A stretch of DNA of 64,000 nt. It comes from Amphiscolops sp. MND2022. Lineage: Eukaryota. A program made the translations under genes and the position numbers. The stretch covers positions 17,424,001-17,488,000 of the forward strand of contig OZ076409.1 in assembly GCA_964187785.1 (NCBI GenBank). The letters are read 5' to 3'. Under the pieces are notes generated by a model that was not told the origin of the DNA, made no database searches, and saw only the letters and a program-made list of their open reading frames with translations. Shown here piece after piece: positions 1 to 64,000 of the stretch; the first letter of the stretch is position 1; each line of letters begins with the position of its first letter.

Positions 1-558
1 CTCCCTTAAATTAAAACTAGAACTATCCCTTGCAGTGTAAGGATAACGCTGCCTGCGCTCTCACAACCCTGGAAAGAAGGGACGGATGTAGAAATGTGGT
101 TGGAATCGAAGGATGAAATTACTGAAATTGTGGATAATTAGCGGTATTAGCGTGTATATAACTATAAATAAGTCTGTATAAATTAGATGAGCCTCAGCTC
201 GCTTTGTTTCTGCAGGCTGTTGAGGATTGAAAGTGCATGGGGAGAGAAAAGGGTTGCCTAATTGCTCGGACTCCGATTGTTTCCTTAGTGGCCTCCGATT
301 GTGTTAATGTATCATTATCGCCTCTAATTGTTCCAAGTATCTATTACAGATTTAAAAAAAAACAATCAATCCTCGCTTCCTTGATTTCAAACCTTTTGTT
401 TGTTTTTTTTTTGGCATTGATGAAAAGATAGTTTTAGGAAGTTGAAGCTCTGAAATTGGAGAGTTATGTATGTTGAGCCGATCGACTCCTATTGTCCAAA
501 CAAATTTTGGTATACAAATATGTTCACTGTATTCAGTTCTCGATGCAATCGAAGTTTA

Positions 559-1032
559 AACAAGCCGGGAACGGCCCAAGTGGGCGCCATATCCAAGGCT
601 CAAAAATAGCAAAAGGACTTCAAAATTTCCAAGTATTGGTGAATTGGGGCTACTTTTATTTAAAAAATTGAAAAGTCTCACAATGCCGAAAAAACTGAAA
701 GGGAGGACCCTTTGGGATTTTTCAACATCCATTCTGTTGCAAAACTCCAAAAAAATTGCAGGGGGCCTTTCGTGGTGGAAAAAGTTTCTTTGAAAAAAAT
801 CGCACAGTGCCAAAAAAATGGACCCTTTGGTCTCGTCCGGTATTGTATGTTACGCGGGAAACCTTTTTGGTTCAGTTCCTTGGGCCAACAGGTACATTTT
901 GGCGTCTTCTGAAAATTTTGTAGACCTTTTGGTAGAACTATTTTGGTCAGTTCAGGTGGTCTTAAAAAAACACTGACGAAAAGCCATGACTGTAGTCGAC
1001 TCTTTTCTAAAGAAAAGCGCCGACTAAAAAAA
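559..1032 (-). mobile_element. Non-autonomous Helentron-like element (HINE), family 1
   Basis: Subterminal inverted repeat AGTCGGCGC/GCGCC(C)ACT, 3' GCCG..CGGC hairpin followed by TTGTT, T-rich flanks, shared AAAGGGTCCC core. Confidence 0.75.
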
Positions 1033-1719
1033 CATCCAGTGACTTTATTCTTCTGCCGGTCGGGAAACAAGGACTTATTACGGCATTGAAACGGCATGAA
1101 GCGGGAAGGTGAAAGTCAATCCTGTGTATGGGATGTTTGTTCCTCAATTGTTATTATGTAGTCAGGTGTATTCACATGCCCCCCTAATGCCCTAAATGCA
1201 GGAGCGAAGCGACGTGCCACTACTAGTTTTGCGGCTGGTTTTGACGAAGACCTATTTTCTAAATGCGGTTGTATGGATAGTCGAATGAAAGGTTTTAGTC
1301 GCCAGTTTTACGAATTGTAATTTGCACGAACAACCTGCAGTTGCTTCAAGAAAATCTATATATTTATTAATCATGATGCAATAATGATTATAAAAACTGA
1401 CAATAAAAGATTCATTTTTATTTTGTTTGAATCATTTCATTTTATGGTGGCACTGTATTGTATTTGGTCTTCGAACAGTTACTAAAAGTTACTGCAAAAC
1501 AACTAGAGGTCTAACTAAACTTAGACGTCTTTTTGCGCATCGCGTATCATTTTCAAGAGGGGCCACGTCACATGTACAACTTTAGAGCATCTCGTCTTGT
1601 TTTTTCATGCTGTGATGTGTGAATAATTTTGTTGTCAAGTGATGGAGAAAAGCATTTGCTATTCAAGATCAACAAGTGACACCGTTGTGTTGTACTAGCT
1701 TCGTTTAACATTCTCACAA

Positions 1720-2190
1720 GGATTGCTATTCATTATTCCGAAAATAATTTACAGTTCCATTATCCCGAAAATAAATTTACCGTTCCATTATTCCGAAAAT
1801 AAATTTACCGTTCCATCATTCCGAAAAGTTATTTGAAGAGGTTAGCATATTTGTTGTATGGCTCGGTCGCTTCGCTCCCTTCGCCAAGTAGCAACATCGA
1901 GGCACGGCCATATGGCACGTCGCTCCGCTTCGCTTCGCTCCTGCATTTAGGGCACTAGGGGTATGTGAACATAGCTGATTACATTATCGTAATTAGTTCA
2001 CCGCTTGTGCTGTATTCATTTTATTGGAATGTGATCGGTTCATTGAATGAAATTTTATCGCGTGACTATGACGCGCAGTATTTACTGTGTAAACTTTTTC
2101 GGAATTTTGGAACTCAATATTTATTTTCGGAATAATGGAACGTAAATTTATTTTCGGAATAATGGTGCTTCGGAATAATGGAACGACTCC
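1720..2190. mobile_element. Foldback MITE (MULE/Merlin-like) with tandemly repeated TIR units TTCCATTATTCCGAAAATAAAT
   Basis: Inverted arrays at 1725-1827 and 2095-2190. Direct repeat CTCACAA(G) flanks both sides. Confidence 0.7.
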
Positions 2191-2273
2191 CTCACAAGTC
2201 TTGCCAGATGTGAATGAAACGGCGGCCCCACTCGTGTTGTTTGACTCTTTTTGTTGTTGCATTGAGATGAAAG

Positions 2274-5200
2274 TTCCCACGTTGTCAACTGGTCATCTTG
2301 ATTCACACTGTCATGGGTTCTCTCGAACATGTTGTATTAAAGCATTGTCTATGAGTGTACAGTATAGTATACTCACAGTGCGACAATGACACAGCAGTCA
2401 AAAACGTGGACCGGAAAATCTGTTGCTGAAAAATCTCACAGATTCTAAAGTGAATTATCTTTTAGTATGAAGCCGTTATTTTAAGTGAAGCAAAAAAGTG
2501 AGTCCCCTATATAATATAGTTTGCCATTTCAGTAGTGCTGTTTTATGTAATGTTTGCTGCTATGAGAAAGTTTTCGATCAGAAAACCAAAGTGCCGCCCA
2601 GTTTGCATTGATTGAGGTTTTTGTCACGAACAGTTTCGTTTTCTGAGGCAGTAGTCAGTTTCTTGTTCTAAAGTGGCTTCAGTTTCTTGTTTTTCTCAGA
2701 TTCTGTCATACTTTAAATGTTTGCGATGAGAACCTTGAAACCTTTGAGCTGTTGTTTTGAGTTTTGTTCTTAAAATATTTGTGCGAACTGCTGTTTTCTC
2801 TGGTTTGTGCTGAGTCACCTAAAACGGTTTCTTCTCACATGATTAATCAGTTTAACTCATGTTGGTTGATACGTACATATGTATTTGATTAATTTGTTAT
2901 CAATATTAATAATAATAAAACAGGCCCAGTACCTCGACAGTAAACAGTGTTCAAACAGATTCTGTCAATATTGTAGAAGTGAATTCACCAAGGGGTCTCG
3001 TCCCGGCCAGTATTGCAAATGTTGCACTTCGTGAGAACTGCAAATGAAATGCACATGTTGGCATCTTGTGTAAATGTGAAGTCGTGGGAATTTCTCTCAT
3101 CTGCTGTTTATAAAATATTGCGATAGTTCCATTCAAAATACACTTCAATAAAACAACTCAACAGGCAATAAACTAAGCAACAGAGCGAAACAACACCCGA
3201 TAAAAAACAATTTAGCTTAATTTTGTCTGGGTTAAGCTGAATTTATGATTAAACTTATTTAGCGAAGACTGATAATATACATTTAGGATTGGGAGGATTA
3301 AATGTTTATGAAGTTTTTGATATATTGTAGATAATAATTATTGATTTGAATAATGTTATTTAGTAATCATGAGGTTGCATATCACTACTAGCTGGAAGGT
3401 CTGGACTACAGGTTTTTTGTACAATTGAATTTTTTTGTTAAATTCCATTAGTGTCTTTTTAGTCGGCGCTTCATGAAGTGAAACGCGACTATTATAGTGG
3501 CTTTTCTTTTTAGTCGGCGCTTCATGAAGTGAAACGCGACTATTATAGTGGCTTTTCTTTTTAGTCGGCGCTTCATGAAGTGAAACGCGACTATTATAGT
3601 GGCTTTTCTTTTTAGTCGGCGCTTCATGAAGTGAAACGCGACTATTATAGTGACTTTTTAGTCGGCGCTTCATGAAGTGAAACGCGACTATTATAGTGAC
3701 TCTTTTTTTTTCTATCCACACGAACTGACCAAAATAGTTCTACAAAAGTTCTACAAAATATTATTGCACCAAAATGCACTATTTGGTCTAGCGAACTGAA
3801 CCAAAATGGTTTTACCTGTTTTTCCGCGTAACATACCATACCGGGCGAGACCAAAGACTCCCCCCTTTCATTTTTTTTCGGCACTGCGAGACATTTTTTT
3901 CGGAATTTTTTTTTTCGAAATTTTTTTCCCCAAAGGGTCCCCCCTGCATTTTTTTGATGTTTTGCGACAGAATGGATGTTAAAAAACCTCAAAGGGTCCC
4001 CCTTTCAGTTTTTTTCGGCATTGTGAGATTTTTTTCCCGAAAATGAAAAAAATTTTTTTCTTCAATTTTTTCATGTTTTGCGACAGAATGGATGTTGAAA
4101 AACCTCAAAGGGTCCCCCCTTTCAGTTTTTCGGCATTGTGAGACTTTTTTTTCCTAAAATTTTTTTCTCCAAAGGGTCCCCTTTCAATTTTTTTGATATT
4201 TTACAACAAATTGGGTGTTTAAAATCCCAAAGTGTCCCCCTTTCAGTTTTTCGGCATTGTGAGATTTTTTCGAAAATTTGTTTCTTCTCCGAAGGGTCCC
4301 CCCTTCAACTGCGACAAAAATGTTGACAATTTCGGAAGTGTCCCCCTTTTAGCGCGCCAGTCGGTCCATTTTTTTTGAGTATGTAATTTTCGATTTTCGA
4401 GTACTGTAAAAGAGAATACTTGACATTTGGAAGTCTTTTAGCTATTTTTGAGCCTTGGATATGGCGCCGACTTGGGCCGGTCCCGGCTTGTTATTTTTCA
4501 CATTACTTTACCTGAATCTACAAATGGAATTTTTCACTCGGCAAACATTGTTGTATTGATAAATTTTGAATTTTTTTCTTCCTTTTTTCTTTGCTATGGC
4601 ACATAACACCTTGTATTTCATGTATTGTATGAGCATGGTTCGAGTTTAGCAAGTGTAAAAACAAGTTGGCGAGACAAATCGAGGCAACCTGTAGATAGTT
4701 TTGTTGACTTGGTTTGTAGATTCTTTGACTGATAGATGCATTACCCCGTTCCCGCAAAATATTAGTTAGGCTTTGAACTTGCCTGAACTTCCCAGACGAG
4801 TACAGAGATGATTGCTAGGGTTCTAATTTATCAGTGGGAAAGTAAACAAAGCACAGTTTCCTGAATAAATTAGATGCTTATTCTGACATGGACTCATGCT
4901 GGCTCGCTTCATTAATTTATTTCTACGATTATCATTTTCTTTGTCTCTGAATTAGATCTCAGCAATTAGTTGGTATAAACTAATCTGACTTGATCAGTCG
5001 AACTTCTTTGAACTTACCACTTTGAAGTACCTTTTCTAGAGCGCTTTTTCCCTTTTCATGTCATTTCTCGTCATAATTTGCATTGAGAGTCAGGGACCAT
5101 TTCAACTGGTATTACCTTGTGAATCAAGTGCCACTTTTGACTTATATATCTAAATTGACCTTTTCAGTTGGGTAAAATTATGGGAAGCATAAATTGTGTG

Positions 5201-5907
5201 TTAGTTACCTGCCGCAGGCATCGGCCCAAAAGTGTTTTCCCAGCCAACTTGGGGCTCATTATCTCAAATATTGCAAACGACAGGCGCCAAAACTAGCAAA
5301 CAAGCTAAAGAAATCAACGCCGAATTTGACGATAGACAAAACATGGCGGAAAGAAAGTCTGACAAATTTTTTTATTTTCACCCCCCTTTCTCAATTCCGA
5401 ACTTAGTTACCTTTGTAATCTGTGGTCTTTGGAAAAGAATTGAAATTCACAAAGTCCCCTGCTTCTAAAATACAAAGTACAGTACTGTCCAATAAATTTT
5501 GAATTCATTCACACAGTTGAGTTGCGTTGCGAGAAACGTGCGCATTTAGATTAGAAGTTACATTGTATTCTATTGTATTTTTGTTGTGATTAGTGTGAAA
5601 ATTCTCATTAGGCAGGGTTCTTGGATTTATATCACGTTTTATTTGAATTGGAGAATTAGCTCTGTGAACAACTGCAGCCCGCAACAAAATCTCACGCGAC
5701 TTCAGCTGCTGCTGCCGCCGTCACGCCTGCACTTACATTTTGCCTCAATCCTATTGGCTGCCTTGTATCATTCGGTTTTACAACTGCTATTCGTACACGC
5801 ATTAACAAGCAGTACATTCCTCATTCGTCTGTACAGTTACTACACGACTTGCCGGCATTGAAAAGTGTTCACGAGAAATTGAACATATTTCATATTTCGT
5901 TCCCACG
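2274..5907. promoter_or_regulatory. Cluster of CSL/Su(H)/RBPJ-type motifs upstream of the NRARP-like ORF
   Basis: CGTGGGAA at 2274-2281(-), 3083-3090(+) and 5900-5907(-); CGTGAGAA 3030-3037(+); TGTGAGAA 2832-2839(-); GTGGGAA 4834-4840(+); TATGGGAA 5179-5186(+). Confidence 0.5.
3456..4492 (+). mobile_element. HINE family 1, young copy with five tandem 5' termini
   Basis: AGTCGGCGC starts at 3461, 3512, 3563, 3614 and 3660. 3' end is GGCGCCGACT-TGG-GCCGG-TC-CCGGC-TTGTT. Closely similar to 33003-33695. Confidence 0.85.
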
Positions 5908-6364
5908 CGAGCACTTAAAAGACTCAAAATAAAGCGCATTTTCAGCGGTTTTGTGCAATTTCAGATACAAACCATTTTTACTTCAGTTAGTCAAATCCCC
6001 ATATATTTTTAATCGATTCCTGTCGTTAAAGAATCTCCCATCGAATCAGAAACAAGCACAACCACTTGGTTTCACTTCATACGAAATACTTCGATTGCTG
6101 TTTTTATATTTTTTCAGTTCAGTTACGACGCTTTTAAATACCGCTGGATATTTAAATACCATTAGTTTTTACGATTGTTTCTCCGTGCTTGCTGATGTTG
6201 AAAAAAACATTAGTGGAGAAAATTCTACCACAGCCACATTTTACCACACATTAATTATCATCTGCTTTTTGCTTTACTTGAAACAATTCTTTTGCAGATA
6301 AAGCGTTTTAGCTTCTCCTCTATTTTGGAGCCAATCTTAAATTTACTCAGTTCATTTGCAAGTT

Positions 6365-6721
6365 ATGGTTCCTCATCAAATTATGCCTTTATCTCCTTTA
6401 CAACCGCAGATCAACGGCCTCGTGGATTTCTCAGTGCAACAGAACTTCTTCAATGTTATGAAGCAGCGAGTTGAAGATTTGCAAGACTTTTTATCAGTTC
6501 ATGGCGACAGAGTTGATTTGGATGCGATTGAACGTAGAACAGGCTTCACAGCTCTTTCAATGGCCAGTATAGAGGGCAGTATTCGAAAGGTGAAGAAGCT
6601 GTTGAAAATGGGAGCGGAGCCTTTGAAAGTTGATTACCATGGTTATTGTTGCGTACATTATGCCGCCGCTTACGATCACATAGAGTTACTGCAGTTTTTA
6701 ATCAGAAACGGAATTTGCTGA
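6365..6721 (+). CDS. NRARP: Small ankyrin-repeat protein (118 aa), NRARP-like (Notch-regulated ankyrin repeat protein)
   Basis: Uninterrupted ORF with two clear ankyrin repeats (GFTALSMASIEGS...KLLKMGA; GYCCVHYAAAYDHIELLQFLI) preceded by a degenerate one (QQNFFNVMKQ..EDLQDFL). Size and layout match NRARP as I recall it. CSL motifs lie upstream. Confidence 0.65.
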   Translation: MVPHQIMPLSPLQPQINGLVDFSVQQNFFNVMKQRVEDLQDFLSVHGDRVDLDAIERRTGFTALSMASIEGSIRKVKKLLKMGAEPLKVDYHGYCCVHYAAAYDHIELLQFLIRNGIC

Positions 6722-7288
6722 AAACTGCTGTTGGTTACGGTGAATAATTTTGACAAGTTTTCCCATTTGATTGGAAGAAACAAAAGAAAGAGGAGACGCT
6801 TCGAAGGTTATTCGAGATTGAGTTGTCACCCAATGAAAGGTGATACCCAATACCGACCAACTGGCGTAAACTCGCAGTTTTAATAGACGATCAAGCAAGC
6901 AACTGATTGACGATGGCGAAGTTTTGTTGAAAACCCGATTACGTTGAAACCAGTTGTGGAAGATGAATGAACTAATTCAGTTGGAAATGACAATTTAAAT
7001 TACTTTTATTTTTGTGCAAAGTGCTATTTGAACATTCTGAATTGAAAAGATTATTTCATCTAAACATTTTTTCCTGTATATTTCAGCACATTTTAGGCGA
7101 GTCCTAGTATAAATTATGGTGGAAGTTCAATAAAGGAGCGGTTAATCAATTGATTTACCTATCCCAAAATTTGGATATCAAAAGATGTCTGTATAGCTCA
7201 TGAGCTGTTACATGAAGGCCTCATTCAGCCAAAGTCAGCTGCGTATTTTGTGAGAAGATGTGCCCGACTTACAGTGACTAGTCTTCTC

Positions 7289-8033
7289 AGTCGGCGCATT
7301 TCAGTTGAAAATTAATGCGACTGTTACAGTGGCTAGTTTTTTGTCAGATAACAGAATGTATGCGTAGTGGACACTTTTTACAGAAACTACTAAATTTACT
7401 AAACTACTGTACCTGCCAAGTCTGGCCAGCGAAAACGAATCTAAGTTAGTGCAAAAGGTCCCCACTCATTTTTCATTTTTTAGCGTAATATACAAAAAAC
7501 CGAACGAGACTAAAGGGTCCCCCTTTCACTTTTTTGGGCACTGAGACGTCTTTTCGAATTTTTTCAATGTCTCCAAAGTTTTCCCCTTCAATTTTTGTGG
7601 TATTTTGCAGCAGAATGGCTGTTTTAAAAAATCCCGAAGGGTCCCCTTGTCTACATTTTTCGGCACTATGAGACTGTTCCAAATTCTCATTTGTCTGATT
7701 TTAGGTTTTCGCAATATATATCCACCAGTAGTCTTTTCAATTCTATCCGAATTTTTGACGTTATATCCGAATTATACTGCGTTTTACTAAGGGGGAAGCG
7801 GAGGATCGAACTTATTGTGCTGTATCCGAATTTTGATTTTATATCCGAAGTAAATTGCGCTTTACTCAGAAAGAGGCCGAGGTTGGGAAAAAGCGCTCCC
7901 ATAGAGCCCAGTTCTCTATATCCGAACTTTTGAAGCGTTTTCCGAGCACGAAAGTCGACCTGAGCATTTTTTTGAAACTTTGCGCTTTTTGAGCATTAAG
8001 TGTAGCGCCGACTTGAGACGTTCCCGTCTTGTT
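7289..8033 (+). mobile_element. HINE family 1 with an internal TATCCGAA repeat module (~7744-7930)
   Basis: 5' AGTCGGCGC...TGCGACT; 3' GCGCCGACT plus GACG-TTCC-CGTC hairpin plus TTGTT. Confidence 0.75.
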
Positions 8034-9319
8034 TCTCATCAAATCGCACAATGCATCTGAATGGTCCACTTTTCAACAGGCTTTCACGCTAAAGTCCCAT
8101 CGCTTTGCCTCATGGTTAGGGTGCGTGCTTCGCAAGCCAGAGGTTTTGGATTCGAATCCCGCTCAGCCATTTTTCATTCTTTTCAAGTTTAGCCAAAACT
8201 AGTCAGTTCAAAAAGTTTTTCATAAGCTCAAAGGGTACTCCATTTGAAAAATTTTCGACACTGACTTTTGCCTTTAAAAATGTCCCTGGGCAAACTAGAA
8301 GACTTAGCGCTTTCTGAGCCTTTATCGGGGTGCTAACTTGAGGCGTTCTCGTTAAATCTTAGCTTTGCCTCAAACCATAGCTCACGTTTCTCACTATATG
8401 GTGATTTGAGACAAATCAAGGCAGCGTAACTCAGCTCCTTTATCCATTATCAGTATCATTTTACAGAGCCTTCATTTTTCCGCTGCTGCAAAGTTCCCCT
8501 TTTATGACCGCTCATATTCTTCAGCGGTGAATAAATATGGAATTTAAATGATGTCTAATTATTTTTTGAAGCAAAATTGTTTTTCAAAAAATTGTTGAAA
8601 AATTATGTCTTGATCGTTCTCATAACATTCTAGGCTTTATGCGAAGTTTATGGGAATTTCACATAAATGTTGCCATTCGGAAATGGCGTTTTTTTTAAAA
8701 AGGTTATCTTTGTCAGACACTGCTATGCAAGGCGCCGTATTTGTTTTCAAAGGAAAATGAAATAGATAGCTTCAATCAGTCATTTTATGAGAAATATAAC
8801 GGTTCCATTAAATGAGAATTAAATGGATCAATTATATTTGTCATCACCGGGGTACTTATATTTGGGAAGAAATGTTTCCGACATCGCTCGAAAAATGCAG
8901 TTTTTAACAAAATAATGCTATTTCCTGTCGGAACGACATTTGTTTTGCAATATCAAGAGTGCTTGAGATACAGTGCCCCAAATGGTTGCTACCGATCAAC
9001 TTTTAATGTTACGTCGTGAAAATTGTAAAATGTCTTCAGCAGTGATTTGATCGCTTGAAATTTTGCCACATATGGTTTCCAACGCTTGATTTTTCTTCAA
9101 CTTGGGCTGTGTCGGTTACGAAAAATTTAATTGAGGAGAATTTCAACCTGATGAATAAAAAAAAGAACGTTCTCCGAAAGAACAACTTCGCTAATGTTAC
9201 TTTATAATTCGCAGTTCGAGTTAAGTCTTGATTGCGGCCGTCCTCCATATACAGCGATCAGTTTCAACATGTGAATTGCACTCTTTTTGCCTTACAATAT
9301 TTAATATTATAGAAACAAT

Positions 9320-10430
9320 TATATTTCTATGGTTACAGGGGACCAAGTTTCGACATTTTGAGCGATTATTTCAGAAATAGACTCCAATATAAACAGACTG
9401 ATCGTACAAACACTAGCACAAGAAAATAACTATTTATTACTGGTGTGCCTCAGGGCTCGATCTTGGGCCATTCATGTTCTTGATTTATTATTATTTCTGC
9501 GATAGCAGGAATAATATAGAAATCTGGAAGATGCAACTTTTTTTCAGCCGACTTCTGTTCGTGATCCGAGTACCTACAGAAAAATTCAGATGTTTTGTTC
9601 GGTAGTGGAAATATAAGCATGAGATTTAAATTTCTTGAGCTGCCGACGGCAATTTGTTTTTCGTGCGACGAATTGAGCGAGTGGTAATTACGCTTTCGTA
9701 CGCCGAGTTACTGAGATGAAGCGAGCGAGTGGTATTTTTTCGTTCGCCGAGATCTTCGCCTGCATTCAAATGCGAATGCGAAACTTCGTCTACGCTTAGT
9801 AATTATATTTTCCTTTGTCCGAGAAAAATTAAATGCGGTGTAAACTGGTACAGTGATTAATTGTGCGCTGTATATTGAAAAAACAGGAGTGTTTTGCTTT
9901 TCCAGATATGCTTCTATTATTGAAGATGAAAGCCTAAAAGCAGAAATATTACTGTGCCCCGCAGGGCCTATTTCATAAATGACTTGCCTTCATATATTGA
10001 AAGTGATAACAAAATTGCCATTTTCACAGATGATACTTCTATTTTGAAGGCAGGTCCAGGAAACGAGTGCAACTCACAAACGCATTTAGATCGAAAACGC
10101 AATTGCTTTTCTCAACAACAAACTGTCTTTGACGTTTCCTTAATGTGAAGTTATGAGCTTCAAAAATGGTATAACCAAGAACTTGATGCTATTGAACGAG
10201 AAACTTCCTTGGCGAAACGCTTCAAAAGATCTAATATGAATTCCCTTGTTGTGATCATATTCAATACGTCATCAAAAATTCAATGAATTCAGGGGATTGA
10301 TTAACGAGGTCCGTGAGGTCTTCCTCATAATGTTCCTTTTGTTCTGCAATTCCTATCGGTTTCCTTTCGGTTACGGATATATGGAAATGCAGCGAAAACC
10401 AATCTCGGAAAAATAGAGGAAGCACATAAC
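9320..10430 (+). pseudogene. Degraded non-LTR (LINE) reverse transcriptase fragment, split by a HINE
   Basis: TGVPQGSILGP at ~9439-9470, resuming as INDLP...IAIFTDDTSI after 9973. Frameshifted. Confidence 0.75.
9490..9973 (+). mobile_element. HINE, terminus type TATTTCTGC/GCAGAAATA
   Basis: 5' TATTTCTGC-GATA-GCAGGAATA hairpin (9492-9513). 3' GCAGAAATA (9940-9948) followed by hairpin GCCC-CGCA-GGGC. Interrupts the LINE RT at a T-run. A related 3' end lies at ~19139-19173. Confidence 0.7.
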
Positions 10431-11100
10431 AAGACGGGAACGTCTAAAGTCGGCGCTGTATCTAAGGCTCGAAAAACGCAGATTTGAAATATGGGTAGAA
10501 CGTTTTCATGAAAAACTCTGTTTTCGGACCTCCGCTCCCTCCTCACAAAAGCGCAATATCGTTCGGATATAACGTCAAACGTTCGGATATAGCGCTTAAT
10601 TCCGGATATTACGAGGCGGGACTGCAGTAAAATCGAAGGGCGACCCTTTGGAGACAGAAAAATCGAAAAAAAATTGAAAGGGGGACGGACTCTTCAGACT
10701 CGTCCTGTTTTTGCACATGACGAAGTCAATGTGCATTGCAGTCCAGCTAAGAAAGTTTTTTTTTCCACAATAGTCAACTTCATAATGAGCGCTTTTTAGA
10801 ATAAAGCCAAAACCCCAGAGAGATTCGAACCTGCAGCCTCCCGATTGCACGGCATAAGTGTTGACCACTGTGCCATAGGGACGTTATTGAACAAAGTTGA
10901 ACTGTTGAATATATACGAATTGAACAAAGTTGAACTGTTGAATATATACGCATGCGATTAAAATAATATATATACGCATATTAAAATAATCTATGTCTTC
11001 GTCATGTGTTGCGAAGCACCGCTTCGCCTCTATGTGTATGTTACGTTTAAAAAGTAAAAAATGAAAGGGGGACCCTTTGCAATAAAAGTGAGTGTGTTTG
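10428..11100 (-). mobile_element. HINE family 1 (5'-truncated) hosting a nested HINE
   Basis: 3' end AACAAGACGGGAACGTC..AGTCGGCGC at 10428. The core sequence resumes (TGTATGTTACG) after the nested element. Confidence 0.65.
10710..11035 (+). mobile_element. Nested HINE, terminus type CACATGACGAAG/CTTCGTCATGTG, containing a tRNA-like cassette on the minus strand
   Basis: 12-bp subterminal inverted repeat at 10714-10725 and 10997-11008. Hairpin GCGAAGC-ACC-GCTTCGC at 11011-11027. A box TGGCACAGTGG and B box GGTTCGAATC at 10813-10881(-). Confidence 0.7.
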
Positions 11101-11790
11101 TTTTGGATGTACGCTCAAACGAAACAACTTTCGATTATATCTAATGGACTTCTACAGAGAGCTTATCAAGAAATTAGGAATGGACTCTCCCCCATCCAGT
11201 TACTGGAGAACGTCAATGTTCCCATTTTACATGAATTAGCCAACATGTATTCCTAACAATTACCTACAGTCGCACTGTTACGAAAGTAGGTTGAAAGTAG
11301 ATAGCTCTTTTCCAAATGAACTTTCTTCCAAGTCTTCCTTGCGGTCATCCATATACAGCAATCAGTTTCCACGTGTTAAATTTCACTCTTTTTGCCTCAC
11401 TTAGGAAGAATCGAACCGGGAAAACTGAACCTCACTTAGGAAGAGGACCGGAATCGGTAGCTAATACGAAAAAAGCGCGGCAACGTTTGGATCCGCTGAC
11501 GCTTGCTCCGCTTTTTTGACCAATACTATAAGTGTTGAAATCACAGATCGTTAGTCGGTCGGATTGAACTTCGTTTCGCTCAACAAATTGTTTGTGGACC
11601 AACAGGCTGCTAGAGCTTCAGTATCTCAGGCCAAACTGTTAAAATAATCCAGAAAATTCAACTCAAAAGTCGCACGTTACTGTCGACTAGGAAAGTGGTT
11701 TCCTGCAACTATGAATCATCGTTTTTGGAATATTCTCATGGTTTGGTTTAATAGGCGTAGTTGAAAACGATGTGCGACAAAGCTGAAATT

Positions 11791-12295
11791 AACAAGCCGG
11801 GAACAGCCCAAGTCGGCGCCATATCTAAGGCTCAAAAAGACTCGAAAACCACTTTTCCTACAACTGGAGACAACAAAAGCTCTCAAAAAACTAAAAATTG
11901 AGAAAATTTTTTTGAAGTTTCCAGTAAATCGCATAGTGCCAAAAAATCTAAAAAGGGAACTCTTTAGGATTTTTTGAACATCCATTCTGTTGCAAAATAT
12001 CAAAAATTGATGAAAGAACAATAAAAAAATTTCGGAAAAAGAGAAATTTGAACAGTCTCAAAGTGCGGAAAAAGGGGAAGTCTCATAGTGTCGAAAAAAG
12101 TGGACAGGGGACCCTTCTGCTTTGGAATGGCTTTTTATCTCATGTTAGAGGCTTTGGATGCGTTGAAAATGAAGTACTAAGTACATGTGGTAAAAGTGCA
12201 TTAATGCACAAAAAGTGGACCGATCGCGTTGAACTGACGAAAAAAAACTAGCCACTGTAAGAGTCGGGATTTTCTTCGAAAACGCCGACTAAAAA
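11791..12295 (-). mobile_element. HINE family 1, complete
   Basis: Both termini present (AACAAGCCGGGAACAGCCCAAGTCGGCGCC ... CGCCGACTAAAAA). Confidence 0.8.
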
Positions 12296-12409
12296 TACGC
12301 AAATTTGGAATTGGTCGGTCAGTTTACTTCTTTTTCACTTGCCTATTCCATGTGAAGGCTTGTTTGTGTTTTAAAACCAAGCTTAAAAAGATTTTCAACT
12401 CAACAGTTA

Positions 12410-12537
12410 ACAAACTTTTACATTAACCCCGCTAGCATATCAATTATTTTCAGTTTTTGCTGCATTAGGGAAATTTCCCTAATGCAGCAAAAACTGAAAA
12501 TAATTGATATGCAAGCGGGGTTAATGTAAAAGTTTGT
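12410..12537. repeat. 128-bp spacerless palindrome (one mismatch)
   Basis: 64-bp arms centred on AGGGAAA|TTTCCCT. Confidence 0.95.
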
Positions 12538-14347
12538 CACTTTGCATCATCGCCGTTTTTTATCACGCAATCACCGCCAGTTAATTCTCCTCATCGTGAA
12601 TGAAATTAACTGCCAACTTCAAGCAAAGTATTTTTGGGAAGTTCAAAATGTCGGCAGTCAAATTTTAAAAATAGAGCTGACTCATGAAAGTTCCAAACTG
12701 CACTACTGTTTGGGGTTAAAATCTCTTGGGCGAAAATCTTTGTTGAAATCTAAAATCAAAGCTTAGGAAATTTCAATACCCTCAGCCCAGTTTCGCAAAA
12801 TACTAAATTACACAGGAAGCAAAATCAAACATAATCCTATGGTACTTCCACTGAAATTTAGGCTGTACGAAATGAAAGCCGATTATTACTGTCTTGTTTT
12901 TCTTTTAAATCCGATTAAGTTCAACTTAAGTCCTACCATAATACATTGGATGGCGTAGTGACTACAGCACGTGGTTTACAAGCAGAAGGTTGTGTGGTCA
13001 AATCCAGTTAATCACCGAATGTGATTGTGTGCAAATTTTGATACTACGTCACTTGTTCATTTTTGAGCCTTGAGCTGACCGCCACCGACTCTGCCCTTCC
13101 TCGTTTGGTTTTCCACGCTGCTATTTTCCCAGGATGGGGTTAAATTTCAAAAAAAAAATAAAACTGGAGATTACTAAAAAGTATCACCGAGATTATTCCT
13201 GCACTTCGCAATTTTCATAGGTTTTGAAGCGTTAAGTAGTCGGCGTTAAGTAGTCAGCGTTAAGTAGTAGCGTTGTTAAGTAGTCGTTAAGTCGTCAGCG
13301 TTAAGTAGTAGTTTTCAGCGGCCATTGGGGTCCTGAAGAATCCCAGATGTGTCGTTTTCACACTGTTTCTGTTTTAACATAGGTTGGCATCTTTTGAAAC
13401 AATCTTTGCATTTAGGGCACTAAAGATGTGACGATAGCTGACTACGTTATCGTAATTTCTTATTGGCGAGGTATTTTTTTGGCTGTTTTTCTAAACATTC
13501 CTGAAAAAACCTAACATCCATGATTCTTGAATTCGGCTGTTTTCTAAATTTGAATTGTTTCTAGTTGGCCCTTTAAGAAAGCGACTTTTATAGTGGTTTC
13601 TCGTCGTGTTTTTCTTTCAATGCGGTCGAAGTTACCACAAACGTGCCGAATGCCAAAATGAGTTTAAGGGTTCTCGTCAAGTAGTCAAAATCATTCAAGG
13701 ACATCTTTCATTTTTAACATATTTATTCATGTAAGATACCATTAAGGTAACTTTTTAATATTTGATTCGATTTCACAACAAAAACTACCAGTGTTGTTTT
13801 GAAAACGCATTCTAAATTATCAGAGGCGTAAATTCTCAACATTGAAGTCGCCAAGTTGACTGTATGGTCATAGAATGAGTGCTAATCAAACTTTGCAAAA
13901 CTTTTGGTAGTTGATTTCTTGCCTTGGTGCTTTTCGAATACAGTGGATCCCGGATATAAGAAACTCGCCTATAAGAAATACCCGCTTATAGTCAATGCGT
14001 ATCTTGGCCCCGACCAGAGCATTTATTTAATTGCGTTAACCATAACGCAATGCTTTACGAAAAAATTGGCCATTTTCATTTATTACGCATTTTTTTTATT
14101 TTAACGCAAAATTGGGCGAATTCTTTCGAAAACCAGCAAAAAGGATACAATTATAAAAATTTGAACTAGCTGTGTTGAACTAGCTGTGTTTACAAAGCCA
14201 GCCATGCGTGTGCTACGGCAGCGTACCTTTAAACGATTTTGATTGGTTAATTGCAAAACTAGGCCACAGCTTATTTATACATCGGCGTAGCGTGCTGCGA
14301 ATGAATGAAACATTGAATTAACGTTAGCTAAACACAAGTGTTTAATT

Positions 14348-14836
14348 GGGGGCTTCCCACGAAGCAGAATATTCACTAAGCCGAAAAAACGAAAGTATTC
14401 ACTAAGCCGAAAAAACGAAAGTATTCACTAAGCCGAAAAAACGAAAGTATTCACTAAGCCGAAAATTACGTAGCACTGTATAATTCTCTGCAATCTAATT
14501 GGCTGACGCGGGCGGACCGGAACGAAGTCCGTTCAGAAATTTTTTTAAAAATGAAATTTTCAATTTCCCCCATTCAGCTATGTTCACATACCCCTAGTGC
14601 CCTAAATGCAGGAGCGAAGCGAAGCGGAGCGACGTGCCATTTGGCCATGCCTCAATGTTGCTACCTGGCGAAGGGAGCGAAGCGACCGAGCCATACAACA
14701 AATATTCTAACCTATTCAAATAAATCAAGTTCCATACATATTGGCTGTAACAGTATACATTTCATTGTATTTTTCGGCTTAGTGAATACTTTCAATTTTT
14801 CGGCTTAGTGAATATTCTGCTTCGTGACACCCCACC
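14348..14836. mobile_element. Foldback MITE with tandem TATTCACTAAGCCGAAAA TIR units, inserted just upstream of the transposase ATG
   Basis: 8-bp TSD GTTTAATT (14340-14347, 14837-14844). GG...CC ends. Inverted CACGAAGCAGAATATTCACTAAGCCG. Confidence 0.85.
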
Positions 14837-14849
14837 GTTTAATTTAAAC

Positions 14850-16790
14850 ATGCCTAAGATTAAAGTCTGCGGTAAAGCGTTTATTAAATCTCTTCCTGGA
14901 GGAACTTCTGTATGGGATTTTCATGAAACCTCTAATTCAATTGTGTGCACCTTATGTTTAACTCGAATCGATTTCATTGCCAGTAATTATTCTTACCGCG
15001 CTAAATCCCATTTTGAAAGTGGGAAGCATATTAAACAGCTTGAGATATCTAAGGCGCGCCAACAACTTTTGTCCTTTAGTTCTTCGACTCCAGAAAATAA
15101 CTTTTTTAAAGAATTAACACGCGCATTTATTGCTTCTAATATTCCTCTATGGAAATTGAATAATGAACCTTTAAAGAAATTTCTCCAAAGCCGGACAGGC
15201 CAAAACATTCCAAATCACACTACCCTGCGAAATAGTTATATTCCTGTGGAATTTGGAAAAACAATGGAAAAAATCAAAGTGGAATTATTTCACAAGGAAA
15301 GCTATATTATGATGGACGAAACTACGGACCTCAATGGGCGTCATATGGTTGGGGTGTTAATGGGAGATCTTTCGAGTTTAAAACCCCCTTTTCTGGTCGA
15401 GTTATCAGAAGTTGAGAAAACGGATAATGTGGTAATAAATCAACTATCTAATTCTAGTTTGATGAAGATCTTCGGAAATAATGTTCCTTACAACCCTGTT
15501 CGTCTGTTTCTCTCGGATGGGGCATCTTACATGCTTAAATCGGCACGCGACCTCAAGCACATGTTTCCTAACCTGCTACACATAACGTGCCTCGGTCATG
15601 GACTTAACCGAGTAGCTGATTATATCAGAGTGAATCATACAAAAGTTGACCATTTTTTGGGTTGGTTTTTAATATAATAAATTTTAAACACATTTTTCAA
15701 ACACATTTAAACACAGCAAAAATGCTCTCAACATTGATTTTAGTTATACCTTACATTTTAGTTATTATTAAAAACCAACAATCTCAGGTCAGGTAACTAC
15801 ACTTTTCAAGAACTGTACCCGAAGGAAGCGCTTATTTATTGAAACGACTGGTATTACACCGTTTCCGCGTTGAGTGAAGCATATCAGATTTTAAGTGAAT
15901 CGTCTCGGCTTTCGTTCCAAATTTTCAGCCAATCACCGGCCACCAAACTAAAAGTGCTTTACAATCAGAATTCAAGTGAACTATATCAGCTTCCAAGTGA
16001 GTTAGCGAATAAGAATCACCAACTACGCTTTCAAATTTAACAAACGCTGACCAAAGAGTGCTGTACATGTACACAAAATCGTATGCGGCATTCGCTTACA
16101 CTTTCATTCAAGCTGCGATTTCGTTCACATTATTTGAGATTTGCTGTAGCAAGCTAATCAATTTCTATTGGTTGTTCATTTAACATCTGATGTGCTTCAT
16201 TTAACGTGGAAACGGTGTAAATTACCCCCCAAGCCATGCAAAACCCGATGGAATACTTGGTTGGAGACTTGCTTTTATTTTGCCGAAAACTATGACAATT
16301 TTGGTCAATTTTGTCAATTCTCAAAGACGAGGAAGATACCGACTTTATTTCAAGTTTAATAGACAATTCTAATGACCCGGTTTTAATTCAGAATTTCATT
16401 TTTATTTCTTCTAATTTTCGACCTTTGGCCGAAGCTGTGACAAAACTACAGTCAAGACAATCCCTCGTTGAAAGTTTGACTATCGTTCAGAAGTTGCGGT
16501 CCGATTTGACTTTAGAGCCATACAAGTCCAAACTGGAAGCAATACTGAAGAAAAATCCAGATTTGCAGAAATTTATTGAGTTTTCAAATGTCTTATCCGG
16601 GAAAACGGTCACAGAATGGCAAAATTATATGAAAGACGCGGAAAAGTTCAAGAATGCGCAAATTGTGTCTGTGGAGATAGAGAGAGTTTTCTCAGCAATG
16701 GGTGATTTTCAGGCTGCTAAACGACAATTTCTATCAGTGTGAAATTTGCGACAATACAGTGTCATTTATTGGTATTTAAATGTTGTCAAT
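14850..16790 (+). pseudogene. hAT transposase (CGGBP1/DUF659-like)
   Basis: N-terminal C..C...H....H zinc finger, MDETTD, SDGASYM, CLGHGLN, TRWNTW, SVEIERVFS. Probable intron ~15661-15787. MITE insertion 15857-16217, frameshift near 16310, stop at 16740. Confidence 0.88.
15857..16217. mobile_element. TA-targeting MITE inside the hAT transposase
   Basis: ~34-bp imperfect TIR CACCGTTTCC.CGTT...TGAAGCA.ATCAGAT. Removing it plus one TA restores in-frame TGIKLPPKPCKTRW. Confidence 0.88.
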
Positions 16791-17096
16791 TCCTCTGATT
16801 TAATTCAATTTCAACTCAATTTTAAACGCAATTTTTCTCAGTTCAATGCGCAATTTTTTACGCACTTTCAGGCATTTTTAACGCAATAAAATAGAGGCTC
16901 TGGCCCCGACTAGCAATTTCATTCCTTTTAAAACCCGGATATAAGAAAGTTCGATTATATGAAACAACAATAGCGTTCCCCTGACGTTGATTATATCCGG
17001 GATCCACTGTAGTAGTTATACGGTACTTACATGCAACTGATCTGTTGAAGTCTTATTTATGTATGAGACCGTTGATTGTTTCCATATATTTCGTAG

Positions 17097-19573
<2,477 letters not shown>

Positions 19574-19740
19574 TTTCCAAAAGTGGTGCTTCTTTTTATT
19601 TATAGTTGAGCGATTTGTTGATGTGCAAAGATTTTAAACAAAATAAATTACCAAACCTCGAAAGGCAACATCACAAATAATGAGTTTTTACTTGAAAATG
19701 AAATTCAACTAAAATGAACATGGAAGTTTAGACTGAGACA

Positions 19741-22700
19741 TGTAACTTTTCGAGACATTGTAAGTCTTTCCATTCGAACTCACAACTGAGATGATCTCTG
19801 TTGAAGCGTAGCAAGGCACTGTCACAGAAATTTCAAGTACAAGACTACTTTGAGAATTCAAACAAGAAGAGAAATTAGCGAAGAACTCGTAACGTAGATC
19901 ATTATTGGGACTTATACTTGTTATAAAACAACAACAACCATAGCACTGAGCACTTCACAACCTGGCGCGACCAGTGAAGCAAAATTTTAGTCGACGCATT
20001 TAAACCATTCATCGTTGTCTACTCAGTTAAAGATACTAGCGCACAAGCTACTATCACCACTAGAAAATGGATCACCTCCAATGGATTTCCTCAGAAGATA
20101 ATTCACGATAACGGAACAGCATTTATCAACAGCGACTTCATCAACTGGCTCAAAGAATTTGGAATAACTCTTGCTCCGCGAACCACATACTCCCCATGGA
20201 CTAACACAAAAGTAGAAGTACAAAACCAGCAGCTTACACGAGACTGGAGAAATTTTACGAATCATGTAGCAATTTGTCAGAACTAGCACCAAAATTTGCA
20301 TTCGATCATAACACAAGTATAAATTACACGACCGGATTTACTCCTTATGAAATAGTATTTAGGACCAAACCACAAGTTCCTATGACGTTAAAACTCGGAC
20401 TAATCAGAGTCAAAAACAATCAATGCAAATCCGATTACTACGATGGACTAAAACCTCGTAAACACGGTGAAAACTGGCTACCGAACAAATTCTTGGACCG
20501 ATTGCTCAGACCGCAACTTTCAGACGAACTCACTGCTTGTCATAACGACTTCAAACGATTCTACTAGTCAACCTATCATTGATGTCATCAAATCACTTCC
20601 AAAGCACACGAATACCGGAACCGATTCAAACTCACATGACCGATCAACATCGGACAAAAAGTGTTCCCAGCAAGTCACACTACCGACTTGAGCAGATCAC
20701 AGAAGTCCAAACACCTACGCGTTGGTCCTTTCTGTCGTGTGCAGCTCTTGGAAAGTAAAAACAAGAAACTAACTGAGAAAAACCCAAAAGACTTTGTATA
20801 TCTTTGTTTGAAAACTTCATGCATTTAATTGTATAACAAACGCAGTTTAACTTATACTCTTCTATTCTCCCCTCCAGCGCTGAACTCTGAACACGCTCGA
20901 ACGTATTCATCCCCCATTGTTCTGGGACACTACACATATTCCATATTTGGTCATACAACATGACGTCAAATGACGTTATTTTCTCGTGGACGCTTCGTCT
21001 ACGAAATACACACGCGAAATGATCTCGTTTGTCAGATCATATGACTTGACGTCATATTACGTCATGCTCGTCAGCCAATCACGATTGTGATTGAATTTTA
21101 TTGGTTGACGAAGCAGTCAAATTTAGTATAAATACGGACCAAATTTTCAAAACTCAGAGCTCTTCCGTTGGGGAAATACAAACTTGATAAATCATTCATC
21201 TTCTACTCCACAATCTTCATCCACGGGTTCAATCCCTGTCATCAGCATTTGTTAGTTGAACCTTTTCAATTTTTTTTGGAGCTTTATATTTCTGAGACCT
21301 TTTCTTAACTCTAAACTTATTTTGTTCTAGTACTTTTTGCCTTACTTTTCATTTTTCTCTGAGTCGTTTTCTTAACTTCAACTCTTAAATTCTTACAAGT
21401 CTTGGCTCAGTCTTTTCTTAGACGATTTTCCAAACTGCTTCCAAGTTAAAGCAATTTTAAACTTTTTTCTCACTGCTTTCAAGTAAAAGCAAATTAAGTC
21501 TTAGTGTATTTCTAATCTAATCAAATCCAAGCCTGCTCTGGAGTTAGAGCAATTCCTCTCTTACGTTGGAGTTTCAATTGACTTTTGACTTCGGACAGAA
21601 GCTATTATACCGTCTTTGTTTAACGAAGATTGAATAGTCCTTGCTTTATAGTGGACTCTAAACCAAAGTCTGGTTATACTCACTGACTCTAAACTAAGAA
21701 CCACAGCCTCAGCTGGGTTTCAAGAAACTTAGATAAACTAAGCTTTTGTTTGACTCTTCAAGTCGAACTGTTCTCAACTTGAGACAAAGAGTAGCCGTAT
21801 AGCACTCTATAAAACCAGTACAACATTCTGTTGTCCTTTAATCAAAGAATAGCGCTCCGCTATCGTTCCCAGTCTGTGACAGTCGGTGGACTATAAACAC
21901 CGCGCTAGCTATTGCTGCGCCTAAAAAAGGGGCCTAACGTCTGACTTGGTGAAAATGAAAAAAATACCTAATTAACCTTATAACTCATTTCTTAGTAACT
22001 TAACTTGTATTTCCTAAAGATTGATATAAAACCAGATTTAGATATAATCTTTTTATTTAGTTTTATTTGTGCACTTTGCTCTTGTACGAATGACATTTAT
22101 TATAACTTTGATATAAATAAAGAAAGGTTCAATTTACATATTCTTGGACCAAAACACTTTTTCCCGGGCCGTAGAAATGAAGTCCTTCCATCCGAACTCA
22201 CACCTGAGACGACCTTCGTTGAAGTGTGGGAAGGCACAGTCGCGAAAACTTTAAGTACGAGACTACTTTGAGATTTCAAACGAGAAGGATAATAAGTGAA
22301 GAACTCGTAACAAAGACCAAATTGATACTTATAATTTTTCTTATCAACCCGAACCTGCACACAAAACTTCACACAATTCACAGTAATGAATCAAATAACG
22401 AATAGTACATACAAAATTCAAGATGACGCTAATCCAGATAACGTCAAAGTTACTCATCGTAATTACCTGATTCAATGTTTTACTCAAGAGAAAAGACTCC
22501 CTTCTTTAATCACTAACTACGCACCTATAACAGAAAATAGTCATTTCCACAAGCATTCAGTGCAGTCACAAATTGACTTCTGCAATTCCGATGAACAAAG
22601 ACTACCTCTAGACGAAAGGCTTTTATCATATCTCCACTAAATGGTAAAAGCTACAATTTTCAAGAAATATGCCTTAGTCTTGCTACTCTGTCGCCTAACG

Positions 22701-22870
22701 CTGATTCGGGAATTCAATCCCCTTCTACGCCTACAAATCATGATCACAATTGTCAAAATTTAACAATTTCATCGTTGCCACCATTACAAACTCCTATACT
22801 TCCTATAACTCCTATGCCTATTCGTTTTCCTACTTTTTTGAGGACAACGCCGCAATTCACGAAACTTGAA
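19741..22870 (+). mobile_element. Degraded, internally deleted Gypsy-like LTR retrotransposon (short LTR 19741-19959, PBS-like TGGCGCGACC at 19963, integrase remnants)
   Basis: IHDNGTAFINSDF, HNTSINYTTGFTPYEIVF and GPF|TV...TY motifs with frameshifts. Confidence 0.7.
20733..22375 (+). mobile_element. Probable ~1.64-kb solo LTR
   Basis: TG...CA ends with flanks TTTC/ATTC. Splits the integrase GPF|TV motif precisely. TATAAATA at ~21127 and AATAAA at ~22116. Confidence 0.65.
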
Positions 22871-24515
22871 TAAAATTGATCTGGCTCTGGTATAACTAAT
22901 TTTTATTTAAATGCGTTTTTTGAAAAGTTAAAATCTAGAAAAAGTTGTGCAAAACACAACACTAAATATTCCAACTTATTTATTTGTTTGTTTTACGAAC
23001 AGTGATATTGTGTCCTTCTTTATATGCGTTTGAGCTTTAAGCTGGGCCTGGGTTCATGAGGTTACAGGCTGAGGTTACAGTTGATAGTAAGGAGTAACAT
23101 AAAACGAATTTTTCCATGACGACAATGTTTTTCTTCGTATATTGTAAACGCGTGTGTTTGTGTAAACGCGTGTGTTTGGTATTGAAGATGAAGCGATATA
23201 CGGTAGAGCAAATGAATACCGGTTCTCATTTTTCGTAGCCTTCATTGCACGCGTTTTTCAGTAATGAAAAGCTAGATCGCTCAATTATATCAGATTTCGG
23301 TATACCTCTATGGTTTATTTTTTCGGTTACCAATTAAATGACGCAATGTTTGAATTACAATTTCTGTCATATTTAAAACCAATCTTGTATTTCTTTGTAA
23401 TGTCGGTTTAAGTTGCTATATCCGCGAATAAATTATTTAAAACTAATCTTTTGACTGTGACTGTGTTCCCCAAGTTGTTCGTTCATTTGTAAGCAACCCC
23501 CAGTGATGTGTTATTTGTATTTGGAACACAAAATTGTTTTTTTTAATCTAATTCAAGAAGTTGTTCTCCCAATTTAAATAACTGTTCGGAATTTGAACGT
23601 CGAAATATAATCCGAGATAAGACTTGAGTTCCTAAATTTTCGCAACTGTTCGCTATTTTGCAAGGTTTGATGGAATCGCAATGAATATTTTCTAAAAGTT
23701 ACCGCACTGTATTTTGGCGTTGGTGAAATAAAAGACACCTTGAGTATACGTTTTGCCTAATTTTGGAGATCATTTAATGAAAATGTTAATGAAGAATGAG
23801 AAGTTATAGGTGTGCGTAAATTTCTGGTTTCCTACCAGACATGACGTGATGAAAAATTATGTCGCTTAAAATTTCATTTCCGAAGCTAGCAACCCATATC
23901 CTCAGATTGTGAAAATCAGTGCCAAATCCCAATAACAGAATAACAAGTCAATTTTGTTATTCAACATAGTCAATTTTGTTGCAAATCTAAATTAAGTTGT
24001 CAACTCTGAATCTCATTATCAATGTCACCCAAGTATAAAAACACTATAAAAACTGTCTCCAAACCATGTTCGTAATGTTTTTTTTTTTCATTTTCAGAAA
24101 TTACGGTAGAAAAGACAAGCAATCCGATCCCTATCTCAAATGTTTTGCTCAACGTTTTCATACATTTTTCAACTATTACAAAGAATTTGGCTGTAATTCT
24201 GTTGACCATGGTTTAGACTCCAGCATTCAGGCACACAAGTTCACGAAGTTTACAATCGAGCTAACTTACAAACTAAAGTAAAGGATTCACATCGTGTATT
24301 CAAATTGATGATTCAAATTTTAAACTGAATTGTCCGCTGTCATAGATTTAAATGTACAAAAAGGGGTTTGGAAAGGTCTTTGTATAGGGGATTCCGGGCT
24401 GGTGGATTAAACGTATTTCTTCGAACATAGAATGGGTCAAAATAAATAATTCGTTCTTTCAAGTCTCTCACAAATGAATTTAAAAGCCGCGGCTTGTATT
24501 CGAATGAGTATCACA

Positions 24516-27500
24516 CTAATGTAGCAACATCTCCCTTCGCATTTTGTCCCTGCGTTTCTCCTGCTTTTCCATGTTGCGTTTGTTGACCTCTTTCCTCAGG
24601 TCGTCCACAGTCTGTATAGTCTCGTGCAACTTGCCACAGTTGATCTCCCTGTTTTTGATCACCCCGAAGGTGACGTCCCACGGGGTCTTGTCTTTCTCCT
24701 GCGTGTCCAGAATTGTCTACACGCCCCCAAAAGAAATGTTCAGGTTTGATTTTTTTAAACAGACCAAGAAAGTCAATTTGGAATCTTTTGTCTGTTCTGT
24801 TAGTATTGGCACTTCTAACTTTTTCAAAACAAATCTAGGTTACTTCAATATTACCATTCCTAGTTTCAAATTAGTATACTACATAAGTTTAGCGATAGTA
24901 AGTATAGGCTATTCATTTCATGGCAATTTAGTATTTTCAGACACAAATTATTTCCATAACTTCCCGAGTACGGCTACTTGGCATAGCAAACGAGTGCGTG
25001 ACTGTAAAATAAGAATGCTTGGGTTCGAATCCCAGGATGGACAATTTGTTTCTGATTTTCGCGAAATGAAACCCCTTCAGGTTTTTTCCGGTTCTGTGCG
25101 ACTTTTCAAAAAAGTTTTATTACTCCCTTTACTTTTTGAAAAAAGTATGTTTCGATTGCAGGAAAAAGCGGTTTTCGAGTCTCAAGTTTACCTCTTCGGA
25201 TATTTTTGACATTGTATTATATTTGAAATGTTTCACAATTGTTGTCCCTTGCATATTTAAAACACTTTGCTCTTTTTGAACCTTGAGCGAGGCGCCGATT
25301 TCGGCCGTTCCCGGCTTTTTTTTAATTAGTTGAGTGAAATGATTAATGAACATTCCTGCACACAGTATGCTTCTAGTATCTCCAAAGAACTGATCATGCT
25401 TTCCTCCGAGGGAGTCTTGGGAGGCACCGGCTTTTTCCTGCCCCTCGTTATGAAGTAGAGCCACAGCCCAAATGTCTCCACTATCGAGATTGGTGGCGGA
25501 AGAAAGGTCTTACTCTCAAAGTCTTTCATCAACCAGTACATTTCTGTAACAAGAGGTTTGAAAATGATTTTTCATAACAGTCATAGACTAACACATTGCG
25601 GTGACCAATGCTAGAGAATAAAAGTAGATTCTGGGTATTCGCTTTGCTATTTTTGTTACTGGAACAGATTAACAAAAGGTCAAAGTGTTCACCTTGGTCT
25701 TTGTTTCCTTCTCATTTGAAGGGAAGTATTCCTGACTCACTTGGGCACGGTTAATTGGGCAAAAAAAGAACATCAACCATATTCTAAGTATCCGCTAGAG
25801 ATAATTCTAATGAGTTGCCAATCCAACTAACTGAAACTGCCTATTGAAAAACTAAGTTTGGAAATGATGGAAAAACGATAAAATACTCTTGAATCAAGTC
25901 ATTGAGCTGAGTAAGAAACAAGCAAAGTTTTATCTCGAACGTTTGAATAGAGAGCTCCGGCTGGTAATGAAGCGCCCGACTTAGCATTTGAAAGAAACTT
26001 CTTGACTCGATAGATTTGTGGGTATCTGTTACATGAAGATTATAAATGGCGCTCTCCAACAATTTCAAACGACGCAACATGAGATTCAAGATTCCCTACT
26101 CTTCGAAAGACGTGAGTTCTTTTTGGATCCAATCATGTATTCCTTAGCATTCCGTGATTTTCGCTTCTGCGATAAGCAAGTACCTGTTTTCCACTCTATG
26201 TCGGCCTTCTGCACGATCTCGTTGAAGATGCCCCCGTAGATAGCGACGAGCAGGTTGAGCATGAGGGCGTTGCCAATCACGACGAAGAAGAAGCAGGACC
26301 AGACGGTGACACGCTGGTTGCGGCCACTGTACGTCCACGTGAGAAATTGGTTGCCCAGAGACATCAAGTACGGTCGGATGAAAATCCACGACTTCTTCGT
26401 GTAGAACGGTGCTGCAGCAATTGAATCAAAATCATCGATATTATCATAATTAATGAATTTAGTGGGTTTTTTCACAAGGGGTTTCCCCTCAAAGATCAGT
26501 CAGAGTCTATTCAGTTTCTGATAATGTTGCGAAAGGAAAAACCTTTTTTGCGAAAATATCGCAAAAAGGAAACTTCGCAAGTGTTGAATCATATCAAAAA
26601 TCTTACCTGACGTGTTGCTTTCCTTAATGACATGTAGAGCTTTAAATACAGGGGTCCGCACTACTGTCCGAACCCAAAAATACAAACCCCCTCTGCTTAA
26701 ACCTATGAAAATTGCCACCACGTCCCGTCAAAGTACAAGGCAGTAACTAAGAGTTCTACGGGATCAGAACCCCAAAATATAGGAAAACTTTAAGCGAAGT
26801 CTGGGTTCTTTCATTGTTTTGTAAATTTCGAGCGAGTCTAAAAATTAGCTTGGCTATCGTGATTCTCCTGATTTAGACCCCTGCTTTTTGAAAAAAATTC
26901 AATGATACATTAGTAATTGCGTTTTACAGAATTTTTGGAAATCTAGATTTGAAAAGTGTTACGCGGCGCGGGATGTCCTGGAGTCACATAATCGTAGTCG
27001 TAGTAGTAATCGTAGTCATAATCATTGGTGTCACTCCCGTTCACTGTCACACTCATGGGTGCCCCGTTAGTGCCTGCACGCGCTGTCTGGTTGCTGTTGT
27101 TTCTCACCGCACTAGAGGAGAGTGCGTGGGATGTTCAAAATTGCCTCTGGTTTATTTTCTACCAAAGTGTCATACTTGTTCGTATGAATTGGGAAGAAAA
27201 TGTCTCGCTCAAAAAACACTTGTTGTGATCAAATTTCAAAGACTCTGTTTTTTCGAGAACCCAAGAATGGTTTTTGTGCTTTATTTTTGGAAAACATGTC
27301 TCAAGACAAACTACTTTTGAATCGTTTGGTTAAATTTGGCGTTCCTAATATTTTATTGAGTGTTCGAAGTGAAATTTGGCAATAATATACAAAATTTTCC
27401 CAACACAATTTGGTGGTGCTGGTAATTTTGAACATCCCTGTTGGGAGCGTATGAGTGATGCTGAGAGTAAGATTGGGGCTCCGGGACGTTGACTGCGAAT

Positions 27501-30500
27501 ATGAATATTCCGCAGGAGATGATGATGACTATGAATATTGCGAGGAACCAGAGCGTCTCTGCCATCATCTTGCGAATCATGATCCACATGGGACCCAGTT
27601 TGGAGCTGCACTGGTAGAAGCGCAGCAGTCTCACCCACATGAGCATGTTGATGCCACAGTTCATCATGATGGCCGTGTTGCGCGTTGACTCCCAGCTGGT
27701 CAAGGGAAAGGACACTAGACCCATGCTGATGAAACAGAACAGCATGCAGTTCTATTGTTCACACAATTGCCCTTTTGAATATTGTTTTTCATTAGAAACA
27801 GTCGATTTCGTTTTGCATGTAACCCCAAGGAAAAGATGAATACTATTTGGTCCGTCAAAGCAAAATTGGTAAATTTCTGGTTTTAAACTAGAAAACCCAT
27901 TGAAAAACATAGCTCCAAATTAAGATCTAGATATCGATTTTCATAGTAGTGTTGGTTCCAGTGTATCAAGAATTGAGTGTTTTTTACATGAGTCACAAAA
28001 GCCGTATTTCGAATATGACCCTGAGTTTGAGCATCAAAAGGTTAATGCAGTGCAGAAATTGATGGGAGTACTTTTTGATGATACGGATGATGGATAACCT
28101 GAGATATACTAGTTCGATGATGTTCCACTCGCTCATTGCCCAGATACGCAGCTTCATGCCCCAGCTGGCCCTCTGAGTTACTAGTTGGCGGTAGGCCTCC
28201 AGCGCGTAGCACACCATAAACTGGAAACTCACCATGCCCCACACTGATCTGAAACAAACCGGAAGCGGCATAGTTCGGCATCCAGCTTGAGGCTCAAAAA
28301 GCGCAAAGTACTTCAAATCATTCAGGAACTGTTTTTTGAAAATTCCCACAGTGCTGGTAAAAACTCGAAGGGAAGACCCTTTGGCCCTAAAAGTTTTTTC
28401 CCAACTGAAAGATGCAAGAACGCTTTGTGGAGTTAAAAACTTCGAAAAGTCGCACAGTGTCAAAACAAATACACATAGTTTTGTAATTCGCATAGCCACA
28501 AAAAGTGCCAAAAAATTGAAAGAGGACCCTTCGGATCATTTTGACCTTCTTTACATCATGGGCTTGTAGATTTCTTTTACTTCGACTGGATGGAAAATGG
28601 CAAAAGGGCACTATAATATTTATTTAATAAAGCGCCCCTAAATTGTATAAATTAATTCTTCATTTGTTAGATGAAGTTGTCGGCGTTTGTTAGCCTGGGG
28701 TTCTAATTAATAATTCTCGTAGAACGGCTCATCAGACATTGACTTTGGGTAAGCTTTTGCTCTATATTAAGCCTATTTACACTTGCGATAAGCAAGTGTT
28801 ATGGGAAAGTGCGGGTGCTTTTTTTTCCGCGCGACAACTCTCTGATTTCACGCGGCAACTCGCACGTTTCACGCGTTCGTGGTCTAGTGGTAAGATGCTT
28901 GCCTTTCAACCCAGAGGTTTCGTGTTCGAACCCGTGGGTATGCGCTAATTTTTTTACAAGTATTCCGAAGCAGAAGGTTCTGACTTTTTTCGGCACTATG
29001 AGACTTTTCGGCTTTGTGAGACTGTTTCAGAAAAAAGGTTTCTTTTAGGGCAATTTTAGCTTTCGGGAATAATCGTTCTCTATCTTATTCTTAATGTCTT
29101 CGATTCGTAAGAGCTTTTCAATGTAACAAGAATGAATGTAACATCACATAATGAATCAGGAACGAATGAATACTAAAGATACTAAAGTCAATCCAAATGT
29201 TTTCAGTCCGAGCTTGAAGTACGAAAAGTTTTCAGTCTGAGCTTGAAGTACTAAATGTTTTCTCCGAGTTTGAAATAGTGAATGAAATTCAACATCCTCC
29301 CGTCAGCATTGAAGAAGGGATGGGTGCAAAGCCACATTGACGAAAGGCGCGGCAGGTTGTTGAAGATTCCACTTGTTGTTATGAATGCAAGATAAAGCAA
29401 ATTTACCGTACCAATTGATTTCACCTTGTTTCAAGTTAGTTTTAATTTTCAAAGCAACAATTGTTATTCTTGAATTATTTCAAGAGGTGAAATCAATTGC
29501 AGTGGCCTCCGGAAAGTTTTCCCGGATGAAATCACTTCAGCAGCTCTGGCTTGACCATCTCGTCCGATAATTAATTTTGACAATTTTCCAATGCGCCAAC
29601 AATGACGAGGGCGTTTTTCATGCAACAATACTATGTCATTTTCTTTTGGAAGCGGGTTGGACAAATTGTTTGATGGAGAATTGAAAAACTGTCGCAGCTC
29701 TATCAAATACTCTTTTGACCACACTGCCCAAAATTGATCGACCAGTGTTTTCAGAAATTGTTGTCGTCGTTGAATTGATTGCAGACTGCTCTCAGGGAAT
29801 TCGACGGTTGAACCCGAAAGACTTCTGCCGTTGACGAGATGGGAAGGCGTTAAAGGAAGACACTCTGATGGGTCGTCCATATAGAGGTATCCTAGTGGTC
29901 GACTGTCGACTACTGCTTCAACTTCGGTGACTACTGTGACCAGTTCATCGTACCCAATAACATTACGACCTAACGCCTTTCTGAGTGGTTCCTTGACCGA
30001 TCTCACTAGTCGTTCCCAGAAACCTCCCCACCAGGGTGCTAATTCCACGTTGAACTTCCAGTCAACTCCAGGATGGGAAAAATTCTGGCAAAGGAAAGAC
30101 ACAAAAGCCTTGACATCTTCGCTCGCTCCTCTGAAAGTCCTTCCGTTGTCGGAATAAATTGTCACTGGAGCGCCCCTTCTTGCCACGAATCTTTTGAAAG
30201 CCCGCAAAAAAGCTACCACCGTGAGACTTTGTGTGACCTCCAAATGAACTGCTCTTGACGACGCACAGGTGAAGAGACAGATGTACGCCTTATTGCTTCC
30301 AGCTTCAGGATCAAAATACTTGAGGTAGAGTGGTCCCGCAAAGTCTACCCCGATGTGAGTGAAAGCTGCCGCTTGAGACAACCTCTCCACAGGCAAATTT
30401 GCCTCTGCTTGAACCCTGTATCTTCTTCTATTGTAACGCTTGCAAAACGTACATTGCCTGATCACCCGTCGAACCTGCTGTCTTGCCTTGACTACCCAAA

Positions 30501-33500
30501 ACTTCTCCCTGAGTATGCTGACTGTACACCGCTCCGACCCATGATTGACCCTCTCATGAAAATGCATGATAATTAAGTCTGTTATGTACTCCCCTGCAGG
30601 TAAAAGAATAGGATTTTTGGCATCGAACGACAAAAACTGAGCCTCCGCCAACCTTGTCTGACACCTTATCAACCCGTCCGTTGATAGAAAAAGCCGAAGC
30701 TCTTTGACTCTCGAAGGCTGAATGCCCTCCTGCTTCGCGAGAAAACGCAACTCCTCCTGCAAACTTGCCTTCTGTACTGCCGAAAGAATCATGTTCTCCG
30801 CCTGCCTTTCTTTCCTTCTAAACCGCATCTTCCGCAAACGCTCCAATACGCTCAGAAGAAGTCCTACTACCTTAACAAACCTGGAGTATTTGCTGTACCG
30901 CCTGCAGTCTACTACACTTAGTAACCTAACCTCCGGTGAACACTCAACAACTGCAACTGTTGTACAAACTTCTTCCTTTCCTACCTCATTCGATAACCAC
31001 TTCCCTTCCTCGTGTTTCAAGAAATCTGGCCCTTGCCACCAGAGCCGACATTCCCTAAGATCACCTACTCTCAAACCTCTAGACGGAATGTCCGCCGGAT
31101 TTTCTTCTGAAGGTACGTAGTACCATGAGTTGACATCAGTTAACTCTCTGATCTCAAGCAACCTACGCTGAATGAACTGCCCGTTGTTTGCTGTGTGTGA
31201 TCGAATCCATGACAAAACAATGGCTGAATCCGACCAGAAGTGACTCCCTCGAACCACCTCACCTAAAGCGACCTCCACGTTTTTACTCAGTCTAGCAGCC
31301 AAAAGTGCAGCAACCAACTCCAACCTTGGAATGGTTCCCGATTTCAAGCTACTCAACTTAGTTTTCGACGCAATCAAAAAGGTTTTGATTTCTCCTGCGA
31401 CAATCGCACGACCATAACAAGCTACCGCACAAACCCGCTGAGACGCATCTGCAAAACTATGAAGCTCAATTCCGTACCTACCCTGTACCTCAACATACTG
31501 CCTTGGAATTACCAACTTTTCGTTTCTCCACTCCCTGAAGACCTCCTGAAATGTCTTACCACTTTCTTCTGACAAAACGTCGTCCCAACCCAAAGACCGT
31601 TTCCAAAGATCCTGAATTGCTAACTTGAGCTCCACCACCACTGGTGAAACTAACCCCAAAGGATCGTAGACGCTAGAAACTACTCCCAGCGCTATTCGTT
31701 TCGTCAGCTTGTCTTTTTCTGCTAAACACTTCAAGAATGTGGAAAAATCGAAATGTATTTCATCCTCTTTGACTTGATATGAAAGCCCCAACACCTTCAT
31801 GCCTACCTGTCCTGAAATGCTTTCCACCAGCTTCTTTGTTTCCAAGAACTTAGAAACTTCCGACCTATTTGTCACCCATTTCCTCAGTCTCATGCCAGCC
31901 TCACCTATCACCTTTTCTGAGAGTGAAATCAGCCCCTCCGCTTCTTCCACTGTAGGAATACTGAGAGTCAAATCGTCAACATAAAAGCTGTCGATCAATG
32001 ACTTCAGCATGACTTTATCCTTTTCACTCTGTGCCTTCTCTAGACACCTTTGTAGATGATACCTGATTGTTGCGTTTAGAAGAGATGGACTACAAACAAA
32101 GCCAAAAACAACCCTTAAATACCTAAATACTGCCACCTTCCTGTTGCAATCGAAAGGATTTTTATACCAAAGAATCCTCAACGCATCAATGTCGTCTTGA
32201 TGCACACAAACCTGAAGAAACGCCTTTTCAATATCGGCAAGAACTGTGACCTGAAACAACCTAAACCTTAGTAAGATAGCAAACAAAGAAACCAATAAGT
32301 TTGGACCCTTAGAAAGACAGTCATTAATTGAAAAGTCAAACTTTGATGACCTCGCTGCACCATCCAGCACCACCCTGAGCTTCGTGGTTGCCTTGTCCTC
32401 TCTAATGACAGCATTATGAGGTGTGTAATGACACCTTTTGCTCGTGTTAATGTCCTGTTCTGGCACCTCCTCCAGGATACCAGCCCCCACTTGTTCCCTC
32501 AAAACATCATCATATTCCTTCAACCGACCCTTAGCAATGATGCTTCTCGTAGTTGACTCTAACCTGCTTGTTGCTAGCTTCTTGTGATCTTGTAAAAACT
32601 CTTCATTCCCGTTCCACGGAAGCTTAGTTACGTACCTTTCCCCGTTGAAAGTAACTGTTTTTTGGAAATCCTCGAGCATAGTGTCTTCTTCTGTCTTAAT
32701 TCCCAAGCTTTCCAAGTTCCAGAAAGATTCGACCTTTTCCGATAGAGTATCTGCACCCTGTACAGAACTCAAGAAAGTTCCCACCGAACTTTCCGACTGC
32801 TCATCCCCGCATTACAAAGGCCCCGACAAAACCCAACCAAACTTACTGCTGACCGCACTAAGTTTATTACCATAGCAACCGACAACGACTCGCGATGTCA
32901 CGAACTTGTAATAGAGATCTGAACCAATCAGAACATTGACAGACAACGCCCCCACGACGTCATCTTGAAGTTTGGGACCAACTAGCAAACAATCATTAAG
33001 TGAACAAGCCGGGACCGGCCCAAGTCGGCGCCATATCCAAGGCTCAAAAATAGCAAAAAGACTTCCAAGTGTCAAGTATTCTTTTACAGAAGTCGAAAAT
33101 CGAAAATTTTTCGAAATTTTTTTTTGAAAAAATTACATACTAAAAAAATTGGACCGAGTGGCGCGCCGGGGCTCGCTAGCGCGAGCCCCTGGCGCGCTAA
33201 CGTCTCACAATGCCGAAAAACTGAAAGGGGGGACCCTTTGAGGTTTTTCAACATCCATTCTGTCGCAAAGCATGAAAAAATTGAAGAAATTTTTTTTTGT
33301 TTTCGGGAAAAAATTTTACAATGCCGAAAAAAACTGAAAGGAGGAACCCTTTGGGATTTTCCAACATCCATTCTGTCGCAAAACATCAAAAAAATGCAGG
33401 GGGGACCCTTTGAGGAAAAAAAATTTCGAAAAAAAAATTCCGAAAAAAATGTCTCCAGTGCCGAAAAAAATTGAAAGGGGGGACTCTTTGGTCTCTCCCG

Positions 33501-36500
33501 GTATGGTATGTTACGCGGAAAAACAGGTAAAACCTTTTTGGTTCAGTTCGCTAGACCAAATAGTGCAATTTGACACCATAATATTTTGTAGAACTTTTAA
33601 GAACTATTTTGGTCAGTTCGTGTGGATTGAAAAAAAAAAAAAAAGAAAAGTCACTATAATAGTCGCGTTTCACTTCATGAAGCGCCGACTAAAAACCAGT
33701 TGTCGTTTTAGCACTAGCGTCAAATACAACACGCAACTTGGTGGTTGTACTATCTTCTTTCAGCACGCAATGATGAGGCAAGTAGAAGTTCGGAGAATTA
33801 TTAATCTCCCCGGGTTGGACCTTCTCCAAGTGTCCAAGGTCAATGAATTCTTGAATAAAAGCTGAATACTTTCGAAAAAAATCGACATTATGGCGCAAAG
33901 TGTATTCGAGACGAATGAAACGCTTCATTGCGTTCGCTTTCGAAAGTCCTAAATTGTGGGGTCCATCTTTAAATGGCATCTGTACTACAAAACGGCCGTC
34001 TTCATTGCGTTTTGTGGTGCTATCGAAGTGCTCTTCACAACGACGCTCATCCAAAGTTAAATGTCTAGTTTCGGGGACACTTTCTATTTCCCAAAATTTC
34101 AAAAGGAGTTGGTCAGAGTCACAATTCGGAGTGGTAGTCATGTGGGACACAACGTTGTTGCTGCCAGACGAATACACAGGACCAGACACAACCCAACCGA
34201 ATACGGAATCCCGAATGCACAAGCCGTCGTCCTTTATTTTATTATCAAGCATAATGTCTTCTATAACATCTGCACCTAGCAAGAGATCAACCTTATTAGG
34301 AACGTTGAAAGTGGGATCAGCTAAGTTAAGATTTTTCACATGGCGCATGGTCGAAACGTCAATTTCTTTATCAGGAATGGTATTGGAGATTTTTGGTATG
34401 AGATGAAGATTAACTTCGATAGTATCATTCAACTTCACAGGCAATAAGCCTCGAGTTTTTTGGAAATGGGAAGAACCCATTGTAGAAACATTTATTTGGC
34501 TGCGCTGAGTTGGCAGCATGAGCGCCTTTGCAACATTTCTGTTACGAAACTGGCTTGTGAACCAGAATCTAAGAGAGCCCGCAGCTTGATCGCGTCTCCC
34601 GATGAATTCCGAATTGTTACAAGAGATGTAGAAAGAAGAACAGTATTTATTTCATTGTCAGCACTAAAGTGCCCTGTGGTGAATTGCTTTGTAGACTCCA
34701 TTTTGTTGGAAGTCGAATTCATACTTGAATAAGTCTTTGTAGAGGTGCGTTGATCAGGGAGCTGTTTCTGAGGTCGATGAAGCAAGGTGTGATGTTTCAT
34801 TTTGCACTCACGACAAGTGAACTTTGATGGGCACGCATTAGACGAGTGTCCTGATTGGAAGCAGTTGAAACAGAGCTTTTTGTCTTTTATGAACTTATGT
34901 CTATCAGCAAGACACATTCCTTTGAATTGTGAACAAGCATAAAGGCGATGATCCTCCTGGCAAGATTCGCACGATGAGCCTTGAACAGCATAATTCTGAA
35001 CCCTTTTGGTCAGCGTTTGATTCCCTTGGTTACAGGGAGGAGTCACACTTGGTTGCGGTGTGACCTTTGTGCCACCCGATTCGAGTGCACGGCTTCTTGT
35101 GTCAAGGAATTTTGACAATAATTCCCAAGACAAAACGTCAGTGCCAGGATTATCAAGCTGCCACTGCTTACGTGACTCTGGATCCATCTTGTCCGTCAGA
35201 ACAAAAACTAAGATTGCATTCCAGTGTTCTACTGGTTGACCAAGTTCAACGAGTGCTCGTAAATGCTCATTGGTGAGTTCCAGAAGTTTTCTCAATCCAA
35301 GAGCGGATTCAGTTTTCAAAACCGGCTGCGACCAAATTGCTTGCAAATGAGCTTGAATGATGCTCCTTTTATTTTCATAACGATCTTTCAACAATGCAAA
35401 GGCAATATTATAGTTTGCGAGAGTAAAGAGAACGAATGTTAAAAAATCCCAAAGGGTCCCTTTTTTCAGAATTTTCGGCACTATGAGACTGTTCAAAATT
35501 CTAATTTTTTTTCAAAAATTTTTTAGACTCCCTTATTTTTTTCAAAAATTTTTTAATGTCCCCAAAGCGTCCTCCTTTCAATTTTTTGATATCTTGCAAC
35601 AGAACGAATGTTATAAATTCCTAAAGGGTCCCTTTTTCACATTTTTCGGCACTATGCGACTTAGCGGAAACTTCAAAAAAATTCGAAAAAATTCGGAAAA
35701 TTTTTTCTCAATTTTTAGTTTCAAAAGACCGTTTTTTAAAGACCGATCTTTTTTCTATGCGACTTTTTTAAAATTTGTTTTCACCGAAGCCCCTGCTCAA
35801 TTTTTACAAGAAACGAAACGTTTTGCGAGAGGACTCCTCAAGGCTTTGCGACTTACCGGAGACCATCAAAAATGTTTTCGAAAATTTTTTTTCTATTTTC
35901 TGTTTAAGGTTTTCCGTTGAGAAAGAATGGGTTTTTTGCTGTTTTCAGTTGGGGAAGAATGGTTTTCGAGGCTTACGCGTATAACTTCGGGTATTTTTTG
36001 GCGCAGTAAAATTGATGAAATTTTAATCTCCTTTTACCCTTGGTTTTCCGTATGATATTGCTTATTTGGTTTTCTTCAAAAGTTCGCAAGTGTTTGCGAA
36101 GCACGGCTTCGCCTCTGTGTTTGATGAACTTGTACTATTTTCGAAATCCACATTTTTGATGTCTTTTCCGGAACCCGCCTGAAGCAATTGTATCGTAATC
36201 TGTAAATGTTTCTTGGAAATTGTTTCGACCTTAAGTGTGACTAACTTCATGCCTTGTCCAGTGTCGATTGTTGAAATCGTGAAGAAGGCCAAAAACACCA
36301 AATATGCAATTGTGTGCATGCAGAATTTAGCTATGGGTGATGTGTAGAAGGTGTAGAGCATGGTTTTTGTGGACATGCCTTTTGTCTTGGACTCTCCGGA
36401 GGTTGAACTGGTTTCCGACTCGCGGGTTCTTGACTGGCGACTCGTGGGTTTTAATATACTGCTCGAAATGACGGGTAGATCTTCCGCGGTGCCCATTGCT

Positions 36501-39500
36501 CCTCTCTTGTGCAGAGACAGCCGACTGTTTGCTAGATTGTCGAATCGATCAGTCCCTGTTGTCAGGGCTTGTCTGTCTACATTATTCAAAAATATTTTTT
36601 ACTTAAAAGAATTGTTAAGGTCTCCCCTTGAAATGCCTGCGTGCTTATGGGAGGTCTTTTTGGGAGATGTCTTTTTTTAAAATTTTATAAATAAAAGTGT
36701 ATTTGAATGTATTTGACTCCTAATAAAATTAATTATCATTATTATGAAACACGTTCAAAGGAAAAAGTAGGCCATGAAAAGGTCTTCAAATGAGGATTCA
36801 AAACGTTTCGACATTTTATGAGACGCGCGAGAATTTCAACTAATTTTAACTCACGTCATATTGTTTTTAAGCTTGAATGACGTATCGGAAATCAATCACT
36901 ATTCGGTGCACGTAACTAGCTCACAAAATGAGAAAACTGTTCCGTTCAATCATTTTTTCCCATTTTTCCTGCAACTGGTGTCAGACAAGTCCTGCCTGCG
37001 ACGCTATTCGCAGTGGCACTGATCAACTTGTTATGGAGGTTCTTGGGAAAAGTCAAGCTCCACTGAGAAGTGTTCTTTGACTCCAGGTGGTCTTTAGAAC
37101 TAGCAGACTCGGGTCTCAACAAAGAACCGACCGTGGCCTTCTTTCCCGTCGAGCGGTTTTTGCCGGCAGTTTTCCACCGGTTGATAAGCGAGGATCCAGT
37201 GGGCGTGTTTCTGGCGTCGCGGTCGAAACCCTGGCTGCCCAGATCTTCCTGTTTACTGGCGTCGTCTTCGTCTTCCAAATTTTTCACCTGAAGAGCCGGT
37301 TTTATGTTACAACAAACTTGAATTACGACCCGTAATGTTTTCGGTTGAAATCCCAGGAAATACCTGTGGAGGTATCAGGTCAAAATCTCCCTAAGTTAAA
37401 ATCTCCTAGACCTGAATCTCCTAGGTCATAATCTCCTGAATTGAATTTCATAGTGTGAAAGTAACTTTGATTAAGCATTAATAGCTGCGACAGTCATTGA
37501 AAGATTAGTCTCACCTAATTGACTAATGAGTGAAGGTAATTAAAACGACCACCACGCCGTTCTTTACGCGATTAAAGTAACGTGACGAAAATGTAATTGA
37601 CAATTAAGTTGGCGAGTTGTTTTTCGATGAGTTCCTTTTATTCTAATTTTAGGAGATTTTGACCTAGGAGATTTAGGTCTAGGAGATTTTAACTTGGGAG
37701 ATTTTAACCTAGGAGATTTTAACGTAGGAGATTTTGACATGTAATCACCTGTAGGCTACCAAAACAGCATTTATAAAAGTTATCAAAGCAGAAAACACAA
37801 AACGCAATGTTTAAGTTGGAACAACTATTATGATCGCTCAAATCTCAAAATAGTTTTTTTTACAGTTGTTGGTGATGGCTATGAAGCCGACAATTACCGA
37901 TTGCCTAACATAAAATTTTTCTTTCAAACATCAATAGAGCCCTCAAAATTACGTTCATTTTTGAAATCAAGTTTTCAAGTCCTTAGTAATGAATTTTCCA
38001 AATTCACTTGGTCTTATCTGACACAGACAGTTTTGCGATGAAATTGGCTGGACAATACCCTACTGTATATCGGAGTTTTATAGTCTGCTTTTGCAAGTAT
38101 GGTTTTTGCTGTATAGTTCTAGTTGAAACGAAGGCTCCAGAAACAACGTTTCCAGCTTTCACTCCAATTGATACATTTTGAGACAATTTTCGTGTTCTGA
38201 CTCAACCACAGTAAAAAAAGTGACAAACTAGAAAAACACTGGATTCCTTTGATTTAAGAAACACAGATAATTGTCTGACTTAAAAGGGCAGTGTATAAAT
38301 TAATCTATAAAAAATGCTAATACATGTATTTGTCAAAATATTAATCAATGGAATCGGTACTCTCTCCAACATCTACCATAATGCGGTCGTTCGATTTCAT
38401 GCTCTATTTGTTTATCAAAGAATTCTGTAAATCAAACTGTATTATATCATGGACCTGGTAGTTGCACAACTCATGGTCCTGTTCCTGCTCTCTGTCCCTC
38501 TCCCTGTCGTGGGCGAGGATGTCGATGTCCAACTGGTCGTCTGAGTCGTGCAGCTCTGCGTCGTCGGTCATGTCGAACTGGTCGTCGCTTTGCATGCCGG
38601 GAGACTTCTCGTCTTTGATCATCTCGTCGTGGGCGCCCTCCGCCTTCAAGTGGTCGCCCTCGACCCCGCTGTCGTTGTCACTGTCGTCTTCGTCCAACAG
38701 ACTCGCGTTTGACGAGTGCGTCTCCTTCAGGGTCAATTCTTTCAGTCTGAATGAAATCAGAATTCATTCGACTCCACTACTTGGTAAAAAACCAATTTGT
38801 ACGGCCTTTATAGTTGGTGCAAAAAACGCAAAGTTCCAATGCTAACTCATTACAGGACAGACTATGTATATGAAATATACAGATATCCCCAGGATGTCCG
38901 GACCTGCGTTCTTTTTCATATTATAATGAAGCATATTTTTTTTGCATACCGACTTTTTTTAATATTTCCCCTTTGAAATGTAACGAAATATATATTTTTT
39001 CACATGCCGACTCACTAATTAACATGTTTTGCAGATCGAAAAAACTTGGTGATAAACTACCTAAAATTTAATATTTGTGTCGTTCGACCTAGATATTTTT
39101 GTTCAGAAGGAAACTTTCGAGGATGTATTAGATATTTAAATGTTGAGAATTCTTATTTTTCCATGTTCGAAAGGTTTGTTTTGCGCTGCATTTTTTTTTC
39201 GTCGTTTTCCAATGCAATGAATTATTGCATTCAGTTTTTCAGATTTCTTAGTTTATCCTCATTTTTTGAACAATGAACTCCAATAGCATGAATGTTCACT
39301 ATGAATGTCCTGCAATTTGGTGGGCTGAAATGATTCAATGATTTTGTATGAATTTAACCCTCCAACCGGGATAAGCTGAGAAAAAATGACATCGTGAGTT
39401 TTAGGAACAACTTTAATAACTGATATTTGTAGAAATTTCAAAAGCAGAAGGTTTATGCTGGAGTGTTTCAAATCCAAGAACACTATTAAAGTTTGCAAGA

Positions 39501-42500
39501 ATTTGACGTTTTATTTTAGAATTCGGAAAGGTTTTAAGAATTTGTAAAAGCCTTCACTTTCCCTACACCGATGTTGAAAACATTGATGTTTTATCGCTTT
39601 GTGGATGCGGTGTACCTACGCGTGTGGGTAGCTATGTGAAGATCTATGTGAAACAAGAAATGAATCAGACATAGAAGATTTTTTCAGGATTCAAATCTCA
39701 AAAAAAACTCGGAACAGTTGAGTGTCAAGTTTTGGAAAATAACAGACTTAGTGAAATGTGAAATTAACATTCCAAAGTGGACCTGAAATAATTGTACATG
39801 CAAGCAATGGCAAGTGTATGTACTAATATTTCTATTTTAAGGCTTATTTTAACAACGGTTTTCTATTATAAGGCATGCTCCGAAGGTATGTCTTCTCTCG
39901 GTTCGTACCGCTCGTTCTAAAATGAGACACCCCCTAATCCTCCTATTAGTAGTGTAATATTCCTACATCACGAAGAACACTGCGTATTGTCGGAGACTAG
40001 AGATCTTCAAATAATAATAAATAAATAATAATTGACAATAAAATTATTGTAAAAATTAATTGTTACGCCAAAAAAATACAATTATTGAAAATGGTTAATT
40101 ATAGTGTAACATTTTTTTCTGAGAAATTTGAGGCAGCTTCAAACGAACGAAACAGGCTGCCATCTTCCAATATTTTCGTTCTTTTTGCAATTATTACAAA
40201 GTTATTAAAAGAACTGTTAGAATGGATGCAATTTTTTGTTGAAAAAGTTGTAATAATTATTGTTGGGTAACAATATAAGATCTGTGTTAGAGACTGAGCT
40301 GACTGGATTTCACTTTTCTGTTCATTGCTTTCGAAGGCCTTATTAGTGGGCGCTTTATGAAATCAAACGCGACTATCGTAGGGCTTCTCGTGTCGAATGT
40401 GCCGAATGCCAAAATCATTCAAAGGGTCCTTATTTTCTTTTTTTTACACATTCAAATGGTCCTTTTCTTCAAAAGTCGGATACATATTTTTCAACATACT
40501 TATTCGAATTTTAAGGCTAATGTGTGTTCATTTTCGGCTCTGTGCGACTATTTTTGAAAATTTTCTGATTTCACCAAAGTGTTTTTCTGACTTTTTCAAG
40601 AAAGCACAAAAAGCACTTTTCCATATAAACATTTAGCATTTTTGAAAGTAAGAATAAAGCTTCATCAAGGTCAAAGAGTTTATCTTATATTTTTGTCCTC
40701 TGTGAGATCGAAAATTATTCAAAAACAATTCCTTAAAGCTTAGAAGTTTGAGCCTTAAACTGTAAGGGTCCTCACTTTCATATTGTGACAAATATTTGGA
40801 TTAAAACAGAAGTTGATTTCTTGGCACAGTGCAACTTTTTGGCCCCCTTTGGGTTTTTATGGTATTTCTACTTTTAAAAAGCCGTTTAAAGCCTAGAAAT
40901 ATAAAGCATGCCATATAATAGAATGTCCCCAAATTTTGCAGATGGTTGAAATACAGTTTCGAATAAAAGGTTTAATGTGGTCATAAGAATTCTGTTTTTT
41001 TTTCTGGTGTTTATATTTTTATTCATTTTTGTATGTTTGTGAGCAAGCAGCAGACTGATTCCATCATAACAAGAAAGTGTTTAAGCGGTCTTCTACATAA
41101 ACAGCAGTCTTTATCATTTCTAATCAGACAGTGGGCATTTCATAGGTGTTGTGCATGACATACCTACGGTTGCGATCAATAATACGCGTACTTTCTCTAT
41201 CAAATAACAGTTCGAATTAGAATAAGAATAAAGCTTTACTCATACATAATTTCTCTAATCACAACCCGCCTTCGAATATAAACCGCTTACTTAGGCTCTC
41301 AAATATTAGCGGGCTCTAAAATCTTCATAATGCGAACCGCGGCATGCAACTGGAAAAAAATGTTTGCATGAATTTCCGGTTAAAAACATGAAAAATCCTT
41401 TTTTCTTCACTTACTGTTGAATTCTTCGCAATGCGGCCGCAGCCCTTACAAAAACGTCCCCCTGACCGGAAGTTTCCAGCAGCCGTTTCTTTTCCATCCT
41501 CAAAGCTTCCTTCTTGGCAACTTCCGCTTTCTTGATTAGATCTCTCTTGGCCTTCAGATGACGCTGTGTCTCTTCGTCTTCCTAGAACCAATCAATCAAA
41601 CATTAAAGGAGCAAAGTCTTACTGACAGGAAATTCTCAGAAATCTAAATCTGTTTCCTTTAAGACGTAGCTAGTCGACCGATCGCTCATGTGGAAAGCGC
41701 GTAAAATGTAAATATCGTCTGTAGAACTGAATGCGATGTATTTTTTTGATGTATACCCGACCCGTTTTCCTCGTCATTTCAGATCTTTAAACGGTGAATA
41801 GATGATATTACACAGCCGCATTCAAACGGAAATCGATTTTTGAAGAAAAGAAAGTTAAAGAAATTCAATCATGAAGTTGAAATCGTTTTATGACGTCATA
41901 ATCAGTGGTGCTGGCATATCTGGAAGCACTCTGGCAGGATTGCTGAGAACCAGTCCTTATTTGAAGGAAAGGTCCATCCTCGTCATCGATAAGTCAGTGC
42001 CCAAGATACTTGACCCTTTCAAAAACGTTGACAAGGAGTCACGACCAAATTTCTCGAAGCGTATCTACGCCATAAATGCTGCGAGTAAGGATATTTTGGA
42101 AAAGTTGGGTTCCTGGGAAGTTATATGTGATAGTTATCGACACTGGCCGGCTTACAAGATGCAGACTCTAGACTCGTTGTCACCTTCAGGGTTCACGACC
42201 TTCTCAGCAAGTCAAAAAACACAGGTGAGAAATTATGAAGACTTTATAGACGATGTTACACGAGCTAGTTACACAGGACCCTTATTTTGAAAAAAGTCGA
42301 ATTTCTTCAAATTTGCGAATTGCCAAAAGTGAAAAAGTCTTGAAAGAAAAAAAGAAAAAAAAAGACTAGAATACTCAAATAACCAAAGGTAAGCAATCGC
42401 TTGATTCTCGCTAGATATCAGTCCTAAGTTAGTTTGCAAAAAGTTTTACCATCTTACTGTGACATCGGAAGGAAAGACTAGGCACTATCCGAGTCAGGCA

Positions 42501-45500
42501 CTTTTTCAAATTTAAAAGCGACCGCCGACTAAAAATGAGTCTTCAAAAATAATTTGAAAGTTTTCTAATTTAATCTTGCATCCATAATATGGCTTGTTCC
42601 AATGACCCCGAATTGAATAGTCGAAAAGTGCTGAATTAGATTCTTAAATTATTACAGTCTTGAATTTTTATGCCGTAGAAACCAAAAAAGTTCTCATTTG
42701 AATAAACACACGGTATTGTACTCAAATAGTTTTTGCCTAGATCCCTCTGGCCTACTTCGTTGAGAGTGACGTCATTACTTCGAGTAATCTGCAATGTCTT
42801 GCGGACTCACAGAACAGTCAGTGCGAAGTTCACGTGGAAAACGCAGAGGTCGCTTCTGTTGATGAAAAGTCTTCTTTTGTCGAGTTGAGATTGAAGAATG
42901 GCGAAACAATTTCGACCAGTTTACTTGTAGGGGCAGAGGGTTTTAATTCACCCGTTCGGAATTTATGCAAAATGGATTGGTATACCTACCTGTACAAGCA
43001 CCACGCTTTGGTGGGAACCTTGGGAATTGAGTGCCCCGAAAACAATCACACCGCGTGGCAACGTTTCTTGAAATTTGGGCCTATTGCATCTTTGCCTTTA
43101 TCACAAAATGCAAGCTCGCTCGTTCTTTTCGCTGACAAAGATTATTTACAAGAACTCATGTCCAAACCCGAAAATGAGATTGTTGAAACCTTGAATGACC
43201 ACTGGACCAATGAAGACAATGAGATTAATGAAAGACTGGACGATATACTGGAAATGTTTTCGAAGATATGTAAAACAGGCTTTAACGCAGAAGCTGAAAA
43301 CTTCAAAACAGGAGCTCCAAAACCTCCAAAGATTGTTTCCGTTGACAAATCCTCACTTGCAACTTTTCCGGTGGGTTTCGGACATGCGGTGCATTATGTA
43401 AAACCAAACGTTGCTCTGGTGGGCGATGCGGCGCACAGAATTCACCCGTTGGCAGGACAAGGGGCCAATTTGAGTCTTTCTGACTGTTTGTTGCTTTTCA
43501 ACAAAGTAGAAGAAGCCCTGAAGTGTGGAGAAACACCAGGAAAAGTGGCGATTCTATTGGAATATGAAAGGGCAGCACAGAGACATAATCTGCCGGTGCA
43601 GCTTTTTTGTGATTTAATTTACAGAGTTTACGGCTCCTCGGCTGCTCCCGTTGTGCTAGCAAGAACTTTGGCGGCCCAAGCTGTGCATAATTTGGACTTC
43701 ATAAATGAACTGTTTGTGGGGAAAGCATCCTTCTCCGATATTTTCAAGAAAACTGCTGCTCAAAACTGAATAATTTTGGCTTGTTATTGTAATAGTTGTT
43801 GAAAACCCCAGGCAATTTAGTTTTGCTTTAGTCATATTTTCCTGTTATTTCTTAGTGAGTTTGCATGCAGGTACCAGACATTTTCGCTTTGTTATCATTT
43901 AAAAATGCAGCGATAAATTTTGTTACCACAACTTTAAATCAACGTCACCGGGGAATGCAACCTGATGATCAGTTGATTGACTTTAATAATTGGATCACTA
44001 AATTGGGTGTGGGTACCTCGAGAAAGTCGTTGATCTTTTTGCTGCGTTTGTCGTTCTTGGACCTCTGCTGAGTGCCCATGCGCTCTTTGTCCGCCTTCAC
44101 CTGGTCTATGTCTGTCTCGAAGATGGTCTCCCTCGTGATGGCAGTCACTGCAGCTGCCCCACAAGAGGAGGCCACGGCTGCCAATAGGGGACTGTTCACT
44201 TCTGTCTCCGAGTCCTGCCAGTGGGCACCGCCGTGATTTCAATGGGCTTACAATAATAGACGATTTATTCAAATAGTTACACCTTGATGTATTTAGGTTT
44301 TTTGTTAATCGCTATAAAACCACTACTTTTAAAATTGCCAATGTGCTTTTTAAAAATGTTATCTCGTCCAGATTTTAATAGACCGTTTCTACTTTCTTCT
44401 GTCTCAAGTGTGTCTTTTTGCAGTTTTTTCAAGAGTTTTCAAGACTCGCAATTACCATTTAGTCAAAAGTATTCAAAATTCCAGACTTCGAGCTTTTTCA
44501 GGAAAAATACACTGATAAGTTACTTGGAAAATGGTTTCGCTTTTGACGGAATGATGTTCCACACTTCATTTTAGCACATTTCGCTCTGCGGTTTTTTAGA
44601 TTTTCTTGCCTAATATCGAAACTGGAGACAGTTGCAATGACCATGTACACATTTCAGTGTCAGACGGGGGGCTGTACTTTTTTATTTGGCATAGATTTTT
44701 TTTAGAAATCTAGTTTGGTTTCATAGAATTTTTGGCCGAACCAACAGTAAAAAAGCTCAAAACTTGGTGTATTTTGAACATTTCTGGTATTTCGCTCTAA
44801 AATATCCCTTAAGGGCATATCTTCCGTAACCCACTGTAAGAGACGGTTCACCAATCTCTTGACAACCGTTTGCGGATGCAAGAATGACTGGAGTTTTCAG
44901 CTTTATTTACTGGTTAACCGAAAAATTTCGTTTTTGTTTGAAAGTTGGGTTTTTTGTGTGTGTTTTTATGTTTTGTGATGTCATGTCTCCTCTGTGCAAA
45001 CTCTCCTGTATGGGAAAAAAGTGCTCAACCCTTATCAGGTGTATCGCCAAAAGCCTTGGTAAAACGAGGACGAAATCACGATGTATCCAAACTTGCAGTT
45101 TTTTTTTACAAAAATGCTGAAATCAAAGCTTTCACTGTAAATTTTATTCTGAAAATGCGGTGCCCGCCTTGGTCTTCTTTTCAGGAGCAGGGGGTAGCTT
45201 CTCTGTGATTGGCTCCTCCTGGTCTCTGAAGAAGATAGGGATTCTGAAAGGCAGTAAAAACGCAATCAACACTTGTTTCAGACTGGCTGTGAGGCCCCCC
45301 TTCCACAGGTTGTCGATCGCCACTTGCAACAGAGGGTGCGCTATGAACTCTTTTGCTTCCTAAAATACACAACATTGAATGTGAATGTTTTGGATATTTT
45401 ATACACTATTGAATGTATACCCTATATTCTTTGATTAGCTGTCGTCGCTAGTTCAGGTAGTCTTGATAGAATGAACTTCATGAAAGCCAAGTTTGAAGAA

Positions 45501-48500
45501 AAACTCGCGAAAGATTGAAAAACCATAATATGTTCCTAATTTTGTTGCCTGCCTACTTTGCGATCAGTAATGATTTCAAGTGGAAGATTCAAAAAATTAT
45601 AAACTTGGCAAAATAGACTGGGTGAAATTTTTGAGGCGCCTTGTTTTTCCCCATGGGTGAATAATAATAATATTTCCCATGGCTGAATAATAATAATAAT
45701 AATAATAATGAATGTTTCCTACGATGAATGCAGCCAAGTCCATGAGATTTGTCCTCTCGAAGCCCCTGTACTTGTAAGTGACCAGGTCAGCAGCCATCTC
45801 TCTGTTGACGTGCCAGGCGAGGTCGACCATCTCGGAAGCGAGCTTGAGGTAGTACTCGCTGTTCTGCACCATCTCCGCCCGCGTCTGCTCGTCACGAGGG
45901 GGCACCACTGTCTTGTGTGCCTCCCAAAGGCGGGAACAGATCAGTGCCAACATCAGGGGAGTCTGAAAAGGGAGACTGCACCGTCTGAAGTTGGCGTTAA
46001 TTATGCTCAGATGTGGCTTTCAAAAGATTCTGGAAAATCTCACAGTGCAGAAATTAATAGAAGGAGGCTATTCGAGCGCGAAAAAATCTTTTCCGAAGTT
46101 GAAACGTCAAAAACCAAAAATATTCAAAAAATGAAAAAGTGGCACTGTGCCGAAAAACTACATCTTATGTTTATATGGAAAGAACGGATGTGTATTGAAA
46201 TGAGTGTCCGCGTATGAAACATGAGATCAGGCAGTGCCTGTTAAGGTGTATTGGTAAATAGCGAAACGTATCTCCCAGAATATTCGACAGTGAATAACGT
46301 CCAAAACATCGAAATGGAAACAAGAGTGAGGGGGAATAGGATTTAAAGTATAAGATCTAAAATTTAGTAATATTAGATCTTATTCCCTTTAGATATTGTT
46401 CCCGTCCTGAAATTTTAGATCTTATGCCCATTTTTGACTTTAGATATTATCCCCTCCCTCTAAGCTGTTTTAGTTACTTGACTATTTTAGTTACTAGTAA
46501 CTAAAATAGTCAAGTAACTATAGGTGAGGTCGAAGAAACTGGGAGGAGATTTGGCAGAATTTGGAAAAAAAACGGAACACAGATTATGATTTTCCCTCCC
46601 CCATTATATGTGGGCGGAAAATGATAATTTGAATGTGAATACAATCGTGATCAGCTATGATCTGTACGTCCAAGTCTGTAAACACAGGAAAGAAGCAGAG
46701 AAACGTGCCATTACTGATCTAGAGGCTTGTTTTCAGAAGCGGCCCAAAAAGGAAGGCCTAGTCATACAACAAAGTTTCAAAATCTGTTTTTACTTTGGAC
46801 CGTAATTTCTTTTGAAGACCTTTTTGAATTCCAATAAACAGTCTTGGGGCGTTATTTCTTCCTACCTTGTTACGACGTATGAAGCGTGCATTCAGCGTCA
46901 ATGATGATAATAAACAAGTCGGGAACGGCATAAGTCGGCGTTATATCTAAGGCTCAAAAATAGCAAAAGGACTTCAAAGTGTCCTCTTTTACAGTACACG
47001 AAGAACCCAAAAGTTGGACCAAATTGGCACGCTAAAAGGGGGACCCTTTGGGATTTTTCAACATCCATTCTATTTTTCGGCATTGTGAGACTTTTTTTCG
47101 GAAAACTTTAAATGACTTCAAAAGGTTACCCCTTCATTTTTGTTGTTAATTTGCAACAGAATGGTTGTTAAAAAATCCCAAAGGGTCCCCCTTTTAGCGT
47201 GCCAATTTGGTCCAACTTTTGGGTTTTTCGTGTACTGTAAAAGAGGACACTTTGAAGTCCTTTTGCTATTTTTGAGCCTTAGATATGGCGCCGACTTATG
47301 TCATCCCCGGCTTGTTAAATTTTAAACTAGACACAGGTAGAACGTGATTGACCTTTGAGCGGGACCAAAAGAACTTGGACATCTCCATCTTGTCAGTGAG
47401 GATTGCCCAGATACACAGCTCCCGGAAGGGGTCTTGGAACGTTCTGAGCCCACTGTTGCTGCTCCCCTCACCCTTACTGTCGGGCAGAGTCTTGAGCTGA
47501 TGTGTGGGTCTAGCACTGGTGCAAATCTGGATCAAGTTGTACACGTGTTTGATCTTGAAGTACGGCTTGGATTTACCTGCAAAATTTAAAGCATTTGAAA
47601 CCTCGATCGAGTCTGAAAAGTAATTTGTTTTCGGTGGTTGATTTTGTTCATTCGTTTGTGATTCAGCTATCAACTAGAAGTGCTTTTAGGGCGTGCAGAA
47701 AAGATTGCGCAAATTTTCATTGTTGATTCAATTATTTACATTAGGTATTTAAATATTAGTAATTTTCGACCTTGAACTGTTTATTCCAAAATGTGCCACA
47801 ATTAGCAGTTTGAATTGTTTTTTAATCATGAACTATCAGGTGTGAAATGCCAACTTGGGCATTGCCACTGAGGTTATATATTTTCTCATGTTTTTGTTAA
47901 CAAAATTTAAAGCTGCATTTTTAACCCTAAGTGGATCATTGGTATGAATTCGTACCAGTTAGCTTCTGCAACTTTCTAAACGAACCAGCTGACCGTATGG
48001 TTAAGAAAACTCTTGAATAAGATTTTCAGACGATATTACATAGCATTGCATGCCTTTTCACGGAATATCGACATGTTGTCTCTGATAAAGAAAACGGTAC
48101 CAAAAAATCAAAAAACGTGAGCGCAGATTTTTCGTTTTTCTTGTTTTCTTGTATGACCCTGTTTTCTTTATCCAACTGGTATCAAGATTGGGTCAAAGTG
48201 GCCCTCGCATGTTTTGACACATTCTGAAATGCAGCCAGAAACACGATGCGTGCAAAGTTTTGGCGCAAAGTCCGGAGCCAATACGGCGAAGCCACTAGCG
48301 GGCCCCCAGCCCAGCAGTTTAAAAATCAAATTGAAAGCTCTGATTGTCTTCTTTCGAACGCGCTGTAAATCGTGTGACGGACTTGAATAGTTTAGGAGAT
48401 ATTGCGGTTTAAAGTTTAAGCACCAGATTTTTGGATGAATCCGGAATTTCCTGGTCCACTTAGGGTTAAAGGATTCAGGATTACTTTGTTTTACTATGTC

Positions 48501-51500
48501 TATTTTTGCATTCATATATATGTGTTTGTGCACCCTCAGTGTTGAAGTGGAGCAGGGGAAGAAATCAGTTTTTGAGAGTGGGACTAAATTTATAAGCATC
48601 AGTTTTCTAGAACAACCAGAATGACAGATTGACTGTGTTCCATGTCCTTCGATATGGCACAGGAACACAAACAGTTTCCTTACTTTCCGATGAGCTTATC
48701 GCGGAAACTAAAAAGAAATTCATCATTACTGAAACCCATTTTGAAACTCAGAGTTGAAAAATGAAAATGTGAGAAATTAACAAACTGACGTCAAGATTTC
48801 ACCAAAATTTCTGAAGCTAACGTCTTTGAGAGGAATCGGCTGTTTTGCTCTCCCCCACACATGCTGTAATAACTATATTTTACAAACAAAAAATCACTCT
48901 GTTTTGATGACGGCACAGAAATTCATTCAATCAGCTATTGAATTGAATAGCGTATAGATCCCGAAATTGTGGCTCAAAAAAGTACGGTCTTAACGTCACC
49001 CTCGACAAATTTGCAACGCCATACATCGACTCGAGAAGTTCGCTATTGTGTGACTATTGGATGCCAAATCGTGTTCAGCCAGATGAGCGCATGTGGTTTC
49101 GCAACCGCAGTTACATCTCTGCCACTAATTTGGTGAGGTTGAATTGAAAGGTCACGGGAAGCTAATTTTCTCAAGAAATATTGGTGTTGAATAAAATGAA
49201 AAACAAGACGCCCGCGGACCAGCGGAATATTTTCCGCCCCAAATCTCTTCGAAAAAGACTACTGGACAACAAATTTGTTCCTTGTTGACTCTTTTCAACA
49301 TTCCAATCTACGAAGTCTGTCGAAAATTTGACAAAAATTGCATAAAAACTTTGAAATTTGGGAAATTTTGGGTTTTTTGTCATTTTCGGTTTGAATTTGA
49401 TATATTTTTCATTTAGAAAACAGCCATTATCTCTTCGGAAAAGCATATTGGACAACGAATTCCTGCCATTCCTGTCACGTTGAGCGTTTTCAACATTCTA
49501 ATCTACGAAGTCTATCGAAAATTTGACAAAAATTGCATAAAAACGTTAAAAATCGAAAAATTTTGGAATTTTTCTATCATTTTTGGGGTAATTTTGTTTG
49601 AAAAAACGCATTTATCTCCTTAAAGAATACTATTGGACAACGAATTCGTGCCTTGTTGAACGTTTTCAACATTCTAATTCACGATGTTTATCGAAAAAAT
49701 GACAAAAATTGCATTAAAACGTTAAAAGTCAAAAAAATTGGAATTTTTGTCATTTTTTTGGTAATTTTTCTTTTAAAAACCGCATGTATATCTTCAGAAT
49801 ACTATTGGACAACGAATTCGTGCCTTGTTGAACGTTTTCAACATTCTAATCGACGATGTTTATCGAAAAAATGGCAAAAAATGCACGAAAACGGTGAAAA
49901 TTGGGAAAGTTTTGAATTTTTGTCATTTTCGGGGTCATTTTTGGGTCATTATGGGGTCATTTCCGTCATTCCCAAAAAAGTCCAAAAATTTTTACAAATA
50001 CATATCGGAATCTAGGAAAACTCGTCGAAAACAACTCGTCGAAAACAACTCGCCGAAAACAACTGGTCGAAAATACTAGGAGGAAAACTCGTCGAAAAGC
50101 AACTCGCCGAAAGGTCTTGGGCGGAAAACTCGTCGCAAGAACAGATATTAATCTCAGACAAATATCATATGATAGTCCTAACTTTGTGATCATACCGTGT
50201 TATGAAGTTCTAAATTATCATGAAGTATTACACTGTAAACTATAAAAGTGAAATATTTCAAACAATTATATATCTAAAAAAGTTATATCATGCGTAAAAC
50301 TGACAATTTCACGCATCAATTAATGAAAGTTAATCCATAATTAGCACTCGATAATCCCTGTTGCTAATCTGTTATTATTCGACGAGTTTGCACTCAATTA
50401 TTATTCAACGAGTTAATTTTCGACCAGTTTTCCGCCCTTTAATTCCGACGAGTTGTTTTCGACGAGTTGCATTCGGCGAGTTGTTTTCGACGAGTTTTCC
50501 GCATACCTACATATCGCATGGAACTAAATTGATGTCAGTTGAATTCTGTGAATGTACTTCTTCATATTACGTAAACAATATTTCTTGGCAAATTTTGTAA
50601 AAAAAACCCGTTTGATTTAAATATTTTCCTTTCCCATATGAAATATGGGCGGAAAATAAAAAACATTATCGGAGAGTTGTATCTATATTTGTGATTTGAC
50701 CGCTTAGCGTAATTCAGCTATCGCTACCGCTTTTGCTCAAAAGCGGTAGCTAGCTGTAATTGAAACATTACAATATTGAACAGCTATATTTTACATTTAA
50801 ATTTCTAGCCTGAATTATTTTGATGGTGTGTTAGAATTCACTTGTGTCTAGAATTCAAGAAAAAGTCACTATTTTTAAGTCACAAAGAATATTTAACCCC
50901 AATGGACCTAGTGATGCTTTAAAGCAGCCCACCTTTTTTTCCAAATTCTGATTCCTTTTGCCAGGAGCCCATTTTCTCTAGCACAGTTTTTTTCAACAAG
51001 TAATTGGTACCTAGATTGATTTGAATGGCACAGGCATTAGAAAAAGGGAATATATCTCCAAAGCTGAGAAAAATGGGTTTTTTGCGCGAAAAAAGAGTTA
51101 TATTTTCTCAATTCAGATTTTGACGAAATCCTGTTTTCTCAAAAGTCTTTGGTCAATAGAAAAAACCAACCACATACCCTTCCACAACAAGTCTTGGTGC
51201 AACAAACCCCTATTATATTCTGTTGTTACTACAAGCCCCCGCGCAGCGGGCCGCACGAAGTACCGGAAAAAGAGACTAAAATTCTGAAGGAAGGGGCGCG
51301 CGGCGACAGGGGCTCACCTGACCAAAATGAAAGCCCAATATCAGACCTTTCAAACGCGCTATAGTTCGTTTCTCTGGTACGCGTAGTTGTGGAGATATTG
51401 ATGATTGAAATTTTTTCGGCAAATTTTTCGAAAATTTTAAAAACCGCCCAGGTCAATTGGGGTTAAAAGAACAGCGATATTTTCGAAAAGTGATAGCGTT

Positions 51501-54500
51501 AAACTTTGGTAGCGGTCAAACCTCTGATGTTTATAGTATGATTTGAGATTGTTACCATTGCGTGCTCGTTTAAGTAGTTTCACCAGAGGGGGGTAGTTCT
51601 CACAGGCGTGGGAATATATCTTAGCCAGTTGGTCTGTAGTCAAATACTTGGCAATGTCTAATCCATGCTCCAGAAACAGTTTGATAAACTCCACTTTGTC
51701 TTCAACCAGAGCCTGAACATATGCATTCATAGATTGTGCATAGAAAAATTTGCGAAATATTACGTTACAGACATGTTGATTACCAGAAGAATATTCGTAA
51801 ACATCGTCTAGAAAAACGGTTTCAATGCGAACAATACTGCAAAATATTTTGTATAATTTTCTTGAACGTAGCTTTCATGCAATTATATGCTTCAGAGAAA
51901 CTATAATTATGAATCTAAGCGGATAAATCATGCATGCTTCCGAGAAAAAAAACGTCTTCGCAAGATATGAATTGGTTTCAAAAATCTTCTAAAAGCAGTC
52001 ATCGCGAGAATCGTCCAAGTGACGAATCATCTGTAAAGTCTTTTCTGACCATATGGTGAATGTAAGAAAACCTTGAAATTTGAAGAGTTTGGAAGTTAAA
52101 ATTAAATGGAATTTTTGTTTAACTCTGTTCAAATGTGATGAAATTGCTGAGAACAATATAACCTGAGTGACCAGCGCTTTGATGTTTTCCTTCTCATTGA
52201 TGTCGAAACCTGCTATCTTCTCTGCGAATGTCTCGATCTTGGACTCTTTTTTGCCGCCCCCTTTGGGGGGAAACTGGGCACCCGCACTTCCGGATGAGAG
52301 GTGATCCTCGACCACTTCGTCACAGCGGTTCCAGTGCACTGCCAGTTGAACTGGATCTCGTCTCCTGGCCGGTCCACTCTTCAGTAGCGCTCTCATTATG
52401 GCCACGTCTAAATACAATCATTCATCTTCCTTTTAAGTTTTATATTCTTCCAATTCAGTATCATGTGTTTCATCACGGAAATGAGATAAGAGTCAAACTC
52501 GAACATTCAATGAGGTTTCGGGCTTTGCCATAACCTTTCTACTGTTACACAAAACTAATTACGCGTCACAGAATTTAGGATTCTCAGAACGAAGTCATTA
52601 TAGTTTTTGTAAGGCAGACGTACTTGCTTGGTCTGTATGAAAATAGGAAACAGTCGTTTTTAAATATTCATCGATAGGGTTCCACGTCCATAGTTTTCTT
52701 ATATTGATGAATTTTTGCATTTGGTGATTTAATTGGATTTTGATACTTCACGTATCTTTTTTTACCTTTTTGGAGAATCATACTTTCTTGGCCAAGATGC
52801 GTTTTTTGACCCACTTTTGGTAGTTTGACGAAAGATTATGCTGTAATAACTTTACGTGAATGAACAAAGACCTGATGTATTTGTAAAAAAAAAAACATTT
52901 TCGTCCCTAGTGGTCGGACGTTTCTTTTGCACAACAATTGCGAAATTTAAAAATGCTTGTTCAATTGTAAATACTTCTTGTTCTTTTTTATTATTAATCC
53001 GATTGGCGGGATAGAGAGTGAAAGCGCTGTGCTGACCCAGATGACTGACAGACAAGTCGACTCTGTAGAAGAAGACTAGTTTTCTGTAGCGCACACACTT
53101 GCGTAAGAAGGGCAGGTGTCTAGACCCCTCGAACATCACCGCCGGGAAAATCTTGCCTTTGGTCTGCTTCGCACTGAAATTAGTTCAAAGTTCAAGGTCA
53201 TCATTATTGGCATGGGACGAGAATGCGGTAAGTTGTGATTAAACAAATTGGAAAAACCAAGAGAAATTTGTTCGAGATTATTGGCTTCAAAAAATGTTTG
53301 TGTAAACAATTCAAGTTATGCCGAATTTTAGTTGAAGCTATAAGAAATATCCACTAATATATGGGCGTCATTTTTGGTTCGTAACGGAGAACGCTGTAAG
53401 ATTTGATGACAACACTTCGTCTGGGAACATTTTGCAAAGAATGTGATTCCTAAGACTATTCTGAGATACACACCGACCTGAGATGGTGTTCCATCAATTT
53501 GACCAAAGAAGACTCTTGGTCGGCATTCAATCTGAAGTTGCTGTTTTTCTGGGACAGTCTTATTGCGACTGCAATTATGTCGGTTGCCATTCCGGACCCT
53601 TCGCATAGAATGATTGGAATTTCCCTCTCCACGGCGTTGGCAGCGCGTTCGAAGGTGTCAAAATCTCCACCAATCAGAATCAAGACAGTGGGAATGTTCA
53701 GCCCCACCCCGTTGAAATGGGAGGAGTCGGTGGGGTCGCTCTGGATCAGTTCTTCCAGAGCACTCCGGACAAACACTTCTGTGCCCTTGCTGGCATGGAT
53801 GCCACTTTCTACACCCACGAAGTTGGAACAGATGGGGTTGAAAGCAGGGAATCTTTCTCCTGGAAAAACTAACAGTTTCTGTAAAAAAAGTGATGAAACC
53901 GAAAAATTTCTCATGAAAAAATTATTCTGGGAGTATAGTATTCCTGACGATTCTTTTAATGTATTTAATTGTTCAAAATTTGTAGTTTTCCTGATTCGAA
54001 TAGTTTTCTTTCGTTTTCAAATCAATTTTTATTTATTCGAAATCTCAAGTGATCATTTTTTTGGTATCAGAAACTTCAATTACATATGTTGAAATCGATC
54101 GATTATCGCAGGTAGCATTTTTATTCTGCACTGTGCTAAGGTTTTATTGGGTATTGAACCTATCCACTGTAGATAAACAAGCTTTGCACTGCATGGAATT
54201 CATTTTGCGGCCAGAAACAGTGGTTAGCCTTTTCAATATTCGAGTCAAATACAAAAACCAGACGAATACAAAAAGCCAGTTGAAGCGAGGCGGGGTTCAA
54301 TTGGGAAATTGGGGCTGCAGATTTCACTGAATACTTTCTCAAACTGCAGTTTAGACGTTAAAAATGGGTGCCATGGCTTCCAAGTGCTTGAAGCAATGTC
54401 AAAATTGTTTATGGAGATCAAAAATAGCAAAAATTGGCAAAAATTTCATCACATAGTGCGAACTATCATTTCTCCAGAAAAATCAACATGATTTTTAAGG

Positions 54501-57500
54501 CTTCAAGCATTGGACCGCCCCTGAAATTTACTGAGAATAAGTTGGAAAAATAATTGAGGAAAAAAGAGAACAAAATTAAAAACAAAATCAAAGTCTGAAC
54601 CAAATTGCGAGCGCAGAGAAAATCATTTGAATTTGAGAGTTCAAAATTTGTCGAACACTGTCAACACTTTTGTAAAAACAAAAAAGTTTGAAGATGAATT
54701 ATGTGTAGCTTATTTTACCTTCGTCTTCCGGATTGGAGGTCGATTCTACAGAAAAGGTGAATCAAGTCAATTAGTTTGTGATGAGAATGTAAACTAGTAG
54801 TTTTGTAATTGGATGATGAAGATAGGATTTAAAAAGTGAAATAAATTCATGAGTTCAATAATTATTTGAAAAATCTTCCTTGACTCCCTGCTAGAGGTAA
54901 TTTTTCTGACGAACTGGTACAGAGCGTTCAGAGATTAAAGTGAGAAAAAAGTCACAATGTTTTCATATCAAACGGAAAGTTCTGAAAATTTGCAGCGACA
55001 CTGACTCAAGAGGGATATTTCAGATAATTTACACAGCAATAGTTTATTGCTTGAGTGAATGTTTCGTGTTTTTATTTGATATTTTCGCAGAATTTTTCTT
55101 TGATATCATAGAAAATATGATATTTTTTTCATTGTCGCTGAGTTTCATGACGTTCAATTTTTGCAGCTGAAAAGTGGCCATTCTACACAACAACTTGAAC
55201 GGAAGTTGAAATTTTGGCACAAAAAAAAAGAACTTCTTCACAAGTTCCACGCTAAATATCCCTTCAACATCTTCGTTGATTATGTTAGGAGGCCTTACTA
55301 TAGAGGGGGAGGCAAAGATTGAGTCCAAAAACAAATACAATACAAACTGAGTCCCAAATACAAAAAGCGTCGATTGAGTCCCACGACAATTGAGTTGAGC
55401 ATACACGTATTTTTCAAAAAGCCTAATTTTACAGCTTGTTTTTTTTCTACGATTTTGCAATTATTTCTAAATCAAAACATGTTAGGGTCTTCGGTATACT
55501 CAAGGGGATCACTTGAATATAAGATTTCGAGCAAAAGTAGACCAAAAGTGAGAAAAACCTGAATTTTGACTTAAATTTGGCAAAAAATGGCCTATCGTAA
55601 CATTTACAATTTTCATCGCATAATTTTCAAACAAACACTTTTGTAAACTAGATGAAAATCTGAGACACTTTCACTTTTATCCTTTTTCAGCAATCACTAC
55701 CGTTTTTGAGGTATTCGATTTTGAGATTTGTCTCATGTTGCTTTCAATAATAACACTACTTTAGAGTGATTGCCACACCTGTTTCGTGGTCGAAAGTGAC
55801 TCTCCGCATGTGGTACTCAAAGGGCGCCGTGTTTGTATTCTCGTCCGTGCTCAGAATCCACTTGCTGATGAGTGTGTGTTGCGAGATTCTGTTCCAGTTG
55901 GCGACTCCTATGATCTTGAAAGAGGGCGCCTTCGCTGTGCCCATCCAACTCGTCATTTGAGCGTCCTTCAGAGCGTCACACGTGATTGCGTCCACACCTA
56001 AGCGACACCAATCCCAGTGTAAAACTCTTGGATTTCTTGCCAAGATCTTGGATTTTCCAACAAAATCCTGCTCCCTCTTGATTTTTTTAAAATCTTGGAA
56101 TCTTGCCAAAATTCTTATCAAGAAATCCGGGATGTGAAAATTTTGAGCAATTTGAAAATTAGTTCGGTATCGCAAATTGTTGACTTGGGTCCTGTTTACA
56201 GTAATTTTGGGCCATGGTATGAGTAAATTTGATAAAATTACCCTTTTATTAGCAATTTTACAGCCAAGATTTTTACCAACAATATCCAAGATTCTATGTT
56301 TTTACAATGGGATATCATTTGGCATAGAGTGCTTAAACTGTTTTGTTTGTTTCTAAAAATTATTTTTTACTTTTTTAAAATTGTTCATTGTATATGTTCT
56401 TAAACAAGGAATTCAGTCTTTTTTGTATTGTCCTTAGGCGTAATGTCCGGACACCATTAAATAGTTATACGACGATAACAGGGTGACTATTTGTACTGGC
56501 TTTTGTAACCTTGATTGGTGCCCCCCGTGAGTATCCAGCAGCTGGTAGAGCACACTGCCCTGAGGAGCCCCTGCTTCAAGCGGTTGAGGTACCTGGGCAG
56601 CATTGTGACTTGCCTGCCGGTGGTACCTGCCACTGAGATACAGATGTTGGGTAGGGTCAGGTTCCAGTCCTCGATCAGGTGCTCGACCACAATCACAGGG
56701 TGCGTGTCATCGGCCACTATGGTCAGGTCAGCCATCTTGTCTATCGCACCCACTTCTGACATGATCCTGAAACAGTGGTGATCCTTAACTTATTATGAGG
56801 ATTATGCCTAGAGTTGGAACCGGGCCCGATTATCCAGGCCCGGTCAATGGTTTTGAAACCCTTACTGACAAACAAAAAATGAATTTCTTTTGGACCCTTT
56901 TTGTTCTACACCTATCAAAGCACAGGTCCGGCCCGGTTCCAACTCTGATTATCACAATACTCATCACAGAAACCTCAACATATTTTCCCATAACTCCGTG
57001 AACTTACGCATAATTTACGCATTTCATTGTTCACGAAGAATGTATTCGATATGTGAAAAGTAGCATCAATGTTATTCCGAAAACCATTATAGACGTTGCT
57101 ACAGAGTTTATGGCAAAATCTTGATAGAATTGATTTGTTTCTAGTGGACTTCTTTGTAAGAAAAAGGCTTGATTCTTACAATGGCAAGTTTTTCTGTAAA
57201 ATGACAATATCTACAATGTGAGGTTGTGCCTAAGATCAGTCCAAACGGTCTTCTTTTTCCACATTCCATATTCCACATTTTTACATTACCTGTGAAACTG
57301 AAAAGGTCCCTTTTTGATTTTTACATTTTCAGTTTTTGATACAATTGATTGACTTCAGTTATATGAATTCCTTTTACATTCGAACCCAGAATCAGCTGTT
57401 TATACTGCTATTTCAAGGTCTGCTTAATTTTAGGACTATTTGCTTAGACATTAGAGTTAGTTAACTACTTCTTATTAGAAAATTCATGTCTTTCACATCA

Positions 57501-57976
57501 CGATGAAAACCATCCTGTTTTTTGAAAACATAAGAGCTACAAGATTTTTATAAGAGCAAGCATGCTGCTTAGAACAACACATCCACAATATTTCAGTCAA
57601 ACCTTTGTTAGAATTTACACGAAAACTTTTTCCCTCATTAACTTTCGACAATTAATTAAATTGCTGTTGGTAACCTGATTTTCCGGTTGATGCCAGTCTT
57701 GCCGAAATCCACCGTCTCCAGATGCAAGTCACTCCTCCAGGTCTTGGTATCGTACCAGGGCTTCCTAGTTTCATAATACGCGTGCTCCTCCTCCAGGTAG
57801 TTGCACCCTTTGCACCTGACCCCCTTGGGGCCCTTCTTGGGGTCAGAGATGGCCTCGTAGTAAGAAGCGGAGGTCTCCCCCTTCTGGTCAGCGTTGGGTG
57901 GTTTTTCGTCCTTGGGCTGGAAGTTGACACACATCTTGCGTGTATTCCGCCGCTCGTAGAAGAGTATCTTACTCAT
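24516..57976 (-). CDS. TRPM: TRPM/TRPS-clade transient receptor potential cation channel, ~22 coding exons, ~1,620 aa, no C-terminal kinase or NUDT9-H domain
   Basis: Phase-consistent exons assembled by hand: 57976-57675, 56766-56510, 55997-55779, 54745-54719, 53859-53478, 53173-53037, 52407-52163, 51712-51556, 47576-47353, 45962-45723, 45359-45168, 44214-44017, 41581-41415, 38746-38455, 37287-36996, 36555(or 36576)-36246, 28248-28110, 27751-27438, 27111-26963, 26411-26184, 25543-25356, 24716-24516. Motifs: SLOG/MHR (W.L..PNICISVAG, WILTGGTNQGV, IIGVANW, IPIILCEGSGMATD, LAVHWNRCD, ALVEDKVEFIKLFLEHG, DPFRELCIWAIL), FYTSPIAKF before S1, S4-S5 RLLRFYQCSSKLGPMWIMIRKM, S6 NALMLNLLVAIY, TRP box EWK...FLPPP, C-terminal coiled coil. 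Four donors are non-canonical (see findings). Confidence 0.9.
24970..25322 (+). mobile_element. HINE family 1 remnant with tRNA-like cassette
   Basis: B box GGTTCGAATCC at ~25022. 3' end GGCGCCGATTTCGGCCGTTCCCGGCTT. Confidence 0.6.
29023..29305 (-). mobile_element. Polypurine tract plus 3' LTR of BEL element A (distal boundary uncertain)
   Basis: Minus-strand GACGGGAGGA directly followed by TGTTG at 29295. Candidate AACA end near 29023. Confidence 0.55.
29464..32784 (-). CDS. BEL/Pao retrotransposon pol (RT, RNase H, integrase), 1106-aa open frame, element A
   Basis: TTKLRVVLDG, SINDCLSKGPNL, ADIEKAFLQV, FYVDD, YDPLG, LHSFADAS, TIPRLEL, ENPADIPSRG, H...H..C..C, GVDFAGP, SDNG, APWWGGFWERLV. 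Confidence 0.95.
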   Translation of the reverse strand: MGTFLSSVQGADTLSEKVESFWNLESLGIKTEEDTMLEDFQKTVTFNGERYVTKLPWNGNEEFLQDHKKLATSRLESTTRSIIAKGRLKEYDDVLREQVGAGILEEVPEQDINTSKRCHYTPHNAVIREDKATTKLRVVLDGAARSSKFDFSINDCLSKGPNLLVSLFAILLRFRLFQVTVLADIEKAFLQVCVHQDDIDALRILWYKNPFDCNRKVAVFRYLRVVFGFVCSPSLLNATIRYHLQRCLEKAQSEKDKVMLKSLIDSFYVDDLTLSIPTVEEAEGLISLSEKVIGEAGMRLRKWVTNRSEVSKFLETKKLVESISGQVGMKVLGLSYQVKEDEIHFDFSTFLKCLAEKDKLTKRIALGVVSSVYDPLGLVSPVVVELKLAIQDLWKRSLGWDDVLSEESGKTFQEVFREWRNEKLVIPRQYVEVQGRYGIELHSFADASQRVCAVACYGRAIVAGEIKTFLIASKTKLSSLKSGTIPRLELVAALLAARLSKNVEVALGEVVRGSHFWSDSAIVLSWIRSHTANNGQFIQRRLLEIRELTDVNSWYYVPSEENPADIPSRGLRVGDLRECRLWWQGPDFLKHEEGKWLSNEVGKEEVCTTVAVVECSPEVRLLSVVDCRRYSKYSRFVKVVGLLLSVLERLRKMRFRRKERQAENMILSAVQKASLQEELRFLAKQEGIQPSRVKELRLFLSTDGLIRCQTRLAEAQFLSFDAKNPILLPAGEYITDLIIMHFHERVNHGSERCTVSILREKFWVVKARQQVRRVIRQCTFCKRYNRRRYRVQAEANLPVERLSQAAAFTHIGVDFAGPLYLKYFDPEAGSNKAYICLFTCASSRAVHLEVTQSLTVVAFLRAFKRFVARRGAPVTIYSDNGRTFRGASEDVKAFVSFLCQNFSHPGVDWKFNVELAPWWGGFWERLVRSVKEPLRKALGRNVIGYDELVTVVTEVEAVVDSRPLGYLYMDDPSECLPLTPSHLVNGRSLSGSTVEFPESSLQSIQRRQQFLKTLVDQFWAVWSKEYLIELRQFFNSPSNNLSNPLPKENDIVLLHEKRPRHCWRIGKLSKLIIGRDGQARAAEVISSGKTFRRPLQLISPLEIIQE
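32956..35425 (-). pseudogene. BEL/Pao gag-protease-RT start of a second element (B), frameshifted and HINE-interrupted
   Basis: DUF1759-like gag, Cys-His knuckles (CFNC...H....C...C..C...HHTLLH), RALLDSGSQ, YLPHH, TTKLRVVFDAS...SLNDCLLVGP. Confidence 0.9.
33003..33695 (-). mobile_element. HINE family 1, young complete copy inserted in BEL RT
   Basis: Both termini intact. The empty site reads GGT TTT TCA CTT (G-F-S-L). Confidence 0.9.
37371..37746. mobile_element. MULE-like foldback MITE (AAAATCTCCTAGG units)
   Basis: Inverted tandem arrays. Imperfect 9-bp TSD ACCTGTGGA/ACCTGTAGG. Confidence 0.75.
40343..40900 (+). mobile_element. Old HINE family 1 remnant
   Basis: Diverged 5' end TTAGTGGGCGCTTTATGAAATCAAACGCGACTAT and AAAGGGTCC core. 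Confidence 0.55.
41871..43769 (+). CDS. COQ6: Ubiquinone biosynthesis FAD-dependent monooxygenase COQ6 (2 exons: 41871-42224, 42741-43769)
   Basis: N-terminal YDVIISGAGISG FAD-binding motif, LLVGAEGFNSPVR, TAWQRFL..GPIASLPL, ALVGDAAHRIHPLAGQGANL. GT-AG phase-0 intron 42225-42740 joins the two ORFs in frame. Confidence 0.93.
46471..46520. repeat. 50-bp perfect spacerless palindrome
   Basis: TAGTTACTTGACTATTTTAGTTACT|AGTAACTAAAATAGTCAAGTAACTA. Confidence 0.95.
46912..47316. mobile_element. Inverted pair of HINE family-1 3' ends forming ~160-bp TIR-like arms
   Basis: 46913-47072 is the reverse complement of ~47158-47316 with few differences. Confidence 0.8.
47925..48465. mobile_element. piggyBac-type MITE
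   Basis: TTAA on both sides. TIR CCCTAAGTGGA.CA, 13/14. Confidence 0.85.
49202..50662 (-). mobile_element. HINE, terminus type ATTTTCCGCCC/GGGCGGAAAAT, with internal ~170-190-bp tandem repeats
   Basis: Subterminal inverted repeat at 49229-49239 and 50647-50657. CCGC..GCGG hairpin plus TTGTT at the 3' end. About four GGACAACGAATTC...TTTTCAACATTCTAAT units at 49260-49930. Confidence 0.75.
50008..50507. mobile_element. MULE-like foldback MITE (AACTCGTCGAAAAC units) nested in a HINE
   Basis: Perfect 9-bp TSD TACATATCG (49999-50007, 50508-50516). Confidence 0.88.
50897..51462. mobile_element. piggyBac-type MITE
   Basis: TTAA on both sides. TIR CCCCAAT.GACCT, 12/13. Confidence 0.82.
56809..56947. 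mobile_element. Small hAT-type MITE
   Basis: TIR (T/C)AGAGTTGGAACCGGGCC. Degenerate 8-bp flanks ATTATGCC/ATTATCAC. Confidence 0.7.
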
Positions 57977-58114
57977 CGTGCTACAAAAAACATTAAATAT
58001 TGTTTCATTTATTAAATATTTATAAAAACATAATTTCATACATTATATATTTTAAGATCTTCAATTATGGACAATAAACGATCAAAGGTACTATGAATTT
58101 AGTTTCCTTGACAA

Positions 58115-58799
58115 TTTTTAGGAGTCGGAAAAAATTTTCAACTACTTATGCAATCGTGCTGTTTTTTTTTTTTTCTCCCGACCTTTTCAAGAAAATTTCA
58201 AATTTCTCAAAAACTGTCCATACGATTTTCACGAAATTTTGCACAGTCATTCTACACCCAAAGGGGCCCCTGCGTGTGCAAAGGCATCAAAATCGTATGG
58301 CCTGGATGTGAGAAACATAGCCAAAATTAGCCCAAAAGTGGCCAAAAAACAGCCATTTTTCGACTTTTTCGATTTTCTCAAAAACTGTCCATACGATTCG
58401 AACGAAATTTTCTACAGTTATTCTACACCACATTAGAGTCCTATATGTGCATAGCATCAAAATCGTATGGCTGGGATGTGAGAAACATAGCCAAAATTAG
58501 CCCAAAAATGGCCAAAAAACAGTCATTTTTCTATTTTTTTCGATTTTCTCAAAAACTGTCCATACGATTCGAACGAAATTTTCTACAGTCATTCTACACC
58601 ATATTAGAGTCCTATATGTGCAACGGCATCAAAATCGTATGGCTGGGATGTGAGAAACATAGCCAAAATTAGCCCAAAAATGGCCAAAAAACAGCCATTT
58701 TTCGATTTTTTCACAAACTGTTCATACGATTCGAACGAAAGCGAGTCAGAAGGAAAAAGACTTAAGCCGACTCCTTTACCGCATATGCGGCTCTGGTTT
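58115..58799 (+). mobile_element. HINE, terminus type AGGAGTCGG/CCGACTCCT, with ~3 x 170-bp internal tandem repeats
   Basis: Inverted repeat at 58120-58128 and 58767-58775, then palindrome CCGCATATGCGG. Repeat units start at about 58211, 58381 and 58552. Confidence 0.75.
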
Positions 58800-58975
58800 G
58801 ATGAAGAATAGAAAAACGAAGCTACGTCATGCAATGCATGATTTAATTTCTCGGACTTTTATAACAATGAAATTGACTGATGAATCACGCCATTGATGAA
58901 TCATTATTGCCTTTGATGTCACTCAATCCAAATAATTGACAATTTAATCCCGCAAAATGGATTTTCAACTGGAGA

Positions 58976-61900
58976 TGTTTCGACAAGGAATTTTCAAGGT
59001 TATGTTTTGTTTCCATACCCTTCATAGTCAACCCTTTATGTGAACTGTTACATTGAATTAAGCCTAAGTCTTAGACCGCTTTCTTGAAAATTCAATATGA
59101 AATATTACTAAACCCTTTACTAAGTAACGCCTTTCATTTCCGGTAATTGGAGACTGCCTGGAGAATTACAGGTACTAAGTAGTCTTTCTCTAAACTTTCT
59201 TCAACTACTATACACATTATTTTGGCGCCCCTTATTCTGACCCGTTTACCCTTAATTACCTTAGTTTTCTTCGTTGGTTTGTGAAATTTTCGTTATAAAG
59301 TTCTAATTTTATTGCCTTATTTTAAGTTTGTTGATTTAATTGACATACTACGAAGGATACCAGTTTGATTAAAATGGTTTCCACGCGAAGTCAAGGTCAA
59401 AATGATGACAACGTGGATGTTGATATAGCCAATGGCAATGGCTCGACGCATTGAATTTGGCTCATGGGCAAACTTCCAACGATAGCATTGCTAACATGCA
59501 AGTGGCGCAAAATGATAATGAAATTTCACGTTTGTTGTCACTACAGCAACTCAGTCTGGACGACATTCATTGCTCACTTGATTTTGTCAATAATTGTATT
59601 GACGCAAACGAATCCACTGATATGTGTCGGGAATTTTTTGTGGAAACAGAGCAAAAGGTGGATGAATTTGAGTCTTTAACGAAAGAAATCATTCTACTTG
59701 CAAATACCCACCTGCATACCCAGTCAGAACGACTAGATGGGGTTAAGAATGACTTGCGAACTATTCGCTTGAAGTTAATGAAAAAGCGCAGTTCTGATCA
59801 ATTGTGCAAAACTGCTCGGCCTACGGTAAATGACACAACTTCTAATGAACGTATAGTCACTTCTAACAACCCTCTACCGGCCTTCACAACTGCTGACCTC
59901 TCTTCAGAGTCGAATATTCCTGGAATTTCTTCAACAATTGCTTGAACCATTACGACGTTATTTCGCGAAGCCACAGTCAATCAATCGCATTTCGCTCCTT
60001 ATTTTCCTCAAGGAGTTGGATTATCACAGAGAATGTCTTTAACATTCCAAAAATCAATTCCCAAAGTCACACCCACAGTGTTCAATGGAGACCCGCTTCT
60101 CTGGTTAGATTGGATTGGACTCTTTAATGCCACAATTCATTCATCTGACATGACAACAGTTGAAAAAATGACGCATTTACAAACACTTGTCAAGGATCAA
60201 GCAAAGTCTACCATTCGTGGATATGGGTACAATGGAGACATGTATTTCATTGCACTGAAACGCCTTCAAGACACATTTGGAAATCCAACTGAAACTATCA
60301 CCTCTTTTCTGCAACGCCTCAGCAGCCACCCTTCTCCATCTCTTCGACAACCCGATTCGCTTACTGCCTATTCCAATTTTTTGACGACCTTAGTTGACAC
60401 TTTCGAGCAGTTGAATTTTCAGCACGACATTTGCTCGACAACCAACGTTCAACAAGCCTTAGCAAAGCTACCCACAGAAACTAGACTAGCCTGGAACCGA
60501 CATGCTGTCTCTTCAGGACTCCAACGACGGACGCTAAAAGACATTACCTCATGGTTACGGGAATTCGCTCTCGCCTGCAGTGAAATTCCTGTAGCAAAAC
60601 ATCTTGCACCTTCTGAACACTCGACAGCGAAGTTCTTTCGACCTTCAAGTTCAACAAGCAGCGCTCTCCACCAACATTTTGCCAACGACAAAACAAACTC
60701 AGCACCATCAACGGACAAAGTCAAAAAAGATTTCTGTCCCGAATCAAAGGGATGCGATCTGCTTCGACAATGCCCTCATTTCGAATCCCTTAATGTTCAG
60801 AACAGATACGAACACGTCAAAAAATTGAAACTTTGTTTCAATTGCCTAGGACCTCACGCATTTAAGGATTGTAAATCCGAAAAAACCTGACGAATTGAAG
60901 GTTGTCACCGACGACACCACACGTTGTTGCACCGTGATCAGCAACCAGCAGTAACTTCAACAGTCAACACCCGACGCCATCAGCCTGGTATTGTGCCTAT
61001 TGTTCCCGTTACCTTCTCTTACGGAAACAATCGACTTTCGACATACGCCCTGCTTGATTCCGGAAGTTCTGTGACACTACTTGCTGAATCAAAAAAGGGC
61101 GTATGTCGAAACCCAATCTACAGGGTAATCAACCACTCAGTGTTTCTGGGATCAACACTGTTGCAGAAATACAAGTAGCAACCCTGCAATGTTTCATCGG
61201 ACCGTTCAACTCCGCTGTTCAGCCTCACAGACTCGACAATGTTCTTTCAGTGCCAACACTGAACGTTCAAACAGCGCAACCGAATTTTCTCAACTCAGTT
61301 TGCCAGCAACATCCTCATCTTAAACACGTCACATTCCCGCAACTACATTCTAATAATGTTTCACTCCTGATCGGAGTGGACGCTTATGATGTTATTTGCA
61401 GCCGAGAAGTCATTCATGGACCACCCAACACGCCCAAAGCACTGAACACAGTTCTTGGATGGTCAATAGTAGGAACCAGCAGTCATCAGCTACCAACGAC
61501 AGCAGAGACACTCCTCGTCCGAACGCCGACATTGGATGACGAACTTTTCCATCAAGTTCAAAATTGGATGCGACTTGACAATGAAGGAGTTTCTTCAACC
61601 AAAAAAGCGTTTTCAGCCAACGATCGTCGCGAGAACATTCTCCAGTCTACAACAACGAAAGTTGGAGACCGATACCAAATCGGCCTTCTCTGGAAACCAA
61701 ATGTTGATCTGCACAACAATCGATGGGTTGCCGAACGCCAGCTGCGCACCCTCGAACAACGCTTGCAGAAAGACCCAACTTTCAAAGAGCAATAACAGAA
61801 AACAATCGATGACGATCTTGCCAAAAGTTACATCGTAGAAGTACCGACAGTCGACGCCACCTTGAAAAAATGGTACCTTCCACATCATCCAGTTACCAAC

Positions 61901-62292
61901 GTTAACAAACCAGGAAAAGTTCGTCGCGTGACAATTGCCAGCAGTGTCTTCAAAGGACAGTCACTCAACAACAGGTTACTTACAGGACCGGATTTTCTTT
62001 GCAAACTAACAGGATTGATAATGCGATTTCGCCAACATTCAGTCGCAATATCCGCCGACATTGAGGCCATGTTTATGCAAGTGCTTGTGGGTTCTAAAGA
62101 CCGACAGTATCTACGTTTTTTATTGAGTAACGACACGAAGACAATCGAATTCGAGTACACCAGACATATTTTCGGGGCAACAGACTCCCCCTGCTATGCC
62201 GTCCGCAAGTGTGCCAAGGACAATGAAGCTGTTTATCCTGGTCTGCCCGAAGTTTTAGCATCAGGAGGTTTCAACCTAACCAAATGGAGCAC
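58976..62292 (+). mobile_element. Defective BEL/Pao element: 5' LTR (~58976-59216), PBS-like TGGCGCCC, gag-protease-partial RT
   Basis: ATG at 59374 (MVSTRS), FNGDPLLW gag motif, CFNCLGPH, YALLDSGS, WYLPHHPV...KPGKVR, ADIEAMFMQV. Several stops and frameshifts. The YxDD segment is deleted. Confidence 0.88.
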
Positions 62293-64000
62293 GAATTTTC
62301 AAGGTTATGTTTTGTTTCCATACCCTTCATAGTCAACCCTTTATGTGAACTGTTACATTGAATTAAGCCTAAGTCTTAGACCGCTTTCTTGAAAATTCAA
62401 TATGAAATATTACTAAACCCTTTACTAAGTAACGCCTTTCATTTCCGGTAATTGGAGACTGCCTGGAGAATTACAGGTACTAAGTAGTCTTTCTCTAAAC
62501 TTTCTTCAACTACTATACACATTATTTTGGCGCCCCTTATTCTGACCCGTTTACCCTTAATTACCTTAGTTTTCTTCGTTGGTTTGTGAAATTTTCGTTA
62601 TAAAGTTCTAATTTTATTGCCTTATTTTAAGTTTGTTGATTTAATTGACATACTACGAAGGATACCAGTTTGATTAAAATGGTTTCCACGCGAAGTCAAG
62701 GTCAAAATGATGACAACGTGGATGTTGATATAGCCAATGGCAATGGCTCGACGCATTGAATTTGGCTCATGGGCAAACTTCCAACGATAGCATTGCTAAC
62801 ATGCAAGTGGCGCAAAATGATAATGAAATTTCACGCTTGTTGTCACTACAGCAACTCAGTCTGGACGACATTCATTGCTCACTTGATTTTGTCAATAATT
62901 GTATTGACGCAAACGAATCCACTGATATGTGTCGGGAATTTTTTGTGGAAACAGAGCAAAAGGTGGATGAATTTGAGTCTTTAACGAAAGAAATCATTCT
63001 ACTTGCAAATACCCACCTGCATACCCAGTCAGAACGACTAGCTGGGGTTAAGAATGACTTGCGAACTATTCGCTTGAAGTTAATGAAAAAGCGCAGTTCT
63101 GATCAATTGTGCAAAACTGCTCGGCCTACGGTAAATGACACAACTTCTAATGAACGTATAGTCACTTCTAACAACCCTCTACCGGCCTTCACAACTGCTG
63201 ACCTCTCTTCAGAGTCGAATATTCCTGGAATTTCTTCAACAATTGCTTGAACCATTACGACGTTATTTCGCGAAGCCACAGTCAATCAATCGCATTTCGC
63301 TCCTTATTTTCCTCAAGGAGTTGGATTATCACAGAGAATGTCTTTAACATTCCAAAAATCAATTCCCAAAGTCACACCCACAGTGTTCAATGGAGACCCT
63401 AATAATGTTTCACTCCTGATCGGAGTGGACGCTTATGATGTTATTTGCAGCCGAGAAGTCATTCATGGACCACCCAACACGCCCAAAGCACTGAACACAG
63501 TTCTTGGATGGTCAATAGTAGGAACCAGCAGTCATCAGCTACCAACGACAGCAGAGACACTCCTCGTCCGAACGCCGACATTGGATGACGAACTTTTCCA
63601 TCAAGTTCAAAATTGGATGCGACTTGACAATGAAGGAGTTTCTTCAACCAAAAAAGCGTTTTCAGCCAACGATCGTCGCGAGAACATTCTCCAGTCTACA
63701 ACAACGAAAGTTGGAGACCGATACCAAATCGGCCTTCTCTGGAAACCAAATGTTGATCTGCACAACAATCGATGGGTTGCCGAACGCCAGCTGCGCACCC
63801 TCGAACAACGCTTGCAGAAAGACCCAACTTTCAAAGAGCAATAACAGAAAACAATCGATGACGATCTTGCCAAAAGTTACATCGTAGAAGTACCGACAGT
63901 CGACGCCACCTTGAAAAAATGGTACCTTCCACATCATCCAGTTACCAACGTTAACAAACCAGGAAAAGTTCGTCGCGTGACAAATGCCAGCAGTGTCTTC
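62293..64000 (+). mobile_element. Head-to-tail second copy of the defective BEL unit with a 1256-bp internal deletion (runs off the window)
   Basis: Offset to copy 1 is 3305 bp before 63399 and 2049 bp after. Near-identical sequence. Confidence 0.92.

Follow-up and report, generated by a model that had tools for sequence, protein, structure and literature searches.

Introns with inferred non-GT donors and transposon-like inverted ends in a TRPM-like gene of an acoel-like worm

Introduction

Transposon insertion has seldom been described as a route of intron birth in animals. Introners derived from TIR transposons (Gozashti et al. 2022, PMC9860276; 2025, PMC12130899) have TIRs, target duplications and splice sites that are carried or co-opted; they are removed without effect on the reading frame and show raised use of GC and GA donors. 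The introns described here have inverted ends of this kind and would be alike in the other respects too. However, introners are families of sequence-similar introns, whereas here the interiors are unlike and only the ends recur. The term acoel is absent from the main texts of both reports and from 12 of the 14 supplements of PMC12130899, and a literature search, with most subscription papers outside it, returned no acoel report of such introns.

Two geometries resembling those below were reported as ILE classes 12 and 13 of Polarella glacialis (bioRxiv 10.1101/2020.10.14.339549). The GC donor of class 12 consists of the last G of the duplication and the first C of the element, as proposed for our class I, and class 13 has its donor bases inside the element end and its AG past the duplication, as proposed for our class II. 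Polarella is a dinoflagellate with 4-5-nt duplications and young families, whereas ours is an animal case with 8-nt duplications, GG/GA donors and an end like that of Ac. The hAT transposons Ac/Ds of maize make 8-bp duplications and have small non-autonomous copies, and the reference list of the same source includes a title on Ds1 spliced as an intron (PMC3260210). Their end, C/TAGGGATG, has its first 8 nt in common with the TIR of the young family reported here, which likewise shows 8-bp duplications and small non-autonomous copies. The maize cases are mutant alleles, whereas the introns here are fixed in the assembly and lie in conserved genes.

Transposons can also be excised from mRNA by SOS splicing, which is triggered by pairing of the inverted ends (Zhao et al. 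2025, PMC12779559). SOS and hybrid SOS-spliceosome splicing resemble our case in non-GT 5' sites near an ITR and a canonical AG acceptor. SOS cuts are imprecise and its substrates have intact ITRs, whereas the arms here are 7-17 nt long and decayed, and all putative sites, like those of spliceosomal introns, retain G at +1, the exonic AG and the AG acceptor. This genome has an AKAP17A-domain gene; CAAP1 was not detected, by a search that does not establish its absence.

GA/GG donors are known from Eurytemora affinis (PMC5714493) and Oikopleura (PMC7072748). An obligate exonic AG, A at +3 and apparently recent introns are further points of likeness, and the share differs, at 10-12% of copepod introns (PMC5714493) against 5/323 here. 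The portions of these two papers that we covered give no transposon-end origin for such donors. MITE-derived introns of Fritillaria are mainly AG-AC/AG-AT, unlike those here (PMC11282704; PMC13326754). Euglenid nonconventional introns, with non-canonical borders at both ends and a joining stem (PMC11282704), were considered and set aside, as the acceptors here are AG and the donors start with G.

Results

The window is the 64,000-nucleotide stretch of DNA that was analysed. It holds a TRPM-like gene (Table 1) that tblastn with P0002, a protein on which the Pfam domains TRPM2, LSDAT and Ion_trans were found, matched at 53-82% identity per exon. The closest named relative of the gene is from an acoel, and the genome is that of an acoel-like worm. 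The initial annotation had proposed four introns, A-D, with non-GT donors and inverted repeats, and both junctions and repeats were recovered, the arms ending 6, 6, 17 and 17 nt short of the AG, respectively. Its claim that all four junctions keep the frame agrees with the 20-intron model that includes them, which gives a single open frame of 1601-1606 aa to a natural stop. The start of the repeat coincides with the donor less strictly than had been stated: it begins 3 nt into the exon in the C/D type and at intron +2 in B.

Table 1. Positions in the window of the TRPM-like gene, introns A-D and their repeats
Feature	Position	Strand	Remarks
TRPM-like cation channel gene	24516..57979	-	20 introns; ~1600 aa in modelled part
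Intron A	44215..45167	-	putative GC donor (AAG^GC, ^ marking the junction); next exon begins with G; class I geometry
A left arm	45157..45167	-	10/11 to right arm
A right arm	44221..44231	-	6 nt before acceptor end
Intron B	36556..36995	-	putative GC donor, G plus first C of CAGG-starting repeat; class I geometry
B left repeat	36982..36994	-	13 nt, begins at intron +2; 12/13 to right repeat
B right repeat	36563..36575	-	followed by 7 nt and AG^G
Intron C	27112..27437	-	putative GG donor; probably a decayed hAT-type element; no intron here in relative P0001
C left terminal repeat	27421..27440	-	exon CAG and intron +1 to +17; first 13 nt equal young family TIR
C right terminal repeat	27126..27145	-	inner 17 nt 16/17; outer 3 nt 1/3
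C possible 8-bp target duplication remnant	27118..27125	-	4/8 to 27441-27448; weak alone
Intron D	24717..25355	-	GA donor settled by colinearity with protein; probably of the element group of C
D left repeat	25347..25358	-	11/12 to family TIR
D right repeat	24731..24742	-	8/9 plus G-U; outer 3 nt 2/3

Anchored end-repeat scores were 9, 10, 15 and 7 for A, B, C and D, respectively, and 2-6 for the 15 clear GT introns of the gene, in line with the weak matches at most that had been noted for canonical introns. When each 5' end of A-D was combined with 3' ends taken from 299 unrelated GT introns in the same genome, the own score was reached in 0/299 pairings for A, B and C and in 11/299 for D, so D's arm singly is not beyond chance. 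The predicted fold of B has a hairpin that closes the intron (z -2.3), and the fold of C gave a z of -3.8.

Protein comparison bears unequally on the four donors, at which splicing would occur as given in Table 1. Compared with two acoel TRPM proteins, CAG^GA scored 300 for D, more than any other donor; the GT alternative reached 265 and would open a 2-aa gap. The sole GTs available to A lie upstream of residues conserved in P0002, with none in the exon tail below 45261, and a non-GT donor is therefore needed; which one is not fixed by protein alone. The support for the C donor was weak (192-201 vs 185-191), and in B the GT alternative likewise keeps the frame, so protein comparison does not tell the two apart.

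The donor of C (CAG^GGATGTTCAA) has the same sequence as the terminal repeat of a young multi-copy element family in this genome, whose TIR is CAGGGATGTTCAA, and D is a near match. C and the young TIR are identical at 13/13 nt, including positions beyond any splice consensus. Copies are about 90-95% alike, 8-bp target duplications matching at 7-8/8 were found in 10 of 12 copies examined, and smaller elements of ~430-500 bp exist. By its short Ac-type TIR and 8-bp duplications the family is of Ac/hAT type. Copy L144 has a BED-finger-like ORF (Pfam zf-BED, E 0.0024, under the cut-off); the hAT dimerisation domain found no match in the young-family ORFs tried, and has at least 150 matches genome-wide. 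Because their ends match this multi-copy family, C and D likely arose by transposon insertion. The earlier guess that the two are one family gained free young copies with the same end, and the origin from TIR elements, one of the two options that had been proposed for the four introns, was supported and sharpened for C and D; for A and B it is likely, although no parent family or target duplication was found for them.

No similarity appeared when intron interiors were compared with the young family and with each other, a genome search with the interior of C returned only C, and 21 non-GT introns shared no interiors apart from common repeats, only end motifs recurring. Genome searches found no free parent pairs for A, B or the GCACGCATTG group. 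The right-arm motif of A is not in excess (16 matches vs 23 in the control), and the repeat motif of B has 13 matches (control 14), among which B is the sole inverted pair. The motif CAGGGATGWWCA occurs 739 times against 100 in the control, and not all occurrences are element ends: among 35 early-listed C1 matches, chosen after known cases and two neighbours in tandem had been set apart, 15 lay inside other multi-copy repeats, 14 had no clear assignment, 5 were two-ended small elements (duplications of 8, 8, 8 and 6 of 8, and none) and 1 was intron-like (L165). The tight C/D pattern gave 12 matches in the genome against 1 in the control, with no inverted pair and a possible arm in L012 and L008, and matches to a pattern of arm, 8 nt and NAG were dominated by one multi-copy repeat.

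Geometry was compared in 20 introns that had been selected because they have an arm; 7 came from pattern matches without homology proof. The arms lie 6-24 nt from the intron 3' end; the acceptors of A-D are AG and the donors start with G. In eight GG/GA-ATG introns, the 3 nt outside the arm, a stretch unused in scoring, complement the exonic CAG at 19/24 positions. Class II introns carry a duplication remnant (34/88 vs 22.2 expected, p 0.004; offset-14 subset, 16/32 vs 8.3), under a split by geometry that was chosen after seeing the data and only then made the signal stronger; the simple end-aligned test over all classes was weak (31/79 vs 21.4). C and D singly match at 2-4/8, and both have an arm offset of 17 instead of 14 although no codon is missing. 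Class I gave no duplication signal (12/45 vs 12.1 expected), and its next exon starts with G in 9/9 cases, compared with 179/299 for GT introns. Two other readings of class I were dropped: a TA duplication (Tc1-like) would shift the frame, and a 6-bp duplication fits 1/4.

Replication was sought in a set of 17 dynein genes. Their donors were called by colinearity with protein and without a donor prior, and acceptors were limited to AG by design. The 337 junctions comprised 306 GT, 12 GC, 3 GG and 2 GA donors and 14 without a resolved donor. Anchored repeat scores of at least 6 were reached by 8/17 non-GT introns (the other 9 scored under 6) and by 12/299 GT introns (p ~1e-6), whose scores equal their cross-pair null. 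Inverted repeats at non-GT intron ends thus exceed chance in the dynein set, as they do for A, B and C in the TRPM-like gene, which supplies the excess of end pairing in non-GT introns on which the initial annotation had staked its reading. All five GG/GA dynein introns follow CAG, in gap-free conserved protein, and the inferred sites keep AG^G..AG and the frame.

Discussion

From these sequence comparisons, C and D are probably the remains of small hAT-type elements that inserted into coding exons, with the GG/GA donor in the element end, and A and B those of other inverted-repeat elements. In class II (C, D), the element would start CAG^GGATG with the donor three bases inside the transposon end, its CAG being left in the exon to supply a strong AG context. 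As acceptor, the intron would use a host AG on the far side of the duplicated target. This AG would lie 14 nt (3+8+3) from the arm, an offset that later indels would have turned into 16-19 with the reading frame kept. In class I (A, B), the target would end in AG^G, its last G and the first C of the element forming the GC donor, and the second target copy would supply the AG, 6 nt beyond the arm. Cutting would fall to the ordinary spliceosome, presumably tolerant at +2 after CAG. End pairing would be a legacy of the transposon, of which a part may have been retained because it brings the two splice sites together. The other option of the initial annotation, that pairing of the ends defines weak 5' splice sites, may hold as well, though no excess of G-U over A-C was seen.

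Intron age complicates this picture. Three of the five GG/GA dynein introns, and 4/10 of those that are paired or GG/GA, coincide in position and phase with a paralogue's GT intron, against a background of 23/178 (13%) at exonic CAG sites (excess p 0.02-0.03; positions from local mapping, as whole-chain mapping reached only 139 introns). Such sharing counts against pure new insertion and, with intron tails that are often pyrimidine-rich, would suit a hAT end that replaced the donor of an older GT intron by insertion near its 3' end and later loss of the old 5' part, only the ends being transposon-derived. We consider this unlikely: the class II duplication remnant matches the exon, a relative's P0001, an ORF that reads through in genomic sequence, lacks an intron at C, introns gained in parallel at conserved Gln/Arg AG sites can come to share a position, and the sample is five.

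Selection could instead have built the pairing with no transposon involved. A 3' guide able to pair with the donor would then offset the lost U at +2, and the hAT likeness would be convergence on CAG^GNATG. Pairing is indeed confined to non-GT introns, the arms are better preserved than the duplication beside them, the GA intron g12_1236 pairs internally with no hAT-like end, and no U1 gene with a +2 change, dedicated to GG/GA donors, was found among 20 of the 23 in the genome. Convergence would hardly reach the 13/13 identity of C to the young TIR, partly beyond any splice consensus; the offsets are fixed at 6 and 14-17, wobble pairs show no bias (G-U vs A-C, 12 vs 8, p 0.5), and consensus-type GC donors (GCTAGT) have no arm, all of which makes this account improbable as well.

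That the donors are misassigned, with nearby GT sites used and the repeats being chance or irrelevant transposon scars, is very improbable: protein evidence is weak for A and C and absent for B, and D has an arm that random pairing can reach, but the same donor-neutral method puts GT first at 284/332 junctions, scores the best GT alternative 12-201 lower at the five GG/GA dynein introns, and random pairing never reached the arms of A, B and C.

Returning to the transposon origin, a broader version is conceivable, though rather doubtful: hAT-derived introns would be fixed in conserved genes such as the dyneins, their GG/GA donors would still need end pairing, in a precise, domesticated variant of the SOS-spliceosome hybrid, and donors of old introns would in addition have been taken over by hAT ends. 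The introns themselves, being fixed, offer a natural setting in which to ask if ITR pairing leads from transposon insertion to permanent intron.

The hAT origin would tie rare animal GG/GA donors to a named source, an Ac-like end in which CAG^GGATG comes close to a consensus donor, with just the T at +2 missing. The GA/GG introns of copepods and Oikopleura are open to the same end test. Since only the ends survive, introner surveys that cluster families would likely miss such introns, and transposon-born animal introns may therefore be undercounted. The non-GT share of about 5% of introns (17/323 called) would break a GT/GC-only annotation of this genome.

End Repeats in the TRPM-like and Dynein Genes

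The inverted repeats and splice junctions claimed in the initial annotation for introns A–D of the TRPM-like gene, with putative donors GC, GC, GG, and GA, are present in the window sequence at the positions tabulated below. End repeats were scored from the donor (match +1, mismatch –1), with the arm ending 2–30 nt before the intron end. A, B, C, and D scored 9, 10, 15, and 7, respectively. No unrelated intron end of 299 scored as high as A, B, or C, while 11/299 reached the score of D. In the same gene, introns with an unambiguous GT donor (n = 15) scored 2–6.

Searching by exon sequence returned three relatives. Among those with a name, the best is P0002, a Symsagittifera TRPM-like protein (75% identity), which makes an acoel host likely; P0001, a genomic read-through ORF, is 87% identical and continuous across position C without an intron. 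The 20-intron model including A–D keeps an open frame of 1601–1606 aa. In protein comparison, the GA donor of D tops all donors against P0002 and a further relative, P0003, and A requires a non-GT donor; protein support is weak for the C donor and none for the B donor. From these sequences, we infer splicing at the A–D donors. The exon after C offers two in-frame donors on the minus strand, CAG/GA at 26977 or CGC/GT at 26962 (slash, splice site). This is possibly a fifth non-GT intron, and an end repeat is absent with either donor (score 3 both ways). Directly before the ATG of the first modelled exon (57979), an AT-rich stretch ends in AG, compatible with both an upstream intron and a trans-splice acceptor; SL trans-splicing has been reported for Symsagittifera.

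Features in the window (C1:17,424,001-17,488,000 of the 1.07-Gb assembly) and at locus L165
Feature	Position	Strand	Remarks
TRPM-like gene	57,979 to 24,516	minus	from homology of exons
Intron A	45167-44215	minus	GC donor
Intron B	36995-36556	minus	GC donor
Intron C	27437-27112	minus	GG donor
Intron D	25355-24717	minus	GA donor
FAD monooxygenase gene, presumably COQ6-like	41859-43769	plus	antisense, within TRPM intron 44016-41582; Pfam FAD_binding_3, SE
Pao/BEL retrotransposon ORFs	29464-35511	minus	Peptidase_A17, RVT_1, DUF1759; within 8-kb intron 36245-28249
Locus L165	G000:C1:6738531-6739280		89-bp TIR element, offset 14, 5/8 duplication, interrupts ORF

Dynein heavy-chain genes were located in the genome, 800 kb were taken from 17 of them, and junctions were called from protein colinearity with 150 reference proteins, requiring AG acceptors and using no donor prior. 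Three or more references covered 337 junctions: 306 GT, 12 GC, 3 GG, 2 GA, 9 ambiguous, and 5 without solution. After exclusion of the latter 14 and of 7 GT introns shorter than 90 nt, scores of at least 6 occurred in 8/17 non-GT versus 12/299 GT introns (Fisher p 1e-6), the excess expected outside the TRPM-like gene, and scores of at least 7 in 6/17 versus 4/299. GT scores were distributed as in their own cross-pair null. The end-repeat feature is real and general in this Amphiscolops genome. An anchored arm was absent in 9/17 non-GT dynein introns, including the GC introns with GCTAGT donors. All five GG/GA introns are preceded by CAG within gap-free conserved protein; in four the arm lies 14–19 nt before the end, and the fifth pairs internally. 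At junction 11385 of dynein gene g9 (C7 region, L064-L068), classed as ambiguous, the top donor CAG/CT was 18 points over the best GT. Two introns of dynein gene g6, 18754 and 59822 (C11:1730246, 1689178), both use GCACGCAT as donor and carry TGTGACGTCAT in their tails, with unlike interiors.

Probable Transposon Origin

The pattern CAGGGATGWWCA gave 739 genome matches versus 100 in the control, including inverted pairs; many matches were the interior of other repeats. Two pairs were 1.3-kb elements with the TIR CAGGGATGTTCAA and perfect 8-bp duplications, part of a dispersed family with copies about 90–95% alike. Ten further copies included eight with 7–8/8 duplications, one with 2/8, and one in which no left end was found. 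Elements of ~430–500 bp with these ends also occur. One copy carries a BED-finger-like ORF under the Pfam cut-off, and hAT transposase domains are abundant in the genome. The TIR has the same first 8 nt as the ends of maize Ac/Ds, which likewise makes 8-bp duplications (PMC3260210). Exon end plus donor match the TIR at 13/13 nt in C and 11/12 nt in D, bearing out the suggestion that these two are one family. Intron interiors had nothing in common with the young family; the insertions would therefore be old, and the similarity within an intron family by which introners are recognized is lacking.

In class II introns (C, D, and their like), the exon would hold the first 3 nt of the TIR. Past the right arm, the next three bases are complementary to the exon CAG at 19/24 positions (8 GG/GA-ATG introns). 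An 8-bp duplication plus one NAG would give an offset, the distance from right arm to intron end, of 14. This offset was seen in two dynein introns, in locus L012, and in L165, the others having 16–24. Duplication matches over 11 introns numbered 34/88 positions versus 22.2 expected (p 0.004). L165 is a candidate class II intron inside another mobile gene, the interrupted ORF being, we presume, that of a DNA transposase.

Class I comprises A, B, two dynein introns, and five pattern matches. The repeat would start at +2. Five of these introns have an offset of 6 and four an offset of 7–11, and the next exon begins with G in 9/9. One case retains a 7/8 duplication; over the nine introns as a whole the duplication signal was absent. 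The GCACGCATTG donor group was enriched (37 vs 4), with arm and AG/G in 5/18 fetched matches, which are pattern-based and without homology proof. Polarella classes 12 and 13 provide a precedent for both geometries (bioRxiv 2020.10.14.339549).

Taken together, introns of the A–D type probably descend from old insertions of TIR transposons, which for C and D would be of hAT type. The TIR-element origin, one of two alternatives proposed initially, is supported for C and D by their TIR match; for A, B, and the GCACGCATTG group, no free parent copies were found in the genome. Such introns would represent an introner variant with the donor inside an Ac-like end; introner surveys, in their searchable portions, do not include this lineage.

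Intron Age and Splicing Mode

Among the five GG/GA dynein introns, three have position and phase in common with a paralogue GT intron, as does one GC intron with offset 14, against a background of 23/178 exonic CAG sites (p 0.02–0.03). This counts against plain new insertion; the shared positions could come from parallel gain or from take-over of old introns. Across the 17 dynein regions, 93/279 GT introns had a counterpart at the same position in some paralogue, no pair having more than 8 in common, and so few common positions suggest heavy intron turnover.

Beyond a transposon origin, a functional role for end pairing appears unlikely. Predicted folds close C and B by a hairpin, and arms are better preserved than the adjoining duplication, which hints at selection, but the arm was itself the selection criterion of the set. 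G-U mismatches in the arms showed no significant excess over A-C (12 vs 8). SOS splicing, in which ITR pairing drives transposon excision and a hybrid mode uses a canonical acceptor (PMC12779559), is imprecise and would fit poorly with the frame-exact sites inferred here; an AKAP17A domain was found in the genome, and CAAP1 was not detected in the genome search.

The splice sites, with G at +1, exon AG, AG acceptors, and A at +3 of GG/GA donors, speak for the major spliceosome, which would be permissive at +2 as it is in Eurytemora (PMC5714493). Of 23 U1 genes detected, 20 were read, and in all of these the base opposite +2 was unchanged. In three of the 20 (L207, L213, and L214, on C7 and C3), the 5' end is complementary to donors of the GTTAG type, and in another three it is replaced by AT-rich sequence. 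Among GT donors, 31% have T at +3.
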